DNA of 64,000 nucleotides from Omnitrophica bacterium GWA2_41_15 (GTDB taxonomy: Bacteria > Omnitrophota > Gorgyraeia > Ghiorseimicrobiales > Ghiorseimicrobiaceae), in the NCBI GenBank assembly GCA_919902105.1, contig CAKKQO010000023.1, forward strand, positions 2,128 through 66,127, given 5' to 3'. This document shows, one piece after another, positions 1-64,000 of this stretch. Under the pieces are notes generated by a model. It was not told where the DNA came from. It worked only from the letters and a program-made list of their open reading frames with translations, and ran no database searches. The translations under genes were made by a program, and so were the position numbers. How positions within the stretch are numbered: the first letter of the stretch is position 1; each line of letters opens with the position of its first letter.

Positions 1-4
1 GGGG

Positions 5-868
5 TTGGACAGTAAAATTTCCAAGCCGTTATATATCTATACTACGGATAGTCTAAGCCCAGTCATAAAGATAGAAGTTTCAGCGGATGTCGCTGGCAAG
101 AAGGAAAAATTCGTGAGCAGGTTTTTAAACTTCAGCTCTTTGGCAGTATTGGGGGCAGGTCTTGTTGACGGGATTAACCCTTGCGCTTTTACGGTAATGG
201 TATTTTTCATTTCTTTTTTATCCTTTGCCGGATACAGCAAGAAAGATATGCTTATTGTAGGGGGTTTATTCATTTTGACCTTATATATAACCTATTTATT
301 AATCGGCGCAGGGCTATTTAAGACCTTAAGAAGCCTTGAAATATTTACTTATTTTTCGCGCATATTTTATCGCTTGATTTCTGGTTTCGCCTTTGTTATC
401 GGTTTGTTCAATCTATATGATTTTTGGGTCTATCGAAAGACAAAAAATCTAGACAAGATAGTTTTAAAGCTTCCCGCTTTAATCAAAAGAAAGATACAAG
501 GCATGATAAGAGAAGGAATGATAAAGAAAGAAGGCAAGGATAAACCGTTATTTGCTCTTATCATTGCCAGCATAACCTGCGGATTTTTAGTTTCGATTTT
601 AGAATTACTTTGCACCGGTCAGTTATATCTGCCGACAATTGCCTATATTTTAAAGGTTCCGGACTTAAAAATTAAGGCGGTAGGTTATCTATTATTTTAT
701 AACCTGATGTTTATTGTCCCGCTCTTAGCCGTATTTATCTTAGCCTTCTTTGGCTTGACCTCAAGCCATTTTGAAAAACTTACCCGTAAGCATCTATCAG
801 CAGTTAAATTAGTTACTGCGGTTTTATTTTTTGGCTTAGGGTTAGCTTTATTAATCGTAAAAAGGTAA
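5..868 (+). CDS. DsbD/CcdA-family transmembrane thiol-disulfide electron transporter (possibly 5'-truncated by the window edge)
   Basis: Polytopic hydrophobic ORF with two membrane Cys motifs typical of the family (LVDGINPCAF and ELLCTGQLYLP). The frame is open to base 2, so the true start may lie upstream. Confidence 0.6.
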   Translation: MDSKISKPLYIYTTDSLSPVIKIEVSADVAGKKEKFVSRFLNFSSLAVLGAGLVDGINPCAFTVMVFFISFLSFAGYSKKDMLIVGGLFILTLYITYLLIGAGLFKTLRSLEIFTYFSRIFYRLISGFAFVIGLFNLYDFWVYRKTKNLDKIVLKLPALIKRKIQGMIREGMIKKEGKDKPLFALIIASITCGFLVSILELLCTGQLYLPTIAYILKVPDLKIKAVGYLLFYNLMFIVPLLAVFILAFFGLTSSHFEKLTRKHLSAVKLVTAVLFFGLGLALLIVKR

Positions 869-873
869 ATAAA

Positions 874-2636
874 ATGGTGAAAAAAGTAAAATCAGCTTTT
901 TTGTTTATCGGCGTATTATCTTTTTTGTTTTTTAGCCAGCGTGTTTTTGCCGAAAAAGTCACTATCCTTTATACCGGTGAAACACACTCTACGCTTTATC
1001 CCTGCGAATGCCCTTCAGGCCTTAACGGAGGGGTATCCGCGCGCGCTACAAAGGTTAAAGAGATACGTAAAGAGGAAGCGAATGTTTTGCTTGTCGATAG
1101 CGGCGGCGTATTTGCCGGGGGGTTACTTGATGAAAACAGCCAGAATGTTGATTTGGACAAAAAAAGGACCCTGATAAATTTAGATGCGGTAAAAATAATG
1201 GGTTACGATGCTATAGCCGTTGGTGATGAAGAGTTTAATTTTGGCGAAGATTTTTTAAAAAACTCAACCAAAGAAAAAAATATTCCCTTTATCTCTGCGA
1301 ACATAGAAAGCGATTATTTATTGCCTTTTCTTCTCAAACAAGCAGGTAATAGCAAAATCGGCATATTGGCTTTGACTGCCCCTGAAATAAAAAATAAGCT
1401 CGCCGATATAAAGTATATCGAGCCGAAAGAGGCTTTGGAGAAGAATATTCAGGCCTTGCGAGCTAAGGGAGCGGATATAATTATAGTTTTAAGCCACTTA
1501 GGCGAAGAGGAAGATTTAAATTTAATCAAACGCGTTGAGGGCGTTGATATTTTAGTTTGCGGGCATAGGTTGGTAAATGATCCTAACCCGCAAGCCAAAA
1601 TCGCCAATACTATAATCTTGCGGCCTGCCTGGCAGGGAAGAAAATTAGGCAGGATAGATTTAACTATAGATAAAGGTAAGATTCTAAATTATGCGATAAA
1701 CGATATAAAAATAGATAAAGAAATAAAAGACGACCCGGAAGTTTCTCTCATTTTACCCAAGTGTTTTTCTGATAAGGATTGCAGACAAAAAGCCCTTATC
1801 GGTAATTGTGAAAATCCGGCCACTCTTTTTGCCAAGTGTGTTTTTAAAAAGCCTGAGCCGGTTTCGCTGCTCATCGTCAAACCCAAGAGCTGCATTACCT
1901 GCGAGATAACAAGAGCCATTGAAAAGCTTAAGCATACCTTTTCCGATATCAATATTTCCTATTTAAATTATGAAACTAAGGAAGGCGAGGATTTAATTAA
2001 GAAATTAGGCATAGATATGCTTCCGGCATATATTTTTACTAAGGATATAGAAAAAAATCTAAACTTCAATAGTTTTAGCAAGTTTCTTATCCTTAAGGAA
2101 GATAAGTATATTATTGACCCTTCGCTGACGGGTGTTTCTTTCTTTATCGGCCGGCCGAAAATTAAAAATAAATTAGACTTATTTATAAGCCTCTATGATA
2201 AAAATAGCGCTGAGCTTTTGGCGGTGATGCAAGATTTTTTAAGGCAGAGGAAGGAGATTGAATTTAAATTCCATTTTTTAGGCCTTAAAGCTCAAGATAA
2301 AATAATTACTCCAAACGGCCTACCTGAACTTGAAGAAGACTTACGCTCTATCTGTGTAGCGAATAAGTACCCGGATAAATTATGGGATTATCTTTCCTGC
2401 CGCGTAAAAAATATAGAGAGCAGCTGGTGGGACAATTGTTTAGAGTCTTGCGGCTTAAATATTAACTTAATAAAACAATGCAGTAATTCGTCCGAAGGAA
2501 TGGAGCTGCTTGGCGATAATCTAAGTTTAAGCTCAGAATTGAGTATCAGAACCTCGGGGGTGTTCCTGCTTAATAACCAAGAGATATTCAGCACTGTAAA
2601 TACTCCCCAGAAGAAAGAATTAGAAAGGATAATCAA

Positions 2637-2640
<4 letters not shown>
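874..2640 (+). CDS. Secreted fusion protein: degenerate 5'-nucleotidase/metallophosphatase-like N-domain plus thioredoxin/DsbA-like C-terminal domains
   Basis: Signal-like N-terminus (FLFIGVLSFLFFSQRVFA). The N-half resembles the UshA/calcineurin-like fold, but the first metal motif reads GETHS..PCEC. The C-half carries a CxxC (SCITC) in a thioredoxin-like context. The gene starts 5 nt after the CcdA-like gene. Confidence 0.45.
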
Positions 2641-5148
<2,508 letters not shown>

Positions 5149-5188
5149 TTCTATAAGGTTTTCTCTATTAAATAAAGGTTACATTTAC

Positions 5189-5360
5189 ATAATGAAAATT
5201 TTATGCGCCGCACGGAAATTTTTTGCCGACTGCTGCGATTTACAACTCGCAAATTTGCCGAAATTCCCTTACGGTCAGTTTCGGCATTTACTCATTGTAA
5301 TCTCTGGCAGTCTTTTGCCAAAAAATTTCTAATTGTGCTTGCTCATAAAATTTTCATTAT
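5189..5360. repeat. About 172 nt whole-length imperfect hairpin element (element E)
   Basis: Perfect 17-bp terminal inverted repeat, ATAATGAAAATTTTATG (5189-5205) with CATAAAATTTTCATTAT (5344-5360). Inner arms are also complementary (GAAATTTTTTGCCGACTGC / GCAGTCTTTTGCCAAAAAATTTC). Central hairpin TGCCGAAA..TTTCGGCA. Confidence 0.8.
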
Positions 5361-5388
5361 AATAAATTATCGCACCCTTAAACTTTGC

Positions 5389-5416
5389 TTGACTTTCTTG
5401 GGTAATGTGGTATAGT
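5389..5416 (+). promoter_or_regulatory. Candidate sigma70-type promoter for the OmpA-like gene
   Basis: TTGACT, 16-nt spacer, TGgTATAGT (extended -10), about 60 nt upstream of the AGGAGG-ATG at 5479. Confidence 0.45.
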
Positions 5417-5478
5417 TTTAGATAATTATAATTACCCGCCTAAAATATTCTAATAATATTTTTAATCAGGAGGTAGAG

Positions 5479-6156
5479 ATGTTGAGAGATGTAAAAAAAG
5501 GAATGTGGGTATTTTTTATTTTGGCATTAGCGGTTACGTTGAGCAGTTGCACTATAATTTTCCAGAAAGGAAGAAAGTCGGATGTCTCTCAAATAGAGAC
5601 TTTGAGCAAGCGGTTAAGTGAACTCGAGGATGTTAAAAAATTACTAGAGGAAAGGCTAAAGCAAGAAATTGCCGATAAACAGGTAAAGTTAGAAATGGCA
5701 GAGAAGGGTTTAGTGATTACCTTTCTTGCCGATATTCTCTTTGATTCAGGAAAGGCAGAAATCAGGCCGACAGCTTACGCGGCTTTAGATAAAATCGCTC
5801 GGGTGTTGAGTGAAAACGTCCCGGATATGAATGTAGGCATTGAAGGGCACACCGATAATGTTGCGATTAAACATTCAGGGTGGAAGTCTAACTGGGAGTT
5901 ATCGGCCCATCGCGCCTTAAGCGTATTGCATTATTTAGCAAACAAAAAAGGAGTTGCAGGAGAAAGAGTTTCGGCGATCGGCTATGGAGAGTTTCGTCCC
6001 GTCGCCTCCAATGATAGTAAAGAAGGGCGTCAGCTTAACCGCCGGGTAGAGATTGTTATCTTACCTAAGGTAACTAAGATAAAAAAGGCAGAAGCTAATA
6101 TGCCTCAAGAAGCACCGGCTGCTGAAGAAGTTGGGCAGGAAGAGAATTTGAAATAG
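5479..6156 (+). CDS. OmpA/MotB-domain peptidoglycan-binding lipoprotein with coiled-coil linker
   Basis: Signal plus lipobox (LTLSSC). C-terminal OmpA_C-like motifs (FDSGKAEI, GHTDN, NWELSAHRA, NRRVEIV). Strong RBS AGGAGG. Confidence 0.8.
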   Translation: MLRDVKKGMWVFFILALAVTLSSCTIIFQKGRKSDVSQIETLSKRLSELEDVKKLLEERLKQEIADKQVKLEMAEKGLVITFLADILFDSGKAEIRPTAYAALDKIARVLSENVPDMNVGIEGHTDNVAIKHSGWKSNWELSAHRALSVLHYLANKKGVAGERVSAIGYGEFRPVASNDSKEGRQLNRRVEIVILPKVTKIKKAEANMPQEAPAAEEVGQEENLK

Positions 6157-6195
6157 ATTATATCATTCATCAGTCTAATTCCGAGGGAGGAGCAT

Positions 6196-6597
6196 ATGAT
6201 TGAGGAGGCAGTTAAGAATCGTATAATTTTAATCGTGAGCACTCTGTGTTTGATATTTTTCTTCTGGGCTATTGGAGCGCACAGCGAAATAGGCAAATAT
6301 AAGAAGAATATGCAGGACGAAATCAGGAAACGTATAGAGATGGAGGAGCAGAACACAAATTTCTTGAAAGAAAAATCTAACTTTGTGGAAAGTATCAAAC
6401 AGTTAACCGCCCAATTAGAAGAAGAAAAAGCAGTAAATCAAGCTACCAAAAAGGCTTTAGTGGAGGAACAGCTAATGAACGACAGCCTTAAGCAGGAAGT
6501 AGAAAAAGAGGCCCGGCTTAAGCAAGTCATCGAAGAAGATTTGAAAGAGGCATTAATGAAGGATTCGCAGAAACAGAAAAAGCAAGGCTCTCGATAA
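6196..6597 (+). CDS. Membrane-anchored coiled-coil protein, unknown function
   Basis: One N-terminal TM helix followed by an E/K/Q-rich heptad-like sequence. RBS GGAGGAG upstream. Confidence 0.5.
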   Translation: MIEEAVKNRIILIVSTLCLIFFFWAIGAHSEIGKYKKNMQDEIRKRIEMEEQNTNFLKEKSNFVESIKQLTAQLEEEKAVNQATKKALVEEQLMNDSLKQEVEKEARLKQVIEEDLKEALMKDSQKQKKQGSR

Positions 6598-6635
6598 GAC
6601 AGGAAATTTTCCTTAAAGCGTTTAATGCAAGCTTT

Positions 6636-6663
6636 AAAACGGGGGATAAAAATCCCCCGTTTT
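6636..6663 (+). terminator. Intrinsic terminator, bidirectional in appearance
   Basis: AAAACGGGGG-ATAAAAA-TCCCCCGTTTT: GC stem flanked by an A-run and a T-run. Confidence 0.65.
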
Positions 6664-6669
6664 GTTAAC

Positions 6670-6789
6670 CCCGTTAGAGATAACACATCTCACTAAGCAA
6701 GCGGGGTTTGATAATTATGGAAGCATGAGTTTTATCGAGCGCAGGATCTTAAAGAGACGGTCGTCTAAAGACGACCTATCTCTAACGGG
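6670..6789. repeat. 120-nt element closed by a perfect 13-bp inverted repeat
   Basis: CCCGTTAGAGATA (6670-6682) pairs with TATCTCTAACGGG (6777-6789). Internal hairpin GGTCGTC-TAAA-GACGACC (6759-6776). The element ends 7 nt before the uppS ATG. Confidence 0.7.
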
Positions 6790-6796
6790 ATAAAAT

Positions 6797-7498
6797 ATGG
6801 TTCCTCAGCATATAGCAATTATAATGGATGGTAATGGCCGTTGGGCCGAGGCTCGCGGCCTTCCGCGCGCCTTCGGGCATAGAGAAGGCGTAAAGCGAGT
6901 AAAAGAAATAGTCAAGGCCGCCCAAGAATTAGGGATAAGGGTTCTGACTATATTTGCTTTTTCTACCGAGAATTGGGACAGGCCCAAAGAAGAAATCGAT
7001 ATGTTGATGAGATTTCTGGAAAATTACCTTAAAAGCAACGCCAAGGATTTAAAAAAGAAAAATATCAGGTTAAATGTAATGGGCAGGCGTGATCGTATCC
7101 CTGCGCGTTTAACCAAAGAGATTGAACACACAATTAAATTTACTAAAGATAATTCAGGATTTATCCTGAATTTGGCATTAGATTATGGCGGCCGTTTTGA
7201 GATAATCAATGCCGTAAAAACAATAACAAAAAAGGCAAGGGAAGATATATCTTTCGATATTGCCAAGATTACTGAAGAATATTTCTCTCAGCATCTTTAT
7301 ACGAATAATCTTCCTGACCCGGATCTTCTGATACGCACTTCGGGTGAGGAACGTATAAGCAATTTTATGCTTTGGCAGCTTTCTTATACGGAGTTATATT
7401 TTCCCGAAAAATTCTGGCCGGATTTTAAAAAGAGGGATTTAGAAGAAGCTATAGAATTATTTAATAAGCGCAAGCGTAGGTTCGGGAGAATAGAATGA
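6797..7498 (+). CDS. uppS: Undecaprenyl diphosphate synthase
   Basis: HIAIIMDGNGRWA, FAFSTENWDRP, RTSGEERISNFMLWQ motifs. Confidence 0.95.
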   Translation: MVPQHIAIIMDGNGRWAEARGLPRAFGHREGVKRVKEIVKAAQELGIRVLTIFAFSTENWDRPKEEIDMLMRFLENYLKSNAKDLKKKNIRLNVMGRRDRIPARLTKEIEHTIKFTKDNSGFILNLALDYGGRFEIINAVKTITKKAREDISFDIAKITEEYFSQHLYTNNLPDPDLLIRTSGEERISNFMLWQLSYTELYFPEKFWPDFKKRDLEEAIELFNKRKRRFGRIE

Positions 7499-8319
7499 CG
7501 GTTAAAAGGATAATCAGCGCATTATTTTTAATCACCTTAAGTGTCTCCGTAATTTTACTTGACTATCACTTTAAAATGCATTGGCCTTTTAGTTTTTTAA
7601 TTATCTTTTTAATCGGCGCGGGACTTTATGAATTTTTTACCCTCATAGAGCGTAAGGGCATTAAAATTTATAAATATTTCGGGATTGCAGTCGGGTTGCT
7701 TATCCCGCTTTCAATATACCATAAATTTGAGCTTACCAAGGGGTGGGAATTGTTATTTATCGTCCTGCTTTTATTGATTATTTTTTTACTGCAGTTTGCC
7801 CGCCGTGATAGCCGGGGGGCTGTGGAAGGGATTTCCACTTTGTTGTTCGGGATACTTTATATTTCATGGCTGTTTAGCTTTATTATCAAGCTCAGGTATT
7901 TACCTCAAGGGACAGGCCTGGTGGGCGCCCTTTTATTGATAACTAAATCCGGAGATATCGGCGCATATCTTATCGGCACAAGATTTGGCAGGCGCCCGCT
8001 TATTGCCTGGATTAGCCCGAAAAAGTCTATAGAGGGGACCGCAGGCGGATTTATCTTTTCCGTGCTTGCCGCCTTAGCCAGCAAGGTATTCCTTCCGTGG
8101 TTATCTTATGCGCATTGGGCTATGGTAGGGCTTTCTTTAGGGGTTTTAGGACAATTAGGGGACCTTTCAGAATCACTGATTAAACGCGATTGCCGAAGTA
8201 AGGATTCCGGCTTAATATTCCCGGGGATGGGCGGGGTTATGGATATAATTGACAGTTTATTATTTACGGCCCCGGCCTTTTATTTTTATATGAGTTTTTT
8301 AATAAACAAAACACTCTAA
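7495..8319 (+). CDS. cdsA: Phosphatidate cytidylyltransferase
   Basis: Polytopic membrane protein with the C-terminal CTP_transf_1 signature (SLIKRDCRSKDSG..PGMGGVMD..DS). Sits in the conserved uppS-cdsA-dxr-rseP order. Confidence 0.9.
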   Translation: MTVKRIISALFLITLSVSVILLDYHFKMHWPFSFLIIFLIGAGLYEFFTLIERKGIKIYKYFGIAVGLLIPLSIYHKFELTKGWELLFIVLLLLIIFLLQFARRDSRGAVEGISTLLFGILYISWLFSFIIKLRYLPQGTGLVGALLLITKSGDIGAYLIGTRFGRRPLIAWISPKKSIEGTAGGFIFSVLAALASKVFLPWLSYAHWAMVGLSLGVLGQLGDLSESLIKRDCRSKDSGLIFPGMGGVMDIIDSLLFTAPAFYFYMSFLINKTL

Positions 8320-9473
8320 TGCAGCCAAGCGTAAAACAGGTAATTATATTGGGTTCTACCGGTTCCATCGGAGAACATACTCTAGATGTGATTTCTCGCA
8401 ATAAAGAAAAATTTAGAGTATTGGGTTTATCCGCGCATTCTAATAGCGAATTGCTCTTAAAACAGATTGATAAATTTTCTCCTGAATATGCGGCGCTCGG
8501 CGATATAGATAAAGCAAAAGCAATAGAAAATAGGATTAAAGGCAGGACTAAAATTTTAAAGGGCGAAGACGCCATAGAAAATTTACTTGATAAAAAAAGC
8601 GATTTAGTAGTAGTGGCAATAAGCGGCGGCCGCGCTCTCTTACCCGTGTTAAAAGCCTTAGAGACGGCTAAAGCAATTGCTTTAGCAAATAAGGAAGCTT
8701 TGGTAATGGCCGGGCACTTGATAATGAAGAAGGCAGAAGAAAAAAAAGTTAAAATAATCCCTGTGGACAGCGAGCAGAGCGCGATATTCCAGTGCCTTAA
8801 AGATGAAAATACGCATGCAATAAAAAAAGTTTATTTAACTGCTTCCGGCGGGCCGTTAAAAAACATAAGCAGGAAAAATTTTTTTAAAGTTACTCCGGAT
8901 AAAGCCCTTAATCATCCACGCTGGAAGATGGGTAGAAAAATCTCCATTGATTCGGCAACATTGATGAATAAAGGCCTGGAATTAATCGAAGCAATGTGGT
9001 TATTCGCTCTTAAGTCAGAGGCAATAGAAATAATTATACACCCCGAGGCAATAATCCATTCTATGGTAGAATTTATCGACGGCGTAGTTTTAGCACAATT
9101 GGCAGTTGCCGATATGCGTATCCCTATTCAATACGCTCTAACGTATCCGGAGCGCATAAGTTCGGGTTTTAAAAGTTTAAATTTTTCCGCAATTAAAAAA
9201 TTGACTTTTGAAAAGCCCGATTTTAAAAAATTTCCCTGCTTGCGTTTAGCTAAAGAGGCCTCTCTTTCCGGCGGGAGTGCTCCCTGTGTATTAAATGCCG
9301 TCAATGAAGAGGCAGTGAATGCCTTTTTAGACAGGCGCATAAGTTTTATCGCTATCCCGAAAGTAATTGAAAAAGTTTTAAGCAGGCATAGAGTTGTAAA
9401 GTGTCCGGATTTAGAACAAATTTTAAAAACCGATGCCTGGGCAAGAAATGAGGTTAAATGTTTAATTTCTTAG
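8319..9473 (+). CDS. dxr: 1-deoxy-D-xylulose 5-phosphate reductoisomerase
   Basis: ILGSTGSIG NADPH motif, LANKEALV, NHPRWKMG, IHPEAIIHSMVEF. Confidence 0.95.
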   Translation: MQPSVKQVIILGSTGSIGEHTLDVISRNKEKFRVLGLSAHSNSELLLKQIDKFSPEYAALGDIDKAKAIENRIKGRTKILKGEDAIENLLDKKSDLVVVAISGGRALLPVLKALETAKAIALANKEALVMAGHLIMKKAEEKKVKIIPVDSEQSAIFQCLKDENTHAIKKVYLTASGGPLKNISRKNFFKVTPDKALNHPRWKMGRKISIDSATLMNKGLELIEAMWLFALKSEAIEIIIHPEAIIHSMVEFIDGVVLAQLAVADMRIPIQYALTYPERISSGFKSLNFSAIKKLTFEKPDFKKFPCLRLAKEASLSGGSAPCVLNAVNEEAVNAFLDRRISFIAIPKVIEKVLSRHRVVKCPDLEQILKTDAWARNEVKCLIS

Positions 9474-10534
9474 TTCCGATTATCATTTTAAGCGTTCTCA
9501 TTATCGTGCATGAATTTGGGCACTTTATTGTTGCCCGGCGCGTCGGCGTTAAAGTAGAGAAGTTTTCTTTGGGATTCGGCCCAAAATTATTCAGCATAAA
9601 AAGAGGCGATACTTTATACCAGCTCTGCGCTATTCCTTTAGGCGGATATATTAAGATGGCAGGCGATGAGTATGGCGAATACAAAGGCGCAAAAGATGAA
9701 TATCTGGCGCAAAAGCCTGCCAATAAAGCCAAGATTATTTTCGCCGGTGCCGGGCTAAATTACTTATTAGGCTTTGTCTTTTTTTCTTTTGCCTTACTCT
9801 TGGGTATCCCTGATTCTACTACAAGGGTGGGAGAGGTTGTATCGGGATATCCTGCTTTTGAGGCGGGAATATTGCCTAAAGACAAAATAATCGCCGTAGA
9901 TGGCAAGAAAGTAGAGTTTTGGATAGAAATGGTGGGGCTTATCCATGGGAAAAAAGGCGCAAAGGTCAATATAGCTTTATCAAGGGCGGATAAACTTATA
10001 GAATTAGAAATGCCTACCAAGTTAGAGGCCATTGAGACTACAGGAGGCAGGCATGAAATATCGCTTATCGGAATAAAACAAGGGCGTTTAAAATATGGGC
10101 TAAAAGATGCATTTGTTGTAGGCATAAAAGATTATTTAAAAACCACATTATTTTATTATAAGACGCTAGGATTAATGTTTAGCGGGAAAATATCTTTTAA
10201 ACGCTCTGTTGCCGGGCCTATCGGGATTTACTATATTACAACTGGGGCGGCTACGGCGGGTTTAGGCCCGTTGTTGTATGTATTGGCCATACTTAGTTTA
10301 AGTTTAAGCGTGATTAATTTGCTGCCCTTTCCGGTATTAGACGGAGGGCATCTTGCCTTTATTGCCTTAGAAAAAATCCGGGGTAAAGCATTGAACAGGA
10401 ATACTGAAGAGTTGATTACTCGGGTAGGGATGAGTCTGTTGATAACGCTTGCGCTTTTTACTATTTATAATGACATGGTGAATTTTTCTATTCTTGATAA
10501 CTTTCTAAACTGGATTAAATCTTTTAAGCGTTAA
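9458..10534 (+). CDS. rseP: RIP site-2 metalloprotease (M50)
   Basis: HEFGH zinc motif in TM1, an internal PDZ-like segment, and C-terminal NLLPFPVLDGGH. Confidence 0.9.
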   Translation: MFNFLVPIIILSVLIIVHEFGHFIVARRVGVKVEKFSLGFGPKLFSIKRGDTLYQLCAIPLGGYIKMAGDEYGEYKGAKDEYLAQKPANKAKIIFAGAGLNYLLGFVFFSFALLLGIPDSTTRVGEVVSGYPAFEAGILPKDKIIAVDGKKVEFWIEMVGLIHGKKGAKVNIALSRADKLIELEMPTKLEAIETTGGRHEISLIGIKQGRLKYGLKDAFVVGIKDYLKTTLFYYKTLGLMFSGKISFKRSVAGPIGIYYITTGAATAGLGPLLYVLAILSLSLSVINLLPFPVLDGGHLAFIALEKIRGKALNRNTEELITRVGMSLLITLALFTIYNDMVNFSILDNFLNWIKSFKR

Positions 10535-10541
10535 CCCTAAT

Positions 10542-10582
10542 AACACCTACGCGGTGTTACAGGTTAACACCGCGTAGGTGTT
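10542..10582. repeat. Perfect 18-bp stem hairpin between rseP and ispG
   Basis: AACACCTACGCGGTGTTA-CAGGT-TAACACCGCGTAGGTGTT. No T-run follows. Confidence 0.85.
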
Positions 10583-10601
10583 GCAGGTTGTGAAGAACGG
10601 T

Positions 10602-11717
10602 ATGAATATTGTTCGTCGTAAAACAAAAGAAATAAAAATAGGAAAAGTAAAAATAGGAGGCAATAACCCCATTGCTATACAGTCAATGGTAAAGGTTGAC
10701 ACGAAGGATATCGCCGCAGTTATCCGGCAGATAAAAAGTTTAGAAAAAGCGGGCTGTGAAATAGCGAGGGTTGCCGTTAAAGATAAAAATTCGGCCAAGG
10801 CAATAAGTAAGATTAGGCCTAAAATAAATATTCCTTTAGTTGCCGATATCCACTTTGATTATAACTTAGCGCTTTTGGCTGTAAAAAACGGGGTGGATAA
10901 GATAAGGTTAAATCCGGGAAATATTTTTAAGCCTAAAGAGGTGCGCGCGGTAACACTAGCGGCGAAAAGAGCTAAAATTCCCATCCGCGTGGGGGTAAAT
11001 TCTGGTTCGGTCAGAGGGGAATCCAGCGTGGACAACATGGTTAAAAATGCGCAGGATTACATAAAAATGCTGGAAGAATTTGATTTTCATAATATCATAG
11101 TTTCGCTGAAAGCATCAAATATTTTGGATACAGTTGATGCGTATCGTAAAATCTCTAAACTTTGTAATTATCCTTTACATTTAGGCGTGACTGCGACTGG
11201 TACCTCGTATTCGGGGGCAATAAAATCTAGCATTGCTTTAGGGGCGCTTTTATTAGAAGGCATAGGCGATACCATCAGGATATCGCTTACGGAAAAGCCG
11301 GAAGATGAGGTGAACACAGCAAAGATTATTTTAGGCGCCTTAGGGTTACGCCGTTTTGGGCCGGAGATTATCAGCTGTCCAACCTGCGGCAGGTGCGAAG
11401 TGGATTTGGTCAATATAGTTAAGAAACTAGAAAATTCGTTGGCCAGTTGGCCAGTTGGCCAGTTGGCCAGTATAACCGGCAAGCCGGCGGGGCACCCGCG
11501 AGAGCGGGTCGGGCAAGCCGGCAAACCACTAAAGGTGGCCGTAATGGGCTGTGTAGTCAACGGCCCGGGAGAAACCAAAGAAGCGGATATAGGCATTGCC
11601 TTTGGCAGAAAAGAAGGATTGTTATTTAGGCATGGTAAACCCATAAGAAAAGTTCCTGCAGATAGGTGCGTGGAAGTGTTATTAGAGGAAATGAATAAAG
11701 TTTACAATAAACTGTAA
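10602..11717 (+). CDS. ispG: 4-hydroxy-3-methylbut-2-enyl diphosphate synthase (carries a repeat-encoded insertion)
   Basis: [29 protein letters not shown] and GCVVNGPGE motifs. Start moved to ATG 10602 because the TTG at 10578 lies inside the upstream hairpin. Confidence 0.93.
   Translation: [371 protein letters not shown]
11439..11526 (+). repeat. Intragenic GC-rich repeat/palindrome block inside ispG
   Basis: TTGGCCAG x4 tandem (11439-11470) followed by CCGGCAAGCCGGCGGGGCACCCGC-GAGA-GCGGGTCGGGCAAGCCGGC. The ispG frame stays open through the block. Confidence 0.85.
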
Positions 11718-11728
11718 ACTTCCGAGCG

Positions 11729-11748
11729 CCTGCCTGCCAGCAGGCAGG
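11729..11748. repeat. CCTGCCTGCC..GGCAGGCAGG palindrome, copy 1
   Basis: CCTGCCTG-CCAG-CAGGCAGG, 11 nt after the ispG stop. Related copies at 20350-20369 and 43606-43626. Confidence 0.8.
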
Positions 11749-11760
11749 AAGCGAGAGTAT

Positions 11761-12999
11761 ATGTTCTGGTCAGAGAGTTTTATTTATACTTTAAAAGAAG
11801 CGCCTGAGGCGGCAGAAAGCGTAAGCCATAAGCTGATGTTAAGGGCCGGCCTTATCCGTATGCTCGTTGCCGGCGTTTATTCATATCTGCCCTTGGGCTT
11901 TAAGGTTTTAAAAAATATTGAGAATATAGTAAGGGAAGAGATGGATAAAACCGGCGCCTGCGAGATATTACTTGCGGCCTTACAGCCAGAGGAGTTATGG
12001 ATAAAGTCAGGCCGTGACGAACAGATGGGCGAGACGATGATCAGGTTTACCGACCGAAAAGGGCGAAAACTTTGTTTGGGGCCGACCCATGAGGAAGTAA
12101 TTACCGAATTAGTAAAAAACCAGGTGCGTTCTTATAGAGAGCTGCCGGTGATACTTTATCAAATCCAAACTAAATACCGCGATGAACTCAGGCCGCGTTT
12201 TGGCCTAATGCGTGCCTGTGAATTCATTATGAAGGACGCCTATAGTTTTGATATCGACGAAGCTAGCCTAGACAAAAATTATAAAAAGATGTTTATTGCC
12301 TACGAAAAAATATTTAAAAGATGCGGGCTTTCGTTTATCTCGACAAAGGCAGATTGCGGCGTTATGGGGGGAGACGAGTCTTGCGAATTTATGGTTGAGG
12401 CCTTAAGCGGCGAAGATAAAGTCATCTATTGCTCAGATTGTAACTTTGCGCAGGCAAGCACAGAAACAAAAAAATGCCCTAATTGTAAAAAGGACCTCAA
12501 AGGTATAACTGTAATTGAAATAGGCCATATCTTTAAACTTGGTACGAAATACAGTAAATCTTTAGAGGCAAATTTTACTGACGCAGATGGTACGATTAAA
12601 CCTATGATAATGGGTTGTTACGGAATAGGCGTAAGCCGCCTGATTGCCGCAATTATCGAGCAGAATTACGATAAAGATGGTATAATATGGCCAAGGGAGA
12701 TTAGCCCTTACGATGTGCTGATAATCCCATTAAATATGGCTCATCGCCAGACAAAAGAAGTATCAGGCGAGCTGTATAAAAATTTATCAGCGAAGTTTAA
12801 TGTCTTATTAGACGACCGTGACGAACGAGCCGGAATAAAATTTAAGGATGCAGATTTAATCGGCGTACCTTTAAAGGTAGTCATCGGGGAAAAGGGCTTA
12901 GAAAATGGAAAAATTGAAATTGTAAAACGCCGCGATAATAGTGTTTTACTTGTGGATGTGGATAAGGCGATGGCTGCAATCAAAGATATAATAAAATAA
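11761..12999 (+). CDS. proS: Prolyl-tRNA synthetase, bacterial-type but lacking the INS editing domain
   Basis: Class II motifs (RPRFGLMRACEFIMKDAYSF; GCYGIGVSRL), a GHIFKLGTKYS block and a C-terminal anticodon-binding domain. Only 412 aa. Confidence 0.9.
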   Translation: MFWSESFIYTLKEAPEAAESVSHKLMLRAGLIRMLVAGVYSYLPLGFKVLKNIENIVREEMDKTGACEILLAALQPEELWIKSGRDEQMGETMIRFTDRKGRKLCLGPTHEEVITELVKNQVRSYRELPVILYQIQTKYRDELRPRFGLMRACEFIMKDAYSFDIDEASLDKNYKKMFIAYEKIFKRCGLSFISTKADCGVMGGDESCEFMVEALSGEDKVIYCSDCNFAQASTETKKCPNCKKDLKGITVIEIGHIFKLGTKYSKSLEANFTDADGTIKPMIMGCYGIGVSRLIAAIIEQNYDKDGIIWPREISPYDVLIIPLNMAHRQTKEVSGELYKNLSAKFNVLLDDRDERAGIKFKDADLIGVPLKVVIGEKGLENGKIEIVKRRDNSVLLVDVDKAMAAIKDIIK

Positions 13000-13005
13000 T
13001 AAACT

Positions 13006-13467
13006 ATGTATTCAAGCGAAAACATCTCTGACTTAAAAGCGAGGGTGGAAGTCTTTATCAAAGACAGGGGCTTTGAATTGGTTGAGTTTAAGTTCTATCA
13101 GCGAGGCAGAGAAAGTTATTTAAATCTGTTTGTTGATACTCCGCAGGGAGGAATTACTTTAGCAGGATGTTCCGCTTTAAATAGAGAAATCAGAGATTTT
13201 TTGGATAAAAATGCATTGGTGCTTGAGCCTTATACGTTAGAAGTTTCTTCCCCTGGCTTAGATCGTAGTTTAGCTTCGCAAAAAGATTTTTTGCGCGCCT
13301 TAAACCGTAAGATAAAAATCTTTCTAAAAGAACCGGTAAATGGCAGGCTTGAATTTGCGGGGAAGCTTCTTGAGGCCAGCGCAGATAAGATAAATTTAGA
13401 ATTAGATAATAGTTTAATTGCCGCCATATCGTTAAATAACATCGCTAAAGCAAAGAATATACTATAG
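13006..13467 (+). CDS. rimP: Ribosome maturation factor RimP
   Basis: LEVSSPGLDRSL motif, about 150 aa, immediately upstream of nusA-infB. Confidence 0.85.
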   Translation: MYSSENISDLKARVEVFIKDRGFELVEFKFYQRGRESYLNLFVDTPQGGITLAGCSALNREIRDFLDKNALVLEPYTLEVSSPGLDRSLASQKDFLRALNRKIKIFLKEPVNGRLEFAGKLLEASADKINLELDNSLIAAISLNNIAKAKNIL

Positions 13468-13476
13468 CTTAAATGA

Positions 13477-13537
13477 ACCCCGCCTTATAAGATACCGTAA
13501 AATTTTCTATCAATAATTTTACGGTATTCGGCGGGGT
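13477..13537. repeat. 61-nt compound hairpin between rimP and nusA
   Basis: Outer stem ACCCCGCC/GGCGGGGT. Inner perfect 13-bp stem ATACCGTAAAATT (13492-13504) / AATTTTACGGTAT (13515-13527). Confidence 0.8.
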
Positions 13538-13602
13538 CAATTCGCGCAAATAATTTACCTCAGTTTCACTTCTGTAAATTATGCGCTCATTGAGGGGGAA
13601 TA

Positions 13603-14796
13603 ATGAACCAAGAAATATTAGCAGTTTTGGAGCATATAGAACGCGAAAGAGGGATTAAGAAAGACATTTTAATCTCTGCAGTTGAGCTGGCACTTGTGTC
13701 TGCGGCAAAGAAAGTAATTGATGTCGGGCCGGAGCAAGAAGTAAAGGTGCAGCTAGATAAGACTAACGGCCAAATAAGGGTTTTTGTTGATAATAAGGAA
13801 GTAAATCCTCCGGAATTCGGCCGCATTGCTGCCCAGACTGCCAAACAGATTATTATTCAAAAAATACGCGAGGCAGAAAAGGAAGTGATATTTACTGATT
13901 TTCAGGGTAAAGTAGGAGAGATTGTCAGCGGTTCAGTATATCGCTTTGAGAAGAAAAATATCATAGTGGATCTTTTAGGTAAGGCGGAAGGTTTTTTACC
14001 TTATAGCGAGCAATGCCCGGTGGAGAATTTTAAACAGGGCGACCGTATTAAGGCCTTTTGTTTAGACGTAAAAAAAGAGCCTAGAGGCCCGCAGATTATT
14101 CTTTCACGTGCGCATCCGAATATGGTAAGGAAACTTTTTGAAATAGAAATTCCTGAAATATATGAAGGAATTGTCGAGATAAAGTCTATTGCGCGAGAAC
14201 CGGGTGAGCGTACTAAAATTGCCGTCTGGTCAAAGGACGAAAGGGTAGATTGCGTCGGCGCCTGCGTAGGAATGCGCGGGGCGCGGGTGAAAAATATCGT
14301 CGGTGAACTGCATAATGAAAAAATAGATATTGTTCGCTACAGCGATGAGCCGCGGGATTATATCTCTGGAGCCTTAAGCCCAGCTAAAATTTCCGAGATG
14401 AAGATAGATAAAGTAAATAAGGCTGCCGAGATAATCGTGGATGATGACCAATTATCTTTAGCCATTGGAAAACGCGGGCAAAACGTGCGTTTAGCATCGC
14501 GGCTTACCGGATATACTATCAATATACGCACTAAAACGATGCTTAAAGAGGCGGCTGCGGCTGGCGAAGCCAAGCAAGCGCAAGAAGAAGAAGGGAAAGA
14601 GGAAGTTAAGGCTGGCCTATCGGATCTTTCTGGTGTAGGTGCCAAGACCGCAGAAAATTTAAAAGATGCGGGTTTTAAGGATATTGGAGCAATTGCTCGC
14701 GCTTCTTTGGAAGATTTAGTGAAGGTAAAAGGTATAGGAGCCAAGACTGCCGCAAAACTTATTAAACAGGCAAAGAAAATTACTGGAGAAAAATAA
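13603..14796 (+). CDS. nusA: Transcription termination/antitermination factor NusA
   Basis: N-terminal domain, S1 domain, two KH domains (LAIGKRGQNVRLAS) and a C-terminal HhH-like region. Confidence 0.95.
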   Translation: MNQEILAVLEHIERERGIKKDILISAVELALVSAAKKVIDVGPEQEVKVQLDKTNGQIRVFVDNKEVNPPEFGRIAAQTAKQIIIQKIREAEKEVIFTDFQGKVGEIVSGSVYRFEKKNIIVDLLGKAEGFLPYSEQCPVENFKQGDRIKAFCLDVKKEPRGPQIILSRAHPNMVRKLFEIEIPEIYEGIVEIKSIAREPGERTKIAVWSKDERVDCVGACVGMRGARVKNIVGELHNEKIDIVRYSDEPRDYISGALSPAKISEMKIDKVNKAAEIIVDDDQLSLAIGKRGQNVRLASRLTGYTINIRTKTMLKEAAAAGEAKQAQEEEGKEEVKAGLSDLSGVGAKTAENLKDAGFKDIGAIARASLEDLVKVKGIGAKTAAKLIKQAKKITGEK

Positions 14797-14797
14797 T

Positions 14798-16984
14798 ATG
14801 CCTAAAAGCAGGTTAGCAACTAAGCCGCCGGCAGAGAAAAAGAAGATAGTCGCTGTCAAGAAAGATAAGGCTGTTGTTTCCAAAGCCCCAAAAAAAATAA
14901 AAAAGGCAGAGGCGGCAAAAACTAAACCCGCTGTTATTAAGGTTAAAAAGCTAAAAGTTATTAAGACAAAAAAAGAAAAGGCTTTATTAAAACTAGCTCC
15001 TGAAACAGTAAAGGGGTCTATATCTACTGTTTTACGGCGGGAAGTTCCTTTTGTTCTGCCTAAGCCGCAGTTTAAGCCTCAAGAAAAGATAGTCCCCCCC
15101 AAAGGCGAGGTTAAAAAGCACGAGCCAAAAATTAGAGAAGTCTCTCTTAAGCCAGCAGCGCATATTGAGAAGGCCAAAGAGGTAAAAACAGAACTGCCAA
15201 TTGTAGCCAAAAAGCCGCAGGCGGAATTAAGAGAATTAGAAGTAATTTTTCCCATAACGGTAAAGGATTTAAGCATAAAGTTAAACCAGAAGCCTTCGGA
15301 GATTATAAAAACTCTGATGAATAGCGGTGTATTAGTAAATATTAATCAGTCCTTAGATGAGCAATTGGCAAATAAGGTGGCCGAGAAATTCGCAATTTTG
15401 CTTAAAAAAGCCTTATCTGCGGAAGAATTAGTAATAAAGGCGCACGAAGAGAAAAAAGATGCGAGCCTGCTTTTCCCCCGCGCCCCCATAGTTACCTTTA
15501 TGGGCCATGTTGATCATGGCAAAACTTCTCTCTTGGATGCCATAAGAAAAACTAAAGTTGCCGAAAAAGAGCACGGCGGCATAACACAGCATATCGGAGC
15601 CTACGAAGTAACTTTGCCTAAAGGCAACATTACCTTTTTAGATACGCCTGGCCATGAGGCCTTTACTGCCATGCGCGCAAGAGGCGCAAATATCACCGAT
15701 ATAGTAGTTTTAGTAGTCGCCGCAGATGATGGCATTATGCCTCAGACAAAAGAAGCTATTGACCATGCCAGAGCCGCAGGCGTCCCCATAGTTGTAGCGA
15801 TGAATAAAATTGATAAACCGCAGGCAGACATAGATAAGGTTAAACGGCAGCTTTCAGAATTAGATTTAACTCCTGAAGACTGGGGCGGGAAAACTATTAG
15901 CGTCGGCGTTTCTGCTAAAACCGGCCAAGGAATTGATGGGCTACTAGAAATGATTTTGCTTGAGGCAGAAATGTTGGAATTAAAGGCGGAATTTAAACGG
16001 CCGGCCTCGGGTGTGGTTATTGATGCAAGGCGCAGCCCGGGTAGAGGTTCGGTTGCCGCTGTTTTAGTGCAAAATGGCACGCTTAATCTTTCCGATGTAA
16101 TTATCTGCGGGCCATTCTACGGCAAAATAAAAGCAATGTATGATGATTTAGGCAGGCGCCTAGAACAAGCTCTGCCTTCTAAGCCGGTTGAGATAGCCGG
16201 GTTATCAGGCGTTCCGGTGGCAGGAGAGCGTTTTTACGTAGTGGCCGATGAAAAACAGGCAAGAGATATAGCCGGGCAAAGAGAGGCAGAAGTGCGCCTA
16301 AATAAAATACAGCCAAAAATAAAAAGGATTAACTTAGAGGATATCTCTGCTCAGATTAAAGAAGGAAAAATTAAAGAATTAAATATTATTTTAAAGGCAG
16401 ATGTGCAAGGAAGCTTAGGCGCTTTAGAAGATTCCTTGGCTAGCCTTTCCACACAGGAAGTGCAAATTAAATTTATCCATACCGGCATAGGCAATGTTAA
16501 TGTCTCCGACGTAGTCTTAGCCTCTGCCAGCGGCGCCGTCATTATTGGTTTTCATGTCGATGCGGATGAGGCGGCGAGAGATTTAGCGCGTCAAGAGGAA
16601 ATAGACGTGAGAACTTATACCGTTATCTATGAAGCCATAAATGAGGTAAGGACTGCGCTCGAAGGCCTGCTTGAGCCGAAACTGAAAAAAATCTTCTTGG
16701 GTAATTTAGACGTACGCCAGGTATTTAATCTCACTAAGTATGGCCTTATTGCCGGCTGTTACGTGCAAAAAGGTAAAATTATGCGTTCTTCAACTGTGAG
16801 TATAGTGAGAAACGGCGAAGCAATATTTGAAGGCAAGCTCGCATCGCTCAAGCGTTTTAAAGATGATGTGCGCGAAGTTGAAGCAGGATTAGAATGCGGC
16901 GTGGCAGTTGCTGGATTTAGCGATTATCAGGTAGGCGATATCATCGAAGTCTACGAAATAGAAAAGATTGCGAGGAAGCTCTAA
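14798..16984 (+). CDS. infB: Translation initiation factor IF-2
   Basis: K-rich N-terminus. GTPase core [29 protein letters not shown]. Confidence 0.95.
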
Positions 16985-16989
16985 AGTCA

Positions 16990-17976
16990 ATGAATAAAAA
17001 GCGCGTTTTAAGCGGAATGCGGCCGACAGGAAAATTACACTTAGGCCATTTAGTCGGCGCATTAAGCAACTGGGTTAAGCTCCAAGAGGACTATGAATGT
17101 TTTTTTATGTCAGCCGACTGGCATGCTTTAATGAGCGAGTATGCCAAGCCCTCCGTCATCAAAGAAAGTATCCTTGATAATGTCATTGATTGGATTTCCT
17201 GCGGCATCTTACCCGATAAGAGTACTATATTTATCCAATCAGAGGTAAAAGAGCACCTGGACTTATTTATCATCCTCTCCTGTTTGGCCCCTTTAGGCTG
17301 GCTTGAGCGCTGCCCTACCTATAAAGAACAGCTTAAAGAATTAGAAGAGAAAAACCTTACCACCTACGGTTTCTTGGGTTATCCGGTTTTACAGGCGGCA
17401 GATATTTTAATCTATAAAGGCGAATTTGTGCCGGTAGGGGAAGACCAGCTTCCGCACTTAGAATTAACCCGGGAAATTTCTCGGCGTTTTAACAGTCTTT
17501 ATAAAAAAGAAGTTTTAGTTGATCCGCATCCCATCTTGACAAAATTCCCGCGCCTTTTGGGTTTAGACGGCAGGAAAATGAGTAAAAGTTACGGTAATTG
17601 TATTTATTTATCAGATGTACCTGCGGCAGTAGAGAAAAAAGTAATGTCGATGATTACCGATCCTAAGCGCATAAAATTATCCGATCCGGGGCATCCTGAA
17701 ATCTGCAATGTGCATAACTATTATGCGGTATTTAAACCGGAACTAAAGCCTGACGTAGATAAACAATGCCGCGCGGCAGAGATAGGATGCACCGAATGTA
17801 AAAAGAGGCTTGCTTCGATTTTAATCGAAGCGCTTTCCCCTATCCAATCGATGAGAAAAAAATTATTATCTGACAAAAAGCAAATTTTAGATATAATAGA
17901 TAAAGGAAAAGATAAGGCTCGCCTTGTTACACAAAAGACGCTAAAGGAAGTAAAAGAGGCAATGGGATTGGAGTGA
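16990..17976 (+). CDS. trpS: Tryptophanyl-tRNA synthetase
   Basis: Class I HIGH-like (GKLHLGH) and KMSKS motifs; 328 aa. Confidence 0.95.
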   Translation: MNKKRVLSGMRPTGKLHLGHLVGALSNWVKLQEDYECFFMSADWHALMSEYAKPSVIKESILDNVIDWISCGILPDKSTIFIQSEVKEHLDLFIILSCLAPLGWLERCPTYKEQLKELEEKNLTTYGFLGYPVLQAADILIYKGEFVPVGEDQLPHLELTREISRRFNSLYKKEVLVDPHPILTKFPRLLGLDGRKMSKSYGNCIYLSDVPAAVEKKVMSMITDPKRIKLSDPGHPEICNVHNYYAVFKPELKPDVDKQCRAAEIGCTECKKRLASILIEALSPIQSMRKKLLSDKKQILDIIDKGKDKARLVTQKTLKEVKEAMGLE

Positions 17977-17985
17977 TGGCGACGA

Positions 17986-18720
17986 ATGAGCTATAAAATA
18001 AAACTGCAGGTCTTTGAAGGGCCTTTAGACTTATTGCTTTATTTAATAAAGAAAGACCAGCTGAATATCTACGATATCCCTATGGTTGAGGTCACCGATC
18101 AATATATGCGATATCTGGAATTAATGGAACTTTTAGACTTAGATATCGCCGGTGAATTTTTGGTTATCGCGGCAACCCTGCTGCATATCAAATCCAAAAT
18201 GTTGCTTCCGCCGGATCCCAATGAACAACTTGAAGAAGAAGAAGAGGACCCGAGGCTTGATTTAGTGGAAAAACTCCTAGAATATAAACGCTTTAAAGAG
18301 GCGGCCGAACATCTTAGGGGACGCGAGAAAATGCGCCAAGATGTCTTTACCCGCAGGACAAATGAACAAGAAGAAAGAGGTGAGGTATATTTTGAAGCGA
18401 GCCTATTTGAGTTAATCTCTGCTTTTTCAAAGGCGCTAAAAGATATCCCCAAAGATATATTTTATGAGGTTATTAAAGACGAATTTACCGTCGAAGAAAA
18501 GATTCATCAGGTTTTGCATCTTTTATTTGAGCAGCCGATGGTGAAACTCTCCGACCTATTCAATCAAGCCAAAAGTAAATTAGAAATCGTGGCGACATTC
18601 TTGGCGATCTTAGAATTAATTAAGATTAAAGAAATCAGAATAGTGCAGACTCAAATTTTCGGTGAAATCCAGATTATCCGTAACGAAGAAAATATCGTCC
18701 CTATCCCGGTACAAAGATAG
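17986..18720 (+). CDS. scpA: Segregation and condensation protein A (kleisin)
   Basis: N-terminal FEGPLDLLLYLIKK..L.IYDIP signature; about 245 aa. Confidence 0.85.
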   Translation: MSYKIKLQVFEGPLDLLLYLIKKDQLNIYDIPMVEVTDQYMRYLELMELLDLDIAGEFLVIAATLLHIKSKMLLPPDPNEQLEEEEEDPRLDLVEKLLEYKRFKEAAEHLRGREKMRQDVFTRRTNEQEERGEVYFEASLFELISAFSKALKDIPKDIFYEVIKDEFTVEEKIHQVLHLLFEQPMVKLSDLFNQAKSKLEIVATFLAILELIKIKEIRIVQTQIFGEIQIIRNEENIVPIPVQR

Positions 18721-18749
18721 TTAATCCCTCGATCTTTAAGTAGTTCAAT

Positions 18750-19817
18750 ATGCCAACAGGAAGAAAAAAAATACTCACAGATACTTCAGAAGTTAGCGCA
18801 CTCCCCTCAGATTTACTTTTAAAACAAGAGACCGATGAGGATATTGTTTTAAATCTTTCGCTTCGGCCTGCCAAATTATCTGAATTTGTCGGTCAGACCG
18901 GTACTGTAGAGAACTTAAAAATTGCAATTTGCGCCGCCAAAGAGCGCAAAGAGCCGCTGGAACATGTGTTTTTATCCGGGCCTCCGGGCTTGGGCAAAAC
19001 CGCGCTTTCCTATATTATCGCCCATGAGATGGGCACAAAGATTACCGCAACAAGCGGCCCTGCCATTGAGCGGGCAGGCGATTTAATCGGCATACTTACT
19101 AATTTAGAAAAAGGCGATATCCTTTTTATTGACGAGATTCACCGGATGTCTAAGGTAGCGGAGGAGTTTTTATATCCGGCAATGGAAAATTCGCAGATTG
19201 ATTTTATCGTAGATAAAGGCCCATATGCCCGCACCATAAAATTTAACTTAAAAAGGTTTACTCTTATTGGCGCTACCACCAGAAGCGGGCTTTTAAGTTC
19301 GGCGCTGCGTTCGCGTTTTGGCATATTTTACCATTTTGATTTTTATCCCCCTGAAGATTTAGCAAAAATTATCAAGCGCTCGGCGAAGCTTTTAGGCATA
19401 GATGTTAACGATGATGCCGCTTTAGAAATAGCACGGCGTTCGCGCGGCACCCCGCGTGTGGCTAACCGCCTGCTTCGGCGCGTGCGCGATTATGCGCAGG
19501 TAAAATCTAAAAGCAGCCTGATTACCCAGAAAATCGCCGATGAGTCGCTTTCCTGTTTAAGGATAGATAAAAACGGGCTTGATGAATGCGACCGCAAGGT
19601 CCTGCGCACGGTTATTGATGTTTATAGCGGCGGCCCCGTGGGTGTTGAGTCGCTTGCGGCAACACTTAACGAAGAGCAGGATACACTTATCGATACCGTA
19701 GAGCCGTATCTCTTAAAAGCCGGATACTTAAAGCGCACCTCGCGCGGACGCCTCGTTACAAAATTAGCCTACGAGCACCTCGGTGCCAAATACGATAAAC
19801 AGGAAGAGTTGTTCTAA
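18750..19817 (+). CDS. ruvB: Holliday junction branch-migration helicase RuvB
   Basis: LRP..L.EFVGQ, Walker [14 protein letters not shown], sensor [15 protein letters not shown]. Confidence 0.95.
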
Positions 19818-19992
19818 TTTTTTAACGGGTCCTGTCAAGGTTGTGCTTTCGCAAAAACGCTCGGTTTTCTCCAGCGAAGAAAACCTTCGCTCGGCAGTCG
19901 GCGTGCGCTCTGCCGATTTTCATCGGCAGCCATGTCCGCTTTGCGCCTCCTACGTTTTGCTTAAAGCACAAACCTTGCCACCCGCTAAAAAA
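19818..19992. repeat. About 175 nt whole-length imperfect hairpin element (element D)
   Basis: Begins on the base after the ruvB stop. Arms TTTTTTAACGGGT..CAAGGTTGTGCTTT..AAAACG and CGTTTTGC..AAAGCACAAACCTTG..ACCCGCTAAAAAA. Internal hairpins GGTTTTC..GAAAACC and CTGCCGAT-TTTC-ATCGGCAG. Confidence 0.8.
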
Positions 19993-20005
19993 TTGTTAAT
20001 GTATT

Positions 20006-20044
20006 TTGCTAAATCGTCAATTCGCTCAACCGACACAACAATAT
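20006..20044 (+). repeat. Solo 3'-arm-like fragment of the about 208 nt element family
   Basis: TTGCTAAATCGTCAATTCGCTCAACCGACACAACAATAT resembles the 3' arms TTGCTAAAATTGCAATGCGTTCAAGCGACACAATATAT (copy A) and GGCTAAAATTGCAATTCGCTCAAATGACACAGC (copy B). Confidence 0.6.
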
Positions 20045-20201
20045 CCTCTTAGAATATATTTAGCAGAGAAAAAGCGAACTCCGTTTATTAATTGTTACAT
20101 ATAAATATATTAAGGGGGGCGAGATGGAACGAAGGGAAGAGGGACACTCCTTGTAACATATTGTAAATTATAAGGTTACCATTATATTTATAGGTTTATA
20201 A

Positions 20202-20243
20202 AATTACCAGTTACGAGTTACGAATTACTGATTACAATTATGA
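20202..20243. repeat. Degenerate heptamer tandem repeat, 6 units
   Basis: AATTACC AGTTACG AGTTACG AATTACT GATTACA ATTATGA. Confidence 0.75.
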
Positions 20244-20272
20244 AACTACTTCTCTATACCTGTTGCGCGCGG
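20240..20272 (+). pseudogene. Orphan duplicate of the first 11 codons of queH
   Basis: ATGAAACTACTTCTCTATACCTGTTGCGCGCGG versus the queH start ATGAAACTCCTTCTCCATACCTGCTGTGCGCCG: 28 of 33 nt identical (MKLLLYTCCAR versus MKLLLHTCCAP). Located 152 nt upstream and in a different frame. Confidence 0.7.
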
Positions 20273-20349
20273 ATAAATTGCTTAACAAGGCAAATTTATT
20301 CGGATAAAATGCCTTTACCGGAAAACAAGGGGTTAAGTTTTGATTTTTG

Positions 20350-20369
20350 CCTGCCTGCCGGCAGGCAGG
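20350..20369. repeat. CCTGCCTGCC|GGCAGGCAGG perfect 20-nt palindrome, copy 2
   Basis: Read directly from the sequence. Lies 22 nt upstream of the queH ATG. Confidence 0.85.
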
Positions 20370-20391
20370 AATTTTACAATATCGTATAGCC

Positions 20392-20934
20392 ATGAAACTC
20401 CTTCTCCATACCTGCTGTGCGCCGTGCTTGATTTATCCCTTAGAAGAGCTTAAGAAAAAGCGCTTTAAGGTTACAGGGTTATTCTATAATCCCAATATCA
20501 GCCCGCTGTATGAATATGATATACGGCTTAATGCCGTGAAGGATTATTCAAAAGATATTAAGTTTGATTTAATTGTTCATAAAAACGACTGCAACAATTA
20601 TTTAAATTTAGTGGCGGCTGATGAGGAAAAACCTGAACGTTGTAAAATCTGCTGGCAGATGCGGCTTCGCGAAACAGCCCAGTTTGCCAAGGATAATAAT
20701 TTTGACGGTTTCTCAACTACGCTTTTAGTCAGCCCTTATCAGGATCAGGATTTGCTTAAAGTTGTAGGCGAAGAAACGGCCCGCGATATAGATATTGAAT
20801 TTTATTTTGAAGATTTCCGCCCGGGATTTAGGTATGCGCAAGAGCTCGCCAAAAAACAAAACCTCTACCGGCAGAAATACTGCGGATGTAAGTATTCGGA
20901 GTTAGAAAGATGCAAGAAATCGGTAAAACCTTAA
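20392..20934 (+). CDS. queH: Epoxyqueuosine reductase QueH (DUF208)
   Basis: N-terminal LLLHTCCAPC plus C-terminal CxxC/CGC Cys motifs typical of DUF208. Start set at ATG 20392; the upstream extension from 20347 is encoded by the palindrome. Confidence 0.85.
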   Translation: MKLLLHTCCAPCLIYPLEELKKKRFKVTGLFYNPNISPLYEYDIRLNAVKDYSKDIKFDLIVHKNDCNNYLNLVAADEEKPERCKICWQMRLRETAQFAKDNNFDGFSTTLLVSPYQDQDLLKVVGEETARDIDIEFYFEDFRPGFRYAQELAKKQNLYRQKYCGCKYSELERCKKSVKP

Positions 20935-21125
20935 TTATCTTTGGCATAATTTTAATCAGCGTAGGTTTATTGTTAACCTTCGTTAATAAAATCCCTTTTT
21001 TAGGCCGCCTGCCCGGCGATATCCTGATTAATAAGAAAAATTTCACCTTTTATTTTCCTTTTTCGACCTCAATTTTAATCAGCATCATCCTTTCAATAAT
21101 ATTTTGGCTATGGTCCCGTCGATAA
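20910..21125 (+). CDS. DUF2905 small membrane protein
   Basis: Two TM helices flanking the family signature FLGRLPGDI..NF.FYFP. Confidence 0.7.
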   Translation: MQEIGKTLIIFGIILISVGLLLTFVNKIPFLGRLPGDILINKKNFTFYFPFSTSILISIILSIIFWLWSRR

Positions 21126-22288
21126 AAAAATTTAATAATTATAAGTTACGAGTTATAAGTTTAATTATTTTTTTGTTTTTAACTTATCACTTATCACTTA
21201 TCACTTATAATTATTCCTATGCCCAGCCGCAGAAAAGCCGCAATGTGCGCGTGCTCATTCTTAAAGGGGCAGAAAAATTTGACCTCTACATCAGAGGAAA
21301 ATATGAAATACGGTCACCGGACGGGAAAAATGTTATTAAAGAGGGTAAAGGTATAAATGCGAAGGTTTATGCTGATAATAACGCGATAAATATTTCCGAT
21401 ATTCGTATAAATGAAAATAAAATTATAATCTCTCCAGAGTCAGGGATTTTTTATCTCAATAATCGCCCCTTACGCGGCGGGCTAATTGTAAAAAAAGAAA
21501 ATGACTTAACTTTATTAGTAATCAATTATTTAGATTTAGAAGATTATGTTAAAGGGGTTCTTTTCCATGAAGTTTCGCATCACTGGCCGATTGAGGCGAT
21601 TAAGGCGCAGGCAATAGCCACGCGCACGTATGTGCTTTATCAGGTAGAGGTGAGTAAAGATAAAGACTACGATGTAACCAGCGATATTTATTCGCAAGTA
21701 TATGGCGGCAAAGACGCGGAAAGATACCGTACCATTAAGGCGGCAGAGGAAACTGAAGGCGTGGTCTTAACTTGTAAAGCTAAAGTTTTTCCGGCTTATT
21801 TTCATGCTACCTGCGGCGGGAAAACCGAAGATGCAAGCGAATTATGGCAGACAGACCTGCCTGCCTTAAAAGGCGTTGATTGCGGTTTCTGTTTTAAGTC
21901 ACCGCATTTTAAATGGCAGAAGGTATTTAGCAAAGATGAGCTTATAAAAAGGTTAAATTCTTCAGGGTATCGCTTTACTTCTTTAGAGGGCATCCAAATA
22001 TTAGGCCGCGACAAATCAGGCAGAATCAGAAAACTAAAGTTAAAGTCAAAAGATGGTGACGTGTTTATTCCTGCGAAAGATTTCCGCCAGCTCGTAGGCA
22101 CAAGAGTTATCCGTTCTACTAACTTTGCTGTAAATAAATCCGCAGATAATATCTATTTTGAGGGCTTTGGCTGGGGCCATGGCGTGGGGATGTGCCAGTG
22201 GGGGGCATATTTTATGAGCATTAAAAAATATAAGTATCAGGATATCCTTAAGTTTTATTACCCCGGAGCAGAAATAGAGAAAATATGA
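21110..22288 (+). CDS. SpoIID/LytB-domain protein (peptidoglycan remodelling)
   Basis: Motifs LEDYVKGVL..E, AIKAQAIATRTY, CGG.TED, and C-terminal GHGVGMCQWGA. The N-terminal hydrophobic segment is encoded by repeat DNA, so the start is uncertain (TTG 21104 or ATG 21110). Confidence 0.85.
   Translation: MVPSIKKFNNYKLRVISLIIFLFLTYHLSLITYNYSYAQPQKSRNVRVLILKGAEKFDLYIRGKYEIRSPDGKNVIKEGKGINAKVYADNNAINISDIRINENKIIISPESGIFYLNNRPLRGGLIVKKENDLTLLVINYLDLEDYVKGVLFHEVSHHWPIEAIKAQAIATRTYVLYQVEVSKDKDYDVTSDIYSQVYGGKDAERYRTIKAAEETEGVVLTCKAKVFPAYFHATCGGKTEDASELWQTDLPALKGVDCGFCFKSPHFKWQKVFSKDELIKRLNSSGYRFTSLEGIQILGRDKSGRIRKLKLKSKDGDVFIPAKDFRQLVGTRVIRSTNFAVNKSADNIYFEGFGWGHGVGMCQWGAYFMSIKKYKYQDILKFYYPGAEIEKI
21134..21215. 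repeat. Inverted-repeat plus heptamer-tandem block at the 5' end of the SpoIID-like gene
   Basis: AATAATTATAAGT (21134-21146) pairs with ACTTATAATTATT (21203-21215). ACTTATC x3 tandem at 21182-21202. AAGTTAC GAGTTAT AAGTTTA heptamers. Confidence 0.75.
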
Positions 22289-22301
22289 AGTTTTACTAGA
22301 A

Positions 22302-22506
22302 ATATATTATGTCGTTTTCACTTAGATGCAATTTTTTAACGCAAAGGTCTTTCACAATTTCGGTGGCTGCGGAACTCGTTCTTCGGCACCTTCGTGCCAA
22401 GAATGAACTCAAACATCCTCGCCACCCCGATATAGACCATCGGGGTTCCCGCAATTCCTCAAGCTGCTTTGCTAAAATTGCAATGCGTTCAAGCGACACA
22501 ATATAT
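22302..22506 (+). repeat. About 205 nt whole-length hairpin element, family copy A
   Basis: Terminal arms ATATATTATGTCG / CGACACAATATAT. Shared core CTGCGGAACTCGTTCTTCGGCACCTTCGTGCCAAGAATGAACTCAAACAT. Internal hairpin CCCCGAT..ATCGGGG. Confidence 0.9.
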
Positions 22507-22532
22507 TTCTTCTAATAAATTAATTAAAAAAT

Positions 22533-23558
22533 ATGAAACTCTCCGATTTTGATTACAATTTGCCTAAAGAATTAATCGCTCAGTATCCGTCAAATGTGCG
22601 TGATGCCAGCCGCCTTTTGGTAGTAGATAGAAAAAATGAAAGTATTGCGCATAAAAAATTTTCCCGGATACTGGAATATTTTAATCCGGGGGACCTGCTG
22701 GTTTTAAATAACAGTAAAGTTCTGCCGGCACGTGTATTCGGCAGAAGAGAAAAAACCGGAGCAAAAATAGAATTTTTGTTAATTAAAAAAGAAGGCGGCA
22801 CTTTTTCGGTAATGGTAAAACCGGCAAAAAAATTTCAAATCGGAGAAAACATTGTTTTTGGCGAAAATAACGGCGGGCTTTATGCAAAAATAGTAGATAA
22901 AAATAAAATTGCTTTTGAGAGAGGTAATCCCGATGAAATTTATAAGCTCGGAACAATGCCGCTTCCCCCATATATTAAAAGGAATTCCGAAGGATTAGAT
23001 TTTGAAAGGTATCAGACAGTTTTTGCTAAAATTCCCGGTTCAATTGCCGCCCCAACCGCGGGGTTACATTTTAGTAAAGAGCTATTAGGCGAAATTAAGG
23101 ATAGAGCCGTAGAGGTTAACTATGTTACTTTACATGTGGGTGTGGGGACATTTAAGCCGGTAAAGACAGAAGATGTCGCTAAACATAAAATGGAGCCGGA
23201 ATTTTTTGAAATAGGCCCAGAGTTGATAGGAAGTATAAAAAAAGCAAAAAAACAAAAAGGGCGTATTTTTTCCGTAGGGACTACCAGCTGCCGTGTTATC
23301 GAAACAATAACAGAATTACCTATTGTCCATGACTTATCACCTGTAACCCATTCAGGATTTACTAATCTATTTATCTATCCCGGATATAGCTTTAAAGCGG
23401 TAGATTGCCTTTTGACTAATTTTCATTTACCTAAGACCACGCTTTTTATGCTGGTTTGCGCTTTCGCCGGCCGCGAGTTAATTATGCGGGCTTATCAGGA
23501 GGCGATAGAAGAAAAATACCGTTTCTACAGTTACGGCGATGCGATGTTGATAGTGTGA
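22533..23558 (+). CDS. queA: S-adenosylmethionine:tRNA ribosyltransferase-isomerase
   Basis: MKLSDFDY.LP..LIAQ.P, PARL-like, TAGLHF, VGTTS.R..E motifs; 341 aa. Confidence 0.95.
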   Translation: MKLSDFDYNLPKELIAQYPSNVRDASRLLVVDRKNESIAHKKFSRILEYFNPGDLLVLNNSKVLPARVFGRREKTGAKIEFLLIKKEGGTFSVMVKPAKKFQIGENIVFGENNGGLYAKIVDKNKIAFERGNPDEIYKLGTMPLPPYIKRNSEGLDFERYQTVFAKIPGSIAAPTAGLHFSKELLGEIKDRAVEVNYVTLHVGVGTFKPVKTEDVAKHKMEPEFFEIGPELIGSIKKAKKQKGRIFSVGTTSCRVIETITELPIVHDLSPVTHSGFTNLFIYPGYSFKAVDCLLTNFHLPKTTLFMLVCAFAGRELIMRAYQEAIEEKYRFYSYGDAMLIV

Positions 23559-23574
23559 CGATATTGTTGAGAAA

Positions 23575-23630
23575 CGTAAAACTGATGGAATTTCTTATTG
23601 TGTGCTTTCAGAAATTCCATCAGTTTTGCG
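23575..23630 (+). repeat. 21-bp stem hairpin after queA
   Basis: CGTAAAACTGATGGAATTTCT - 14-nt loop - AGAAATTCCATCAGTTTTGCG. The single non-Watson-Crick position is a T:G pair on the + strand. Confidence 0.85.
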
Positions 23631-23681
23631 TACCTCTATAATCTTTAACAGAGCCGAACAGGCTGATTTTGTGAGGGGGTA

Positions 23682-25850
<2,169 letters not shown>

Positions 25851-25854
<4 letters not shown>

Positions 25855-26183
25855 GTAACAAGATAGCATTATTAGAGCAATCACAATTGAGAACTGATTT
25901 ACCCAAGATTAATATCGGCGACCACATAAAGGTATATGTAAAGATACCCGAAGGAGATAAAATCCGCCTGCATCCTTTTGAAGGCACGGTCATTGCCAGA
26001 AAGGGAAGCGGCCTGTCTTCCGCCATCACAGTAAGAAAGGTGTCTTTTGGCGAAGGCGTGGAAAAAGTTTTTATGGTGCATTCTCCTTCTATCCAAAGCG
26101 TTGAGGTCGTTAGGTCGTCAAAAGTAAAACGCGCTAAACTTTATTACCTGCGTGAAAAAGTAGGCAAGAAGGCAACCCTATAA
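25851..26183 (+). CDS. rplS: 50S ribosomal protein L19
   Basis: Conserved trmD-rplS order. GD.I.V...I.EG.K.R.Q.FEG.VIA pattern. Confidence 0.95.
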
Positions 26184-26185
26184 AA

Positions 26186-26911
26186 ATGCCTAATTTACTT
26201 TATGAAAGGCAGATGCTTCGGCAGGGTTTTAGTTTTGTCGGTGGTGTAGATGAGGCAGGCCGCGGCCCTTTAGCAGGGCCGGTAGTGGCTGCCGCGGTAA
26301 TTTTAAAAAAGACAAAGTTTAAAAATAGAATTGATGATTCGAAAATACTTTCTCCTTTAGCCCGAAAGAGGGCCTATTGCGAGATAGTAGAGAATTCTTT
26401 TTTCGGGATAGGCGTTATTTCCGAAGTAATTATTGACGCAGAAAATATCTTAAAGGCGACTATCCTTGCTATGGAAAATGCCATAACCTCTTGTGTTGAT
26501 AAAATTAAAAAAAATTCTAATGTTTGTTTTTTGATAGACGGAAGAAACATAACGCTTGATATTCCCTGTAAGTTTAGGTGTATCGTTGACGGAGACGCAA
26601 AGTGCATGTCAATTTCAGCCGCCTCTATCGTTGCAAAGGTAACACGCGATCGGATTATGCAGATCTACGATAAGATTTACCCCGCATATGGTTTTAAGCA
26701 GCATAAAGGGTATGGAACGCGCGAGCATATTCTGAATTTAAAAAAAGCAGGGGCATCAGCGATACATAGAAAAACATTTTGTCCGGTCAAGCAAAATCTG
26801 CCAACTGGCGATTTCCGCCAAAGGCGGATCCGCCAAAGGCGGAAGATTTTGTGCGATGCCGCACATGCTTGTGCGGCGCAAGTAAATGTGCAATGCATAA
26901 TATTGCTTTAG
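26186..26911 (+). CDS. rnhB: Ribonuclease HII with a repeat-encoded C-terminal extension
   Basis: [25 protein letters not shown] motifs. The last roughly 30 codons (after ..FCPVKQNL) are read through hairpin repeats. Confidence 0.9.
26814..26880. repeat. Tandem 15-mer mini-hairpins plus a second hairpin at the rnhB/yraN junction
   Basis: TCCGCCAAAGGCGGA x2 (26814-26843), each itself a hairpin. Then GTGCGATGCCGCAC-ATGCTT-GTGCGGCGCA (26851-26880). Confidence 0.85.
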
Positions 26912-27258
26912 GTAAGGTTGGCGAAGACGAAGCAGCCAATTTTTTAAAGAAAAAAGGTTATAAAGTTTTGGAACGGAATTGGCGCTTGCCGAAATTCGGC
27001 GAGATAGATATAATAGCGAAAGATAAAGGCATAATCTGCTTCATTGAGGTAAAGAGACGAACGAGCAGTTTGTTCGGCTATCCTTATGAGGCGGTGGATA
27101 AAAAGAAACAATTTAAGTTATCAAGCCTCGCCCTTTCTTACCTAAAGTCAAGAAATTTAATGCAACATCGCGCGAGATTCGATATAATATCTATTTTTAA
27201 TGACGAAATCAGCCTATTCGCCAACGCCTTTAGCTTAAGCGAAAAATTTTTATATTAG
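26893..27258 (+). CDS. yraN: YraN-family (UPF0102) endonuclease-like protein
   Basis: G...E..A..FL...G...L..N.R....GEIDIIA......FIEVK.R pattern. Start set at ATG 26893 rather than 26779, because the extension is repeat-encoded. Confidence 0.8.
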   Translation: MHNIALGKVGEDEAANFLKKKGYKVLERNWRLPKFGEIDIIAKDKGIICFIEVKRRTSSLFGYPYEAVDKKKQFKLSSLALSYLKSRNLMQHRARFDIISIFNDEISLFANAFSLSEKFLY

Positions 27259-27276
27259 TGAAAGGGATAAATTAGT

Positions 27277-28971
27277 ATGCTAAGCGATATTGAGATAGCA
27301 CAGGCGGCAAAACTAAAGCCAGTCCAGAAAATAGCCGCATCTATCGGTATCAAAGAAACCGATTTGGAACTATACGGAAAGTATAAAGCTAAAGTTCTGC
27401 CCACTGCTTTAAAAAAGATAAAGACTAAAAGGCAGGCGAAATATGTTTTAGTTACAGCAATTACGCCTACGCCCTTAGGTGAGGGTAAAACCGTAACCAC
27501 TATTGGCCTATCCATGGCGCTAAATAGGATAGGCAAAAAAGCTATTGCTTGTATCCGCCAGCCGTCGCTTGGCCCAGTCTTTGGGATTAAAGGAGGGGCG
27601 GCCGGAGGCGGGTATTCGCAGGTAGTGCCGATGGAAGATTTTAACCTGCATTTAACCGGCGATGTGCATGCCGTAGGACTTGCGCATAATTTATGCGCCG
27701 CTTTTTTGGAGAACGCTTTATTCAGGAAAAAACTTAATATTGACCATAAAGCCGTTTTTTGGCGAAGAGTTCTAGATGTAAGCGACAGGTCATTACGTAA
27801 AATCAGCGTTGGTTTAGATGATAAGGTAGATGGGGTTTATCCCAGAGAGACCGGTTTTGATATTACAGTGGCGTCTGAAATAATGGCAATTTTAGCGCTT
27901 TCAAGTGATCTCCAGGATTTACGCCGTCGTCTCGGCAGGATTGTCTTAGCCAAGACTTTTGACGGTAAATATGTTACCCCTGAAGATTTAAAGGTTGCCG
28001 GCTCAATGGCAGCGCTTTTAAAAGACGCGGTGCACCCAAATTTAATGCAGACTTTGGATAATACTCCTGTCTTTGTGCATGCCGGGCCGTTTGCCAATAT
28101 CGCGCATGGAAATAGCTCTATTATCGCCGATAAAATCGCGGTAAGTTTAGCGGATTTTGTAGTAACAGAGGCAGGCTTTGGCGCAGACTGCGGGGCAGAG
28201 AAATTTTTTGATATTAAATGCCGCGTCAGCGGCCTTAAGCCGGATGCGGCAGTTTTAGTCTGCACCGTGCGCGCCTTAAAAATGCACTCTGGTAAATTTA
28301 CGGTTAAGCCGGGCAAGCCGCTTGATGAGGGATTACTCCGTGAGAATCTTCCTGCTATTAGAGAGGGTGCTGCAAACTTAGAAAAACAGATTGAGAATAT
28401 TAAAATTTTTGGTATCCCGGTTGTAGTGACGATTAACAGATTCTCCGCCGATACAGATAAAGAAATCGCCTTAATTAAAGAGATTGCCAAAAATGCCGGA
28501 GCCGAAGATGCGATAGTTAGTGATTTATTCGCCAAGGGCTCAAAAGGCGGAGAGGAATTAGCCGAGAAGATAGTTGAAGTCTCCAAGAAAAAAGCGAATT
28601 TTAAATTTCTTTATGAACTGGATAGCACGATTGAAGAAAAGATGTGGGTAATTGCTACCAAGATTTACGGGGCAAAGGATATTGATATTTCGCCGAAAGC
28701 TTTAGAACAGATAGAAGAATTTAATAAATTAGGTTTTAATGGGCTTCCTCTGTGTATGGCAAAGACGCATTTGTCGCTTTCGCATGACCCGGAATTAAAA
28801 GGACGGCCGAAAGACTTTGTCGTGCCAATCCGCGAAATAAAAGTCTCTGCGGGTGCCGGATTTTTATACGCGCTCTTAGGCGATATGCGCACTATGCCGG
28901 GGTTGCCTTCTGTTCCGGCAGGGACAAAGATAGATATTGATAAAGATGGAAAGATAGTGGGATTGTCATAA
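27277..28971 (+). CDS. fhs: Formate-tetrahydrofolate ligase
   Basis: SDIEIAQ, TPTPLGEGKTT, GIKGGAAGGGY, and PLCMAKT.LS.S near the C-terminus; 564 aa. Confidence 0.97.
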   Translation: MLSDIEIAQAAKLKPVQKIAASIGIKETDLELYGKYKAKVLPTALKKIKTKRQAKYVLVTAITPTPLGEGKTVTTIGLSMALNRIGKKAIACIRQPSLGPVFGIKGGAAGGGYSQVVPMEDFNLHLTGDVHAVGLAHNLCAAFLENALFRKKLNIDHKAVFWRRVLDVSDRSLRKISVGLDDKVDGVYPRETGFDITVASEIMAILALSSDLQDLRRRLGRIVLAKTFDGKYVTPEDLKVAGSMAALLKDAVHPNLMQTLDNTPVFVHAGPFANIAHGNSSIIADKIAVSLADFVVTEAGFGADCGAEKFFDIKCRVSGLKPDAAVLVCTVRALKMHSGKFTVKPGKPLDEGLLRENLPAIREGAANLEKQIENIKIFGIPVVVTINRFSADTDKEIALIKEIAKNAGAEDAIVSDLFAKGSKGGEELAEKIVEVSKKKANFKFLYELDSTIEEKMWVIATKIYGAKDIDISPKALEQIEEFNKLGFNGLPLCMAKTHLSLSHDPELKGRPKDFVVPIREIKVSAGAGFLYALLGDMRTMPGLPSVPAGTKIDIDKDGKIVGLS

Positions 28972-29180
28972 GATAGCTGCTGTATCATTTTCGCTCAGGT
29001 GCAATTTTTATACGCCAAGTTCTCGGCATTTTAAGCGCCTGCGTAACTCGTTCTTCGGCACTTTCGTGCCAGGAATGAACTCAAACATACTCGGCGTCCC
29101 GCTCTCTGAGCGGGATGCCTTAAAATGCCTGTGCGTGCTTGGCTAAAATTGCAATTCGCTCAAATGACACAGCAGCTATC
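28972..29180 (+). repeat. 209 nt whole-length hairpin element, family copy B
   Basis: Perfect terminal arms GATAGCTGCTGT / ACAGCAGCTATC. Sub-terminal GGCATTTTAAG / CTTAAAATGCC. Shared core CTGCGTAACTCGTTCTTCGGCACTTTCGTGCCAGGAATGAACTCAAACAT. Hairpin CCCGCTC-TCTG-AGCGGG. Confidence 0.9.
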
Positions 29181-29188
29181 TAAACAAA

Positions 29189-29662
29189 ATGATGTACAAG
29201 AATCAATCTCTTAAAAAATATCTCGATGATTTGGCGGGAAAGCTGCCCGCACCCGGAGGAGGTAGTGCCGCCGCCCTTAGCGGCGCTTTGGGTTGCGCGC
29301 TTTTGTCAATGGTATCTAACTTTACCGTTGGCAAAGAAAAATACAGGAAATACGAAAAAGAAATAAAAGGTATTTTATTAAAGTGCGAGAGTTATAGGAA
29401 AAGGTTTTTGGAGTTAGTGGATTTAGATGTTAAAACATATTCAGCTTATGCTAACGCTAAAGACAAAAAATCTAAAAGTATGGCGAAAAAAGAATCGCAG
29501 AGAGTAGCTAAAGAAATTAACTCTTTAAGTTATAAAGCAATACAATTATGTTTTCCTTTGGCGGAAAAAGGCAATATATATTTGATAAATGATGTCTTAG
29601 CCGGCGCGGAACTTTTGAGCGCCGCCTTTAATGCGGCGTTGATTAACATAGAAGCCGAATAA
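29189..29662 (+). CDS. fchA: Cyclodeaminase/cyclohydrolase-family protein (methenyl-THF cyclohydrolase FchA-like)
   Basis: LPAPGGGSAAALSGALGCALLSMV signature. Sits between fhs and folD. At 157 aa it is shorter than typical family members. Confidence 0.75.
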   Translation: MMYKNQSLKKYLDDLAGKLPAPGGGSAAALSGALGCALLSMVSNFTVGKEKYRKYEKEIKGILLKCESYRKRFLELVDLDVKTYSAYANAKDKKSKSMAKKESQRVAKEINSLSYKAIQLCFPLAEKGNIYLINDVLAGAELLSAAFNAALINIEAE

Positions 29663-29684
29663 GTCTATGGTGATAATAATTTTG

Positions 29685-29857
29685 TCCCGCCTCGCCCCTA
29701 GAAATTGCTTCGCAATTTCAGGGACTAAGTCCTCGCAATTCTTCGAATTGCAGAGGGTAAGATATGTCAAAATTCTATCATATAATTTTGACACACTCGG
29801 CGGGATCAATTCCGACATACAAGTTATGTCGCTCCGCGAGCTCCATAACTTGTGTCG
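29685..29857 (+). other. Multi-hairpin structured spacer between fchA and folD
   Basis: A 7-bp closing stem TCCCGCC (29685-29691) / GGCGGGA (29799-29805) encloses three hairpins at 29696-29723, 29732-29755 and 29766-29792. A further hairpin lies at 29813-29857 (CGACATACAAGTTATG..CATAACTTGTGTCG). Confidence 0.65.
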
Positions 29858-29874
29858 TCATTGAGAGGGTAACC

Positions 29875-30720
29875 ATGAGTGCTAAATTATTAGAAGGAAA
29901 ACCGATTGCCGAAAAAATCAAGGAAGAGATAAGAAAAGAAATTAAGACATTGGGGAGGAAGCCTGTCTTAGCCACCATTCAAGTAGGTGAGAATCCTCAA
30001 AGCACAATCTATTTGAAATCTCAAAAGAAACGGGCTCAAGAACTGGACATAGAGCTTCAAGAGCATATTCTTTTAGACTCAATAGCTGAATCGGAACTTA
30101 TAAATTATATCAGAAAATTAAATCAGGACAAAAATGTAACTGGAATACTTTTGCAACTGCCTTTACCTAGCCAGATAAATTCCAAAAATATTCCTATTCA
30201 TATCGACCCCCTAAAAGATGTAGAAGGTATGCATCCAGAAAACGTAGGCCAAGCCATTTTTGGTAAGATGAGGATTGGTTCTTGCACTGCTCTTGCGGTA
30301 ATGGAATTGATTAATGCTACAGGTGTAGACTTATATGGAAAAGAAGCAGTTATAGTGGGCCACAGCGAAATTGTGGGTAAGCCGGTTAGTCTTCTCCTCT
30401 TAGATAAACTTGCTACCACTACCACCTGCCATATTGCCACGGGCCAAAGAGGTTATCTGCCTACCCATGTCAAAAGGGCAGAGATTTTAGTAGTAGCCGT
30501 AGGAAAGCCGGGAATCATCCACGGTGAATGGGTTAAAGAGGGTGCAATTGTCATAGATGTAGGCATAAACCGCGTCAACGACAAAATCGTCGGCGATGTG
30601 GAATTTGAGAAGGCGTATGAGCGGGCAAGCTACATTACGCCTGTCCCCGGAGGAGTCGGCCCGGTAACCACCATTATGCTGATGCGTAATTTGGTTGAAT
30701 CTGCGAAGTTGCAACGATAA
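29875..30720 (+). CDS. folD: Bifunctional methylene-THF dehydrogenase / methenyl-THF cyclohydrolase
   Basis: LLEGKPIAEKI start, GILLQLPLP, VVGHSEIVGKP, PVPGGVGPVT. Start set at ATG 29875. Confidence 0.95.
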   Translation: MSAKLLEGKPIAEKIKEEIRKEIKTLGRKPVLATIQVGENPQSTIYLKSQKKRAQELDIELQEHILLDSIAESELINYIRKLNQDKNVTGILLQLPLPSQINSKNIPIHIDPLKDVEGMHPENVGQAIFGKMRIGSCTALAVMELINATGVDLYGKEAVIVGHSEIVGKPVSLLLLDKLATTTTCHIATGQRGYLPTHVKRAEILVVAVGKPGIIHGEWVKEGAIVIDVGINRVNDKIVGDVEFEKAYERASYITPVPGGVGPVTTIMLMRNLVESAKLQR

Positions 30721-30725
30721 AGTTT

Positions 30726-31103
30726 ATGCTAAAGAGTATTTTCAAAACAGGCATCCTATTAAGCGTAGGCCTTCTTCTTATTACGGGTTGCGCAAAGACT
30801 AAAAACATTGATGATTTGTTACTCCATTTTGAAAGCCAGGGGCTATCCATAGAAGATCCGCCCGCCATAAGTGCCGAAGAAAAAAGGGTTGTGGAGGGCG
30901 CTAAGAAAATGTTTGCCGCGGCCGGGATTAAAGGCGGCAAAAATGGCCCGGTTGAGCGGAAAAAGAAAATTATAGAAGGCATAAAGGTTGGCATAAGCAG
31001 GTACGCAAATAATATTCTGGCCGAAAAGGCATGCCAGAATTTAACCGCATTTGAAGAACGGCGCAAAAAACGCGCTATCGAAAAATCTTCACCATATTTT
31101 TAA
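30726..31103 (+). CDS. Lipoprotein of unknown function; an in-frame TAA is followed by 48 more open codons
   Basis: Signal plus lipobox LLITGC. After the TAA at 31101-31103 the same frame remains open to TAG 31248-31250. Confidence 0.55.
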   Translation: MLKSIFKTGILLSVGLLLITGCAKTKNIDDLLLHFESQGLSIEDPPAISAEEKRVVEGAKKMFAAAGIKGGKNGPVERKKKIIEGIKVGISRYANNILAEKACQNLTAFEERRKKRAIEKSSPYF

Positions 31104-31281
31104 AAGGGTTATTTTTTAAACGCTACGTTTCTGTTAGAGGTTGAATATTATAAAGTAAAAATATTGCCGGGGGGCCTAGGCGCGGATAAGAGTAGCATAG
31201 ATGAAACCGCCTTATCAAAAATTAAGCAGGCCTTTGAGAGTTTTAAGTAGCTCTAAGCGGAATTATTTAGTTGGATTTATA

Positions 31282-31310
31282 TTGATTAGCGCGGCGGTAT
31301 TTGTTATATT
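31282..31310 (+). promoter_or_regulatory. Candidate sigma70-type promoter upstream of the small island
   Basis: TTGATT, 17-nt spacer, TGtTATATT (extended -10), 43 nt before ATG 31354. Confidence 0.45.
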
Positions 31311-31353
31311 TAAAAAGTGGTAGAGTGACGGAAATAATGAGGAAAAATTTAAT

Positions 31354-31698
31354 ATGGTTAAGAAATTAAATTTTTTGACGGCCTTGGTCACTTTCATCGC
31401 AGCGGTTATAGGATTAATCATAGGGATTCAAAATAGTACTAAAATTGTATCTCTGACAGCGAATGTTAATTCAAATAATATTCGTGTTAACGCAGATTTA
31501 AATAATATAAGCAATAAAATCATATCTATCAATAAAGATATCACGACTATTCGTGGTGATGTTAAGAATGCCGCGGGTATGAAAATAACTGCTATAGGTG
31601 GTGGTCAAGGCGATGTTACCGGTATGAGTGTAACAGCGATTGGTGATGGCAAGAGTAATATTACAGGCTTAGAAGTTGATACTATAATTGGGGAATAG
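31354..31698 (+). CDS. Small membrane-anchored repeat protein, unknown function
   Basis: One N-terminal TM helix, an N-rich middle, and C-terminal 15-aa tandem repeats GMKITAIGGGQGDVT / GMSVTAIGDGKSNIT / GLEVDTIIGE. Confidence 0.5.
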   Translation: MVKKLNFLTALVTFIAAVIGLIIGIQNSTKIVSLTANVNSNNIRVNADLNNISNKIISINKDITTIRGDVKNAAGMKITAIGGGQGDVTGMSVTAIGDGKSNITGLEVDTIIGE

Positions 31699-31701
31699 AA
31701 A

Positions 31702-32004
31702 ATGTTATCACGAAATAAAATTATAGAAATTTTAAAAAAAGAATTTCCGCGCTTAAAAGCTGAATTTAGCGTAAAAAAGATAGGTATTTTTGGCTCCTAT
31801 GCGACGGGTGCGGCGGGGAAAGCCAGCGATGTGGATATTTTTATAGATTTTACAAAACCCATAGGCCTTAAGTTTATGGATTTAGCCGAGCATTTAGAAA
31901 AAATATTGGGGAAAAAGGTAGATATCTTGACTCCTGCCGGCATAAAGGGCATAAGAATAAAACAAATCTCTCAAAGCATTAAGAAAAGTTTAATCTATGT
32001 CTAA
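31702..32004 (+). CDS. mntA: MNT-type nucleotidyltransferase antitoxin
   Basis: GIFGSYATG...SDVDIFIDF (GS-x-G / DxD minimal nucleotidyltransferase motif). 100 aa. Overlaps the next gene by 8 nt. Confidence 0.85.
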   Translation: MLSRNKIIEILKKEFPRLKAEFSVKKIGIFGSYATGAAGKASDVDIFIDFTKPIGLKFMDLAEHLEKILGKKVDILTPAGIKGIRIKQISQSIKKSLIYV

Positions 32005-32341
32005 AAGAGCGGACAAGGATTTACTTAGCGATATCAAAGAATCTATCCTGCGGATAAATAGATATAGCGATAAGGTAACTTATGCGGAATTTATGCGGGA
32101 TACCAAAATCCAGGATGCGGTAGTGCGTAACATTGAAATTATCGGCGAGGCGGTAAAGAATTTATCTGAAGCAGAAAGAAGAAAGTATCCAAAAGTCCCA
32201 TGGAAAGAGTTAGCCAAAATGAGAGATAGGCTTATTCACCATTATTTCGGGGTTAATTACGAAATTGTTTGGAGTATAATCAGAGAAGAATTACCGAATA
32301 TTGCGGCAGGGCTTAAGATGAGTAGCGGGGGATTAAAATGA
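31997..32341 (+). CDS. hepT: HEPN/DUF86 RNase toxin
   Basis: R-x4-H motif (RDRLIHHYF). 114 aa. Classic MNT-HEPN pair order. Confidence 0.85.
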   Translation: MSKRADKDLLSDIKESILRINRYSDKVTYAEFMRDTKIQDAVVRNIEIIGEAVKNLSEAERRKYPKVPWKELAKMRDRLIHHYFGVNYEIVWSIIREELPNIAAGLKMSSGGLK

Positions 32342-33207
32342 CTTTTAAGGAGAAGGTGCAGGCTAAAAAGTTTATTGTAACCGATGAGGTTGGCCCGCCA
32401 AAGGGTATTGAGACTAAGGTGATTTTAGAAGATTGCGCGTTGATAAAAAACCGCGTGGATGCGATTAACGTTACCGATTTACAGAGCTCAGTTATGCGGC
32501 TGGGGTCTTTGGCAGTTTCAGGTATTCTAAAACAGCACGGCTTTGAGCCGGTATATCAGCTAACCTGCCGGGATAGGAATCGACTGGCGCTTCAATCGGA
32601 TATTTTATCCGCCGCCGCTTTGGGGATAGAAAATATTTTACTTTTAACCGGCGACCATCCTTCGTTAGGCGACCACCCGCAGGCAAAGGCGGTATTTGAT
32701 ATTGATTCGGTGCAGTTGCTTGATGCGGTCAAGGGGATAGAGCAAGGCGTGGATATGGCTGGAAAAAAATTGCAAGGTATGCTTCCAAAATTTTTTAAGG
32801 GGGCTGTGGTTAATCCAGGGGCTGAGCCGCTTGAGCCGCAGATCCTAAAGATGAAGAAAAAGATTGCCGCGGGCGCTGAATTTTTCCAGACGCAGGCAGT
32901 GTATGAAGTAGATAAATTTGCCAAGTTTATGTCCGAGGTAAAGAGTTTTGGCATACCGATATTTGCCGGGATTGTGCTTTTAAAATCTGCTGGTATGGCG
33001 CGTTTTATGAATAAAAACGTTGCTGGTGTATTTGTACCGGATAATTTGATAAAGGAAATTGACGAGGCAAAAGATAAGCAGGTAAAGTCGGTTGAGATTG
33101 CCGCGCGCTTGATTAAAGAATTAAAGCCGCTATGTCAAGGCATACATATTATGTCTATCGGCTGGGATAAATTAGTGCCGAACGTCTTAGATGCCGCTGG
33201 TTTATGA
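32338..33207 (+). CDS. metF: Methylene-tetrahydrofolate reductase, acetogen-type small MetF
   Basis: VGPPKG, INVTDLQ, QLTCRDRNRLALQSD, LLLTGDHP, FFQTQAVY. ATGA overlaps on both sides. Confidence 0.88.
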   Translation: MTFKEKVQAKKFIVTDEVGPPKGIETKVILEDCALIKNRVDAINVTDLQSSVMRLGSLAVSGILKQHGFEPVYQLTCRDRNRLALQSDILSAAALGIENILLLTGDHPSLGDHPQAKAVFDIDSVQLLDAVKGIEQGVDMAGKKLQGMLPKFFKGAVVNPGAEPLEPQILKMKKKIAAGAEFFQTQAVYEVDKFAKFMSEVKSFGIPIFAGIVLLKSAGMARFMNKNVAGVFVPDNLIKEIDEAKDKQVKSVEIAARLIKELKPLCQGIHIMSIGWDKLVPNVLDAAGL

Positions 33208-33689
33208 AAAAACTTTATTATGATGTTTCCAAGTGCTTGGCGTGTAAATCTTGTGAGATTGCCTGTGCTGTAGGTAAAAGCACATCTGGCGAATTATTTA
33301 AGGCAATCTTTGAAGAAGTCAAACCGCAGTCATGCGTTGAGGTAAAGACAACCGGAGGAAAAAATTTCCCGATTGCCTGCCGTCATTGTAAAGAGCATCC
33401 GTGTGTATCTGCTTGTATCGCCGGAGCATTAAGTTACGACCAAGCTAAAGGCAGGGTGATTTACAATAAAGATAAATGCGTGGGCTGCTGGATGTGCGTG
33501 ATGGTTTGCCCTTATGGGGCAATCCGGGATAATAAAGAGCTTAAAATTCCTATAAGATGCGATTTGTGCGCCGATGTGGATGAACCGCGCTGTATAAAGG
33601 CCTGCCCTATGGGGGCGATAATGTTTTTGGAAGAAGAAGAGTTTGATAAGATGTTAGCCGAGAAGAAGGTAAATAAAAAACCTGTGTAA
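33204..33689 (+). CDS. CooF/HycB-like ferredoxin with four [4Fe-4S] Cys motifs
   Basis: CLACKSCEIAC, CRHCKEHPCVSAC, CVGCWMCVMVCP, CDLCADVDEPRCIKACP. Confidence 0.85.
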   Translation: MKKLYYDVSKCLACKSCEIACAVGKSTSGELFKAIFEEVKPQSCVEVKTTGGKNFPIACRHCKEHPCVSACIAGALSYDQAKGRVIYNKDKCVGCWMCVMVCPYGAIRDNKELKIPIRCDLCADVDEPRCIKACPMGAIMFLEEEEFDKMLAEKKVNKKPV

Positions 33690-33714
33690 TCTCTTTTTAG
33701 AATCGGTGTAATCT

Positions 33715-34974
33715 ATGGCTACAAAAAATATTGTTATTATCGGTAATTCTGCGGCAGGAGTTTCCGCAGTTGAGGGCATTCGCACAAAAGACCGCGAAAG
33801 TAAAATTACTATTATTTCGGATGAGCAATTTTTAGCTTATTGCCGCTGCCTTATCTCTAATTATTTGGCCGGCACAATAGCCGAGAAAGACTTGGTTTTT
33901 AGAGATAAGAATTTTTATTCCGAAAATAAAGTTGAACTATTACTGGAGAAAAAAGCTGAGCGCATTGATACAAAAAAGAAGAAGGTTTATTTGGAAGATA
34001 AAACAGTAATTCCTTACGATGCGCTGCTGATTGCGGCTGGAGCGTCTCCTAAAATGCCCAAGGATTTAAAGGGTATAAATAAAAGAGGGGTTTTTGGTTT
34101 CCGCACCATTAAAGATACTAAAGAAATCTTAACCATTGCTTCTATTTCGCATACCTCCTGTGTTTTAGGAGGCGGTCTAGTCGGTTTAAAGGCCGCTTAT
34201 GGTTTAGCCAAGCGTAAGCAGGACGTCAAAGTAATTGTTAAGTCTAACCGTATTCTTTCGCAGATTGCCGATAAACAGGCCTCGGAATTATTTTTGAGCC
34301 GTTTTTCCGAAAATGGCATTGAGGTAATGCTTAATACTGATGTTTCCGAGATTATCGGCAACGGCGATTTAAAGGCGGTTAAGCTGGATAATGGGAAAGT
34401 TATCGGCTGTTCTTTGGTAATCGTAGGCAAGGGCGTTTCTCCTAATACAAAATTAGTTTTAGAATCAGATATTAAGATAGATAAAGGAATTTTAGTTGAT
34501 GAGCACCAATGCACAAATATAAATGATGTTTATGCCGCAGGCGATGTGGCGGAAACTTTTGATGTGGCTACAGAGAAATACGAGAATAACGCTCTCTGGC
34601 CTTGCGCAGTTGAACAGGGCAGGGTTGCCGGATTAAATATAGCAGGCGAGAATCTTCAATATGCCGGCTCACTTGGCATGAATTCCATTGAGTTTTTTGG
34701 GTTACCGCTTATTTCTTTTGGCGTATTTGACGGTGAATATGAAACGGTTTCTTCTTTGGATAAGGGAAAAGCAATTTATCGGAAATTAGTATTTAAAAAC
34801 AGCCGTTTAATCGGTGCTTTATTGGCAGGAAATATTCATAATAGCGGGCTTTATCTGAGGTTAATTAAAGAAAGAAGCGATATTTCAAAAATTAAAGATG
34901 ACTTATTAGATGTAAATTTAAATTATGCTAAGATTGCGGAGTTAGTGAAAGAGGAAGAGAAAATTTATATTTAA
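33715..34974 (+). CDS. FAD-dependent pyridine nucleotide-disulfide family NAD(P)H oxidoreductase
   Basis: N-terminal IVIIGNSAAG (FAD), a second GGGLVGLKAAYG dinucleotide fold, and AAGDVAE near the C-terminus; 419 aa. Confidence 0.8.
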   Translation: MATKNIVIIGNSAAGVSAVEGIRTKDRESKITIISDEQFLAYCRCLISNYLAGTIAEKDLVFRDKNFYSENKVELLLEKKAERIDTKKKKVYLEDKTVIPYDALLIAAGASPKMPKDLKGINKRGVFGFRTIKDTKEILTIASISHTSCVLGGGLVGLKAAYGLAKRKQDVKVIVKSNRILSQIADKQASELFLSRFSENGIEVMLNTDVSEIIGNGDLKAVKLDNGKVIGCSLVIVGKGVSPNTKLVLESDIKIDKGILVDEHQCTNINDVYAAGDVAETFDVATEKYENNALWPCAVEQGRVAGLNIAGENLQYAGSLGMNSIEFFGLPLISFGVFDGEYETVSSLDKGKAIYRKLVFKNSRLIGALLAGNIHNSGLYLRLIKERSDISKIKDDLLDVNLNYAKIAELVKEEEKIYI

Positions 34975-34988
34975 AGGGGATAAAAAAT

Positions 34989-37172
34989 ATGTCTAAAATA
35001 GTTGCACAAGCAGTTATTCGCGGCGCAAAAAAAATTGCCAAACTTGCAGAGGATGATTTGACTAAAGCAATTCTAGATAAAGGGGAAAGCCAAAAGGTAG
35101 AATTTCCCGAGACGGCTTTTTATTTTCCTATGGCCAATGCCCTTTTGGGAGCGGAGGTAAAAACCTTAGGCGATGCCAAGAAGATTTTAGCGCATCTAAA
35201 GAAGCTCCTGCCGTGCGAAATTCCCACGGATCAACTCTGGCTTCCTTATTTGGGCGATGCCTTAGACGCCGGAATCGCTACTTTATTGGCTGAAGAAATA
35301 ATCGTCGCTATCCGTTATCTTTACGGTAGAGAGCCTCAGGCCGATTGCAATGGCTTTTTTACGGATACGATTATGCGCTCTCTGGGGATTCAATTGGTTG
35401 ATGGCCGTATGCCTGGCTTTGCCGCGATATTAGGAGCAACACCCGATAACCAGATAGCTTTGGAAATTATCCGTCAGCTTCAGGAAAGAAATATCCTTAT
35501 TTTTGTGGGATCAGAAAGCTCCGGCCGCTCCATCGTTGACCAATTAAAAGAAGAAGATGTGCAGATGGGCTGGGACAATTATATTGTGCCTTATGGCCGC
35601 GATACTATCTCGGCAATCTATCCTCTAAATTGGGCGATAAGGTCAGCGCTTACCTTCGGTGGACTTAAACCGGGACAGGCAAAAAAATGCCTGCTTTATT
35701 GTAAAGAAAGGGTCTTTGCTTTTGGTTTAGCTTTAGGTTTAGTTGATGATGAAAAATATGCTACGGGAGCAGGTGCAATTAATATGGGCTTTCCGGTAAT
35801 CGCGGATACAGATATTCCAGAGATTCATCCCACAGGAATTACTACATATGAAGCGTTGGTAAAAGAATTAGATTACAAGAAAATTGTGCCGCGTTGTATT
35901 GAGGTAAGAGGAGTCAAGGTAAAAGTTGCCCATATCCCTATTCCGGTTCTCTATGGCGCGGCTTTTGAAGGAGAGCGCGTGCGCAAAGAGCAGGTATTTG
36001 CCGAATTTGGAGGAAAGCTTTCTTTAGCATTTGAATATTTAAAAAGTTGTGATTCAGATAGAGTAAATGACGGTCAAGTCGAGCTTATCGGACCGGATAT
36101 AGATAATATGCCCGAGGGCACAAAATCCATGCCTCTGGGGATAGTGATAGAAGTTGCCGGACGGAAAATGCAGAAAGATTTTGAGCCAATCTTTGAACGG
36201 CAGATTCACCATTTTATAAATTGCGCTATGGGCTTAATGCATGTCGGCCAGCGGGATATGGTTTGGATACGCATAAGCAAGGATGCGGCAGGCAAGGGAT
36301 TCCGGCTGAAACATATCGGCGTACTTTTGCATGCTAAATTGCACGAAGATTACGGAGCAATTGTAGATAAGGTAAGTGTGAAACTTTATACTAAACAGGA
36401 AGATGTGGAGAAATTTGTTGAGGAGGCAAAGAAGGTTTATAGCGAGCGCGATGAGCGCATCAGCGGAATGACTGATGAAAGCGTGGATACCTTTTATTCC
36501 TGTATGTTGTGCCAGTCTTTTGCTCCTAACCATGTCTGCGTAATTACTCCAGAAAGGCTGGGGTTATGCGGTGCTTATTCCTGGCTGGATACCAAAGCCG
36601 CATATGAGATTATGCCTTCAGGCGGAAATCAGCCGGTTAAAAAAGGAAAGGTGATAGGTGAAAAACTCGGCCAGTGGGAGGAGGTGAATAAGTTTTTTTA
36701 TAACAAGTCCAACAAGACTATAGAGAAGGTGAGCATGTATTCTATTATGGACAATCCCCAGACCTCCTGCGGATGTTTTGAATGTATTCTGGCTATAATC
36801 CCCGAGGCAAACGGGGTGATGGTTGTGCACCGTGATTATTCTGGGATGACTCCCTGCGGTATGAATTTTACCACTTTGGCTGGCTCGGTTGGCGGTGGAG
36901 TACAGACCCCGGGTTTTTTAGGAGTGGGTAAATTATATCTTGTAAGTAAAAAATTTATCTCCGCAGATGGCGGGCTTGCGAGACTTGTCTGGATGCCCAA
37001 GGAATTGAAGGAAATGCTGGCAGATAAATTGAAGAGGCGCGCAAAGGAGATAGGCATACCTGATTTTATAGACAAAATTTCCGATGAAACTAACGCTACA
37101 ACCAGCGAGGAACTCCTTGCCCATTTAGAAAAAGTTGGACATCCAGCTTTAAAACTTCCACCGTTAATGTGA
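34989..37172 (+). CDS. acsB: Acetyl-CoA synthase catalytic subunit (A-cluster subunit of CODH/ACS)
   Basis: Near-colinear with my recollection of Moorella AcsB: FYSCMLCQSFAPNHVCVITPERLGLCGA, TSCGCFECILAI (Cys-Gly-Cys A-cluster ligands), TLAGSVGGGVQTPGF, KKFISADGG; 727 aa. Confidence 0.95.
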   Translation: MSKIVAQAVIRGAKKIAKLAEDDLTKAILDKGESQKVEFPETAFYFPMANALLGAEVKTLGDAKKILAHLKKLLPCEIPTDQLWLPYLGDALDAGIATLLAEEIIVAIRYLYGREPQADCNGFFTDTIMRSLGIQLVDGRMPGFAAILGATPDNQIALEIIRQLQERNILIFVGSESSGRSIVDQLKEEDVQMGWDNYIVPYGRDTISAIYPLNWAIRSALTFGGLKPGQAKKCLLYCKERVFAFGLALGLVDDEKYATGAGAINMGFPVIADTDIPEIHPTGITTYEALVKELDYKKIVPRCIEVRGVKVKVAHIPIPVLYGAAFEGERVRKEQVFAEFGGKLSLAFEYLKSCDSDRVNDGQVELIGPDIDNMPEGTKSMPLGIVIEVAGRKMQKDFEPIFERQIHHFINCAMGLMHVGQRDMVWIRISKDAAGKGFRLKHIGVLLHAKLHEDYGAIVDKVSVKLYTKQEDVEKFVEEAKKVYSERDERISGMTDESVDTFYSCMLCQSFAPNHVCVITPERLGLCGAYSWLDTKAAYEIMPSGGNQPVKKGKVIGEKLGQWEEVNKFFYNKSNKTIEKVSMYSIMDNPQTSCGCFECILAIIPEANGVMVVHRDYSGMTPCGMNFTTLAGSVGGGVQTPGFLGVGKLYLVSKKFISADGGLARLVWMPKELKEMLADKLKRRAKEIGIPDFIDKISDETNATTSEELLAHLEKVGHPALKLPPLM

Positions 37173-37322
37173 AAAATTTATCTTGCAACTTGGAGCCAAA
37201 TATATTAAAATAAAGATACCTTAAGAGGCAAGTCCTCAAAAGATAGTCCTGCTGATTTTTCCAATTTTACTGCCTAAAAACTTTAATAAATTTCGACATA
37301 TCTTTAGCCCTATCTAAAAGTT

Positions 37323-39890
37323 ATGCCTAAGCCAAAATTATTCCTCTTTGACGCGAATTCGTTCTGTTACCGCGCCTTTTTTGCTATTAAGGCGAATCTC
37401 GCCACCTCTTACGGCCAGCCCACAGGCGCGGTCTACGGTTTTTTAAATATTTTAAACAAAATTCTCAAAGATAATAGGCCGGATTACCTGTCTATATGTT
37501 TCGACGTAAGCCGTGATACTTTCCGTAAAGAAATATTTACCGATTACAAAGGAAACCGTCCTGCTATGCCGGATGAGCTTGTATCGCAGATAGCGATAAT
37601 TAAAGAAATAATTTCGGCTTATAAATTTTATATTTTTGAAAAAGAAGGATTTGAGGCGGATGATATCATTGCCACTATTGCTACAAAGGCGCAAGCTGAG
37701 TTTGAGGTATTTATAGTTTCTGCTGATAAGGATATGCTGCAGTTGGTTAATGATAATATCAAAATATATAATCCCTACCATAGCGAGCGGATAATTAATA
37801 AGGATATGGTAATAAATCGTTTCGGAATTACACCAAAACAGATAGCCGATATGGTCTCTCTAACCGGAGACGCGATAGATAATATTCCCGGTGTAAAAGG
37901 CATAGGAGAAAAAACCGCGCTATGTTTGATGAAAAAATACGGCGACTTAGATAATTTATTACTACATCTTGAAGAAATATCGCCGCAGCGCGTAAGAATT
38001 ATGTTAGAAGAGCAAAAAGATAAGCTGTATTTAAGCAGGAAGCTGGCAATCTTAAATACCGAGGTAGGCCTAGATTTGGATTTTAGTAAATTAAAAGTAG
38101 TAGGCCCGGATTATGATAGCCTACATAGGATTTTTAAGAAGCTTGAATTTAAAAACTTACTTAAAGGCCTGCCGGCTAAACCCAAGGATTTTAAGCAGGA
38201 GGCATTCATTAAAAAATTAAATGAAATCTCCGAGGTCAAAGAATTAATTGAGGCAATACGAAAAGAAAAAATAATGATATTTTTGCCCGAATTAACCGAT
38301 AGTAAGATTTCAAAAATTTACCTTTATCAGGGCGATAAAAACTACTCTATAGAAGAAGAGTTTTACCAAGAGGTGAAAGATATTTTTAGCGATGAAAAGA
38401 TTAAGAAAATAGGGCATAATTTAAAACAGGCAATAATAATGCTTGCTAAATATAAGATTAAACTTAGGGGCGCGTATTTTGATGTGATGCTTGCTGCCTA
38501 TATTTTAAATCCTGCGCAGGCCTCCTACGATTTAGGAGATTTAGTATCTGAATATTTAGAGAAGGATATCAGCGAAAGCCTTCAGGCTCAAACCTTAGTA
38601 AGCCTTATTCATAAATTAAAAGAGGCATTAGATAAAAGCCTTAAAGAAAGAATGCAGGAAAAATTATTCCACGATATAGAAATGCCTTTGGTAGAGGCTC
38701 TCTCTGATATGGAACTTGCGGGCGTCAAACTTGATTTAGATATTTTAAAATCTTTATCAAAAAAGTTAGGAGAAAGGATATCCGTATTAGAAGATGAGAT
38801 TTATAAAATTTCCGGCAAAAACTTTAATATAAACTCGCCAAAACAGTTAAGGTTTATTTTATTTGATAATTTTAAATTACCCGTTATAAAGAAAACAAAA
38901 ACCGGGCCTTCCACTGATGAGGAGGTATTGGCTAAATTAGCTAAGCAAAATCCCCTGCCGGCTTTAATTTTAGATTACCGGCGGTTAATAAAATTAAAGT
39001 CTACCTATATAGATGCTTTGCCTGAATTAGTAGATATAAATGATGGGAAGTTGCACACTTCTTTTAATCAAACAGGCACACAGACAGGGAGGCTGTCTTC
39101 ATCCCGCCCCAATTTACAGAATATACCGGTAAAAACCGAAGAAGGCCGCAGGATCCGCCTTGCTTTTATTCCGAGAAGCCCGGATAATTTATTATTATCT
39201 TGCGATTATTCACAGATAGAGTTAAAGATACTGGCGCATTTATCGAAAGATACAAACCTTATCCATGCATTTTGCGAGGGTAAGGACATACATCGTTACA
39301 CCGCGTCATTAATTTTTGCAACCACCGAAGATAAAATTAGCCAAGTAATGCGTGATACCGCTAAACGTGTTAACTTTGGGATAATTTATGGAATAAGCAG
39401 TTTTGGCTTATCCAAAGATTTAGACATCAGTAATGAAGAAGCCCAAAAGTTTATCGAAGAATATTTTTTGAGGTACCCGCAAGTTAAAAAATATATCGAC
39501 GACACCATTGCCGCCGCAAGGAAAGATGGCTTTACTGCAACGCTCTTGGGCCGCAGGAGGTATTTAAATGAAATAAACAGTTCCAATAACCAATTAAGGG
39601 CATTTTCCGAACGCCAGGCTATAAATGCGCCTATACAGGGCAGCGCCAGCGATATGATAAAACTGGCAATGGTCAATATTCATAATGAACTCGAAAAAAA
39701 ATCGCTTAATTCAAAAATGATTATTCAGGTCCATGATGAACTCATCTTTGATGCGGAGAAAAAAGAAATAGATGGTTTATGCGCCTTAGCGGTCAGGAAT
39801 ATGGAGAATGTTTTAACGCTATCTGTCCCTATAAAAGTTGAGGCAAAGAGCGGCAAGAATTGGTATAACATGAAACCGATAACACTGTAG
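37323..39890 (+). CDS. polA: DNA polymerase I
   Basis: 5'-nuclease domain (LFDANSF.YRAFFA), a central exo-like domain, and pol motifs DYSQIELKILAH, RDTAKRVNFGIIYG, QVHDEL. Confidence 0.95.
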   Translation: MPKPKLFLFDANSFCYRAFFAIKANLATSYGQPTGAVYGFLNILNKILKDNRPDYLSICFDVSRDTFRKEIFTDYKGNRPAMPDELVSQIAIIKEIISAYKFYIFEKEGFEADDIIATIATKAQAEFEVFIVSADKDMLQLVNDNIKIYNPYHSERIINKDMVINRFGITPKQIADMVSLTGDAIDNIPGVKGIGEKTALCLMKKYGDLDNLLLHLEEISPQRVRIMLEEQKDKLYLSRKLAILNTEVGLDLDFSKLKVVGPDYDSLHRIFKKLEFKNLLKGLPAKPKDFKQEAFIKKLNEISEVKELIEAIRKEKIMIFLPELTDSKISKIYLYQGDKNYSIEEEFYQEVKDIFSDEKIKKIGHNLKQAIIMLAKYKIKLRGAYFDVMLAAYILNPAQASYDLGDLVSEYLEKDISESLQAQTLVSLIHKLKEALDKSLKERMQEKLFHDIEMPLVEALSDMELAGVKLDLDILKSLSKKLGERISVLEDEIYKISGKNFNINSPKQLRFILFDNFKLPVIKKTKTGPSTDEEVLAKLAKQNPLPALILDYRRLIKLKSTYIDALPELVDINDGKLHTSFNQTGTQTGRLSSSRPNLQNIPVKTEEGRRIRLAFIPRSPDNLLLSCDYSQIELKILAHLSKDTNLIHAFCEGKDIHRYTASLIFATTEDKISQVMRDTAKRVNFGIIYGISSFGLSKDLDISNEEAQKFIEEYFLRYPQVKKYIDDTIAAARKDGFTATLLGRRRYLNEINSSNNQLRAFSERQAINAPIQGSASDMIKLAMVNIHNELEKKSLNSKMIIQVHDELIFDAEKKEIDGLCALAVRNMENVLTLSVPIKVEAKSGKNWYNMKPITL

Positions 39891-39893
39891 ATT

Positions 39894-40514
39894 ATGCGCA
39901 ATATTTTTGTTATTGGCGTCAGCGGCGGATTCGGCACAGGAAAGACCACCGTAGCAAATATTTTTAAAAAGTTAGGCGCAAAAGTTATTGATGCCGATAA
40001 AATAGCTCATCAGTTACTTCGTTTCAGGAGCCCAGTATACAAAAAGACAGTTTTAAAACTCGGGAAAGCTATATTAAATAAAGATGCTTCCATTAACCGA
40101 AAGAGGCTTGCTGAGATAGTGTTTAACGATAGAGAGAAATTATCCGAGTATCTTAAAATAATTCATCCCGAAATAATAAAGTTAATTAAGCATAAGCTTA
40201 AACATCCGCAAAGAATAAGAAAAATAAAGGTAATTGTTCTTGACGCGCCGCTTTTAATTGAGGCAGGTTTAGATAAGTTAGTAGATAAATTAGTAGTGGT
40301 GGCAACTAGGAGAGATATTCAGTTGTCGCGTATTAAAAATAAATTTGCTTTAAGTAAAAGTGATATTTTAAAACGCATTAAATTACAACTACCGTTGTCT
40401 AAAAAGATAAAGGTAGCTGATTATGTTATAGATAATAATGGCACAGAAAAAAGGGCAGAAAAACAAGTAAGACAAATATGGAAAGAGGTGAAAAGATGGA
40501 CATCATCAACTTGA
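39894..40514 (+). CDS. coaE: Dephospho-CoA kinase
   Basis: [14 protein letters not shown]-loop, DADKIAH, and an LDAPLL-like motif. Confidence 0.9.
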
Positions 40515-41743
40515 AAGAAAAGAAGATTACCGAGTTAAACAAAATGGCCAAGGAGTTAAATGTGAACGGCGTCAGCGGCCTAAAAAAGCAGGATTTGATT
40601 TTTAAAATCCTGCAGGCTCAGGCTGAGAAAGAAGGATTGATGTTTGGAGAGGGAGTTTTGGAGGTTCTGCCTGATGGTTTTGGGTTTTTACGGAGCCCAA
40701 ATTATAACTATTTGCCCTGCCCCGACGATATATATATATCTCCTTCGCAGATAAGGAAATTTGATTTAAGGACAGGCGATACTGTCAGCGGGCAGATTAG
40801 GCCGCCTAAAGAGGGAGAAAAATATTTTGCGCTTTTAAAAGTCGAGGCGGTGAACTTTGAGAACCCGGAAAGTGCTAAAGAAAAAATATTATTTGATAAT
40901 TTAACTCCCCTTTACCCGCACGACCGCTTTATTCTGGAGGCAAGGCCGGAAGAAATCTCTATGCGTATAATGGATTTACTTACTCCTTTGGGTAAAGGCC
41001 AGCGCGCTTTAATTGTGGCGCCCCCTTACAGCGGCAAAACCGTGCTTTTGCAAAAAATTGCCAATTCTGTTGTGCAAAACCATCAGGATGTAATTTTGAT
41101 AGTCCTGTTGATTGATGAACGGCCCGAAGAGGTTACTGACATGCAGAGAAGCGTAAAGGGCGAAGTAATTTCTTCTACTTTTGATGAGCCGGCAGAGAGA
41201 CATGTGCAGGTTGCCGAGATCGTGCTTGAGAAATCGAAAAGGTTAGTGGAGTCCGGCAAGGACGTAGTGATTTTATTAGATAGTATAACCCGCTTGGCAC
41301 GGGCATATAATACGGTAGTCCCGCACTCAGGAAAGATTTTATCCGGCGGCGTAGACTCCAATGCTCTTCATAAACCTAAACGTTTCTTCGGTGCAGCCCG
41401 TGCCGTTGAAGAAGGAGGGAGTTTGACAATTATAGCTACTTCTTTAATTGATACTGGAAGCCGGATGGATGAAGTTATTTTCGAAGAATTTAAAGGAACG
41501 GGTAATATGGAGCTGCAGTTAGACAGAAATTTATTCCAGCGCAGGATCTATCCCGCCATTGATATTAAACGTTCAAATACGAGAAGAGAAGAGTTGTTAA
41601 TAAAAGGAGATGATTTGCAGAAAATATGGATATTAAGAAAAGTGCTTAACGATTTAAATTCGGCAGAAGCAATGGAACTTTTAATTGACAGGATGTCTAA
41701 GAGCAAGAATAATAAAGAATTTTTAGGGAATATGAATCAATAA
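40496..41743 (+). CDS. rho: Transcription termination factor Rho
   Basis: N-terminal [10 protein letters not shown]..., cold-shock-like RNA-binding FGFLR, Walker [28 protein letters not shown]. Start chosen at ATG 40496 with an upstream GAGG. Confidence 0.95.
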
Positions 41744-41747
41744 GTGA

Positions 41748-41789
41748 GGACATAAGTTATGGAACGAAGTGAACATAACTTATTAGTCC
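41748..41789. repeat. CATAAGTTATG-type hairpin after rho
   Basis: GGACATAAGTTATG - 12-nt loop - CATAACTTATTAGTCC. Same motif type as 29813-29857. Confidence 0.8.
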
Positions 41790-41796
41790 AAACTTA

Positions 41797-41834
41797 CCCC
41801 CACTGCTTCGCTTTGCGAAGCAAAGCGGTGGGGG
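41797..41834. repeat. GC-capped long hairpin upstream of rpmE
   Basis: CCCCCACTGCTTCGC-TTTGC-GAAGCAAAGCGGTGGGGG. No T-run follows. Confidence 0.8.
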
Positions 41835-41850
41835 TCATTAAGGAGAAAAA

Positions 41851-42048
41851 ATGAAAGATAAAATTCATCCGAATTATCAGGATGCTTCAATTATCTGCGC
41901 TTGCGGCGAGATAATCCAGACGCGTTCGACTAAACAGAATATCCGTGTAGAAATCTGCTCTAAGTGCCACCCATTTTTTACGGGTAGGCAGAAATTTGTC
42001 GATTCAGCGGGGAGAGTAGATAAGTTTATGAAGAAGTACAAAAAATGA
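41851..42048 (+). CDS. rpmE: 50S ribosomal protein L31 (Cys-containing form)
   Basis: MKDKIHP.Y start, CxC ... [10 protein letters not shown]. Confidence 0.95.
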
Positions 42049-42049
42049 T

Positions 42050-43111
42050 ATGCTTGAAAAACTGGTTGCAATCGAAAAACGCTATAAGGAGTTAGAAGAG
42101 CTTTTAGTAAAAGAGGAAACCCTCGCCGATAAAGATAAATATCAGGTTTATGCCAAGGAGCTTTCTAAATTATCTAAGATTGTTGAAAGGATAAAGCTGT
42201 TCGATAATAAAAACGCGGAACTAAAAGATTTAGAGCATCTTCTTTCTGAACAGCATGAGGAGAGTTTCTTGGATTTAGCTAAAACTGAGATAGATAAACT
42301 AAGAGGGGAAATATCAGCCTTAACCTCAGAGCTTGAGTCTTTGCTCTCGCAAGAAACGGCAGATAAACAGGAAGAGCTTATTATGGAAATTCGCGCCGGA
42401 ACCGGAGGGCAAGAGGCAAGCCTTTTCGTCGGCGACCTATACCGGATGTATACGAAATATGCCGACGCACGAGGTTTTAAATATGAGGTGATGGCGAGCC
42501 ACCCTACCGATACAGGGGGATTTAAAGAAGTAATCTTTAGTATTTCCGGGAAAGGCGCTTATAAAAATTTAAAATATGAAAGCGGTGTGCATCGCGTTCA
42601 GCGTGTACCGGCTACTGAAAGCTCCGGCAGAATTCATACTTCGACGGTGACTGTCGCTGTATTGGTTGAGCCGCAAGAAGTAGATTTAGTTGTCAATCCG
42701 CAGGATTTAAAAATTGATGTTTACCGCTCTAAAGGCGCAGGTGGGCAAAGCGTAAATACGACGGATTCCGCAGTCCGGATTACTCATCTGCCTACGGGAA
42801 TGGTAGTAACTTGTCAGGACGAACGCTCCCAACTAAAGAATAAAAATAAAGCAATGCGGGTTTTAAGGGCACGGCTTTTAGATAAGACAAAACAGGAAGA
42901 CTTAAATAAAATGACTTCTGAGCGCAGGCTTCAGGTCGGTACAGGCGATAGAGCCGAGAAGATACGTACGTATAATTTTCCTGATCGGCGTATCACCGAC
43001 CACAGGATTAATCTCACCATATACAGGCTTGAAGATGTTTTAGACGGCAATATCAACGAATTTATTGGGCGCTTACAGGAAAATGAGAAGAAGAAAAAGG
43101 CGGCGGTATGA
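42050..43111 (+). CDS. prfA: Peptide chain release factor 1
   Basis: GGQ motif (GAGGQSVNTT), PAT tripeptide region (RVPATES), RASGAGGQ-like context; 353 aa. Confidence 0.95.
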   Translation: MLEKLVAIEKRYKELEELLVKEETLADKDKYQVYAKELSKLSKIVERIKLFDNKNAELKDLEHLLSEQHEESFLDLAKTEIDKLRGEISALTSELESLLSQETADKQEELIMEIRAGTGGQEASLFVGDLYRMYTKYADARGFKYEVMASHPTDTGGFKEVIFSISGKGAYKNLKYESGVHRVQRVPATESSGRIHTSTVTVAVLVEPQEVDLVVNPQDLKIDVYRSKGAGGQSVNTTDSAVRITHLPTGMVVTCQDERSQLKNKNKAMRVLRARLLDKTKQEDLNKMTSERRLQVGTGDRAEKIRTYNFPDRRITDHRINLTIYRLEDVLDGNINEFIGRLQENEKKKKAAV

Positions 43112-43956
43112 CGGAAAAAGAGTTAATTTTAACTAATCTTTTGGAATGTTCCCGGCATGAATTATATTTTAAGAATAAACCGTTAAGCAAGGAGCAAGAG
43201 AGAGAGCTGTCAAAAATACTTAAGTTGCGCTGCGCTGGAGTGCCTCTACAATATATCTTAGGCTTTAGCGAATTTATGGGGATAAAATTTAAAGTAGATA
43301 AGCGTGCACTTATCCCGCGGCCGGAGACAGAGATACTGGTTGAGACGGCGATAAAATATGTATCAAGTATCCCCGCCTGTGGCGGGACAGGCAAGTATCA
43401 AGTATCAAGTAAGAACATTCTAGATATAGGGACGGGGTCGGGTTGTATTGCCGTGAGTTTGGCGAAATTTCTGCCTAATTCAAAAATAACCGCTGTGGAT
43501 ATTTCCCAAAAAGCTTTAGAAATAGCGCGGGAAAATGCTGGATTAAATGGCATTGCTGATCAGATTGAGTTTATGCAGAGTGATTTATTCTCGAAATTCG
43601 AAATTCCTGCCTTGCCGGTAGGCAGGCGAATTTCGAATTTCGATATTATTGTTTCCAATCCCCCCTATATTTGCAGTGATGAGATTAAAAAGCTGCCCAA
43701 AGAGGTACAATATGAGCCAAAGCTCGCATTAGATGGTGGATGTGACGGGCTAAACTATTATCGCCGTCTTATTAAGGAGAGCCCGTCTTTTTTAGGAGAA
43801 GGCGGTTTATTAATTATGGAATTAGGAATTGGCCAACTTGAACAAGTAAAAAATATAAGCGAACAAAGTAAAAGATTTATATTTATTGAGGCAATTAAGG
43901 ATTATAATAAAATAAATAGGGTGATAGTATTAAGGCGGGATAGAGAGAATGGATAA
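43108..43956 (+). CDS. prmC: Release-factor glutamine N5-methyltransferase (carries two repeat-encoded insertions)
   Basis: IPRPETE, LDIGTGSGCIA, IVSNPPYI motifs. Follows prfA. Confidence 0.9.
   Translation: MTEKELILTNLLECSRHELYFKNKPLSKEQERELSKILKLRCAGVPLQYILGFSEFMGIKFKVDKRALIPRPETEILVETAIKYVSSIPACGGTGKYQVSSKNILDIGTGSGCIAVSLAKFLPNSKITAVDISQKALEIARENAGLNGIADQIEFMQSDLFSKFEIPALPVGRRISNFDIIVSNPPYICSDEIKKLPKEVQYEPKLALDGGCDGLNYYRRLIKESPSFLGEGGLLIMELGIGQLEQVKNISEQSKRFIFIEAIKDYNKINRVIVLRRDRENG
43360..43411 (+). repeat. Intragenic hairpin flanked by direct heptamer repeats inside prmC (site 1)
   Basis: GTATCAAGTATC | CCCGCC-TGT-GGCGGG | ACAGGCAA | GTATCAAGTATCAAGTA. Confidence 0.85.
43591..43643 (+). 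repeat. Intragenic 53-nt near-perfect palindrome inside prmC (site 2)
   Basis: TCGAAATTCGAAATTCCTGCC-TTGCCGGTA-GGCAGGCGAATTTCGAATTTCGA. Its core is copy 3 of the CCTGCC..GGCAGG motif. Confidence 0.9.
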
Positions 43957-45214
43957 ATTGGTTATTGAAGGCGGAGTGCGTCTTAAGGGAATGGTTAAAA
44001 TCAGCGGAGCAAAGAATGCAGTCTTGCCCATATTATCCGCTGTGTTATTAACTGAAGAACCCTGTATCATTAGGAATGTCCCGGATTTGAGGGATGTGCA
44101 TTTGATGCTGCGAATTTTGCGTTTTTTAGGGGTTGGCGCAGAATTCGATAAAGGAAAAGTAACGGTTTGCGCGAAGAATATTAAAAGTTATACTGCGCCT
44201 TATAATTTGGTTTCTAAGATGCGCGCCTCATTTGCGCTATTGGGCCCGCTTTTAGGCCGCCTTAATAAAGCAAAGGTTTCTCTACCCGGAGGATGTGTTA
44301 TCGGACTACGTCCCGTAGATCTGCATATTAAGGGGCTTAAGCGGCTGAATGTAGATATTGATATAGTTGGCGGCTATGTGAATGCTCGGACTAAGCAGCT
44401 AAAGGGAGGATATATTTATCTCGGCGGAGAGTTTGGCTCATCAGTCCTTGCTACCGCCAATGTAATGATGGCGGCGGTGAAAGCATCCGGCACAACAATA
44501 ATTGATAGTGCGGCTTGTGAACCGGAGCTTGTAGATTTAGCTAACTTTTTAAAAGAGATGGGGGCGCAGATAAAAGGCGAAGGGACACCCACAATAACCA
44601 TCGAAGGAGTAAAGGCCTTAAAAGGGGTAGAATATAAGGTTATACCGGACCGCATTGAGGCCGGAACTTTTATAGTGGCTTCCGCCATTACAAAAGGCGA
44701 TATCACAATTTGCGGCGCTATCCTTCAGCATTTAGCGGCTTTAATTGATAAATTGGAAGAAGCAGGCATTGTTGTAGAGAAAACAGATTCTTCTTTACGT
44801 ATAAGGCGTAAGCGCGAGTTTAAACCGGTAAATATTACTACGCTTCCTTATCCGGGGTTTCCTACGGATATGCAGGCGCAATTTATGTCGCTCTTGAGTG
44901 TTACTCCCGGAGTAAGCGTGATTACTGAAAAAATTTATCCTGACCGTTTTATGCATGTGGCTGAACTTAACCGTATGGGTGCGCATATCCAGAAAGAAGG
45001 CCCGCATGCAATTATTGAAGGGGTGAGAAAGCTTCAAGCGGCACCGGTAATGGCCTCAGATTTAAGGGCATCTGCAGCTTTAGTTTTAGCTGGCCTTGCA
45101 GCTTCGGGGAAGACAGAAGTTTCGCGTATCTATCATTTAGACCGTGGTTATGAAAAAATAGAAGAAAAATTCCAGAAGTTAGGTGCGCGTGTCTGGAGAG
45201 AGAAAGAGGCGTAA
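43949..45214 (+). CDS. murA: UDP-N-acetylglucosamine 1-carboxyvinyltransferase
   Basis: GAKNA.LP, an LPGGC active-site Cys loop, YPGFPTDMQAQ. Confidence 0.95.
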   Translation: MDKLVIEGGVRLKGMVKISGAKNAVLPILSAVLLTEEPCIIRNVPDLRDVHLMLRILRFLGVGAEFDKGKVTVCAKNIKSYTAPYNLVSKMRASFALLGPLLGRLNKAKVSLPGGCVIGLRPVDLHIKGLKRLNVDIDIVGGYVNARTKQLKGGYIYLGGEFGSSVLATANVMMAAVKASGTTIIDSAACEPELVDLANFLKEMGAQIKGEGTPTITIEGVKALKGVEYKVIPDRIEAGTFIVASAITKGDITICGAILQHLAALIDKLEEAGIVVEKTDSSLRIRRKREFKPVNITTLPYPGFPTDMQAQFMSLLSVTPGVSVITEKIYPDRFMHVAELNRMGAHIQKEGPHAIIEGVRKLQAAPVMASDLRASAALVLAGLAASGKTEVSRIYHLDRGYEKIEEKFQKLGARVWREKEA

Positions 45215-45215
45215 T

Positions 45216-45779
45216 GTGATTCTCATGATTGATAATTACGACTCATTTACTTATAACCTCGTTCAGTATTTAGGAGAATTAGGAGGGGACCTGCGTATAT
45301 TCCGCAATGATAAATTAACAATTTCTCAAATAAAAAAAATAAAACCTAAAAAAATCGTTATTTCTCCCGGCCCTGGTAGGCCATCTGATGCCGGGATTTC
45401 TTGCGCGGTAATAGAGCAATTTGCCAAGACCATACCTATCTTAGGTGTATGCTTGGGGCATCAATGTATAGGCGATGTTTTCGGCGGAAAAATCATCCGT
45501 GCGGATAGGCTTATGCATGGAAAGACTTCGCTTATTTATCACAACGGAGAAGGCATTTTTAAAAATATTAAAAGTCCTTTTGAAGCAACGCGTTATCATT
45601 CTTTATTGGTTGAGAAAAAAAGCCTGCCCGGGGCTTTAGAGATTACCGCTTGGACTAAAGAAAATGAGATAATGGGGCTAAAACACAGAAATTTTCCCCT
45701 TTGGGGGGTACAGTTTCATCCGGAATCGATTTTAACCAAGCCGGGTAAAGAGATACTAAAGAATTTTTTGATGTTGTGA
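45216..45779 (+). CDS. trpG: Glutamine amidotransferase component II (anthranilate / aminodeoxychorismate synthase)
   Basis: IDNYDSFTYNL, GVCLGHQ (catalytic Cys), GVQFHPES. Start is GTG 45216 or ATG 45225. Confidence 0.9.
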   Translation: MILMIDNYDSFTYNLVQYLGELGGDLRIFRNDKLTISQIKKIKPKKIVISPGPGRPSDAGISCAVIEQFAKTIPILGVCLGHQCIGDVFGGKIIRADRLMHGKTSLIYHNGEGIFKNIKSPFEATRYHSLLVEKKSLPGALEITAWTKENEIMGLKHRNFPLWGVQFHPESILTKPGKEILKNFLML

Positions 45780-45789
45780 TACTATAAAG

Positions 45790-45997
45790 CAGGTTATTAT
45801 TCATTTTGAACGATTTGCAATTTTCGTCAGGAGTCGTAGAGATTTTAAGGTTCCCCGCCAACGGCGGGGCGCCGAGGACTGTCTGAATTCATTCCTGGCA
45901 CGGAACGTGCCGAAGAATGAGTTCCGCAGGTGCCTTAAAATATCGAGAAGCTGACGTTAAAAAATTGCATCAGAGTGAAAAATGACATAATAACATG
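45790..45997 (-). repeat. 208 nt whole-length hairpin element, family copy C (inverted relative to A and B)
   Basis: The reverse complement aligns with copies A and B: core CTGCGGAACTCATTCTTCGGCACGTTCCGTGCCAGGAATGAATTCAGACA, hairpin CCCCGCC-GTT-GGCGGGG, arms CAGGTTATTATTCATTTT.. / ..GAAAAATGACATAATAACATG. Confidence 0.9.
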
Positions 45998-46025
45998 CTG
46001 TATGCTATGATGATTAATTAGTTTT

Positions 46026-47072
46026 ATGCCTAAGATTACCGATTTAACTGAATTTCTAAACCGCGGCAAACTTCCGGATAAAAATCAGGTTCAGGATGTA
46101 TTTACCGATATTATGTCCGGTAAGGTGGAGACTGAAGATTTAAAGAAGTTCCTTTTAGCGCTGAAAGATAAAGAGACGCCTGAAATTATCGCTGGTGCGG
46201 CAAGCGCTATGCGGGATAAAATGGTAAAAATTAATGTGCGAACTTCTCCCGACGAAGTTGTTTTAGATACCTGCGGAACAGGCGGAGGCAGCTTTCATAC
46301 TTTTAATATTTCAACAGCCAGCGCTTTTGTGATTGCCGGATGCGGTATAAAAGTAGCCAAGCACGGAAACAGGGCGGTCTCAAGCCAGTTTGGAAGCGCC
46401 GATGTTTTAAAGGAATTAGGCTTGAATTTAGATTTGCCGCCGCAGAAGGCAGAGGCGATAATTAAGGAAATCGGCATAGGGTTTTTATTTGCGCCGCTTT
46501 ATCATCCGGCTATGAAATATGCTATAGAGGCACGTAAAGAACTCGCAACCCGCACTCTTTTTAATATCTTAGGCCCATTATGCAATCCGGCAGGAGCAGA
46601 TATCCAGATTGTCGGTGTTTATGAAGAAAGATTAAGCGAAATTTTAGCTCGCGCCTTAGGCGAATTAGGCGCAAGGCGCGCCTTTGTATTATATAGTGAC
46701 AAAGGGTTAGATGAGCTAAGCATTGAAGGAAAAACCAAGGCAGTTGAGCTGATAGATAAAAAAATTAGCCTTAAACCGAGGAAGATAGATATTAATTACC
46801 TTCGTCCGCAGGATTTTGGAGTTAAAGAGGGAACGTTGGCAGAACTTGCGCCGGGGAAAAATACAGAAGAAAATGCAAAGATACTTCTTGATATTTTAAA
46901 AGGAGAGGAATCTGCAAGAATCGATGCAGTATTAATAAATTCCGCCTTAGGGATTTTAGCCTCTGGCATTACCGATAATTTAAAAGATGGGGTAGGGCTA
47001 GCAAGGGAATCTATTGATTCGCAAAAAGCGCTTAAGAAATTAGAAACTTTAATTACGCGGTCAAATAAATAA
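46026..47072 (+). CDS. trpD: Anthranilate phosphoribosyltransferase
   Basis: DTCGTGGG, KHGNRAVSS..GSADVLE, and an NILGPL.NPA-like motif. Confidence 0.93.
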   Translation: MPKITDLTEFLNRGKLPDKNQVQDVFTDIMSGKVETEDLKKFLLALKDKETPEIIAGAASAMRDKMVKINVRTSPDEVVLDTCGTGGGSFHTFNISTASAFVIAGCGIKVAKHGNRAVSSQFGSADVLKELGLNLDLPPQKAEAIIKEIGIGFLFAPLYHPAMKYAIEARKELATRTLFNILGPLCNPAGADIQIVGVYEERLSEILARALGELGARRAFVLYSDKGLDELSIEGKTKAVELIDKKISLKPRKIDINYLRPQDFGVKEGTLAELAPGKNTEENAKILLDILKGEESARIDAVLINSALGILASGITDNLKDGVGLARESIDSQKALKKLETLITRSNK

Positions 47073-47074
47073 GA

Positions 47075-47851
47075 GTGAATATATTAGATAAAATAATCTT
47101 AGAAAAGAAAAAGGCTGTAGCGCGCACCAAGAGAAATAAGGCTTTGGATATTTTAATTAAACAGTCAGAATCTCTCCCTAAAGCGCGTCTGTTTAAAAAA
47201 GCGTTAAATAAAAAAGGTCAGCTTTCTTTAATTGCCGAGATTAAAAAGGCATCGCCTTCGTCTGGGGTAATCCGTCGCGATTTTAATCCGGTAAAAATTG
47301 CTAAGATTTATGAAAAATCCGGCGCGGATTGCCTTTCGGTATTAACAGAAGAGAAATTTTTTAAAGGAAAACTCAATTATATAAAGAAAATTAAAAAAGA
47401 AGTCGGCCTCCCGATTTTACGGAAAGATTTTATCATTGAGGCATACCAGATCTATGAATCCCGTGCATATGGCGCGGATGCGATTTTATTAATTTCTACA
47501 ATACTGCCGTTAGAGAAACTTAAAAAATTTATAAATTTATCTAAAAAATTAAAATTAGATTGCCTGGTAGAATGCGATTGTTTAGCGAGTTTAAGAAAGG
47601 CGCTTAAGGCAGGGGCAGAAATTATCGGGATAAATAATCGCGATTTACATAATTTTAAGGTTGACATTAACCGGACCAAGCGTTTAATTAAATATATTCC
47701 TAAAAATAAGGTTATCGTTTCCGAAAGCGGCATAAAAGGCAAAAAGGATATAGAATTTTTAAAAAATTTAGGCGTAAATGCCGTACTTATCGGCGAGACA
47801 TTTATACGCAGTAAAAATATAGAAGCAAAGATTAAGGAGTTGTTTGATTGA
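47075..47851 (+). CDS. trpC: Indole-3-glycerol phosphate synthase
   Basis: LIAEIKKASPS.G, LSVLTEEKFF.G, LRKDFI, INNRDL. GTG start. Confidence 0.93.
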   Translation: MNILDKIILEKKKAVARTKRNKALDILIKQSESLPKARLFKKALNKKGQLSLIAEIKKASPSSGVIRRDFNPVKIAKIYEKSGADCLSVLTEEKFFKGKLNYIKKIKKEVGLPILRKDFIIEAYQIYESRAYGADAILLISTILPLEKLKKFINLSKKLKLDCLVECDCLASLRKALKAGAEIIGINNRDLHNFKVDINRTKRLIKYIPKNKVIVSESGIKGKKDIEFLKNLGVNAVLIGETFIRSKNIEAKIKELFD

Positions 47852-48462
47852 CGAAAGTAAAAATCTGCGGGATAACTAATTTAGCGGACGCGCGGGCATC
47901 AATAAATGCCGGCTGCGACGCGCTGGGATTTGTGTTTTTTAGAAAAAGCCCGCGCTATATTAAGCCTGCGAAAGCAAAAGCCATAATTAAAAATTTACCA
48001 AAAAATATTCTTAAGATTGGGGTGTTTGTAAATAGTAAAGAAAAAACAATAAAAAGAATTGCTAAATTTTGCGGCCTTGATATACTACAATTTCATGGGA
48101 ATGAATCTACGGAATTTTGCCGCAGATTTATAAGCTATAAGGTAATTAAGGCGATAAGAGTAAAGGATAAAGTAGATTTAAAGTATATTTTGAAGTATAA
48201 TCCTTTTGCCTATCTTTTTGATGCTTTTATGGAGTCAAAGCCCGGGGGGACAGGCAAAAAATTCGATTGGAGGTTTATAGGACATTTAGACGGTATAAAG
48301 AAACCGGTATTCCTTTCCGGCGGGCTTAGCGCAGATAATGTCAAAAAGGCGATAGAGATTGTTAACCCGGATTGGGTGGATGTTTCTAGTTCCGTAGAGG
48401 TAGGCCCAGGTAAAAAAGACCAGCGCAAACTGCTGGAGTTTGTAAGGAAAGTTAAGCTATGA
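47848..48462 (+). CDS. trpF: Phosphoribosylanthranilate isomerase
   Basis: VKICGIT, DALGFVF...SPR, LQFHGNE, LSGGL. TTG start overlapping the trpC stop. Confidence 0.9.
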   Translation: MTKVKICGITNLADARASINAGCDALGFVFFRKSPRYIKPAKAKAIIKNLPKNILKIGVFVNSKEKTIKRIAKFCGLDILQFHGNESTEFCRRFISYKVIKAIRVKDKVDLKYILKYNPFAYLFDAFMESKPGGTGKKFDWRFIGHLDGIKKPVFLSGGLSADNVKKAIEIVNPDWVDVSSSVEVGPGKKDQRKLLEFVRKVKL

Positions 48463-49220
48463 AGGAAAAATTTTTAATTATATTTTTTTCGTTAGCGTTT
48501 ATTTTTTTGGCGATATACTTTTTCCCCAGAAACTCGGCATTATCGCAATTGCCCGAGATAAATTCGGATAAAGTTAAGGCCTTAAAAGAAGAAATACTGC
48601 CTTTTGAGCAGGGCGAAACAATAAGCTATGCGGTAAAATTAGGCGGGATAAAGATCGGTAATGCCGAACTAACGTATAAGGGGAAGACTAAATTAAATGA
48701 TAAAGATGCGCACCTTATAATTTTTTCAACGGATACATTAAACTTTAAGGATACCGAAACTATGTATGCGGCTCTTGATACTTTTCTGCCTCTAAAAATT
48801 GAGCGGGATATCAATAAGTGGGGCAAAAAAATACGCATTGTTGAGGAATATGACCAGCTAAATCATAAAGTCAAAATCACCCAATTCGATAAAACGCGTA
48901 ACCAAACCAAGGAAATAGCGCAGGATGCTCAGATACAGAACGTAATACTCTTAACTTACTTCTTAAGAAAACTCTCTAACTTTGAGCTTGGCAGGGAGTT
49001 CGCTGTTACCCTGCCTTTGGCAAAATTAATTATGCGCTTTACTAAAGAGGAACAGGCCAGGATACCTTGCGGAGTATATCGCACATATTTGGCGGAAAGT
49101 TTCCCTAAAGGGCATAAGATTTGGTTTGAGTCCTCAGAAAAGGCAATCCCTATAAGAATATCCGGGCCATCTATCGCGGGTAAGGTTAATATGGTGATGA
49201 TGGACTATAAAGAGAGGTAA
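48459..49220 (+). CDS. Exported beta-rich protein, DUF3108-like, embedded in the trp operon
   Basis: N-terminal TM/signal segment. [24 protein letters not shown] resembles the start of DUF3108. ATGA overlap with trpF, and the gene ends 2 nt before trpB. Confidence 0.45.
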
Positions 49221-49222
49221 AG

Positions 49223-50413
49223 ATGGTTATCTTTCCCGATAAAAGGGGCCATTTTAAAGAATTCGGCGGTAAGTTTGTCCCAGAGACATTGATGGGCATG
49301 CTTAAAGACTTGGAAGAAAAATATCGCAAGATTAAGCAGGATAAAAAATTCCAAAGAGAATTAAGTTATTATCTTTCTGAGTACGCCGGCCGCCCTACGC
49401 CGCTATATCTTGCCGCAAACCTAAGCAGGAAAATAGGTGCGGCAAAAATTTATTTAAAACGCGAAGACCTTCTCCATACCGGAGCGCATAAGATAAATAA
49501 TACCTTAGGCCAGATTATTTTGGCCCGCGCAATGGGTAAAACTCGGATTATCGCTGAGACTGGCGCCGGACAACACGGCGTAGCTGTGGCTACGGTAGCC
49601 GCGATGTTTAATTTAGAATGCCACGTTTATATGGGAGAAGAGGATATAAAACGGCAGTCTTTAAATGTTTTCCGGATGCGTATGCTGGGTTCGGAAGTTA
49701 TTCCGGTATCAAGCGGAAGTAAAACCTTAAAAGACGCGATGAATGAGGCAATCAGAGATTGGGTTACTAATGTGCGTAATACCTATTATCTGATCGGCTC
49801 AACTGCCGGCCCGCATCCATACCCTGCGATTGTGCGAGATTTGCAGTCAGTTATTGGTAAAGAAACCAAAAGGCAAATTTTAAAGAAGGAAGGAAAACTT
49901 CCGGATTATTTGATTGCCTGTGTTGGAGGCGGAAGCAACTCTCTGGGGCTATTTTATCCTTTTTTAAAAGATAAGGTAAAATTTATCGGAGTTGAGGCCG
50001 CAGGTTTAGGCTTAGATAGCGGTAAACATGCCGCTACCTTATGCCGCGGCTCAAAGGGGATCCTGCACGGCTCTCTAAGTTATGTTTTACAAGATAAAGA
50101 CGGCCAGATAATACCAGCACATTCTATATCCGCAGGCTTAGATTATCCCGGTGTAGGCCCTGAACATAGTTTATTCAAAGAAACAAAACGCGCTGAATAC
50201 GCGGCAGTTACGGATAAAGAAGCGTTAGGCGGTTTTCATCTTTTGTGCAAAACCGAAGGGATAATCCCGGCTTTAGAATCCGCGCACGCACTTGCTTATA
50301 CAGTCAAAATCGGCCGTAAATTTAAAAAGAACGAAATTGTGGTAATCTGCCTTTCCGGCAGGGGAGATAAGGATATTAATACCGTGGCTGATACGATGGG
50401 AATGAAGTTATGA
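49223..50413 (+). CDS. trpB: Tryptophan synthase beta chain
   Basis: [17 protein letters not shown] (PLP Lys), [13 protein letters not shown]. Confidence 0.95.
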
Positions 50414-51198
50414 GCCGTTTAAAAAATAAATTTAACGAATTAAAGCGAAAGAATAGATGCGCGTTTATTGCTTACATTACCGCAGGAGACCCTAATTTAT
50501 CCAAAACCAAAGAAATAGTTCAAGAGTTAGAAAAAAGCGGCGTGGATATTATTGAGTTAGGCGTTCCTTTTTCCGACCCTCTAGCCGACGGTCCGGTAAT
50601 ACAGGCGGCTTCCCAGCGTGCCTTAAAAAACGGGACTAGTCTAACAAAAATTATCCGCTTGGTAAAAGCTCTCCGTTTTAAAGTAAAAATTCCTCTATGT
50701 TTAATGTCTTATTACAATCCCATTTATAAAATGGGATTAGCGCATTTTGCGCAAATGGCATCCGAGGCGGGAGTGGACGGTGTAATCGTTCCGGATTTAC
50801 CGGTGGAGGAAGCCGGGCCTTTTATCCGCTGTGTCAGAAAGGCAAAATTAGACACGATATTTTTTGTTGCGCCGACGAGCGCAGGTGAGCGCATAAAGAA
50901 AACAGCCAATGCTTCAAGCGGGTTTATCTATTACATATCTTTAACGGGAATCACCGGAGCACGCAAAGAATTATCAAGAGATTTAAGGGGAAGGATTAAT
51001 TCAATAAAGAAATACAGCCGTAACCCGGTATGTGTTGGTTTTGGGGTATCCCGCCCTAAGCAGGTAAAAGAGCTTTCTAGTTTCTGCGACGGTGTAATCG
51101 TAGGCAGTGCTATTGTAAGTAGAGTATCTGCGAATTTAAAGGACAAAAATTTGGTGCATAAAGTTGGCAATTTTGTGCGGGGTTTAACTAATGTATAA
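50410..51198 (+). CDS. trpA: Tryptophan synthase alpha chain
   Basis: [30 protein letters not shown] motifs. Confidence 0.95.
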
Positions 51199-52456
51199 GA
51201 AAACTGTATTAGATAACGGCGTAAGGGTTGTCACGGCTAACATGCCCCAGATGAAATCAGTTTCCTTCGGTATCTGGTTTGGCGCCGGCGGAAGATTTGA
51301 GAACAAAGAGAATAGCGGCATTTCGCATTTCTTGGAGCATATGTGTTTTAAGGGTTCACGCCGTTATAGCGGACGCAAGATTAAAGAACTGATTGAAGGC
51401 GTCGGCGGCTCGCTTAACGGTTTTACATCCGAGGAGCTTACCTGCTATTTAGCTAAAATTCTTAATAAACATTTAGAGAGAGCTTTTGAGATAATGACCG
51501 ATATGTCGCTTAATCCTTTGGTAGATAAAACTGAACTGGAAAAAGAGAGATACGTCATATTAGAAGAAATCCGAATGTACCGCGACCAGCCGCAGAGTTA
51601 TGTGCACGAATTATTAGATGCTTTGCTTTGGCCACAACATCCCTTAGGTATGAATTTAGCCGGCACATTTGAGACGGTAAAGAAACTAACCCGCAATGAC
51701 CTCATTTCTTTTAAGGATAAATTTTATTCTGCCGAAAACTTAGTAGTAACGGCGGCTGGAGATATTACCCATGATAGATTAGCGGCTACTGTCCGAAAAT
51801 CATTGGCAAAATTACCGAAGTCCAAGAAGAATGAATTTATTCCTTTTAAATCTCAAGCCAAAAAAGCGCATAATCTTTTTTATAAAAAAACCGAGCAGAC
51901 GCATTTAACTTTAGGGTTTGGCAGTTTAAGGCGGGGCCATCCAGACAGGCATGTAGTTATGCTTATGCATATTATCTTGGGGGCAAATATGTCCAGCCGT
52001 TTATTCGACGAATTAAGGGAAAAACGGGGGTTGGCTTATGAAATAGGCACACAGGTTAAGTCTCTTCAGGAGACAGGCGCGTTTATTGTGCACGCCGGGG
52101 TAGATAACAAAAGAACCCTTGAGGCGATAGAGGTTATTTTGAGCGAGTTAAGCAGGATAAAAAAAGAAAAAGTAAGCCTATCCGAATTTAGGCGCGCAAA
52201 AGATTTTTATTTAGGCCAGCTGACCTTCGGTTTAGAACAAACTATGGAAGAGATGCTTTACATGGGAGAGCAGACTATATCCTTGGATAAGGTCAAGACT
52301 CAGGAAGAAATAATCAGAGAATTAAATAGAGTAAAAATAGAAGATTTAATGCGCGTTTCCGGAGATGTCTTTACGGATAAAAAAATTAATTTGGCTTTAA
52401 TCGGCCCGGTTTCCGATAAGGATAAGAGGAAGATAATCGAGGTACTTTCATTATAA
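51191..52456 (+). CDS. M16-family zinc peptidase (pitrilysin/insulinase-like)
   Basis: HFLEHMCFKG inverted zinc motif (HxxEH) plus a downstream E in EKERYVILEEI. Confidence 0.85.
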   Translation: MYKKTVLDNGVRVVTANMPQMKSVSFGIWFGAGGRFENKENSGISHFLEHMCFKGSRRYSGRKIKELIEGVGGSLNGFTSEELTCYLAKILNKHLERAFEIMTDMSLNPLVDKTELEKERYVILEEIRMYRDQPQSYVHELLDALLWPQHPLGMNLAGTFETVKKLTRNDLISFKDKFYSAENLVVTAAGDITHDRLAATVRKSLAKLPKSKKNEFIPFKSQAKKAHNLFYKKTEQTHLTLGFGSLRRGHPDRHVVMLMHIILGANMSSRLFDELREKRGLAYEIGTQVKSLQETGAFIVHAGVDNKRTLEAIEVILSELSRIKKEKVSLSEFRRAKDFYLGQLTFGLEQTMEEMLYMGEQTISLDKVKTQEEIIRELNRVKIEDLMRVSGDVFTDKKINLALIGPVSDKDKRKIIEVLSL

Positions 52457-52457
52457 T

Positions 52458-53450
52458 ATGCTTAAATTAGTTGTTTTATCGGCGTTAGGGCTTTTAGCTT
52501 TTTTATCCGCATTTTTCTCTGCCTCTGAGACCGCCCACATTGCTTTAAGTAAGATTAAACTAAGGCATATGCTCGCTAAGGGCGTAAAGAATGCTTCTAT
52601 CGTACAGCGTTTGATTTTAAATCTGGATACCTTTATTGCTACGATATTAGTCGGAAATAATTTGGTTAACACCGCAATCTCCGCTATTATTACGGCAATC
52701 TTTGTATATAAATTCGGCCCCAACTGGGGCGTAGTTGCCTCTACTTTTGTAACCACCTTTTTCCTTTTGATATTCTGCGAGATTACTCCAAAAATTTTAG
52801 CCTCGCAATATTCGGCACGGCTTGCGCTTTTAACCGCGCCTTTAATGGAAAGGATAATCCGCGTATTCAGGCCGTTTGCGGTTTTTTTTACCTCAATAAG
52901 CAGATTTTTAATTAAACTATTCGGCGGTTCGGCATCGGTCCGCGCCGCTTTAATTACCGAAGAAGAATTACGCCTGATGATTGAGGTAGGTAAGGAAGAA
53001 GGGGTAGTTAGCGAAGAAGAGAGAAAGATGCTGCACCGTATTTTTGAGTTCGGCGATACCGAAGTTAGCGACGTTATGGTCCCGAAAGAACAAATGGTTG
53101 CAGTTAACCTTAAGGCAGCCCCGGATGAATTATTAGATATTCTTGTAGAAGAGGGCCATGCCCGTATTCCGGTTTATGATGGTTCCATTGATAAGATTGT
53201 TGGTATAATCTATGCCCGCGACTTGCTTTATATACTTAGAGACAAAGGTTTATTCCTACTGCAGGATTTAGTCCGCCAGGCATGTTATGTTCCGGCTAAT
53301 TTACGGGTTAATGAATTATTGAGGAAATTCCAGTCAGATAAAATCCAGATAGCGGTGGTAGTAGACGAGAAAGAAAAGACGCTTGGGCTGGTGACGTTAG
53401 AGGACCTGATTGAGGAAATTGTCGGAGAGATTGAGGAGAAGCGAGAATAA
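52458..53450 (+). CDS. CNNM/DUF21 transmembrane plus CBS-pair protein (HlyC/CorC family, no CorC C-terminal domain)
   Basis: Four TM helices with the SASETA motif, then a tandem CBS region (VMVPKEQMV..., ARIPVYDGSIDKIVGII). Confidence 0.85.
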   Translation: MLKLVVLSALGLLAFLSAFFSASETAHIALSKIKLRHMLAKGVKNASIVQRLILNLDTFIATILVGNNLVNTAISAIITAIFVYKFGPNWGVVASTFVTTFFLLIFCEITPKILASQYSARLALLTAPLMERIIRVFRPFAVFFTSISRFLIKLFGGSASVRAALITEEELRLMIEVGKEEGVVSEEERKMLHRIFEFGDTEVSDVMVPKEQMVAVNLKAAPDELLDILVEEGHARIPVYDGSIDKIVGIIYARDLLYILRDKGLFLLQDLVRQACYVPANLRVNELLRKFQSDKIQIAVVVDEKEKTLGLVTLEDLIEEIVGEIEEKRE

Positions 53451-53453
53451 GCA

Positions 53454-53482
53454 TTGACCTTATGGTTTTTGGGTGTTATAAT
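53454..53482 (+). promoter_or_regulatory. Near-consensus sigma70 promoter
   Basis: TTGACC (53454-53459), 17-nt spacer, TGtTATAAT (extended -10; TATAAT at 53477-53482). Confidence 0.6.
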
Positions 53483-53687
53483 ATTTAAGAATTTAACTTA
53501 CAGAACAATAATGAATGTAAGTTGATTCTCCGAATTTATCCCCATTCGAAATTGGGAAGAAGGAATAACATATGACTCCTTGCTTAGGCGCTTGAAAATT
53601 TTTTGCTTCGCTTCAAAATTTTCTACGCAAGCTTCGGAGTTAAAATTACCCCGCCTTATGAGCGGGGAAATTTTAAGGAGGATTAAA

Positions 53688-53837
53688 ATGGCAGAAGAGG
53701 GATATTGTGTAAAGTGTAAAGCTAAGAAAATAATGAAAGATGAGCAGAAGGTGACAATGAAGAACGGCCGCGCGGCAGCAAAAGGTAAATGCCCGGATTG
53801 CGGTACAGGGATGTATAAGATATTAGGCAAAAAATAA
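53688..53837 (+). CDS. Small zinc-ribbon protein (DUF5679-like)
   Basis: CVKC ... CPDCG in 49 aa. AAGGAGG RBS 7 nt upstream. The longer ORF from 53580 is not supported. Confidence 0.6.
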   Translation: MAEEGYCVKCKAKKIMKDEQKVTMKNGRAAAKGKCPDCGTGMYKILGKK

Positions 53838-53860
53838 TTCATCAGTTAGCATGGTACAAA

Positions 53861-53912
53861 CAGCGGCCAGATTGCTTTAATATTATTGGGGCAAGCTGCC
53901 CGCTGTTTTTTT
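53861..53912 (+). terminator. Probable intrinsic terminator
   Basis: CAGCGGCCAG ... CTGCCCGCTG stem followed by TTTTTTT (53906-53912). The loop is unusually long. Confidence 0.5.
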
Positions 53913-53916
53913 GTTT

Positions 53917-54261
53917 ATGGTTATAGACATATTAGATAAAGCAAAGCTGGCAGTAAAACTTGCAGAGGATAAAAAGTGCGAAAATCCTATTATTTTGCAT
54001 ATAAGTAAAGTATCCAATCTCTGCGATTACTTTGTAATTCTTAGCGCTGAGTCCTCCAGGCGAGTAGAGACAATTGCCGAGGCAATAAAAGATGGTTTTG
54101 AAAAAAAGAGTATTAAAATTTTGCATTACGAAGGCAAAGATACCTGTCTTTGGGTATTATTAGATACTGGCGATGTAATTGTGCATGTTTTTCGTTCGGA
54201 TATGAGGGAGTTTTATGCCTTAGAAAGGCTTTGGTCTAGCGCAGAAGTAATTAAGTTATGA
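53917..54261 (+). CDS. rsfS: Ribosome silencing factor RsfS (iojap family)
   Basis: DYFVI..G.S.R....A pattern, VVHVF-like segment, YALE.LW end. Confidence 0.85.
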   Translation: MVIDILDKAKLAVKLAEDKKCENPIILHISKVSNLCDYFVILSAESSRRVETIAEAIKDGFEKKSIKILHYEGKDTCLWVLLDTGDVIVHVFRSDMREFYALERLWSSAEVIKL

Positions 54262-55919
54262 TAAAGACTGAGTTAGAAGAAGAAATTAGCGCCTTAATAG
54301 AAAATTCTGTAAGCCAAATTGCTCAAGGTGAGGGAAGTAGTAAGCTGGCCTTGAGTTCTCTTGAAGTGAGCGATGAGTCAACCCATGGCGACCTCTCCTC
54401 AAATGCGGCCTTGCAATTAAGCAAGAGTATTAAAAAAAATCCCCGCCTTATCGCCGATTCCCTCATGCAAATTCTGAATAAAGAAATTGCGGATTCTTCT
54501 CTTAAAGATGTAATTGGGAAAATCGAAATTGCCGGAGCCGGTTTTATCAATTTTTTTATTAAAGACGAATACTTTTACCAAAAGATAGATGAAATTATAA
54601 AATTGGACAGTAATTTCGGAAGAATTGATATCGGCAGAAAAGAAAAGGCGCAAATTGAATTTGTCAGCGCAAATCCCACCGGGCCTTTAAGCATTGCCCA
54701 TGCCCGGCAAGCCGCGGTAGGGGATAGCCTCGCCAGGATAATGGAATTTTTAGGTTTTAGTGTAACACGCGAATATTATCTTAATGATGAGGGTAATCAG
54801 GTTAATATTCTAGGTGAATCCATCAAACTGCGGCTTAAAGAATTACAAGGCGAAAAGATAGATTTCCCCGAAGATTATTATCAGGGAGACTATATTAAGG
54901 AAATAGCGGCAAAAATTTCCGCCAATGGCGGAAAAAATCATAATTTCAATTTTTCCGAGTACGGAATAAAGTACATTTTAGACGGGATTAAGAAAGATTT
55001 GGCGGATTTTAACGTTGAGTTTGACGCCTGGTCATCGCAGGCGGCTTTAACAAAAAGCGGAAAGATTGAAGAAGCAATAGAATTTTTAAGGAAAAAAGGC
55101 TTTATCTATGAGCGTGATGATGCGGTTTGGTTTAAATCGACGCTATTCGGAGATGATAAGGACCGCGTGGTAATAAAGAGCGATAAAAGCTACACTTATC
55201 TGGCACCCGATATCGCTTATCATAAAGATAAATTTGCGCAGGGATTTAAACGGGTAATTAATTTATGGGGGCCGGACCATCACGGTTATATCCCGCGTAT
55301 CCGCGCGGCTGTTTCTGCGTTAGGGCAGGAGAAAGATACTCTTTCTGTAGTAATTGTGCAGTTAGTTACATTATTGCGCGAAGGTAAAGTTGTGCCGATG
55401 TCTACCAGAAAGGCAAGCTATGTAACCCTGCGTCAGATTATTGACGAAGTAGGCAAAGATGCGGCGCGTTTTTTTCTCGTGGGAAGGCGTGTTTCCAGCC
55501 ACTTAGATTTTGATTTAGAGTTGGCTAAAAAAGAATCTCAGGAGAATCCAGTGTATTATATCCAGTATGCCTTTGCGCGGATTTCCAGTATCCTGCATAA
55601 AGAAAAAGAGGAAGGTTTTGTACAAGGCAATGCCGATTTAGGGCTGCTTAAAGAAGCGGAAGAATTATTGCTTACGCGCAAGCTAAGCCAATTCCCGCGC
55701 TCTTTAAGCCTATGTTTAGACATGCTTGATCCTTATCCGCTTACGCAGTATCTGACAGAGTTAGCCGCAGATTTTCATAGATTTTACGACAAACATAAGG
55801 TTTTAGATGCAGCGCGCGCTAATTTAAGCCAGGCGCGCCTAAAGTTGGTTAATGCTGTTAAAATCGTGCTAAGAAATGGCCTTTCGCTTTTAGGTTTATC
55901 TACACCGGAGAAGATGTAA
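54258..55919 (+). CDS. argS: Arginyl-tRNA synthetase
   Basis: FVSANPTGPL.IAH (HIGH region), an MSTRK variant of KMSKS, and a C-terminal DALR anticodon-binding domain. Confidence 0.95.
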   Translation: MIKTELEEEISALIENSVSQIAQGEGSSKLALSSLEVSDESTHGDLSSNAALQLSKSIKKNPRLIADSLMQILNKEIADSSLKDVIGKIEIAGAGFINFFIKDEYFYQKIDEIIKLDSNFGRIDIGRKEKAQIEFVSANPTGPLSIAHARQAAVGDSLARIMEFLGFSVTREYYLNDEGNQVNILGESIKLRLKELQGEKIDFPEDYYQGDYIKEIAAKISANGGKNHNFNFSEYGIKYILDGIKKDLADFNVEFDAWSSQAALTKSGKIEEAIEFLRKKGFIYERDDAVWFKSTLFGDDKDRVVIKSDKSYTYLAPDIAYHKDKFAQGFKRVINLWGPDHHGYIPRIRAAVSALGQEKDTLSVVIVQLVTLLREGKVVPMSTRKASYVTLRQIIDEVGKDAARFFLVGRRVSSHLDFDLELAKKESQENPVYYIQYAFARISSILHKEKEEGFVQGNADLGLLKEAEELLLTRKLSQFPRSLSLCLDMLDPYPLTQYLTELAADFHRFYDKHKVLDAARANLSQARLKLVNAVKIVLRNGLSLLGLSTPEKM

Positions 55920-57608
55920 ATGATGCACAAAAGATGGAATATAGCCGAACCTGATTGTTCCCTCCGAGACTTGCTCAGTAATTCATTAGGCATTCCTTCG
56001 GTTTTAGCCCAAATACTTATCAACAGGAACATACGCACAAAAGAAGAAGCGGATATGTTTATGCGTTCTGATATGTCTTTCTTACATAGCCCTTTATCTT
56101 TACCGGATATAGACAAAGCAATCGCACGGATAAAACAGGCAATAAAAAATAATGAGAAAGTATTTTTATTCGGAGATTATGATGTGGACGGAGTCACTTC
56201 CTGCGCGCTTTTGAAACTGACGCTTGAAAAATTAGGGCTTCAGGTTAAGTATTGCCTTCCTCACCGCGTAAAAGACGGATACGGCATAAATAAGAAGGCG
56301 ATAGATTTTGTTAGAAAAGAAAAATTTGATTTATTTATCAGTGTCGACTGCGGTATAACTAATTTTAAAGAAATAGAGTTACTCAATAGTTACGGAATCG
56401 ACAGCATTATTATCGACCACCACGAGCCGCAAGAAAAATTGCCCAACGCCCTTGCCGTGGTTGACCCTAAGCTAAAAGGGCATAAATATCCCTTTAGGGA
56501 TTTAGCAGCAGTAGGGGTAGTTTATAAAGTATGCCAGCAGTTATGCTCCGATTCGCTGATAGATGATTTAGATTTAGTTTTATTGGGGACAGTGGCGGAT
56601 GTAGTACCCTTAGTCGGAGAAAATAGGATACTTGTCCGCGAAGGCCTTCTACGTTTGGCTCATACGAAGAAACCCGGGATAGCCGCATTAATCGATGTCT
56701 GTCGTATCAAAGGCAGAGAATTTGATCCTTATGACGTAAGTTTTATTTTGGGCCCGCGGCTAAACGCCGCAGGCCGCGTGAGTTCTGCGGAAATCGCCTT
56801 TAACCTATTGACTGCCTCATCAGCCTCAGAGGCGAAGGATTTGGCAGAGCAGTTGGATATAGAAAATAAAAGGCGCCGGGATATTGAGAGAGGGATATTG
56901 GATGAGGCCTTAGCCAAGGTTGAGAGCGAGGTAAATTTTAAAGACCACAACGTCATTGTCTTAAGCTCTGAAGGCTGGCATCAGGGAGTTTTAGGCATTG
57001 TTGCCTCGCGTCTGGCAGAAAGGTTTTACCGCCCGACCGTAATTATTTCTACGAATAAATCTCTCGGAAGGGGCTCAGCCCGTTCTATCAGGGATTTTCA
57101 TATATTTGACGCCCTTTCTCAATGCGGAGAATTGTTAGAGACATACGGAGGCCATTCGCATGCGGCGGGCCTGACTATTTTAGAAAGTAATATTGAGAAG
57201 TTTAAGGTTCTAATAAATGAAGTTGCTAAAATGGCCTTAGAGCCGTCTGATTTAATCCGTAGTTTAGATATAGATACAGAGGCGAATTTGGGCGATATCT
57301 CTCTGGATTTAATTTCTGGATTAGAGAAGTTAGCGCCTTTTGGAATGGGCAATCCCGAACCGACATTTGTAACTTACAATCTTTTTCTAAGGGGCCGGCC
57401 CAGCCTTTTAGGAAAAAATACGCTGAAATTCTGGGTTTCTGACGGAAGATTTACTTATCCAGTGGTAGGTTTCGGTATGGCCGATAAGTTCGATTTTATC
57501 TCTGAAAATAGAAGGATAGATTTGGCTTATTCCGCGTCCTTAGATTCTTGGCAGGATAGTCATCAGGCGCAGCTTAACCTAAAAGACGCTAGGGCTTCCC
57601 AGCCTTAA
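55920..57608 (+). CDS. recJ: Single-stranded-DNA-specific exonuclease RecJ
   Basis: DHH motifs (GDYDVDG, VDCG, IIDHH) and DHHA1 (GGH..AAG). Confidence 0.93.
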   Translation: MMHKRWNIAEPDCSLRDLLSNSLGIPSVLAQILINRNIRTKEEADMFMRSDMSFLHSPLSLPDIDKAIARIKQAIKNNEKVFLFGDYDVDGVTSCALLKLTLEKLGLQVKYCLPHRVKDGYGINKKAIDFVRKEKFDLFISVDCGITNFKEIELLNSYGIDSIIIDHHEPQEKLPNALAVVDPKLKGHKYPFRDLAAVGVVYKVCQQLCSDSLIDDLDLVLLGTVADVVPLVGENRILVREGLLRLAHTKKPGIAALIDVCRIKGREFDPYDVSFILGPRLNAAGRVSSAEIAFNLLTASSASEAKDLAEQLDIENKRRRDIERGILDEALAKVESEVNFKDHNVIVLSSEGWHQGVLGIVASRLAERFYRPTVIISTNKSLGRGSARSIRDFHIFDALSQCGELLETYGGHSHAAGLTILESNIEKFKVLINEVAKMALEPSDLIRSLDIDTEANLGDISLDLISGLEKLAPFGMGNPEPTFVTYNLFLRGRPSLLGKNTLKFWVSDGRFTYPVVGFGMADKFDFISENRRIDLAYSASLDSWQDSHQAQLNLKDARASQP

Positions 57609-57807
57609 TACATTTTGTGCAGGCATAGACTCTTTGAGCCCTGCCGTTAACAATAATTTTAATTTTTTGCAGGTTAGGTATAAATTTACGCGGGGTAGTG
57701 CGGGTAGTTTTTTGTCCTACGCCGCCTTTTTTCTTAGCTAACCCCCGGCGGATAATTATATTTCCGACAACTGTTCCTTTGCCGCAAATAGCGCATTGTT
57801 TAGCCAT
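57589..57807 (-). CDS. rpmB: 50S ribosomal protein L28 (Cys-containing form)
   Basis: MAKQCAICGKG..., N.R.F.PNLQ, C-terminal CTKC. It is the only minus-strand gene, and its 3' end overlaps recJ by 20 nt. Confidence 0.95.
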   Translation of the reverse strand: MAKQCAICGKGTVVGNIIIRRGLAKKKGGVGQKTTRTTPRKFIPNLQKIKIIVNGRAQRVYACTKCIKAGKP

Positions 57808-57887
57808 TTTTACTTCCTTGTTGGGCTGGTTGATAATTTAGGTAACCTATATAGTTTACTCAAAAATACGTTAAAGTCAACCAAAAT

Positions 57888-60806
57888 ATGCAAAATATTC
57901 TATCAGGGCTTAATCCCGAGCAACTTGAGGCAGTTACCTATAGAGAGGGGCCGCTTTTAATTATTGCCGGAGCAGGTACGGGTAAGACGGCGGTGATTAC
58001 CCGCCGTATTTCTTGGCTTTTGTCCGAAAATCTCGCCAAAACCGATGAAATCTTAGCCCTCACTTTTACGGACAAGGCGGCATGCGAGATGCAGGAGCGG
58101 GTGGACTTATTGGTTCCTTATGGTTATACGGATATCTGGATTTCTACCTTTCATTCTTTCGGTGACAGAGTTTTACGGGAAAATGCCTTAAGATTAGGGT
58201 TTGATCCTGACTTTAAGGTTTTGACCCGTCCTGAAGCAGCAGTATTTTTCAAAGAGCACCTTTTTAAATTTAGCCTTTCTTATTACCGGCCTTTATCTGA
58301 TCCGGCGAAATTTATCGATGCGATAATAACATATTTCAGCCGCCTAAAAGATGAAGATATTACATCCTGCGAATATTTAGAGTATGCAGAAAAATTACGC
58401 AGAATTGCCGAAGAAAGTAAAGATGATGCGCTCAGCGAAGAGGCCCAGAGGCATACGGAGTTATCTCAATGTTTTAGCCAATATCAGGATTTTTTGGCAA
58501 AATCCGGCAAAGTTGATTTCGCTAACCAATTTTATCTGGCCTTGGGGCTCTTGCGTACGCACCCCGCAGTGCTTAAGTGCTATCAAGAGAAATTTAAATA
58601 TATCCTTGTAGATGAGTTTCAGGATACTAATTTTGCCCAGTTTCAAATAGTAAAATTATTGACAGGTAGTGCAAAAAATATCACTGTCGTAGCGGATGAT
58701 GACCAATGTATATATAGATTCCGCGGCGCAGCCTACAGCAATATCTTAAATTTTATTGAGGCTTATTCGGAGGCAAAAAAAATTACGCTGATAAAAAATT
58801 ACCGCTCGACGCAAAAAATACTTGATTCAGCATACCGCCTTATTCAATATAATAACCCCGACCGCTTTGAGGTAAAAAGTAAGATTAATAAGAAACTCAT
58901 TGGTTTTGTCCCGGATGGCATCGAGGTTAAGCATGTTAGTTTTGATACGGTTTCCTCTGAGGCAGATTATGTCGCAAACGCAATAGAGGAAAAAGTAAAA
59001 TGCACAGGATATAACTATACTGATTTTGCGATTCTGGTACGTTCTAATAACGACGCAGACCCGTTTTTAAGGGCGCTGAATATGTTAGGTATTCCCTGGT
59101 GTTTCAGCGGAAATCAAGGTTTATATTCGCGTCAGGAAGTGCGCCTGTGTATTTCTTTTTTAAAACTTATGGCGAATATAGAAGATAGCCTCAGTGTTTA
59201 TCATCTTCTAATCTCTGAAATTTATCAGGCGGATATTTTTGATTTGAGCCCTCTTATGCATTATGCCCAAAGGAGAAAAATCTCTCTTTTTTCTATCCTG
59301 CGTAAATTAGAAGATATTTTTTTGCAGAATATAAGCATATCAGAAAGGACAAAAACTGTTATAGAGAAATTTATTGCGGATATGGGAAAATATCTTGAAG
59401 CCTCCAAAAATTTATCCACGGGAAGGCTGCTTTATCTATTTCTTAATGATACAGGTTATATTTCTTCCTTAACTAAAAATCCGAGTGCGGTTAATGAAGA
59501 GAAAATTTGTAATATCGCCAAATTTTTTGATATTGTGCGCAATTATGAAAGTTTAAGCCGTGAGGACCGCGTAATTTATTTTGTCGAGCACCTAAAACTT
59601 TTAATGGAGGCAGGGGATGATCCCGCAACTATAGAGTCCGATTTGGATTCTCCGGCAGTGCAGGTTTTGACCGTGCATAAAGCAAAGGGCCTGGAGTTTA
59701 ATGTAGTATTTATGGTAACTTTAGTGCAGGGACGTTTTCCTTGGCCCAGACGTGCCGAGGCTATAGAATTGCCTGACGAATTAATCAAGGATATTTTACC
59801 GAGCGGCGATTCTCATCTTGAGGAGGAGCGCCGACTGTTCTATGTGGGAATGACCCGGGCAAAAAAAGACTTAATTTTTACCTCTAGCCTTGACTACGGC
59901 GGAAAAAAAACGAGAAAAGCAAGCCGATTTATTTTTGAAGCGCTTGGCATACTTCAAGGTAGGACAGCTGAACTAAGAAAAAGCTCAGGCCTCGAGCTGA
60001 TTAAACAGAATGCTCCGCCGCTATGTAATAAAACTCTCTCGATAGCAAGGGCCGCTCCCGAAGAACAAATATTAAGTTTAAGTTATTACCAGATAGATGA
60101 CCACAGGACCTGCCCCTTAAAATATAAATATGTGCATATACTGCGTGTTCCCATAATGGAACACCATGCTGTGCTTTACGGCAAGGCCATGCACGAGGCA
60201 GTATTGAAGTATTATCAGTCAAAGATGAATAAAATTAAAATAACGCAAAGAGAGCTGGTTTCCGCCTTTGATAATGCTTTTAAAGCAGAGGGTTTTTTAT
60301 CCAGCGAGCATATCGAGGAGAGGAGGCGCACGGCTTATAGGGCGCTTGCGAGATTTTTTGTTAAAGAAGAGAAGGAAAAAATTCTCCCTGTCTATATGGA
60401 GAAGGATTTTTCATTCTTTATAGGGACAAATAAGGTTAACGGCAGGTGGGATCGTATTGATATAGTTAACGATAAAGCCGTAATTATTGATTTTAAGACT
60501 TCAGAAGTAAGAAAGCAAAAAGACGCAGATAAAAAAGCCAAAGAAAGCCTTCAGCTTTCTATCTATGCCCTTGCCTATAAGGCTATTAATAATGTCCTGC
60601 CTGAGAGAGTCGAATTACACTTTTTAGAGTCAGGTTTGGTAGGCAGCACCCAGAAGGATGACTCTGACTTAGAAAAAACGATAGAGATAATCAAGGAGGC
60701 TGCTTCTGGTATCCGTTTGGCAGAATTTCCCGCAAAACCGAAGTATTTATCCTGTGCCTATTGCGCTTATAATCAAATCTGCCCTTATGCGGCAATACAG
60801 CGATGA
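57888..60806 (+). CDS. UvrD/PcrA-type superfamily-1 helicase fused to a C-terminal Cas4/AddB-like PD-(D/E)XK nuclease domain with a Cys cluster
   Basis: Walker A AGAGTGKT, DEFQDTN, VHKAKGLEF, YVGMTRAK. The C-terminus has C(PLKY)..D..DFK..Q..Y plus CAYCAYNQIC. Confidence 0.85.
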   Translation: MQNILSGLNPEQLEAVTYREGPLLIIAGAGTGKTAVITRRISWLLSENLAKTDEILALTFTDKAACEMQERVDLLVPYGYTDIWISTFHSFGDRVLRENALRLGFDPDFKVLTRPEAAVFFKEHLFKFSLSYYRPLSDPAKFIDAIITYFSRLKDEDITSCEYLEYAEKLRRIAEESKDDALSEEAQRHTELSQCFSQYQDFLAKSGKVDFANQFYLALGLLRTHPAVLKCYQEKFKYILVDEFQDTNFAQFQIVKLLTGSAKNITVVADDDQCIYRFRGAAYSNILNFIEAYSEAKKITLIKNYRSTQKILDSAYRLIQYNNPDRFEVKSKINKKLIGFVPDGIEVKHVSFDTVSSEADYVANAIEEKVKCTGYNYTDFAILVRSNNDADPFLRALNMLGIPWCFSGNQGLYSRQEVRLCISFLKLMANIEDSLSVYHLLISEIYQADIFDLSPLMHYAQRRKISLFSILRKLEDIFLQNISISERTKTVIEKFIADMGKYLEASKNLSTGRLLYLFLNDTGYISSLTKNPSAVNEEKICNIAKFFDIVRNYESLSREDRVIYFVEHLKLLMEAGDDPATIESDLDSPAVQVLTVHKAKGLEFNVVFMVTLVQGRFPWPRRAEAIELPDELIKDILPSGDSHLEEERRLFYVGMTRAKKDLIFTSSLDYGGKKTRKASRFIFEALGILQGRTAELRKSSGLELIKQNAPPLCNKTLSIARAAPEEQILSLSYYQIDDHRTCPLKYKYVHILRVPIMEHHAVLYGKAMHEAVLKYYQSKMNKIKITQRELVSAFDNAFKAEGFLSSEHIEERRRTAYRALARFFVKEEKEKILPVYMEKDFSFFIGTNKVNGRWDRIDIVNDKAVIIDFKTSEVRKQKDADKKAKESLQLSIYALAYKAINNVLPERVELHFLESGLVGSTQKDDSDLEKTIEIIKEAASGIRLAEFPAKPKYLSCAYCAYNQICPYAAIQR

Positions 60807-60854
60807 AAAAAGATAAGACAACAGCAGAATAAGCGCCCGGCCGGGCATTTTTCC

Positions 60855-60883
60855 TTGACTTTAGAGATAGATTGGAGTATATT
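60855..60883 (+). promoter_or_regulatory. Candidate sigma70-type promoter for rpsO-pnp
   Basis: TTGACT, 17-nt spacer, TATATT, followed by the AGGAGG RBS at 60895-60900. Confidence 0.45.
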
Positions 60884-60908
60884 ATTACTTTATGAGGAGG
60901 TGGCTGCT

Positions 60909-61178
60909 TTGGCTTTAGTAAAAGAAAAAAAACAACAGGTAATAGGTGATTTTAAGGTGCATGAAAAAGATACAGGATCAGCTTCTGTGCAAATCGCCCT
61001 GCTTACTGAAAGGATAAATGGCCTTTCAGGCCATTTTAAACAACATGCGAAAGACCACGGTTCCCGCCGGGGGCTGCTGGTGTTGGTTAGTAAGCGCCGC
61101 AGGCTCCTTGACTACCTAAAAAAATCAAATACCAAGAAATACGAAGACATCCTGCAAAAACTTAACCTTAGAAAGTGA
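60909..61178 (+). CDS. rpsO: 30S ribosomal protein S15
   Basis: DTGS..VQ.ALLT..I..L..H...H.KDH.SRRGLL..V..RR.LL.YL pattern. 89 aa from TTG 60909, 8 nt after AGGAGG. Confidence 0.92.
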
Positions 61179-61184
61179 GGACTG

Positions 61185-63269
61185 ATGCATAGCGAAATTA
61201 AACACGTCCAGGCACAATTTGGGCGTGAAATTATCCATTTAGAGACCGGAAAACTCGCTAAACAAGCAGATGGTGCCGTTGTAGTGCAATATGGCGGCAC
61301 GGTAGTTTTAATCACTGTTTGTGTTTCTAAAGAGCCGAAAGAAGGGATAGATTTTTTACCCTTAACTGTAGAATATCAGGAAAAGACTTATGCCGCAGGA
61401 AAAATCCCGGGTGGATTTTTTAAGCGGGAAGGCCGCCCTTCAGAGAGCGAGATTTTAACCTCGCGTTTAATTGATAGGCCAATCCGGCCGCTTTTTCCTA
61501 AGGGTTTTGTCAATGAAATCCAGATAATGGGGCTGGTTTTATCCAGCGACGGAGTAAATGACCCGGATATCCTTGCAGTAATCGGCGCATCCAGCGCTAT
61601 AACTCTTGCCGGAATTCCTTTTACCGGCCCTATTGGCGCTGTCCGCGTGGGTATAATAGAGGGAAACTTCATCCTTAATCCCACTTATGAGGAGTTAGAA
61701 AAAAGCGTGTTGGATTTGGTAGTAGTGGGTTCAAAAACCGGCGTAATTATGCTTGAGGCTAAGGCTAAAGAACTTGCCGAAGATAAAATTTTAGAAGCGA
61801 TTAAATTCGGCCATCGCCATCTTCAAAATGTAATTGGTTTGCAAGAGGAATTAAGGAAGCAATGCGTAGTTACCCCTAAAGAATTTACTTATGAGAAAAT
61901 TGATGATGAGCTTTTTAATAAAGTAAAGGAATTATCTTGCGAAAAATTAGTTGAGGTCTGTTCTTTATCGGATAAAGAGAAAAGAGAAGAAGAGATAGAT
62001 TTGCTTTGGGGATCTTTAGTAGAACAATTCAAGGCCGCAGGCAGTGAGGCGCTTCCTGAGGATATAAAACTTGCCTTGGTTGAGGCAGAAAAAGAAGAGG
62101 TGAGAAAATTTGTTCTAGAGAAAGACATACGCGTTGATGGCAGAAGATATGAAGATTTACGGTCGATAAGCTGTGAGATAGGGGTTTTGCCGCGCACACA
62201 CGGCTCAGGGCTTTTTACAAGAGGGCAGACTCAGAGTTTAGCCATCACTACTTTAGGCACCCGCGCCGATGAACAAAGATTAGATGGTTTAGAAGGCGAG
62301 CTTTCCAAGTCTTTTATGCTGCATTATAGCTTTCCGCCTTTTAGCGTTGGGGAGGTTAAGCCGGTGAGAGGGCCTGGGAGGCGTGAAATCGGCCACGGCG
62401 CATTGGCAGAGAAAGCGCTTAAATTCTTAATGCCTTCAAAAGAAGAATTCCCTTATACTGTAAGGGTGGTCTCAGAAATTCTCGAGTCCAACGGTTCTTC
62501 CAGCATGGCTACCGTCTGCGCCTCAGCGCTGTCTTTAATGGATGCCGGTGTTCCGATAAAAGATGCAGTGGCTGGTGTCGCCTTAGGTTTAATCAAAGGA
62601 GACGATAAATACGCTATCCTTACTGATTTAAACGGCCTCGAGGATCATTTCGGCGATATGGATTTTAAGGTAGCCGGCACAAGGGCAGGAATTACCGCCG
62701 TACAATTAGATTTAAAAATTACCGAACTGCCTTTTGAGATTCTAGAGAAAGCAATAAATCAGGCAATGAAGGCGCGTTTTATTATTTTAGAAAAGATGCT
62801 GCAGGCTATTGATAAGCCGAGAGCGAATTTATCCGAATACGCCCCGCGCATTACGGTATTAAAAATCAGCACGGATAAAATCGGCGAACTTATCGGGCCT
62901 GGCGGAAAAAATATCAAAAAGATTATTGAGCAGACCGGTGTTACTATTGATATTGAGGAAGATGGCACGGTTTTAGTCGGTTCCGTTGATGCCGCCGCTT
63001 CAGAGAAAGCCGTTAGGATTATTAAGGGGATGACCGAAATCCCTGAGGTAGGAAAAATTTATACCGGCGTAGTTAAACGCATTGTTAACTTCGGCGTCTT
63101 CTGCGAGATACTTCCTAACAAAGAAGGCCTAGTGCATGTATCTGAGCTTGCCAGTAAATTCGTCAAAGACCCCAATGAAATAGTAAAAATGGGCGATGAG
63201 TTTAAAGTAAAAGTTATCGGTATAGACGATTTAGGCCGGGTAAATTTAAGTAAAAAGCAAGCAGAATGA
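61185..63269 (+). CDS. pnp: Polynucleotide phosphorylase
   Basis: Two RNase PH domains (REIGHGALAE), KH (IGPGGKNIKKI) and S1 (G.V..I..FG.F) domains. Confidence 0.97.
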   Translation: MHSEIKHVQAQFGREIIHLETGKLAKQADGAVVVQYGGTVVLITVCVSKEPKEGIDFLPLTVEYQEKTYAAGKIPGGFFKREGRPSESEILTSRLIDRPIRPLFPKGFVNEIQIMGLVLSSDGVNDPDILAVIGASSAITLAGIPFTGPIGAVRVGIIEGNFILNPTYEELEKSVLDLVVVGSKTGVIMLEAKAKELAEDKILEAIKFGHRHLQNVIGLQEELRKQCVVTPKEFTYEKIDDELFNKVKELSCEKLVEVCSLSDKEKREEEIDLLWGSLVEQFKAAGSEALPEDIKLALVEAEKEEVRKFVLEKDIRVDGRRYEDLRSISCEIGVLPRTHGSGLFTRGQTQSLAITTLGTRADEQRLDGLEGELSKSFMLHYSFPPFSVGEVKPVRGPGRREIGHGALAEKALKFLMPSKEEFPYTVRVVSEILESNGSSSMATVCASALSLMDAGVPIKDAVAGVALGLIKGDDKYAILTDLNGLEDHFGDMDFKVAGTRAGITAVQLDLKITELPFEILEKAINQAMKARFIILEKMLQAIDKPRANLSEYAPRITVLKISTDKIGELIGPGGKNIKKIIEQTGVTIDIEEDGTVLVGSVDAAASEKAVRIIKGMTEIPEVGKIYTGVVKRIVNFGVFCEILPNKEGLVHVSELASKFVKDPNEIVKMGDEFKVKVIGIDDLGRVNLSKKQAE

Positions 63270-64000
63270 AGAAGAACCATTTACTGGATGAGATCGCCGC
63301 GATAATTTTATTCGCGGCGGCAATCCTTATTTTTTTAAGCCTCATCTCTTATCACAAAGAAGACCTGCCATTTTTTACCTCGCATCCAAATATCCCCCCG
63401 AAAAATATTATCCGCGGATTCGGCGCAGTCATAGCTGCCGCTTTATTTTTTGTAATCGGCCAGGCGAGTTATCTCTTAGTTTTTATTTTAGGTATATTCG
63501 GCTTAAATAAAATGCGGCATAAAGAGTTTTATTTAAGCCCGGTTAAAATTACTGCCCTTTCCATAGCAATATTTTCGCTATCGTCTTTATTAAGCCTTGT
63601 ATTTTTTAACAATAAAGAACTTATGTTTACGGCTGGCGGTTACATCGGCTCTTTATTTTCTAAATTTACCGTTGATTATTTCGGTAAAGTCGGCGGGTAT
63701 GTAATTGTAACGGCGCTTTTACTTTCGAGCCTTCTTTTATTAGGAGAATTTCTGCTATATCCTATTCTTTCCAAGTTTAAAGAAGCGGCGCAAGGCGCTA
63801 TGAATAATTTTTTGGCCTCTTTAAAAAAAATTAGAGGCCCAGCATTAATCAAGGCAAGCCCCAAAGAGAGGATAAAGACAGATGTTAGAAAAGGCGCCTC
63901 TCTTTCTGGAGGAGAGAAATCAGAAAAACCTGCCGCACTATGGGGGAATGAAAAGAAAAACCCCCGCCTATCTATTTTAAACCCAGAGAACGAAAAAAAT
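63266..64000 (+). CDS. ftsK: DNA translocase FtsK/SpoIIIE, N-terminal membrane region (3' partial)
   Basis: ATG overlaps the pnp stop, and 245 codons run open to the window end. Four hydrophobic helices with the GGYIGS....FG..G pattern typical of the FtsK N-terminus. The motor domain lies outside the window. Confidence 0.65.
   Translation, partial: MKKNHLLDEIAAIILFAAAILIFLSLISYHKEDLPFFTSHPNIPPKNIIRGFGAVIAAALFFVIGQASYLLVFILGIFGLNKMRHKEFYLSPVKITALSIAIFSLSSLLSLVFFNNKELMFTAGGYIGSLFSKFTVDYFGKVGGYVIVTALLLSSLLLLGEFLLYPILSKFKEAAQGAMNNFLASLKKIRGPALIKASPKERIKTDVRKGASLSGGEKSEKPAALWGNEKKNPRLSILNPENEKN

Follow-up and report, generated by a model that had tools for sequence, protein, structure and literature searches.

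What is a 172-nt palindrome doing between purA and the next gene of an uncultured Omnitrophota bacterium, and how did it come to be there? It could be one copy of a mobile repeat, a structure selected for its effect on neighbouring transcripts, part of a coding or small RNA gene, or a palindrome that grew where it now stands. The explanation preferred here, to which we give close to an even chance, is that the element is a strain-specific and dispensable non-coding orphan palindrome, occupying a hot spot of hairpin turnover between the purA stop codon and the promoter of the OmpA-family gene (ompA).

Genomic setting

The window, meaning the whole 64,000-nt stretch of DNA that was analysed, carries every credible gene of at least 120 codons on the plus strand (positions 1-64000). 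It also holds a toxin-antitoxin-like pair of overlapping genes at 31702-32341, the first encoding an MntA-type nucleotidyltransferase (PF01909, E 3e-15) and the second a HepT-like ribonuclease (PF01934, E 3e-28).

The gene upstream of the element is purA, encoding adenylosuccinate synthetase (3880-5148, plus strand; Pfam PF00709, E 1e-178), the last gene of a tightly packed row. Downstream lies an OmpA/MotB-family gene (5479-6156, plus strand; Pfam PF00691), homologues of which are named OmpA family in Candidatus Omnitrophota. This gene has its own promoter-like site at 5389-5416 on the plus strand, consisting of TTGACT, 16 nt and TG-TATAGT, and an AGGAGG site at 5468-5473. The candidate promoter had been proposed in the original prediction, and it is real as a consensus match (10/12) and is kept in every relative examined, according to the alignments.

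The spacer between the two genes is 330 nt long in the window, of which 240 nt separate the purA stop codon from the -35 hexamer. To the left of the element is a non-folding spacer remnant (5149-5188, plus strand), whose first 10 nt, TTCTATAAGG, match both sister strains and outgroups. To the right is a second remnant (5361-5388, plus strand), in which TTAAACTTTGC is kept in relatives directly upstream of the -35 hexamer, as seen in the alignments. The element thus ends 28 nt ahead of the conserved ompA -35.

Structure of the palindrome

The element is a long imperfect palindrome (5189-5360) that begins with ATAATG and ends with CATTAT; neither it nor its arms are assigned a strand. The original prediction of a non-coding element of about 170 nt, folding from end to end in the spacer of co-directional genes, holds in both the folds and the gene map. 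The terminal arms, ATAATGAAAATTTTATG (5189-5205) and the A+T-rich CATAAAATTTTCATTAT (5344-5360, some 30-45 nt upstream of the ompA -35 hexamer), are 17 nt each and had been described as exact reverse complements, which the sequence itself and a repeat finder confirm. When extended, the arms reach 20 nt at 95% identity, and past the ends of the element and a small bulge there is a weaker 5-bp pairing (5183-5187 with 5363-5367). Further inside, GAAATTTTTTG (5215-5225) and CAAAAAATTTC (5319-5329) form a perfect pair of 11-nt arms, detected by the repeat finder and seen in the folds. The tip of the folded structure is a central hairpin at 5256-5286, formed by TGCCGAAATT and AGTTTCGGCA. The claim that the interior is self-complementary around a TGCCGAAATT..AGTTTCGGCA centre is therefore borne out by this hairpin and by the alignment of arm against arm, which gives 65 matches, 11 mismatches and 20 gap columns.

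Folding energies were compared with those of 200 dinucleotide-preserving shuffles, a control that the original prediction had asked for, and the fold proved exceptional. As RNA, the element folds at -62.3 kcal/mol on the plus strand (z -9.6) and at -70.4 kcal/mol on the minus strand (z -11.0); as DNA, it folds at -39.4 kcal/mol (z -8.1). In all three cases alike, 0 of the 200 shuffles matched it. The centre (5245-5307) folded alone reaches -14.9 kcal/mol (z -3.3). Perfect inverted repeats of at least 17 bp with a loop of at most 200 nt occur at three places in the window, and at none in 40 first-order Markov resamples of it. The fold and the termini of the element far exceed chance.

Two further features of the arms bear on how the element is to be interpreted. 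The mismatches between the arms are of mixed types, with no G-U excess on either strand, and so give no pointer to RNA-level selection acting on one of the strands. In addition, TA flanks both sides of a 14-nt core repeat, ATGAAAATTTTATG..CATAAAATTTTCAT, and complementarity continues outside the element; since TA is its own complement, a TA duplication is indistinguishable here from an extension of the palindrome.

Assembly support and a possible second allele

The window (G+C content 40.8%) matches contig Hain_H51_02um_R1_52 of ENA assembly ERZ1292641, from Hainich groundwater. Over the 7.3 kb compared, the two differ at one place, where the ENA contig has a neighbouring hairpin, that of 6665-6794, twice in tandem. 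The element itself is 100% identical in this independent contig (L001/L005), and Logan contigs from two further samples contain its outer parts, each attached to the unique flank that belongs to it. The element is no product of misassembly. A fold-back chimera might have been suspected from the fact that Logan contigs break within the element, but in view of the identical independent assembly and of the correctly flanked outer arms this explanation is scarcely credible.

The central 63 nt (5245-5307, no strand assigned) are uncovered by k=31 Logan contigs, of which those from two samples end at 5244 while another begins at 5308. A central inversion was rejected as the cause, given that the bases beside 5244 and 5308 are not complementary, as was a flip between the 11-bp inner arms, which would branch at 5226 and not at 5244. 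The same Logan contig also ends at 6789, where strains differ by the tandem copy of the next hairpin. By analogy with that end, a second allele differing in 5245-5307 (or a graph branch) probably co-exists with the one in the window.

The spacer in related strains

In the 90% protein clusters to which PurA and OmpA of the window belong, the other members are 95-97% (PurA) and 92-97% (OmpA) identical to the proteins of the window. Synteny is kept in all relatives, running from an HMGL-like gene through purA, the OmpA-family gene and a gene for a 133-aa protein to uppS and onward. Across all relatives, the OmpA-family gene has a near-invariant promoter, leader and ribosome-binding site, and the window is 97.4% identical to one sister sequence (L007) from 5380 on, versus 91.8% upstream of 5142.

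The stretch between the purA stop codon and the -35 hexamer, by contrast with this conserved promoter region, differs in every lineage compared. In the sister sequences L022 and L026, from Hainich well H41, it is 184 nt long and contains four consecutive hairpins, different from that of the window (z -5.8); the whole purA-ompA spacer of L022 is 272 nt. Two hairpins are present in L025 and L027, in spacers of about 200 nt where the stop codon and the -35 are separated by 119 and 111 nt, respectively. The distance is only 27 nt in L024, which has no hairpin, and 30 nt in L007 and L008, which have no meaningful one. At least five spacer states thus occur among strains that are 95-97% identical in PurA, and strains carrying entirely different structured inserts are only 3-8% apart. 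None of the inserts in sister strains is homologous to the element. The points of insertion also differ: the extra DNA lies between AAGG and TTAAACTTT in the window and between CTTTGC and TTGACT in L022, which indicates independent events. Three outgroups (L009, L010 and L016), whose OmpA proteins are 77-79% identical, lack the element as well, and their spacers of 69-109 nt fold no better than shuffles.

These comparisons show that different strains of one Omnitrophota population cluster carry mutually unrelated hairpins, or none, at this site. The element is lineage-specific and, since L024 and L007/L008 have no meaningful hairpin there, dispensable; it occupies a narrow hypervariable slot beside a constrained promoter.

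Some resemblances to the spacers of relatives were nevertheless seen. The centre of the element, AATTTGCCGAAATTCCCTTAC, matches AATTTCGGAATTCCCTAAC in L016 at 19 of 21 nt (p 0.003, uncorrected over eight tests), and the similarity between the element and the L022 spacer has an uncorrected p of 0.02. A 9-mer in the left arm of the element, TGCGCCGCA, recurs in L022, L025 and L027, where it belongs to the first hairpin and lies about as far from the purA stop codon as in the window. Parts of the element could, on this marginal evidence, descend from older spacer sequence.

A low-coverage Hainich contig (L023, positions 1-400) has the four-hairpin block and the OmpA-family gene joined leftward to sequence other than purA. 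The junction is the start of the first hairpin, and represents either a rearrangement or a chimeric assembly.

Searches for copies

The original prediction called for a search with the termini, and implied a further repeat family of the kind found elsewhere in the window (A/B/C, described below). Such a family is unsupported: the element is single-copy, is missing from sister strains and outgroups, and has no relatives in any of the DNA searched, including about 74 kb of its own genome. Within the window, searches with the termini (up to three mismatches), blastn (word size 7) and nhmmer returned only the element itself and its own reverse complement, and matches to the termini elsewhere, at up to three mismatches, did not go beyond chance. 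No copy turned up either in another 10 kb of this contig or in about 100 kb of sequence from relatives.

Public collections gave the same picture. Among GTDB species genomes (596 Gb), paired 14-nt termini produced one match only, in a Raineya MAG; it lies inside what reads as a metallophosphoesterase-like coding region, its interior is unrelated, and it is attributed to chance. In JGI metagenomes, the terminus pair matched three contigs of one metagenome, none of them a relative: all represent a low-complexity TTTATGA-repeat palindrome with an unrelated interior that has only the 14-mer in common with the element. In IMG/VR, the terminus pair gave one chance match and the inner-arm pair none, and collections of plasmids and phages left the element unmatched. 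No Rfam family was matched at its gathering threshold, and membership of any was rejected on that ground; the best sub-threshold score, 26.5 bits against a threshold of 211, belongs to a plant miRNA precursor model and is of a generic long-hairpin type.

The collection scans demanded exact termini of 12-14 nt at both ends, which diverged copies would escape, and the search of the element's own genome covered about 74 kb (the 64-kb window and 10 kb more), which a family of low density could escape. As far as these searches can tell, the element is an orphan, with no dispersed repeat family to which it demonstrably belongs. Of the three results that the original prediction named as refuting it, two, a single copy and a lack of relatives, hold for the DNA searched, and the third does not, the fold being exceptional.

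Other hairpins in the window

A dispersed family does exist in the window. The A/B/C family has at least three good copies and one diverged copy within 64 kb, each about 220 nt long: 22293-22515 (plus strand), 28962-29190 (plus strand), 45790-46005 (inverted) and, diverged, approximately 19830-20050. The copies share a conserved core, branched into two inner hairpins, and a long outer stem that varies in sequence from copy to copy while pairing is maintained; 20 of 75 predicted pairs are changed on both sides in the three copies compared. In the copy at 28962-29190, the termini extend into both flanking genes, over the stop codon of the one upstream and the start codon of the one downstream. 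An Rfam search with the family was without match. A/B/C is a genuine dispersed family, and it could represent either a structured RNA not described before or palindromic mobile DNA with homogenisation of its arms. Since such a family is readily detected in 64 kb, the orphan status of the element at 5189-5360, and of nearly all hairpins at its locus, becomes more telling.

Comparison of the element with A/B/C bears out the claim that the two are unrelated in sequence. The further claim that they share a design stands in part. Both have a long outer stem, are of comparable size (about 220 nt in A/B/C) and occupy spacers that separate co-directional genes in one genome, but A/B/C is multi-copy and branched at its core, with compensatory changes in its pairs, and the element is an orphan.

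The neighbouring hairpin at 6665-6794 is 130 nt long, has the termini CCCCGTTAGAGATA and TATCTCTAACGGG and adjoins a TTAA. It is present as one copy in the window, missing in L007 (site 8190-8205) and L027, and doubled in tandem in the ENA contig (L001 5790-6040, with the junction CTAACGGGGTTAAACCCCGTTAG). Both alleles probably co-exist, as a Logan contig ends exactly at 6789. The matching site in L009 (11197-11349) has about 150 nt with three other, unrelated hairpins, and that in the outgroup L010 has 12 nt. The site of 6665-6794 is a second slot of hairpin turnover.

Smaller structures are found in other spacers. A 73-nt insert at 10529-10601 is missing from L007, where the two flanking genes abut; it includes a perfect palindrome (10542-10582) of 18 bp around a 5-nt loop. 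The first spacer hairpin of L022 (3760-3790), CTTGCGCCGCAAAAGAATTTGCGGCAT, resembles CTTGCGCCGCACAAGCATGTGCGGCAT in another spacer, at 26856-26882 on the minus strand of the window, and the two may represent a small dispersed REP-like hairpin. Other spacers of the window likewise fold well beyond shuffles, with z values of -6.3 at 13468-13602 and -5.4 at 45780-46025.

Comparison with known elements

ERIC/IRU sequences of enterobacteria and Correia (NEMIS) sequences of Neisseria are transcribed palindromic MITE-like repeats of 100-170 nt. Each family numbers tens to hundreds of copies per genome that share a recognisable consensus, Correia repeats have a TA duplication, and the RNA hairpins of both families can alter mRNA processing or stability. 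The element resembles them in being an imperfect palindrome over its whole length, intergenic, non-coding and strain-variable in its presence, and in forming a long hairpin. It differs in that no second copy or relative was found and that unrelated hairpins occupy the same site in sister strains. By this comparison, the element would work most like ERIC/IRU or Correia-type repeats, and MITEs in general; as far as the searches reach, it has neither multiple copies nor a consensus, and it is therefore not assigned to any ERIC, Correia or MITE family. With MITEs it has in common a small size (below about 500 bp), terminal inverted repeats, A+T-rich ends, a lack of coding capacity and a possible TA duplication. 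Unlike theirs, its complementarity spans the whole element and not the ends alone, and its copy number is one in about 74 kb of its own genome and none in the loci of relatives.

Two other classes of palindromic repeat were considered and rejected. REP, BIME and REPIN elements are palindromes of 20-40 nt that occur in very many copies and are associated with a RAYT gene; the element is 172 nt long and single-copy, and the gene tables, which cover parts of the window, contain no RAYT-like gene. Integron attC sites do not fit either, as the ends of the element do not follow the RYYYAAC/GTTRRRY pattern and its flanks are purA and a syntenic OmpA-family gene kept in all relatives, not cassette genes.

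A model of a different kind is provided by mutation. Ripley-type template-switch mutation makes or extends quasi-palindromes, usually in events of tens of nucleotides, and in a locally generated inverted duplication the newest part is the most perfectly paired. Quasi-palindromes of this origin are single-copy hairpins, which is consistent with the orphan status of the element and with a hot spot occupied by unrelated hairpins; compared with known events, a structure of 172 nt would take more than one round to build, in fact several. Switching of the template between the arms of an inverted repeat is described in PMC8604942.

Alternative explanations

The element may be the solo visible copy of a dispersed MITE family, with terminal inverted repeats of 14-17 bp, insertion at TA, mobilisation in trans by a transposase encoded elsewhere in the genome and its other copies beyond the 74 kb or so that were searched. 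Much about it would fit: it is short, non-coding and intergenic, with perfect 17-bp termini; TA stands on both sides of ATGAAAATTTTATG..CATAAAATTTTCAT, as in a classical MITE with TA duplication; presence and absence vary between close strains; the same genome tolerates another multi-copy hairpin family in A/B/C; and the small L022 hairpin does have a relative, at window 26856-26882. Yet neither the window, nor 10 kb more of the contig, nor any relative yielded a second copy, the paired termini had no real match in the 596 Gb of species genomes or in JGI metagenomes, and no transposase appears in the gene tables, which cover about 1-11 kb and 51-64 kb of the window and 10 kb beyond. Complementarity also runs past the supposed ends (5183-5187 with 5363-5367), there is no clean empty site, as the flanking spacer sequence differs too, and the other hairpins at this locus are orphans as well, bar one. 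An inserted MITE is thus a possible but rather unlikely explanation. Selection for a structure acting in cis, whether as a terminator or insulator, as a site for RNase III or for blocking exonucleases, or through a UP-like right arm that tunes the ompA promoter, is judged to be improbable. L024 and L007/L008 have no meaningful hairpin, so that the structure is dispensable, and there is no conservation, hence no covariation, and no G-U bias. An intrinsic (Rho-independent) terminator was rejected: no terminator-like site was found in 4800-5800, and the base of the stem is A/U-rich and followed by AATAAATTATCG, with no T run, in a genome that has canonical terminators, such as AAAACGGGGGATAAAAATCCCCCGTTTTG just past the next gene but one. 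In favour of a selected structure are its position, exactly where a terminator would be expected, between the end of a gene row and a conserved -35 that follows 28 nt later, the occurrence of hairpins there in outgroups and some sister strains also, and the A/T tracts of the right arm and its flank, at about -30 to -60.

A coding or small RNA function is very improbable. Open reading frames of 70 codons (5203-5415, plus strand) and 46 codons (5192-5332) are present, and a small or antisense RNA could start from a promoter-like match on the minus strand (5321-5294, TTGGCA-16-TACAAT, 10/12). That match weighs little by itself, since the region contains seven promoter-like matches where 3.1 are expected by chance, and Rfam gives only generic long-hairpin matches, of the plant miRNA precursor model, far below the threshold of 211. 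Protein searches, Pfam and the comparison with sister strains agree that the 70-codon frame is not a gene, and the lack of a coding signature noted in the original prediction is upheld. It has no homologue among 5.8e9 clustered proteins, a search of 1.84e9 protein representatives gave one spurious match to a repeat protein (E 4e-4), Pfam was searched without a match, and gene callers left it uncalled on the ENA contig. The frame also crosses the conserved ompA promoter and is missing in sister strains. Its lack of homologues implies, in addition, that no copy of the element is called elsewhere as such an ORF.

Origin and possible function

The element could have arrived as a palindromic mobile element, or the palindrome could have grown in place as replication switched templates. 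Local turnover of an orphan palindrome, with growth by template switching counted in, is slightly favoured over insertion, given that nearly all hairpins of the locus are orphans while a dispersed family is easily seen in the same window; the preference is tentative, and the probability attached to local turnover falls a little short of one half.

Whatever its origin, the element lies downstream of the last gene of the row and upstream of the next promoter, and it would most likely form the 3' tail of transcripts from the purA operon. In that tail it is predicted to fold into an imperfect stem-loop of about 80 bp, which could hold up 3' exonucleases or serve as a target for a double-strand-specific RNase and would thereby separate the purA transcripts from ompA transcription. 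The element probably carries no sequence-specific function.

It may also be that long hairpins are born in place in the purA-ompA spacer and its neighbours alike, with repeated template switching creating and extending palindromes and with A/B/C representing a stage at which a hairpin has begun to spread. This broader proposal is doubtful. If true, it would allow the de novo emergence of structured elements to be followed in a natural setting.

Implications

The element alone carries very little weight, being another dispensable intergenic palindrome of an uncultured bacterium. More interesting than the element itself are the A/B/C family, with its covarying pairs, and the hypervariable slot in which the hairpins sit. 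The locus offers a clean natural case of fast hairpin turnover beside a fully conserved promoter and, for annotators of Omnitrophota genomes, it is a warning that a long hairpin in a spacer, even a very stable one, is not necessarily a conserved RNA.

What the first reader, a model, noticed from the sequence alone, without database searches (positions are those of the whole stretch)
11439..11526. GC-rich tandem octamer plus palindrome sits in frame inside the essential gene ispG
TTGGCCAG is repeated four times (11439-11470). It is followed by a GC-rich imperfect palindrome, CCGGCAAGCCGGCGGGGCACCCGC-GAGA-GCGGGTCGGGCAAGCCGGC.

Translated, the block gives ..LENSLA[[30 protein letters not shown]][13 protein letters not shown]. 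It lies between the second and third Cys ligands of the C-terminal [4Fe-4S] domain.

From memory, E. coli IspG has only about 5 residues at this point ([26 protein letters not shown]). The block therefore amounts to roughly 25 extra residues encoded by repeat DNA whose composition differs sharply from the AT-rich gene.

This resembles Rickettsia palindromic elements, selfish palindromes that persist in frame within ORFs. An octamer tract is also slippage-prone: a gain or loss of one unit would frameshift ispG.
Basis: partly seen in the sequence, partly recalled or inferred. Interest (0 to 1): 0.75.

Follow-up and report, generated by a model that had tools for sequence, protein, structure and literature searches.

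The report
Repeat DNA cassette inside ispG loop
A 90-base block of 8-base tandem repeats plus a small hairpin sits in frame in a floppy surface loop of the essential enzyme IspG of an Omnitrophota bacterium. Bacteria of this phylum often carry such 7- and 8-base repeat cassettes inside housekeeping genes, and because the same cassette also occurs in other genes it looks like movable "junk" DNA rather than part of the enzyme.

Summary
(TTGGCCAG)x4 lies at 11439-11470, in frame in ispG between the CxxC and GCVVNG cluster ligands, at 70% GC in a 41% GC genome. It adds 23 residues to a segment that is 40 aa long in 51 of 60 other bacteria.

The "palindrome" is better described as a second octamer array (AACCGGCA type) split by a nested hairpin of about 21 nt (ACCCGC-GAGA-GCGGGT). 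AlphaFold predicts a disordered loop.

The block is not unique. All 14 Omnitrophota ispG loci read as DNA carry a 7- or 8-nt tandem array at this site. Loop lengths step by 7 or 8 aa, which is three units. Copy numbers trade off between arrays (3+5 versus 4+4).

The cassette's history disagrees with the gene's. It is 81% identical to ispG cassettes in genes only 63% identical, yet unrelated to the cassettes of the closest relatives. The same A/B cassette also lies in frame in valS and pheT of other metagenomic genomes. Tgt, TrmD and PrmC in this window carry analogous inserts.

Best reading: tolerated, slippage-prone, probably mobile repeat DNA in a permissive loop. It works like Rickettsia palindromic elements but is not one of them. 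No transposition mechanism and no copy-number polymorphism were found.

The parts
10602..11717 (+). ispG (GcpE, HMBPP synthase) coding sequence that hosts the cassette. Alternative upstream starts lie at 10590 and 10578.
   Evidence: Pfam PF04551, E 9.5e-133. PDB 3NOY, E 3e-89. The AF2 model matches IspG structures, TM 0.69-0.85. The gene sits in the conserved order uppS-cdsA-dxr-rseP-ispG-proS seen in related loci.
11439..11470 (+). Array A: (TTGGCCAG)x4, exact. It is read in all three frames as [11 protein letters not shown].
   Evidence: The same unit sits at the same ispG site in L074 and L075, and also in valS of L139 and pheT of L150.
11471..11473 (+). 3-nt joint (TAT) between arrays A and B. 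Relatives have TTT, and valS has TTGA.
11474..11488 (+). Array B, left part: AACCGGCA AGCCGGC. These are octamers of the AACCGGCA family, an imperfect (6 of 8) reverse complement of array A.
   Evidence: Alignment with the uninterrupted arrays (AACCGGCA)x4-5 of L074, L075 and L139. The A/B arrays of L080 fold into a long interrupted hairpin, z -5.4.
11489..11509 (+). Nested GC-rich mini-hairpin GGGGC-ACCCGC-GAGA-GCGGGT. The stem is 11494-11499 paired with 11504-11509, with a GNRA-type loop at 11500-11503. It is a net +18 nt relative to the uninterrupted cassette.
   Evidence: Fold. The window cassette is 18 nt longer than those of L074 and L075. In L148 a different hairpin (CCTGCCTGCCGGCAGGCAGG) is nested at the same place in array B. 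CCCGC-loop-GCGGG hairpins occur 5 times in the window against 0.34 expected.
11510..11526 (+). Array B, right part: CGGGCA AGCCGGCA AAC. This is the end of the cassette.
   Evidence: The right boundary of the cassette swap against the closest relatives lies just before CCACTAAA at 11526.
11460..11516 (+). Codons of IspG residues 287-305, the only low-confidence (pLDDT below 50) segment of the protein. This disordered loop lies between helix 269-281 and strand 311-315.
   Evidence: AF2 on a 60-sequence alignment: mean pLDDT 90.6.

Best explanation
The block is a composite repeat cassette, not native IspG sequence. It has three components:
- array A, (TTGGCCAG)x4;
- a 3-nt joint;
- array B, made of AACCGGCA-type octamers that are an imperfect inverted copy of A, and which has itself been invaded by a GC-rich hairpin of about 21 nt.

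The cassette is translated. Because an 8-nt unit is read in all three frames, it gives an 8-aa periodic peptide. This peptide forms a 23-residue disordered loop at the end of the helix that follows the CxxC ligands, at the pole of the [4Fe-4S] domain away from the cluster, where extra residues are tolerated.

Shown here:
- This ispG position is a phylum-wide hot spot that always holds some 7- or 8-nt tandem array.
- The arrays turn over quickly.
- Only states that keep the reading frame survive: steps of three units, or a -1 in one array compensated by +1 in the other.
- The same A/B cassette occurs in other essential genes in other genomes.

Inferred:
- The arrays change by replication slippage.
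- The cassette and the nested hairpins are small mobile or copy-pasted selfish elements, with an unknown mechanism of movement.
- They contribute nothing to catalysis.
For: 1) A repeat hot spot specific to the phylum. All 14 distinct Omnitrophota ispG loci read as DNA have a tandem array at this site, each with a different unit: CTATCGA, CTCAATA, CTGTMAA, CGATATA, TTATCCCG/AACGGGCA, TTGGCCCG and others. None of 60 loci from other phyla has one, and 51 of those have a span of exactly 40 aa.

2) Frame-filtered slippage. Spans cluster at 45/52/59 aa and at 49/57/65 aa. Peptide self-identity peaks at offsets 7 (13.5%) and 8 (11.2%), against about 4-5% at other offsets. L074 has A3+B5 while L075 and L080 have A4+B4, with the same total length.

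3) Discordant history. Window against L075: flanks are 63% identical in nucleotides (third codon position 38%), but the cassette is 81% identical (third position 80%). Window against the nearest relatives L076 and L077: flanks are 85-87% identical but the cassette only 31-41%, with sharp swap boundaries. In an NJ tree the octamer class is scattered among the heptamer classes.

4) Dispersal. (TTGGCCAG)4-TTGA-(AACCGGCA)4 forms a clean 23-codon insertion in ValRS of L139, between Thermus ValRS residues 206 and 208. PheT of L150 carries an A/B cassette, plus a second A array with a nested hairpin doublet.

5) Nesting of dispersed mini-hairpins. The 20-nt palindrome CCTGCCTGCCGGCAGGCAGG sits in array B of L148 and also at 20350 in the window. 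One roughly 32-nt hairpin occurs in both orientations in the ispG cassettes of L078 and L149.

6) A permissive site. pLDDT is below 50 only for residues 287-305, and there is no amino-acid conservation across loop classes.

7) A genome-wide habit. In-frame array or hairpin inserts occur in tgt, trmD, prmC (two sites) and a SpoIID-like gene of this window. 120 Omnitrophota Tgt proteins share one hypervariable loop with lengths of 25/32/39 aa and an offset-7 self-identity of 18%.
Against: - Neither octamer has another copy in the remaining 64 kb of the window, so multi-copy status within this genome is not shown.
- No transposase, target-site duplication or conserved target sequence was identified, so the mechanism of movement is unknown.
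- The hosts of L139 and L150 are unidentified, although their intergenic DNA has the same repeat style.
- The similarity between cassettes in distant ispG genes could instead reflect selection on the nucleotide sequence, or a biased process that regenerates the same units. (TTGGCCAG)n and (AACCGGMA)n arrays also occur intergenically in unrelated contigs of about 60% GC.
- Nine assemblies show no copy-number variation, so ongoing slippage in this population has not been observed.
- The NJ tree is crude.
Confidence: 0.65

Rival explanations
1. It is a functional nucleic-acid element. The cassette would be kept because its RNA or DNA structure does something: for example, a strong intragenic hairpin that pauses ribosomes between synthesis of the Cys1/2 and Cys3 ligands, stabilises or processes the mRNA, or offers an 8-bp periodic binding array for a protein.
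For: The region folds strongly: -52.4 kcal/mol, z -4.7. The A/B arrays of L080 form a regular interrupted hairpin, z -5.4. The cassette sequence is far better conserved than synonymous sites in the flanks. Array positions are conserved across the phylum, at two sites in ispG and one in tgt.
Against: The heptamer arrays that occupy the same site in most relatives do not fold (z +0.8 to -2.4, and that signal comes mostly from a separate small hairpin downstream). Units differ completely between close relatives. Some Omnitrophota have short loops with no array (spans of 41-43 aa). There is no Rfam family and no terminator-like site. Analogous inserts sit in unrelated genes with no common position logic.
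Confidence: 0.15
2. It is an ordinary lineage-specific protein loop. The extra residues would be selected at the protein level, for example as a docking surface for a flavodoxin or ferredoxin partner, and the DNA periodicity would be incidental.
For: A homologous peptide (S[WY]PV..L..TGK.ANRQTGKP) occurs at this position in about 24 of 120 Omnitrophota IspGs.
Against: The peptide similarity is a by-product of identical octamer DNA read in three frames. The nearest relatives have unrelated peptides of different length. The same peptide appears in ValRS and PheT. The loop is predicted to be disordered. Nested hairpins interrupt it at will.
Confidence: 0.07
3. It is a contingency (phase-variation) locus. 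Gain or loss of one octamer by slippage would switch ispG off and on within the population.
For: Four perfect 8-nt units can slip in principle, and plus or minus one unit shifts the frame. Copy numbers differ between lineages (A3+B5 versus A4+B4). One pheT contig (L150) is out of frame by exactly one octamer inside its array.
Against: ispG is the single MEP-pathway copy in a housekeeping operon. Four copies is low for an efficient switch. Nine independent assemblies carry the identical in-frame allele. Similar arrays sit in tgt, trmD, prmC, valS and pheT, which are not plausible contingency genes. The L150 frameshift may be an assembly error in a 968-nt contig.
Confidence: 0.07
4. It is an assembly or chimera artefact: foreign GC-rich repeat reads mis-joined into an AT-rich gene.
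For: There is a sharp jump in composition.
Against: The identical sequence appears in 9 contigs from independent runs and assemblers. The reading frame is preserved. Homologous cassettes occupy the same site in other genomes.
Confidence: 0.01

Closest known systems
Rickettsia palindromic elements (RPEs; Ogata et al. 2000, as summarised in PMC10969869)
   Same: Both are small repeat elements found inside unrelated housekeeping genes. Both are inserted in frame, translated, and placed where the fold tolerates them. Both are interpreted as selfish DNA.
   Different: RPEs are about 100-150 bp, belong to families with a conserved consensus and peptide, occur in dozens of copies per Rickettsia genome, and are not built from tandem arrays. 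The element here is about 70-90 bp and made of two arrays of a non-triplet 8-nt unit plus a nested hairpin. The taxon and sequence differ, and no second copy lies in this window.
Cyanobacterial STRR heptamer tandem repeats and the small dispersed repeats (SDR) nested in them (Mazel 1990; Elhai et al. 2008, Genome Res 18:1484). These are recalled from memory. The Elhai paper is cited in PMC3116915 but could not be read here.
   Same: Short tandem arrays of 7-nt class units are scattered through the genome. Very small hairpin elements of about 20-30 nt are found nested inside those arrays and inside each other.
   Different: The cyanobacterial elements are described mainly for intergenic DNA. 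Here the arrays occupy fixed permissive loops of essential proteins across a different phylum, are translated, and form inverted array pairs.
Long simple sequence repeats (LSSR, 5-11 nt units; Mrazek et al. 2007, as summarised in PMC4679880 and PMC4692102)
   Same: Heptamer-class tandem repeats are over-represented in some genomes and attributed to polymerase slippage.
   Different: The literature reports that arrays inside genes usually have unit lengths divisible by three, and that heptamers are mostly intergenic. Here non-triplet units sit in the middle of essential genes, and the frame is kept by three-unit quantisation or by compensation between arrays.
REP/REPIN elements (PMC3116915) and prokaryotic MITEs (PMC10969869)
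   Same: Both are short hairpin-forming dispersed repeats, some occurring as doublets. The doublet TCCGCCRAAGGCGGA-TCCGCC..GGCGGA at window 26813-26844 also occurs in L078 and inside pheT of L150. The elements studied here show inverted symmetry (A versus B).
   Different: No RAYT or other transposase, no target-site duplication and no high copy number were demonstrated here. REPs are by definition extragenic.
Tandem repeats in Borg elements that create disordered protein regions (PMC9879509)
   Same: Rapidly evolving tandem DNA repeats inside ORFs produce new intrinsically disordered segments.
   Different: From my recollection of the paper, of which only the abstract was seen here, Borg repeat units within genes are divisible by three. 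They lie in archaeal extrachromosomal elements, not in conserved loops of bacterial core enzymes.

Membership tests
Rickettsia palindromic elements | Element of about 100-150 bp belonging to a family with a recognisable consensus sequence and conserved encoded peptide | tested here: not met
   The cassette is 88 nt and consists of 8-nt tandem units plus a hairpin. It does share a consensus with cassettes in other ispG, valS and pheT genes, but this architecture is not the RPE one (features taken from PMC10969869).
Rickettsia palindromic elements | Many copies per genome, a large share of them inside unrelated ORFs | tested here: inconclusive
   There is no second copy of either octamer in the 64 kb window, and the rest of the genome is not available. 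Other genes in the window do carry different array or hairpin inserts.
Rickettsia palindromic elements | In-frame insertion at a structurally permissive, surface-exposed site | tested here: met
   The insert is in frame. It is the only segment with pLDDT below 50. It is a 23-aa insertion relative to 3NOY and to 60 other bacteria.
Rickettsia palindromic elements | Occurs in Rickettsia or Rickettsiales | tested here: not met
   The host is a Candidatus Omnitrophota MAG.
Simple-sequence contingency (phase-variable) locus | Repeat tract whose unit gain or loss shifts the reading frame | tested here: met
   The unit is 8 nt with 4 exact copies inside the ORF.
Simple-sequence contingency (phase-variable) locus | Copy-number polymorphism within a population or between near-identical strains | tested here: not met
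   Nine contigs from independent runs encode the identical protein, and the two read as DNA are identical in ispG. Read-level data were not available.
Simple-sequence contingency (phase-variable) locus | Located in a gene whose switching is plausibly adaptive (surface, restriction or host-interaction genes) | tested here: not met
   The host gene is ispG, in the uppS-cdsA-dxr-rseP-ispG-proS housekeeping cluster.
Long simple sequence repeats / STRR-type tandem arrays | Head-to-tail copies (3 or more) of a 5-11 nt unit, over-represented relative to chance | tested here: met
   TRF score 68. Period-7 and period-8 arrays number 3 and 1 observed, against 0.05 each in shuffles. There are 39 period-7 rows in 176 kb of Omnitrophota loci, against 20 in 369 kb of other phyla.
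MITE / REPIN-type mobile hairpin element | Terminal inverted repeats or hairpin-forming symmetry | tested here: met
   Array B is the reverse complement of array A at 6 of 8 positions per unit. The L080 cassette folds with z -5.4 and the window cassette with z -4.7.
MITE / REPIN-type mobile hairpin element | Target-site duplication and/or a cognate transposase (IS or RAYT) | tested here: not met
   The ispG, valS and pheT copies have no duplicated flank. No transposase was searched for beyond the genes annotated here, so the enzyme part of this feature was not tested.
MITE / REPIN-type mobile hairpin element | The same element at non-homologous sites | tested here: met
   The same A/B cassette lies in ispG, in valS (L139) and in pheT (L150).

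The most novel reading that the evidence does not exclude
Omnitrophota, and possibly other phyla, may harbour an undescribed class of tiny mobile elements: hairpins whose arms are tandem arrays of a non-triplet 7-8 nt unit. These would insert, or be regenerated, at hairpin- or array-bearing hot spots, including fixed permissive loops of essential proteins (IspG, Tgt, ValRS, PheT, PrmC, TrmD). They would also act as landing pads for still smaller nested palindromes. The result would be a steady, frame-filtered source of new disordered protein segments, driven by an unknown enzyme or by a template-switch mechanism.
Probability: 0.35. Interest if true: 0.8.

Novelty: new variant of a known kind. 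Interest (0 to 1): 0.62.

Why it matters
If confirmed, the finding would matter in four ways.
- Essential, deeply conserved enzymes of a whole phylum would be shown to tolerate and continually exchange non-triplet repeat cassettes at fixed positions. That would be a natural experiment on which loops of core proteins are dispensable, and on how reading-frame selection shapes microsatellite evolution through three-unit steps and compensated slippage.
- It would extend the Rickettsia "selfish DNA inside proteins" paradigm to an unrelated, uncultivated phylum with a different element architecture.
- It would flag a source of annotation and alignment artefacts, and of spurious small ORFs, in Omnitrophota MAGs.
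- The cassettes could serve as fast-evolving strain markers.

Tried and rejected
- A word-indexed search of 5.8 billion proteins with the 41-aa cassette peptide returned only 9 short spurious ORFs. It did not even recover the known IspG carriers, so it is uninformative.
- The genome-contig scan with IspG returned only 3 Omnitrophota loci among 73. It served as an out-group control rather than as a source of relatives.
- The metagenome scan for (TTGGCCAG)x3 gave 63 loci. None was in ispG and only one (L139, valS) was inside a gene. The rest are intergenic arrays in contigs of about 60% GC.
- Viral-contig scans for both octamer arrays gave 0 and 1 hits, so there is no phage link.
- I attempted to place L139 taxonomically by tblastn of its neighbouring genes against the Omnitrophota loci. 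Only paralog-level matches came back, so this was inconclusive.
- No Rfam family and no terminator-like or notable promoter-like site lies in or around the block.
- The Elhai 2008 paper on small dispersed repeats could not be read, so that comparison rests on memory.
- I considered and rejected an intein, an intron, programmed frameshifting and a CRISPR-like array. The block is too short, lacks the relevant motifs, and is a plain open frame.
- The DNA for P0017 was not retrievable.
Full report
**1. The observation**

At 11439-11470 the + strand reads TTGGCCAG four times without a mismatch. TRF gives period 8, 4.2 copies, 100% match and score 68. A two-unit probe finds only these copies in 64 kb, against 0.01 expected. 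An independent count of arrays with at least 3 copies gives one of period 8 and three of period 7, against 0.05 each in shuffled sequence.

GC reaches 0.70 across the block, in a gene and window that average about 0.41.

The surrounding ORF (10602-11717, +) is ispG/GcpE (PF04551, E 9.5e-133; Aquifex IspG 3NOY, E 3e-89). The block is in frame between CPTCGR and GCVVNG, the first two and the third cluster ligands.

The organism is a Candidatus Omnitrophota MAG. The same protein is encoded on nine contigs from independent sequencing runs. Two were read and are identical in ispG, so the block is not an assembly artefact.

**2. How large the insertion is**

In 60 ispG loci from many other phyla, the span from CxxC to GCxVNG is exactly 40 aa in 51 cases (range 39-58). 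None of them contains a tandem array. Here the span is 63 aa, so 23 residues are extra.

AlphaFold2 on a 60-sequence alignment gives a confident IspG fold (mean pLDDT 90.6), which matches 3NOY and 4G9P. Only one segment falls below pLDDT 50: residues 287-305, the insert. It lies between helix 269-281, which starts at the CxxC, and strand 311-315, which leads to Cys317. From this topology I infer that the loop sits at the end of the domain away from the cluster.

**3. Anatomy**

Comparison with relatives shows that the "palindrome" is really a second octamer array.
- L075 (P0011) reads (TTGRCCAG)x4-TTT-(AACCGGYA)x4-AAC.
- L074 (P0008) reads (TTGGCYAG)x3-TTT-(AACCGGCA)x5-AAC.
- The window reads (TTGGCCAG)x4-TAT-AACCGGCA-AGCCGGC-[GGGGCACCCGCGAGAGCGGGT]-CGGGCA-AGCCGGCA-AAC.

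The bracketed roughly 21 nt is a net +18 nt. It forms a 6-bp hairpin with a GAGA loop.

Array B is the reverse complement of array A at 6 of 8 positions per unit. In L080, where the units are TTATCCCG and AACGGGCA, the pair folds into a regular interrupted hairpin (z -5.4). In the window, array A folds on itself through its TGGCCA palindromes, and the whole region has z -4.7.

**4. The site is a phylum-wide repeat hot spot**

Among the 120 closest IspG proteins (all those carrying a taxon name are labelled Omnitrophota/Omnitrophica), the loop ranges from 41 to 92 aa.

All 14 distinct Omnitrophota loci read as DNA have a tandem array here, but with different units:
- (CTATCGA)x4 in L081;
- (CTCAATA)x4 in L077;
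- (CTGTCAA CTGTAAA)x2 in L076;
- (CGATATA)x4 in L004;
- a 14-mer x2 in L001;
- (TTATCCCG)x4+(AACGGGCA)x4 in L080;
- (TTGGCCCG)x4 in L149, and others.

Spans cluster at 45/52/59 aa and at 49/57/65 aa. These are steps of 7 or 8 residues, which is what three units of 7 or 8 nt give. Peptide self-identity peaks at offsets 7 and 8 (13.5% and 11.2%, against about 4-5% at other offsets). L074 has A3+B5 where L075 and L080 have A4+B4, with identical total length.

These are the signatures expected of slippage filtered by the need to stay in frame.

A second array site exists near codon 138 of ispG in relatives: (AGTTCGCA)x5 in L074, (AAGGCGC)x4.9 in L080, (GTCAGGG)x3.6 in L001 and (AGGACACC)x4 in L148. 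The window has no array at that position.

**5. The cassette's history is not the gene's history**

The window's nearest ispG relatives are L077 (P0003) and L076 (P0002). They are 85-87% identical in nucleotides outside the loop, and L076 is 98-100% identical over the first 118 codons. Yet their cassettes are unrelated (31-41% identity). The switch is sharp, falling between CTAGAAAAT and CCACTAAA.

Conversely, L075 and L074 are only 63-65% identical in the flanks, with third positions at 38-42% and therefore saturated. They nevertheless share the cassette at 75-81% identity (third positions 68-80%).

In an NJ tree with the loop masked, octamer-class genes are scattered among heptamer-class genes.

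Fast turnover combined with near-identical cassettes in distant hosts argues for repeated acquisition rather than vertical inheritance.

**6. The same cassette occurs in other genes**

A metagenome scan for (TTGGCCAG)x3 found 63 loci. One of them, L139, has (TTGGCCAG)x4-TTGA-(AACCGGCA)x4-AAC in frame in valS. It forms a clean 23-codon insertion between residues that are adjacent in Thermus ValRS.

A profile of the cassette peptide, searched against 1.84 billion representative proteins, found a PheT N-terminus carrying KKLASWPVSQLVSSTGKPANRPTGQPAN.

Its contig, L150, shows the A/B cassette in pheT. About 200 nt downstream it has a second A-type array with a nested doublet hairpin, TCCGCCGAAGGCGGA-TCCGCCCATGGCGGA. 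The same doublet is present at window 26813-26844 and at L078 9919-9948.

In L150 the first cassette leaves pheT out of frame by an amount that one extra octamer would correct. This is either a real slippage variant or an error in a short contig.

**7. Nested mini-hairpins**

In L148 the B array is interrupted at the same place as in the window, but by the perfect 20-nt palindrome CCTGCCTGCCGGCAGGCAGG. That palindrome also occurs at window 20350 and, with one change, immediately after the ispG stop codon at 11729. Five CCTGCC..GGCAGG sites occur in the window against 0.02 expected.

L078 carries a 105-nt insertion in its B array. Part of it (TCCCTCGA...TCGAGGGA) recurs in the opposite orientation in the ispG cassette of L149, there with yet another hairpin nested inside it.

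CCCGC-loop-GCGGG hairpins like the one in the window's cassette occur five times in the window against 0.34 expected.

**8. It is a genomic habit, not an ispG speciality**

In this window, in-frame array or hairpin inserts also lie in:
- tgt (24522-24587, +12 aa relative to solved Tgt);
- trmD (25375-25404, +5 aa);
- prmC (43360-43411, +11 aa, and 43586-43648, +7 aa, the latter a near-perfect hairpin with z -6.2);
- the N-terminus of a SpoIID-like protein.

The 120 closest Tgt proteins (all named ones labelled Omnitrophota/Omnitrophica) have a single hypervariable loop at the same position. Its lengths are 25/32/39 aa and its offset-7 self-identity is 18%, against about 5% at other offsets. 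It also shows the "CLPARQG"-type peptide signatures of the nested palindrome.

**9. Interpretation**

The best-supported account is that the block is passenger DNA. It is a slippage-prone, inverted pair of octamer arrays with a nested hairpin, tolerated because it lands in a disordered, cluster-distal loop. It persists only in states that keep ispG in frame.

Dispersal to valS and pheT, the discordant phylogeny, the foreign GC content, and the nesting of elements in both orientations all point to mobility. However, no enzyme, target sequence or duplication was found, and no second copy lies in this window.

The alternatives are less well supported.
- An RNA or DNA function is undermined because the heptamer arrays at the same site do not fold and because unit sequences are not conserved.
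- A protein-level function is undermined by the same peptide occurring in three unrelated enzymes and by the predicted disorder.
- Phase variation is undermined by the nature of the genes involved and by nine invariant assemblies.

**10. Relation to known systems**

Functionally the block resembles Rickettsia palindromic elements (in-frame, translated, selfish; PMC10969869). It fails the RPE membership tests on length, architecture and taxon.

Its building blocks match long simple-sequence repeats and STRR-type heptamers (PMC4679880, PMC4692102). From memory, they also match the cyanobacterial "small dispersed repeats" that nest in such arrays (Elhai 2008, cited in PMC3116915; not readable here).

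Full-text searches combining Omnitrophota or Omnitrophica with tandem-repeat, heptamer or palindromic terms found no description of this phenomenon. I therefore rate it a new variant of a known kind.

Noticed in passing
window 24522-24587 (tgt, ORF 23990-25162): An in-frame insert of heptamer arrays (AGTCCAT/AGTCAAC ... ACTATGG/ACTATCG) forms a 19-bp-arm hairpin (z -5.9). It adds 12 aa relative to solved Tgt structures. 120 Omnitrophota Tgt proteins share a hypervariable loop here, with lengths of 25/32/39 aa and 7-aa periodicity.
   Followed up: yes
window 43360-43411 and 43586-43648 (prmC, ORF 43108-43956): There are two in-frame inserts. The first is (CAAGTAT)n around a CCCGCC-TGTG-GCGGG hairpin (+11 aa). 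The second is (TCGAAAT)x2-CCTGCCTTGCCGGTAGGCAGG-(CGAATTT)x2, a near-perfect hairpin (z -6.2, +7 aa).
   Followed up: partly
window 25375-25404 (trmD, ORF 25153-25854): (AGAACTA)x4.3 lies in frame, encoding [13 protein letters not shown]. It adds 5 aa relative to solved TrmD.
   Followed up: partly
window 21124-21210 (start of SpoIID-like ORF 21104-22288) and 20204-20228 (intergenic, upstream of queH): (ATAAGTT/TTACGAG) and (ACTTATC)x4 form an inverted pair that encodes the hydrophobic N-terminus of the SpoIID-like protein. A related TTACGAG array lies in the intergenic region about 900 nt upstream.
   Followed up: no
window 1624, 11729-11748, 19059, 20350-20369, 43606: CCTGCC..GGCAGG palindromes occur at 5 sites against 0.02 expected. 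One lies directly after the ispG stop codon, with no T-run. The 20-nt form CCTGCCTGCCGGCAGGCAGG is also nested inside the ispG cassette of another genome (L148).
   Followed up: partly
window 26813-26844; L078 9919-9948; L150 809-838: A doublet of the hairpin TCCGCC-RAA-GGCGGA (REPIN-like) is shared by distant genomes. It is intergenic in L078, near a gene end in the window, and nested in an octamer array inside pheT in L150.
   Followed up: partly
window 10542-10582: A perfect 18-bp inverted repeat (AACACCTACGCGGTGTTA / TAACACCGCGTAGGTGTT) lies between rseP and ispG and overlaps the possible upstream GTG start of ispG.
   Followed up: no
L074 10417-10455, L078 10416-10451, L080 6766-6802, L001 2923-2947, L077 1104-1124, L148 site 1; window about 11010-11045: Relatives have a second tandem-array hot spot in ispG near codon 138, with different 7- or 8-nt units in each. 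The window has no array there and is 7 aa shorter than Aquifex IspG at that point.
   Followed up: partly
window 10602-11717 vs L076 3876-4982: Identity is mosaic: 98-100% in nucleotides over the first 118 codons, then 42-78% over residues about 118-176, then 82-98%. This suggests recombination between related Omnitrophota lineages within ispG.
   Followed up: no
L150 466-580 (pheT): The octamer cassette leaves pheT out of frame by +1. One more unit, or two fewer, would restore the frame. This is either a natural slippage variant of an essential gene or an assembly error in a 968-nt contig.
   Followed up: partly
L126 2640-2800, L133 2250-2480, L124 2340-2560, L103 3797-4000, L098, L141: In metagenomic contigs of about 46-65% GC, from unidentified organisms, long intergenic arrays (TTGNNCAG)n are followed by the inverted arrays (CTGNNCAA)n. 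These form large hairpins with octamer-periodic arms at gene ends. Some pair TTGGCCAG with AACCGGCA, as in the ispG cassette.
   Followed up: partly
window 11526-11538; L081 10880-10898; L077 1600-1614; L076 4793-4810: A small hairpin covers the P-x-K-V-A codons immediately after the array. Its sequence differs in each lineage (GGCCAAT-AAA-ATTGGCC, GCCACT-AAA-AGTGGC, GCAACCC-GTTA-GGGTTGC, CCAC-TAAAG-GTGG). This may reflect palindrome-making template switching.
   Followed up: no
window 23563-23642: A 33-nt inverted repeat (85% complementary, 14-nt spacer) lies in the spacer after queA.
   Followed up: no

Follow-up and report, generated by a model that had tools for sequence, protein, structure and literature searches.

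Comparison of the spacer between ruvB and queH in a 64-kb stretch of DNA of an uncultured Omnitrophota bacterium from groundwater (hereafter the window) with the spacers of related genomes supports the view that this spacer is an insertion hot spot with turnover of hairpin repeats. It is probable that the spacer has been a recurrent landing site for such repeats and that hairpin D, which lies at the end of ruvB, is a locus-bound derivative seated in a decayed element of the A family rather than a demonstrated mobile family. Hairpin D and its A scaffold are real, undescribed small repeat DNA in turnover, of a broadly familiar kind. Our verdict is that these are new MITE/REPIN-like hairpin repeats at an insertion hot spot, for which turnover is supported and any mechanism of movement or function is putative.

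Table 1. Features of the ruvB-queH spacer and reference copies of the A family in the window.
Feature	Position	Strand	Remarks
ruvB	18750-19817	+	355 aa; ORF list and Pfam RuvB domains in public gene calls
AATTTTTTAACG, A-family 5'-arm motif	19816-19827	+	12/12 identity to copy A; 5' base of hairpin D
Hairpin D	19818-19992	+	175 nt, whole-length, branched; folds and L027 orthologue
D outer stem TTTTTTAACGGGT / ACCCGCTAAAAAA	19818-19830 / 19980-19992	+	13 bp
D second stem CAAGGTTGTGCTTT / AAAGCACAAACCTTG	19836-19849 / 19963-19977	+	14/15 bp
D third stem	about 19850-19859 / 19950-19959	+	fold
D inner hairpin GGTTTTC/GAAAACC	19863-19885	+	sequence
D inner hairpin CTGCCGAT/ATCGGCAG	19910-19929	+	sequence
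D 3' arm	19957-19992	+	sole part of D retained in L021
Linker TTGTTAATGTA	19993-20003	+	between D and A 3' arm; four-spacer alignment
Solo arm, proximal part TTTTGCTAAATCGTCAATTCGCTC	20004-20027	+	inner part of A 3' arm (i); profile match
Solo arm, distal part AACCGACACAACAATATCCTCTTAG	20028-20052	+	outer part of older A 3' arm (ii)
Conserved block AATATATTTAGCAGAGAAAAAGCGAACTCCGTTTATTAA with motif GCGAACTYCGYYTATT	20053-20091	+	3' of solo arm
Copy A	22290-22527	+	hairpin 22293-22515; reference copy of 208-nt family
Copy B	28962-29190	+	between FTHFS and FTCD_C genes; reference copy
Copy C	45779-46008	-	between trpG and trpD; reference copy, opposite strand

Hairpin D at the end of ruvB

Hairpin D starts at 19818, directly after the ruvB stop codon (TAA, 19815-19817), in a string of same-strand genes in which its co-transcription is likely. 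The close homologues of RuvB and the syntenic relatives are all from Omnitrophota, and the contigs L001-L004 of the same strain are identical, with no polymorphism among them. An earlier note on this DNA had described a whole-length hairpin abutting the ruvB stop, with two inner hairpins, and its sequence and coordinates were confirmed. The plus strand folded as RNA at -73.4 kcal/mol (z -6.9), the minus strand as RNA at -84.0 kcal/mol (z -8.1) and the plus strand as DNA at -46.3 kcal/mol (z -7.2). The hairpin was whole-length in all three folds, and shuffled sequences never folded equally well (0/200).

The orthologue of D in L027 (9178-9346) adopts the same fold. The two hairpins have 39 pairs in common, 100% of them paired, and 16 of the 39 are compensatory, against 1-4 in controls in which the alignment was slid; G-U pairs fill 3 of the 78 cells. 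The ends of D are about 90% conserved between the window and L027, and the interior is hardly alignable yet similar in fold. The sequence of D drifts and its shape is kept, nearly all changes retaining Watson-Crick pairs. The terminal inverted repeat of 13-14 bp is perfect in L027. A 5-nt TTGTT flanks D on both sides in the window and is not shared by L027, and no direct repeat flanking D is conserved between the two. Only the 3' arm of D was found in L021, where D 140-175 matches 11270-11305 with 94% identity over 36 nt (blastn, E 1e-10).

Hairpin D and the A family share only the 12-mer AATTTTTTAACG and GCTAAAA(AA)TTG, and their interiors are unrelated by blastn. D also lacks the conserved A-family core, which consists of the inner hairpin GTTCTTCGGCAC..GTGCCARGAAT and the arms to either side of it. 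Within the window the 12-mer has three occurrences, confined to A, C and D, and it is the sole piece of the A 5' arm remaining at the ruvB locus of the window; it is the best match to the 5'-arm profile in the spacer, and this profile detected no other A 5' arm near ruvB. Both L027 and L031 carry the full A 5' arm, whose end is this motif. These data indicate that D, although seated in a scaffold of the A type, is not itself a copy of A.

A search for pairs of D-type termini in 306 kb of loci returned only two, the orthologous ones of the window (19820-19990) and L027 (9185-9352). Neither blastn nor the termini search found D off the orthologous locus (about 180 kb of clade sequence within the 306 kb of loci), and the D pattern had no match in viral contigs. 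As 85 kb of this genome was covered, the absence of further copies is weak evidence. Since D was found solely at the orthologous ruvB locus, it is not a demonstrated mobile family. It resembles a MITE in being short (175 nt), in lacking a real gene and in having terminal inverted repeats, and dispersed copies were not found in the 306 kb.

The window had no match in Rfam 15 at gathering score, and around D, A, E and F even a threshold of E<=10 gave only chance-level matches, far below gathering scores. A preQ1-type riboswitch, considered for its position before queuosine genes, had no match. A terminator scan found no intrinsic terminator on the plus strand at D, which is preceded by T6 and followed by A6; with no U-tract 3' of the hairpin, D is not an intrinsic terminator. 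An ORF of 89 aa with a GTG start (19783-20052 in the ORF list) spans the region. It has no Pfam match, the public annotation of the source contig does not include it and the spacer alignment revealed no coding conservation in relatives. This ORF is therefore an artefact, as had been proposed.

The linker TTGTTAATGTA is kept in L027 and L021 and is part of the unit formed by D and its scaffold. The block 3' of the solo arm shows 79-83% identity to L027 9431-9518 and L026 1201-1271, whose RuvB proteins are only 79-84% identical. This block is possibly the promoter or leader of the next gene; a promoter scan scored no sigma-70-like site in 20053-20091.

The solo arm

Downstream of D, an ungapped repeat family (D3) relates 20002-20037 to 22465-22500 and 29136-29171 at 75-86% identity. 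By blastn, the solo arm matched the window copies with E 0.003-0.011 only. An nhmmer profile of the A 3' arm that excluded the solo arm and drew on four intact copies (A, B, C and L005) matched 20005-20047 with E=2e-5 (21 bits), the next match outside the family having E=2.6. This is not the chance similarity of AT-rich sequence that the earlier note had named as part of the outcome that would count against it. The match is to the conserved 3' arm of the A family, GCTAAAATTGCAAT.CG.TCAA..GACA. The assignment of 20006-20044 to an A 3' arm that lacks its 5' arm was thus upheld, but the view of it as a single truncated arm was not.

Pieces orthologous to the proximal part were found in L027 (9363-9390), L021 and L031, and a variant of this part, AAATCGTC, can pair with its complement GACGATTT in the 5' arm of the A copy that L020 has at the same locus. 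The distal part resembles the 3' end of copy A past the conserved arm (56 nt at 75%, E 8e-4), and arm (ii) stands by itself in L026, L027 and L031. L027 and L031 still have arms (i) and (ii) apart from each other, but the two are joined in the window, where the alignment to L027 has a gap of 57 columns bounded by AATTCGCTC and AAATTCGCTA. The alignment indicates that the solo arm is two successive A 3' arms fused by the loss of about 57 nt between direct repeats AATTCGCTC. Retention of the 3' arm as an outward promoter was considered and rejected: TTGCAA-18-TATATT is present in copy A only, the solo arm and copy B lacking it, with the reservation that the consensus of the phylum may differ.

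The ruvB-queH spacer in relatives

The spacer differs in content among the relatives. In L031 a canonical A-type element is present in full at the ruvB stop, with a 20-bp outer stem that starts in the last ruvB codons. In L020 (RuvB 97% identical) the contig ends within an A element, of which the 5' arm and the interior, and so at least the 5' three quarters, can be seen. For L027 (RuvB 84% identical), the minimum-energy fold of 9140-9412 is an 18-bp outer stem around the D orthologue, with the A 5' arm before D and the A 3' arm (i) after it. This 5' arm scores 2 bits only with the A-family profile; the junction after ruvB agrees between L020 and L027 in 16/19 positions at the same offset, which was matched by 2/2000 shuffles.

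The spacer of L021 contains an E-type hairpin followed by the 3' arm of D, the rest of D being replaced. L026 retains a distal arm remnant only and L023 has nothing comparable. The L032 spacer contains a broken RAYT-like gene (NCBIfam NF047646, E 3.7e-6, 26.9 bits, the family cut-off being 80 bits), which had no match in Pfam or PDB and is bordered by REPs of the classical GC-rich kind that do not resemble A, D, E or F; it is retained as no more than a lead. Hairpin D is absent from L026, L023 and L032. The different states in L031, L020, L027, L021, L026 and L023 bear out the earlier proposal of nesting, truncation and turnover of hairpins at this locus.

The A, E and F families

Members of the A family were detected three times in the window (A, B and C) and in L005, L020, L031 (two copies) and L033. 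The A elements are 208-238 nt long, and the hairpin elements overall are 125-240 nt, AT-rich and branched, with copies 74-89% alike. The arms of A, B and C comprise 25-29 nt at 83-84% complementarity, with more pairing inside, and 22 of 63 pairs are compensatory among six A copies. The core is conserved in A and E, and the outer 13-25 bp of the stem are copy-specific yet complementary. The F family has conserved termini and unrelated interiors. The loci examined contain 11 copies of A (7) and E (4), and ten of these are in plus orientation as the loci were read, the exception being copy C of the window, and the genes neighbouring A and E copies are also on the plus strand where checked.

A direct repeat, AAAATATGAA, lies on either side of copy A (22280-22289 and 22528-22537); this sequence is present twice in the window and once in L021 and in L023. 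The SpoIID and QueA genes between which copy A lies overlap in L021 and L023, with no spacer, which identifies copy A as an insertion that duplicated about 10 bp of its target. A clear target duplication was seen at this one site only; the F and RimP/NusA junctions are small replacements and not clean duplications. Copy A has 98% identity to its counterpart in L031, against 72-78% at the third codon positions of the immediate coding flanks.

Other junctions vary in a similar way. The IF2/TrpRS junction holds an F hairpin in L020 and an E hairpin in L021 and L027, and is empty in the window. A 135-nt structured insert between RimP and NusA in the window is absent in L020, L021 and L027. The FTHFS/FTCD_C junction, the site of copy B, has an unrelated hairpin in L027, and the trpG/trpD junction of L033 has an A-type variant in the other orientation with respect to copy C. 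Filled and empty sites between relatives thus show activity of A, E and F, which behave as insertions. No transposase is encoded in the window or in the contig flanks.

A scan for one exact pattern of the A inner hairpin found one real match (L005, an Omnitrophota MAG in which the copy site is non-syntenic with the window) and five chance matches in GTDB species genomes; in JGI metagenomes, 9/9 matches were due to chance. The A and F patterns had no match in viral contigs. Because variants such as that of L033 lack the inner-hairpin pattern, these scans say little on the abundance of the A family.

Comparison with known repeats

REPINs and REP singlets of Pseudomonas and enterobacteria, which are moved by RAYTs, are likewise intergenic, non-coding, whole-length hairpins. 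They share with D the layout of conserved inverted ends and a spacer kept mainly in foldability, with frequent compensatory changes, and the solo arm parallels the REP singlets as a half element left from a complete hairpin. REP singlets have been described as remnants of hairpin-forming REPINs, in which compensatory changes are common (PMC3116915). However, REPINs are about 100 nt long and derive from two short GC-rich REP palindromes, and they reach tens to hundreds of near-identical copies together with a RAYT gene, whereas the present elements are larger (125-240 nt), AT-rich and branched, with few copies seen so far (74-89% alike). Copy A moreover has a 10-bp direct repeat, and the only RAYT is a broken one with different REPs (L032).

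The elements also resemble MITEs such as bcr1 (Bacillus cereus group), Correia (Neisseria), ERIC, Nezha and Chunjie, which are 100-400 bp long without a transposase gene, end in terminal inverted repeats, are bordered by short direct repeats (clear here for copy A), lie between operon genes and differ in presence or absence between close relatives. The Bacillus repeat bcr1 has 5-bp direct repeats and a cruciform-like fold kept by compensatory changes (PMC3184786). Typical MITEs are conserved best at their outermost termini, unlike A and E, and D was found at a single locus; a parent insertion sequence with matching ends is not known.

Palindromic units also pile up within one intergenic spacer in the BIMEs of E. 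coli, whose combinations differ between relatives. In a BIME, REPs of 35 nt alternate in orientation within a regular array, whereas the layers at the ruvB locus are large unrelated hairpins, the older of which survive only as 3' arms. Correction of quasi-palindromes by template switching is a mutational process described in E. coli. This process, which is not an element family, would account for paired changes in the two arms with no need for selection, as well as for the scarcity of G-U pairs in D.

Proposed history of the locus

The sequences show the hairpin, the homology of the arm, the content of the spacer in each relative and the sites filled or empty for A, E and F, whereas the order of events, the mechanism of movement and any RNA role are inferred. 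The A, E and F elements would be small, non-coding, non-autonomous and MITE/REPIN-like, moved in trans by an enzyme encoded outside the window. An ancestral A-type element would have inserted at the extreme end of ruvB, and its outer stem would supply the last codons and the stop of this gene in L031, L027 and L020. On the branch that led to the window, L027 and L021, the branched hairpin D would then have taken the place of the canonical A interior; it would have used the A motif AATTTTTTAACG as its 5' base and gained a new, perfectly complementary 3' base, CCCG(Y)TAAAAAA. Two later deletions in the window would have removed the outer stem of the scaffold, so that ruvB ends in TTC TAA and D adjoins it, and the same events would have fused arm (i) to the older arm (ii), giving the solo arm at 20004-20052. 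For the window 5' junction, one clean deletion series is not derivable.

Hairpin D is present in the window, in L027 and partly in L021, and the canonical interior is found in L020 and in L031, the closest relative of the window by SpoIID and QueA. A single replacement by D does not fit this phylogeny, and gene conversion from other A copies or lateral exchange would therefore be needed. Persistence of D is probably due mainly to DNA-level palindrome dynamics, in which arm-to-arm template switching corrects quasi-palindromes, with a possible contribution from weak selection on a hairpin that ends the ruvB transcript.

Alternative explanations

It is unlikely, in our view, that D is an independent mobile hairpin that entered a resident A element at the TTTTTTAACG bulge of its 5' arm, deleted the A interior and has further genomic copies. 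The absence of detectable similarity between the D and A interiors would fit such an origin, as would the terminal inverted repeat of its own, the nesting within the A outer stem in L027 and the F elements, which likewise combine conserved termini and unrelated interiors. However, the only pairs of D-type termini in the 306 kb are the two orthologous ones, no further copy was found by blastn or in viral contigs, the window and L027 have no flanking direct repeat in common, and the 5' terminus of D is identical to the 12-mer of the A 5' arm, so that D is more simply read as part of the scaffold. The earlier note had taken D for a second type of hairpin element and had read the locus as nested or truncating insertion of one hairpin element into another. 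With no copy found off the orthologous locus in the 306 kb, D is not a demonstrated second family; nor did it simply insert beside a half element, for it occupies the place of the A interior. Past activity, also proposed there, is seen for A, E and F from their filled and empty sites, but is unsupported for D. It is also unlikely that the elements are REPIN-like, in which case a REP-associated tyrosine (HUH) transposase would move them as single-strand DNA hairpins, in place of a DDE enzyme that makes target duplications. The layout of D and F, with two conserved inverted ends and a spacer kept in length and foldability (PMC3116915), agrees with it, and so do the solo arms as counterparts of REP singlets, the broken RAYT gene in the same spacer of L032 and the prevalence of the plus orientation (10/11). 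Against it, the 10-bp direct repeat of copy A is not a product of HUH transposition, the conserved ends, being AT-rich, differ from the short GC-rich palindromes of REPs, the window showed no RAYT, and the L032 gene is bordered by unlike, GC-rich REPs, with a match far below the 80-bit cut-off and empty Pfam and PDB searches. Integron attC sites, retrons and bridge-RNA genes were rejected, as no integrase, reverse transcriptase or recombinase gene lies nearby and the flanks are housekeeping genes.

The compensatory changes in 16 of 39 pairs between orthologues with barely alignable interiors could also point to a functional structured RNA under selection, either a small RNA or a cis-acting hairpin that stabilises the 3' end of the ruvB message or marks a processing site there, for which a mobile-element ancestry of D would be incidental. 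The outer stem and 3' flank are about 90% conserved where RuvB is 84% identical as protein, D directly follows the stop in a probably co-transcribed string, and copy A is 98% identical between the window and L031 beside much less conserved third codon positions. We nevertheless hold a selected RNA to be improbable: D is dispensable, since L031 and L020 have the canonical A interior in its place, L021 has lost three quarters of it and L026, L023 and L032 lack it; the few G-U cells (3/78) and the equal foldability of both strands fit a DNA palindrome better; no Rfam match appeared even at E<=10; and no U-tract follows. Chance is a far poorer explanation. That D is a chance hairpin next to chance AT-rich similarity, or that the ORF is a real small protein gene, could draw on the weak pairwise similarity of the solo arm and on the 89 codons that span the region, but the shuffles (0/200), the arm profile (E=2e-5), the complete orthologous elements in relatives and the ORF without Pfam match, public call or conservation refute it, leaving it extremely improbable. 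Finally, there is a small chance that the hairpins are a modular, structure-defined distinct class, with D as a lineage-specific module that has a role at the 3' end of the ruvB transcript, and with a novel mechanism of spread. This idea draws on several observations: interiors are swappable in a constant scaffold (D and the canonical A core at the ruvB site), the core occurs in either orientation at one junction (copy C and L033), outer stems are copy-specific and always complementary, insertions fall on stop codons and supply new ones, older layers survive only as 3' arms, and copy A at SpoIID/QueA changes about ten times more slowly than neighbouring third codon positions. If it were true, spread would be neither that of a classical DDE-MITE nor that of a RAYT-REPIN, and could proceed, for example, by insertion into existing palindromes or by copying from the 3' end, often incomplete; the slow rate of copy A could mean a domesticated RNA or DNA function.

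Implications

The locus matters for several reasons. Small hairpin repeats are hardly described in candidate phyla with compact genomes; our literature search found no paper on hairpin repeats in Omnitrophota, and no Rfam family was found. The ruvB junction is a rare layered record, with complete, swapped-interior, half-deleted or arm-remnant states depending on the relative, and the birth, replacement and decay of repeats can therefore be read directly at one junction. The hairpins also affect annotation, since they create false ORFs and rewrite the last codons and stops of housekeeping genes, and they affect assembly by breaking contigs, as in L020, whose contig ends inside one. Should the structure-preserving evolution reflect selection, operons of an uncultured phylum would have a new kind of cis-acting RNA element in these hairpins; should template switching be the cause, the hairpins would be a clean natural example of palindrome arms evolving in concert.

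Hairpin D at the ruvB stop

The nested and truncated hairpin elements at the ruvB stop are a real feature of this genome. The window derives from an 85.5-kb contig of a Hainich groundwater metagenome (ENA ERZ1292641), and across the region it shares 99.9-100% identity with four public contigs from the same strain. All close homologues of RuvB belong to Candidatus Omnitrophota. Gene packing on the + strand is tight in the window, the public annotation has no gene call in the ruvB-queH spacer, and no transposase or recombinase gene is encoded in the 64 kb or in the contig flanks. ORF 19783-20052, already suspected to be an artefact, is one, since it lacks a family match and conservation in relatives, and the public annotation does not include it.

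Folded as RNA, D reached -73.4 kcal/mol on the + strand (19810-20000; z -6.9) and -84.0 kcal/mol on the - strand (z -8.1); folded as DNA, the + strand gave -46.3 kcal/mol (z -7.2). All three folds are a single whole-length branched hairpin, no shuffled sequence folded equally well, and the arms and inner hairpins quoted in the earlier note lie at the coordinates assigned to them. The interiors of the two D orthologues, from the window and L027 (L numbers denote loci from other genomes), can barely be aligned. Their 39 common base pairs are all paired in both, and 16 were changed on both sides, against 1-4 in controls with slid partners, a contrast somewhat inflated because the pairing structure was derived from the same two orthologues. 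As G-U makes up only 3 of 78 paired cells and both strands can fold, a DNA palindrome with co-changing arms is no worse an explanation of D than a selected RNA. Several relatives, moreover, can dispense with D.

Coordinates of the hairpin elements and associated features
Feature	Locus	Position	Remarks
E	window	5189-5360	hairpin family
F	window	6665-6797	hairpin family
E/F copies	L021	8028-8226, 11069-11268	
E/F copy	L027	6128-6304	
E/F copy	L020	5363-5494	
Plain intergenic palindromes	window	10542-10582, 41780-41851, 53858-53908	
RimP/NusA insert	window	13468-13602	135 nt
ruvB	window	end 19817	+ strand; gene map
D	window	19818-19992	175-nt hairpin
D-type hairpin	L027	9178-9346	
Arm (i)	window	20004-20027	runs directly into arm (ii); spacer alignment
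Arm (ii)	window	20028-20052	directly after arm (i); spacer alignment
Downstream block	window	20053-20091	
Motif GCGAACTYCGYYTATT	L026	1258-1275, 1352-1375	
Remnant ORF	window	20125-20157	10 codons
queH 5' duplication	window	20241-20273, 20392-20425	
Palindrome GCCTGCCTGCCGGCAGGCAGG	window	20349-20369	21 nt, perfect
queH	window	start 20392	next real gene after ruvB; gene map
Copy A	window	22293-22515	208-nt family
queA-stop hairpin	window	23563-23642	33-nt arms
Copy B	window	28962-29190	208-nt family
Copy C	window	45779-46008	208-nt family; opposite strand
trpG/trpD element	L033	~90-300	A-type
Repeats around arm (ii)	L027	9404-9424, 9476-9496	~16 nt, imperfect
Same repeat	L021	~11345-11366	single copy
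RAYT-like gene	L032	5377-5860	broken

The A family of hairpin repeats

Six copies of the A family from three genomes have a common fold, with a long closing stem, a conserved arm pair and a three-way interior with two hairpins, one strongly conserved (GTTCTTCGGCAC..GTGCCARGAAT) and one variable. Compensatory changes were found in 22 of 63 pairs, and the outermost 13-25 bp of the closing stem are unlike in every copy and still complementary. Rfam holds nothing resembling the family. Scanning GTDB genomes and JGI metagenomes for an exact pattern retrieved one further copy (L005, an Omnitrophota MAG); these scans underestimate the family, because the variant copy in L033 lacks the pattern used.

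Judging from the compared junctions, copy A is an insertion, since 238 bp with flanking direct repeats (AAAATATGAA) separate SpoIID from QueA in the window, whereas the two overlap in L021 and L023. Between the window (22290-22527) and L031 (2363-2600) copy A is 98% identical, differing over 238 nt by four substitutions and one indel, most of which fall in predicted loops or leave the pair as a wobble. The flanking genes show ~75-78% DNA identity (as protein, SpoIID 77% and QueA 73%), third codon positions immediately beside the copy 72-78%, and other orthologous A and E copies are 78-80% alike. Copy A is either under strong constraint or recently exchanged. At trpG/trpD, the A-type elements of the window (copy C) and L033 have similar outer stems (ATGTTATTRTGTC) in opposite orientation, and in L033 other stems stand in for the two inner hairpins; the element may have been inverted between its arms, or separate insertions may have hit the same palindrome.

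The ruvB stop in related genomes

The 5' base of D is the A 5'-arm motif AATTTTTTAACG, a 12-mer with three occurrences in the window, confined to A, C and D, and a new complement of this motif forms the 3' base of D; D stands in place of the A interior. In L031, the closest locus by SpoIID and QueA, ruvB is followed by a complete canonical A element, whose 20-bp outer stem (AAATGAATTCGGTAGTTTT/AAAACTACCGAATTCATTT) begins in the last ruvB codons and includes the stop, and by an isolated second A 3' arm, arm (ii). In L020 (RuvB 97%) the corresponding place is taken by the A 5' arm and interior, with the contig breaking inside the repeat; the 5' arm there has the variant GACGATTT, the complement of AAATCGTC in the window's solo arm, which is the A-type 3'-arm sequence after D. 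L027 (RuvB 84%) carries the 5' arm (ATCCGGTAATTTTTTCGTTTTTAGGCCGATTTTTTAACG) as in L020 and L031, then the D-type hairpin, arm (i) and arm (ii); in its minimum-energy fold an 18-bp outer stem, formed by the 5' arm and outer arm (i), encloses D. The post-ruvB junctions of L020 and L027 match at 16 of 19 positions with the same offset, a score reached in 2 of 2000 shuffles, and on this alignment they are homologous. L021 (RuvB 85%) has an E-type hairpin directly 3' of the stop, the D 3' arm only (94% identity to the window) and then arm (i). In L026 (RuvB 79%) all that is present is the distal portion of arm (ii) with the downstream block, and a comparable hairpin is absent from L023 (RuvB 81%).

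The more distant L032 (RuvB 72%) holds in its ruvB-queH spacer a broken gene for a REP-associated tyrosine transposase (RAYT-like; NCBIfam NF047646, E 3.7e-6, 26.9 bits; HUH motif MPNHLHGI), interrupted and flanked by GC-rich REP-like palindromes.

By blastn the solo arm reached E 0.003-0.011 at best; a 3'-arm profile built from four intact copies, the solo arm excluded, matched 20005-20047 at E=2e-5, the next non-family match having E=2.6. The 5'-arm profile recovered all intact copies and at ruvB nothing except the 12-mer. The outer stem of the scaffold is lost in the window on both sides. Relative to L027, ~57 nt are missing between direct repeats (AATTCGCTC), which joins arm (i) to arm (ii); the solo arm, previously read as one truncated arm, thus consists of A 3' arms from two generations fused together. 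The earlier note was right in the gist of turnover and in seeing nested, truncated elements, with the amendment that D lies inside an A scaffold and not beside a half element. Its proposal that D represents a second element family was not demonstrated, as no copy was found outside the orthologous locus: blastn with both orthologues against all compared loci added only the L021 3' arm, the pair of termini occurred in 306 kb only in the window and L027, and viral contigs had no D. This absence is weak evidence, because the search covered 85 kb of this genome.

The block downstream of the arm remnants is 79-83% conserved in L026 and L027, and no sigma-70-like site scored within it. Its motif GCGAACTYCGYYTATT, conserved in the window, L021, L026 (with two occurrences) and L027, always lies some tens of nt upstream of the next gene and may be a regulatory site. 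Arm (ii) of L027 lies between imperfect direct repeats (TATATTTAG.CAGAGAAA) present once in L021; it could be a 5'-truncated insertion with target duplication, or L021 could have undergone a precise loss. Further downstream, L021 and L027 have a gene of 133-148 aa between ruvB and queH; in its place the window has the 10-codon remnant ORF (MERREEGHSL), which possesses a strong ribosome-binding site, suggesting gene loss in the window lineage. The first ~32 nt of queH are duplicated ~150 nt upstream of the true start, the copies being separated by ~118 nt of unrelated sequence, and the palindrome upstream of queH is absent from L025 and L031.

Hairpin elements at other junctions

Comparison of further junctions supports movement of the related families. 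At IF2/TrpRS the window is empty, L020 has an F-type hairpin, and L021 and L027 each have one of the E type; between FTHFS and FTCD_C the window carries copy B, and L027 a hairpin unrelated to it. The structured RimP/NusA insert is absent from L020, L021 and L027. It forms two adjacent hairpins (z -5.5), replaces GTTTAA and gives RimP a new TAG stop. Insertions repeatedly replaced the stop of the upstream gene: TAA became TAG in RimP, IF2 and the ruvB of L021, and the ruvB genes of L020, L027 and L031 gained two or three codons. Copy A alone has a clean target duplication, with small replacements at the other junctions.

E has a conserved interior, with different outer termini in the post-ruvB copy of L021. 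The two F copies have only their ~17-nt termini in common (AACCCCGTTAGAGAT...ATCTCTAACGGGG), with unrelated interiors, and are possibly flanked by TA. A simple hairpin lies directly 3' of the queA stop, in a spacer that shows 83% conservation in L021 (121 nt) and partial conservation in L027.

Origin of the elements

On the best account, the hairpin elements would be MITE/REPIN-like non-autonomous repeats moved in trans, the ruvB stop would be an insertion hot spot, and D a locus-bound derivative within a decayed A element. Across the phylogeny, the distribution of D versus the canonical interior is not tree-like, so one must assume either that other A copies acted as donors in gene conversion or that lineages exchanged sequence. 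Close parallels are REPINs, long hairpins with frequent compensatory changes and REP singlets as remnants (PMC3116915), and bcr1, with 5-bp direct repeats and a fold maintained by compensatory changes (PMC3184786). No relevant paper on repeats of this sort in Omnitrophota turned up in a literature search. The families are new, and the kind of element is already known.

What the first reader, a model, noticed from the sequence alone, without database searches (positions are those of the whole stretch)
22302..22506. Family copy A fills the spoIID-like|queA spacer and generates mirror-image spurious ORFs
Copy A has the same core as copy B.

Its 13-bp terminal arms (ATATATTATGTCG / CGACACAATATAT) contain one A:C mismatch on the + strand. 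That position would be a G:U wobble if the - strand were transcribed.

The element is open in both directions, and the ORF track calls 22309-22515 (+) and 22296-22499 (-). This is what a long palindrome produces, and automated annotation could easily call these as hypothetical proteins.

The element sits inside the queuosine gene neighbourhood between co-directional genes.
Basis: seen in the sequence. Interest (0 to 1): 0.7.

Follow-up and report, generated by a model that had tools for sequence, protein, structure and literature searches.

The report
Small palindromic mobile insert between genes
The finding is real but fairly ordinary: a 238-base, non-coding, hairpin-forming repeat that inserted between two once-overlapping genes in an uncultivated groundwater bacterium (Omnitrophota), and its two "genes" are accidents of the palindrome.

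Summary
Copy A (insert 22290-22527) is a long imperfect palindrome with the stated 13-bp arms (17 bp in full) and one A:C mismatch.

Relatives with 63-71% identical QueA have spoIID and queA abutting or overlapping (ATGA). Copy A is therefore an insertion. It is flanked by a 10-bp direct repeat, AAAATATGAA, that duplicates the stop/start junction.

The family occurs at five gene junctions in four related Omnitrophota genomes, in both orientations. Its terminal arms differ between subfamilies yet stay complementary, and its inner hairpins are swapped.

The two ORFs are open only in A, have no homologues, and no gene caller called them.

There is no Rfam match and no terminator, and the one promoter-like site is no better than chance.

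Copies A and B are 95-98% identical between genomes whose four-fold sites are only about 50-60% identical. A closer relative lacks A. This points to recent lateral spread.

Best reading: a new MITE-like or REPIN-like palindromic repeat family, probably carried passively in operon transcripts. Interest is low to moderate.

The parts
22290..22527 (+). Copy A: the whole inserted segment (238 nt), a long imperfect palindrome
   Evidence: Bounded by the direct repeats found. It is 97.9% identical to the copy at the same site in L011. nhmmer scores 225 bits. Fold z is about -7 as RNA and about -6 as DNA on both strands.
22280..22289 (+). Left direct repeat AAAATATGAA; contains the spoIID stop TGA (22286-22288)
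   Evidence: One search finds an exact 10-mer shared with 22528-22537 (chance of a 10-mer or longer is about 0.8%). Relatives L005 and L018 have one ..ATGA.. stop/start overlap at this point.
22528..22537 (+). Right direct repeat AAAATATGAA; contains the queA start ATG (22533-22535)
22298..22314 (+). 5' terminal arm AGAAATATATTATGTCG
   Evidence: It pairs with 22494-22510, with one A:C mismatch (22309:22499).
22494..22510 (+). 3' terminal arm CGACACAATATATTTCT
22315..22326 (+). 5' box TTTTCACTTAGA (family consensus TTTTCGCTCAGG)
   Evidence: It faces the 3' box across two tandem pyrimidine-pyrimidine mismatches around a covarying 2-bp core (columns 34-35/208-209).
22483..22493 (+). 3' box ATGCGTTCAAG (family consensus ATTCGCTCAAA); the same motif in direct, not inverted, orientation
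   Evidence: (repeat family D2).
22327..22335 (+). Inner stem arm TGCAATTTT, pairing with AAAATTGCA at 22474-22482
   Evidence: pair I5, 100% complementary. Conserved in the family.
22377..22408 (+). Central hairpin 1 (CGTTCTTCGGCAC..GTGCCAAGAATGAAC), a swappable module
   Evidence: An unrelated hairpin replaces it in B' (L007) and in G (L022).
22409..22416 (+). Conserved unpaired linker TCAAACAT
   Evidence: Identical in 7 of the 8 aligned copies; only F differs, reading TCAGACAGT.
22424..22446 (+). Hairpin 2 (ACCCCGAT..ATCGGGGT); its sequence varies between copies
   Evidence: pair I11.
22309..22515 (+). Spurious ORF, 68 aa
22296..22499 (-). Spurious ORF, 67 aa
28968..29183 (+). Copy B, between FTHFS and the FTCD_C-domain gene
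   Evidence: 213 bits. Its counterpart in L007/L004 is 94.8% identical outside the swapped hairpin.
45787..46000 (-). Copy F, inverted, between trpG and trpD
   Evidence: (170 bits). The site is empty in L023 and is filled in the opposite orientation in L022.
19815..20041 (+). Degenerate relative C in the ruvB|queH spacer: a different long hairpin (19815-19997) followed by the family's 3' box and arm (20002-20037)
   Evidence: (family D2). In L011 the same spacer holds a full family copy, D. In L005 it holds a relative that aligns end to end at 26 bits.

Best explanation
Copy A is one member of a young, narrowly distributed family of non-autonomous palindromic insertion elements. The family resembles MITEs, REPINs and ERIC sequences and occurs in one clade of groundwater Omnitrophota. 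The unit is about 215-240 bp. From the outside in, it has long inverted arms, a pair of conserved boxes, a conserved AT-rich stem, and a Y-shaped centre with two hairpins whose tips can be exchanged.

Shown: the element inserts as DNA at gene junctions inside operons. At the spoIID|queA junction it split an ancestral ATGA stop/start overlap and duplicated about 10 bp, so the left repeat keeps the spoIID stop and the right repeat keeps the queA start. It occurs in either orientation. It encodes nothing.

Inferred: it spreads between related genomes with its immediate flanks, probably by homologous recombination. It also spreads within genomes, using an enzyme supplied in trans that was not seen here. 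Complementarity of the arms is kept because the mobile or replicating form is a folded hairpin or cruciform, or because of strand-templated repair, rather than because one RNA strand is under selection.

Inferred: in the cell it is most likely read through as part of the operon mRNA. There the -70 to -80 kcal/mol hairpin uncouples the two cistrons and may act as a processing or stability signal. That would be a side effect, not the reason the element exists.
For: Multi-copy and dispersed. There are three full copies in about 73 kb of the source contig (A, B, F), plus copies D and A' (L011), E (L005), B' (L007) and G (L022), all with nhmmer E-values of 1e-25 or smaller.

Insertion polymorphism. 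spoIID and queA overlap or lie within a base of each other in L005, L007, L016, L017 and L018 and abut exactly in L009/L010, though the L009/L010 junction is not ancestral in form (see evidence against). trpG and trpD abut in L023. FTHFS and FTCD_C overlap in L017.

Direct repeats that look like target-site duplications. A has the 10-mer AAAATATGAA and G has the 9-mer ATAAATATG, and each spans a stop/start junction.

Arms travel with the element. E, at the MTHFR locus of L005, carries the same arms as the ruvB-locus elements of L005 and L011.

Both orientations occur, even at one locus (F versus G).

No strand asymmetry in wobble pairs: 24 vs 21 and 15 vs 17.

Complementarity is strongly maintained. 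91.7% of cells are paired, and 26 pairs changed on both sides against 12.7 +/- 2.2 in shuffles and 3-11 in slid controls. REPINs, which are DNA-level elements, show the same behaviour (PMC3116915).

No ORF is conserved, there is no protein homologue, and no gene was called.

No Rfam family matches. No terminator-like site lies in the A spacer, and the one promoter-like site there (TTGCAA-18-TATATT, 22478-22507) is no better than chance.

Recent lateral spread. A is 97.9% identical between the window and L011, while four-fold sites of the flanking genes are 48-59% identical. The high-identity tract runs about 60 nt into both flanks. The closer relative L009 (four-fold identity 82-84%) lacks A. 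B is 94.8% identical against 46-58% at four-fold sites. F and G, from a closer genome pair, are far more diverged.

A second, unrelated long-hairpin family behaves the same way. Bacterial MITEs are described as 100-200 bp elements with long stem-loop transcripts and often accidental ORFs (PMC2229807).
Against: No transposase, RAYT or other candidate mobilising enzyme lies in the window or in any fetched locus, and the rest of the genome could not be searched.

Direct repeats were found at only two or three of the six loci. They do not sit immediately next to the palindrome ends: at A there are 8 nt and 17 nt of extra sequence.

The terminal arms differ almost completely between subfamilies, which is unlike classical MITEs, where one transposase reads one terminal sequence.

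Some features look selected rather than merely palindromic. These are the unpaired linker TCAAACAT, the two boxes in direct orientation with conserved pyrimidine-pyrimidine mismatches, and the fact that replaced hairpins are always replaced by hairpins.

The element-minus orientation folds 2-13 kcal/mol more stably in six of seven copies.

B versus B' shows no raised identity in the flanks, so recombination through flanking homology is not demonstrated for B.

The L009/L010 'empty' site is not ancestral in form: spoIID there ends ..ITSLSSNP*. It could be an excision footprint.

Only eight sequences from five loci were available.
Confidence: 0.62

Rival explanations
1. A selected cis-acting RNA module. 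The hairpin would be kept inside polycistronic mRNAs as a processing, stability or insulation signal between cistrons (for example a substrate for a double-strand-specific RNase or a 3'-exonuclease block). Its mobility would be only the way it reached these sites. This could be true in addition to the best explanation.
For: At least eight true spacers in the window are filled by exceptionally stable hairpins. All copies sit exactly at gene junctions inside operons. A and B are far better conserved than neutral sites. Hairpins are replaced by hairpins. Pairing is maintained at 91.7%. No terminator is predicted, so read-through is plausible. ERIC and Correia elements are reported to modulate stability of flanking mRNAs (PMC2229807).
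Against: Most relatives manage without any spacer at the same junctions. Orientation is not fixed. There is no wobble asymmetry on the mRNA-sense strand (15 vs 15 when recounted by sense). F and G diverge quickly. The high conservation of A is tied to a tract that includes flanking sequence and conflicts with the species relationships, which fits transfer better than constraint. No expression data were available.
Confidence: 0.2
2. A family of trans-acting structured non-coding RNA genes, paralogues of a resident RNA encoded downstream of ruvB, transcribed from their own promoter, most likely from the element-minus strand.
For: The ruvB|queH spacer carries a long hairpin in every genome examined, and in L011 that hairpin is a family member. 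The element-minus strand folds more stably. The boxes would form tandem G.A pairs on that strand. Some minus-strand hairpin loops read GAAA. A promoter-like site, TTGACG-17-AACAAT, lies on the minus strand at 20020-19992 next to hairpin C.
Against: No Rfam family, 6S RNA included, matches even at E <= 10. The promoter-like -10 element is absent in A, B and D (read from the sequence). The promoter scan is no richer than shuffles. There is no terminator. A, B, D and E would all be antisense to essential operons, while F would be sense. The insertion polymorphism and the lateral pattern do not suit a housekeeping RNA. There is no wobble asymmetry.
Confidence: 0.07
3. A folded-DNA recombination site: a hairpin recognised on single-stranded DNA by a tyrosine recombinase or HUH enzyme (like integron attC sites, IS200/IS605 ends or REP/RAYT). 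Structure and a few extrahelical or mismatched bases would matter, not the arm sequence.
For: Arms covary between subfamilies while the pairing is kept. Mismatched boxes are conserved in direct orientation. Nested or replaced hairpins occur at one hot-spot locus. The same site holds the element in both orientations. REPINs show compensatory changes and insert into one another (PMC3116915).
Against: No recombinase, integrase, RAYT or TnpA gene was seen. There is no consistent GTAG/CGTC tag and no RYYYAAC/GTTRRRY core (read from the sequence). The flanking genes are housekeeping genes, not cassettes. A 9-10-bp duplication is not expected for IS200/IS605-type or attC-type events.
Confidence: 0.08
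4. One or both ORFs of copy A encode a real small protein.
For: Both ORFs are open for 67-68 codons in A and in L011. The 36-nt 3' motif shows changes that fall on third codon positions when A, B and C are compared (read).
Against: The same frames carry 2-6 stops in B, B', D, E and F. Most of the few A versus A' differences change the amino acid. There is no Pfam hit. The only matches in 1.84 billion representative proteins are spurious, to repetitive proteins. No gene caller predicted them.
Confidence: 0.01

Closest known systems
ERIC/IRU and YPAL elements of enterobacteria (127-168-bp imperfect palindromes in transcribed intergenic regions)
   Same: Size class. Each is a long imperfect palindrome giving a single long stem-loop. 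They sit between genes of the same operon in either orientation, and orthologous sites are filled in some relatives and empty in others. Variants carry internal insertions, and accidental contiguous ORFs occur (PMC2229807).
   Different: No sequence similarity: nothing matches in 5,426 E. coli genomes. The host phylum is different. Here the outer arms differ between subfamilies, the centre is Y-shaped with exchangeable hairpins, and the putative duplication is 9-10 bp rather than TA.
REPINs (REP doublets forming hairpins) mobilised by RAYT transposases
   Same: A hairpin-forming, non-coding mobile unit found only outside genes. Compensatory changes across the hairpin are common. Elements insert into or next to one another. 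The mobile form is thought to be folded single-stranded DNA (PMC3116915).
   Different: REPINs are built from two short, highly conserved REP sequences with a variable spacer. Here the centre is conserved and the ends vary. There is no GTAG/CGTC tag. No RAYT gene was seen, though the genome was not fully searchable. Copy number appears low.
Correia/NEMIS elements of Neisseria
   Same: About 100-155-bp inverted-repeat elements co-transcribed with neighbouring genes. Their stem-loops are reported RNase III targets, and longer and shorter variants differ by an internal block (PMC2229807).
   Different: Correia elements have constant 24-26-bp terminal repeats, a TA duplication and an IHF site. None of these is seen here.
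Integron attC sites
   Same: Imperfect palindromes whose sequence varies while the folded structure and unpaired bases are conserved, located between co-directional genes.
   Different: Orientation is not uniform. The flanking genes are housekeeping genes. There are no core sites and no integrase nearby. The resemblance is one of principle only.

Membership tests
Bacterial MITE (non-autonomous miniature inverted-repeat element) | Small (under about 300 bp), non-coding, several dispersed copies | tested here: met
   Units are 215-240 bp. There are eight sequences at five loci in four genomes, and no ORF is conserved.
Bacterial MITE (non-autonomous miniature inverted-repeat element) | Terminal inverted repeats shared by the copies | tested here: inconclusive
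   Every copy has 17-29-bp inverted arms. Only the innermost ~5 bp (TGTCR/YGACA) is shared between A, B, F and G. The outer arms are subfamily-specific.
Bacterial MITE (non-autonomous miniature inverted-repeat element) | Target-site duplication | tested here: inconclusive
   A has a 10-bp repeat, G a 9-bp repeat and E an 8-bp repeat. B, B', F and D have none. The repeats are not directly adjacent to the palindrome ends.
Bacterial MITE (non-autonomous miniature inverted-repeat element) | Filled versus empty orthologous sites | tested here: met
   The spoIID|queA, trpG|trpD and FTHFS|FTCD_C junctions are uninterrupted in relatives.
Bacterial MITE (non-autonomous miniature inverted-repeat element) | A full-length IS with matching ends encoding the transposase | not testable with these tools
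   None in about 73 kb of the source contig or in any locus. The one genome-contig scan found a single copy.
REPIN / REP-RAYT system | Two inverted copies of a short, conserved, tagged (GTAG or CGTC) REP sequence | tested here: not met
   Read from alignments A3 and A6. The conserved part is central, the ends vary, and there is no consistent tag.
REPIN / REP-RAYT system | A RAYT gene in the genome, flanked by the repeats | not testable with these tools
   No Y1_Tnp-type gene appears in the precomputed Pfam lists of the loci, and no transposase family hits window ORFs 5-10534 (the 10578-11717 ORF was not scanned). The whole genome was not available.
ERIC / REP / other E. coli intergenic repeats | Sequence homology to the family consensus | tested here: not met
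   blastn of the insert against 5,426 complete E. coli genomes gave no match.
6S RNA or any other Rfam family | A match to the covariance model | tested here: not met
   No hit at gathering score in the window. Across A only chance-level hits appear (E >= 0.3, far below the gathering scores). Across C there is none at E <= 10.
Intrinsic terminator | GC-rich stem followed directly by a T run | tested here: not met
   No terminator-like site lies in 22289-22532 on either strand. The base of the stem is AT-rich.
Integron attC site | Uniform orientation downstream of cassette ORFs, RYYYAAC/GTTRRRY cores, and intI nearby | tested here: not met
   Both orientations occur. The neighbours are housekeeping genes and no integrase is present. 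No cores were found on reading the sequence.
Protein-coding gene | An ORF conserved among homologous copies and with homologues elsewhere | tested here: not met

The most novel reading that the evidence does not exclude
The family may be mobilised or maintained through its folded form, as single-stranded DNA or RNA, by machinery that reads shape plus the two mismatched boxes rather than the terminal sequence. That would explain why the arms covary freely between subfamilies, why hairpin tips are exchanged as modules, and why the interior can flip in place. It would be a hairpin-dependent mobile element of a kind not yet described, in a phylum with no cultured model. It might also have been co-opted as a spacer between cistrons in extremely compact, single-strand-oriented operons.
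Probability: 0.15. Interest if true: 0.6.

Novelty: new member of a known kind. Interest (0 to 1): 0.3.

Why it matters
Practically, it tells annotators of Omnitrophota genomes assembled from metagenomes that 200-250-nt spacers inside operons may be palindromic inserts rather than genes or riboswitches, and that 60-70-codon ORFs inside them should not be called.

Biologically, it documents that even small, tightly packed genomes of uncultivated groundwater bacteria carry at least two families of hairpin-forming mobile inserts. These inserts land precisely on stop/start junctions, can split translationally coupled gene pairs, and appear to move between related lineages.

The covarying arms and modular hairpins make the family a modest but useful case for asking whether complementarity in bacterial palindromic repeats is kept at the DNA level or the RNA level.

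Tried and rejected
6S RNA or another known RNA. The long closing stem and the folate-gene neighbours of B and E suggested 6S RNA, but there is no Rfam hit at any threshold and the centre is Y-shaped, not a bubble.

Coding on the minus strand (GTG TCN NTT GAR CGN ATT...). Differences in the 3' motif that look like third-codon-position changes prompted this, but the frames are broken in the other copies.

An outward sigma-70 promoter. TTGCAA-N18-TATATT at 22478-22507 is 9/12, but the -10 element is missing in B, E and others, and the scan is no richer than shuffles.

A sigma-54 site in B (TGGCTAAAATTGCA). The spacing is wrong (read).

IS608-like insertion 3' of TTAC. TTAC precedes A and is present in L009, but not at the other copies.

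Arms as pre-existing local palindromes into which a core inserted. The empty sites have no such palindrome, and E shares its arms with the ruvB-locus elements.

Collection scans. Genome contigs gave one hit, the counterpart of B. Two metagenome contigs patterns gave none. Two viral contigs patterns gave none. Plasmids, phages and E. coli genomes gave none.

'ORF trick' to find more copies through called proteins. Only spurious repetitive hits came back.

Contig breaks inside F (L014, L015) as evidence of repeat copy number. Rejected, because assemblers also break at perfect palindromes; L003 breaks at non-repeated hairpins.

The small GC-rich hairpin of B' as an independent mobile REP. No other copy exists in 42 kb of that genome.

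Full report
**1. The observation**

The sequence at 22302-22506 is as described. ATATATTATGTCG (22302-22314) pairs with CGACACAATATAT (22494-22506), with one A:C mismatch at 22309:22499. Pairing continues to 22298/22510, giving 17 bp. The repeat finder reports 25-nt arms at 84% complementarity.

The whole spacer folds as one long irregular hairpin with a Y-shaped centre:
- as RNA, -71.9 kcal/mol on the plus strand (z = -7.0) and -82.0 on the minus strand (z = -7.4);
- as DNA, z is about -6 on both strands.

The two ORFs (22309-22515 +, 22296-22499 -) exist. Copy B (28968-29183) shares the core: 84% over 75 nt, and nhmmer scores 225 and 213 bits. The neighbours are a SpoIID-domain gene and queA, within ruvB-queH-DUF2905-spoIID-queA-CxxCxxCC-tgt-trmD.

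**2. Source and family**

The window is part of an 85.5-kb contig from Hainich groundwater (ENA ERZ1292641). Identical proteins are labelled Candidatus Omnitrophota in NCBI.

I folded every gap in a crude ORF map and then ran an nhmmer search. This turned up a third full copy, F, at 45787-46000 on the minus strand, between trpG and trpD.

I fetched the orthologous regions of relatives through QueA and TrpD homologues. They held these further members:
- A' at the same spacer in L011;
- D in the ruvB|queH spacer of L011;
- E upstream of the MTHFR gene in L005;
- B' at the FTHFS|FTCD_C spacer of L007/L004;
- G at the trpG|trpD spacer of L022.

Nothing was found in three more distant relatives (L016-L018), in a further 9 kb of the source contig, in JGI metagenomes, in viral contigs, or in plasmids, phages and E. 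coli. The single scan of species-representative genomes found only B'. The family is therefore real, but young and confined to a small clade.

**3. It is an insertion**

- In L005 and L018 the spoIID stop and the queA start overlap as ATGA. In L007 and L016 the genes overlap by 14 nt. In L017 they are one base apart.
- The window has the ancestral ...GAGAAAATATGAA on the left and AAAATATGAAACTC... on the right. This is an exact 10-bp direct repeat (22280-22289 and 22528-22537) around a 238-nt insert. The left copy supplies the spoIID stop and the right copy the queA start. The chance of a 10-mer or longer in such flanks is about 0.8%.
- G is flanked in the same way by a 9-mer that spans the trpG stop and the trpD start. 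The site is TAA|ATG in L023.
- FTHFS and FTCD_C overlap in L017.
- B, F and D show no repeat, so a target-site duplication is suggested but not established.

**4. It is not a gene**

- The two frames that are open in A carry 2-6 stops in B, B', D, E and F.
- Neither ORF hits Pfam.
- The minus ORF finds only spurious repetitive proteins among 1.84 billion representative proteins. The plus ORF was not searched this way.
- No gene was called in any of these spacers in ENA, Logan or NCBI gene calls.

Accidental ORFs are a known property of palindromic bacterial repeats (PMC2229807).

**5. Structure is maintained, but not on one strand**

On the seven-sequence alignment, 91.7% of cells pair. Twenty-six of 64 pairs changed on both sides, against 12.7 +/- 2.2 in shuffles and 3-11 in slid controls.

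Much of this comes from the outer arms, which are almost entirely different between subfamilies yet complementary within each copy:
- A: AGAAATATATTATGTCG
- B: AGATAGCTGCTGTATCA
- D and E: AATGAATCYGGTA..TTTT
- F: GCATGTTATTATGTCA

The arms are not local sequence. The empty sites contain no such palindrome. E, at the MTHFR locus, carries the arms of the ruvB-locus elements.

Between B and B', two adjacent pairs changed together (GC to TA on both arms). The central hairpin was replaced by an unrelated one. G has yet another central hairpin and a different second hairpin.

- G:U on element-plus versus A:C on element-plus (G:U on element-minus) is 24 vs 21 on the union of both consensus structures;
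- it is 15 vs 17 for helix-internal positions of the individual folds;
- recounting by mRNA sense gives 15 vs 15.

The A:C in the arms of A and B is balanced by two conserved G:U pairs in the central hairpin. REPINs, which are DNA-level mobile hairpins, also show frequent compensatory changes (PMC3116915). Covariation alone therefore does not argue for an RNA gene.

**6. Orientation and turnover**

A, B, D, E and G lie in one orientation relative to the flanking genes, and F in the other. F and G occupy the same trpG|trpD junction in two related genomes in opposite orientations. Their arms can be aligned directly while the interior is reversed. That means either a flip in place between the inverted arms or two insertions.

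The ruvB|queH spacer is a hot spot:
- in L011 it holds D;
- in the window and L005 it holds a different long hairpin inside a similar frame;
- in L007 it holds a member of a second, unrelated hairpin family.

That second family also occurs at 5189-5360 in the window and at three other junctions in L005 and L007.

**7. Conservation pattern**

| Comparison | Element identity | Four-fold-site identity of flanking genes |
|---|---|---|
| Window vs L011 | A insert 97.9% | 0.48-0.59 |
| Window vs L009/L010 | A absent | 0.82-0.84 |
| Window vs L007 | B 94.8% outside the swapped hairpin | 0.46-0.58 |
| Window vs L022 | F vs G barely alignable globally | 0.69 |

For A, the high-identity tract extends about 60 nt into both flanks, where identity is 90-93%. 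For B, no rise in flank identity is seen.

Uniform purifying selection would not give this pattern. Recent lateral exchange of particular copies, together with fast turnover of others, does. One caveat: the L009/L010 junction is not ancestral in form and could be an excision footprint.

**8. What argues for something more than junk**

- The unpaired linker TCAAACAT is conserved.
- Both arms carry a TTCGCTCA-like box in direct orientation. The folded stem therefore has two tandem pyrimidine-pyrimidine mismatches around a covarying 2-bp core. On the other strand these would be tandem G.A pairs.
- The element-minus orientation folds 2-13 kcal/mol better in six of seven copies.

I could not explain these features. 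They keep alive two readings: that a protein recognises the folded form, or that the hairpin has been put to use in the mRNA.

No terminator-like site lies in the A spacer. The only promoter-like site there (TTGCAA-18-TATATT, 22478-22507) is no better than chance. Read-through from spoIID into queA is thus the default expectation, but no expression data were available.

**9. Verdict**

Copy A is a member of a new, clade-restricted family of palindromic, non-coding insertion elements of the MITE, ERIC or REPIN kind. The 'spurious ORF' reading is supported. The hint of a transcribed minus strand is not.

It is a new member of a known kind of element, with some unusual details: subfamily-specific covarying arms, modular hairpins, and insertion exactly on stop/start junctions. 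Interest is about 0.3.

Noticed in passing
window 45787-46000 (minus strand): A third full copy of the family (F), inverted, fills the trpG|trpD spacer.
   Followed up: yes
window 5189-5360; L005 4237-4410; L007 4238-4435, 7314-7431, 20432-20516: A second, unrelated family of ~170-nt long-hairpin inserts (arms ATAATGAAAATTTTATGCGC/GCTCATAAAATTTTCATTAT), also at gene junctions. The infB|trpS junction it fills in L005 and L007 is only 5 nt in the window.
   Followed up: partly
window 19815-19997, and L005 7290-7470: A ~180-nt long hairpin directly after the ruvB stop (z = -7.2) is conserved with covarying stems in L005 and has no Rfam match at E <= 10. The same spacer holds different hairpin elements in L011 and L007, so it is either an unknown RNA locus or an insertion hot spot.
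   Followed up: partly
window 22315-22326 with 22483-22493 (same columns in all copies): Both arms carry a TTCGCTCA-like box in direct orientation. This gives conserved tandem pyrimidine-pyrimidine mismatches around a covarying 2-bp core, which would be tandem G.A on the opposite strand. It is unexplained and could be a protein-recognition feature.
   Followed up: partly
window 22372-22416; L007 18030-18075; L022 ~150-180: The central hairpin is a swappable module that always sits between ..AAYTC and TCAAACAT. In A-type copies it is bracketed by a GAACTC direct repeat, as if the hairpin were itself a nested insertion.
   Followed up: partly
window 23563-23642: A near-perfect 33-bp hairpin sits in the queA|CxxCxxCC spacer. 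Unlike A, it is conserved at the orthologous site (L009 97.5%, L007 83%).
   Followed up: partly
window 6598-6796 and 13468-13602: Two more spacers with extremely stable folds (z = -10.6 and -7.1). The rimP|nusA spacer contains CAATTCGCGCAAATAATTTACC, which resembles the family's 3' box plus the D/E arm.
   Followed up: no
L005 18083-18211: Where the window has copy B, L005 has a different 129-nt palindrome (AAATGACGAATGACTAAATCCGAATGACGAAT...ATTCGACATTCGTCATTAGGAATTCGGATTT). The same junction has therefore been colonised by different hairpin elements.
   Followed up: no
whole window: Almost all of the ~59 genes are on the + strand and GC skew is positive throughout. Many neighbouring genes overlap or abut, so the genome is very compact and strongly oriented to one strand.
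   Followed up: no
window ~31702-32341: A nucleotidyltransferase/HepT-like pair (a toxin-antitoxin type module) lies just upstream of the MTHFR gene. The L005 and L007 loci show no such pair at that position.
   Followed up: no
L009 1520-1551 / L010: In the closest relative, spoIID ends with an aberrant ..ITSLSSNP* tail directly before the queA ATG. This is unlike the ..EIEKI*/..KIDKI* ends of all other relatives and may be a footprint of an excised element.
   Followed up: partly
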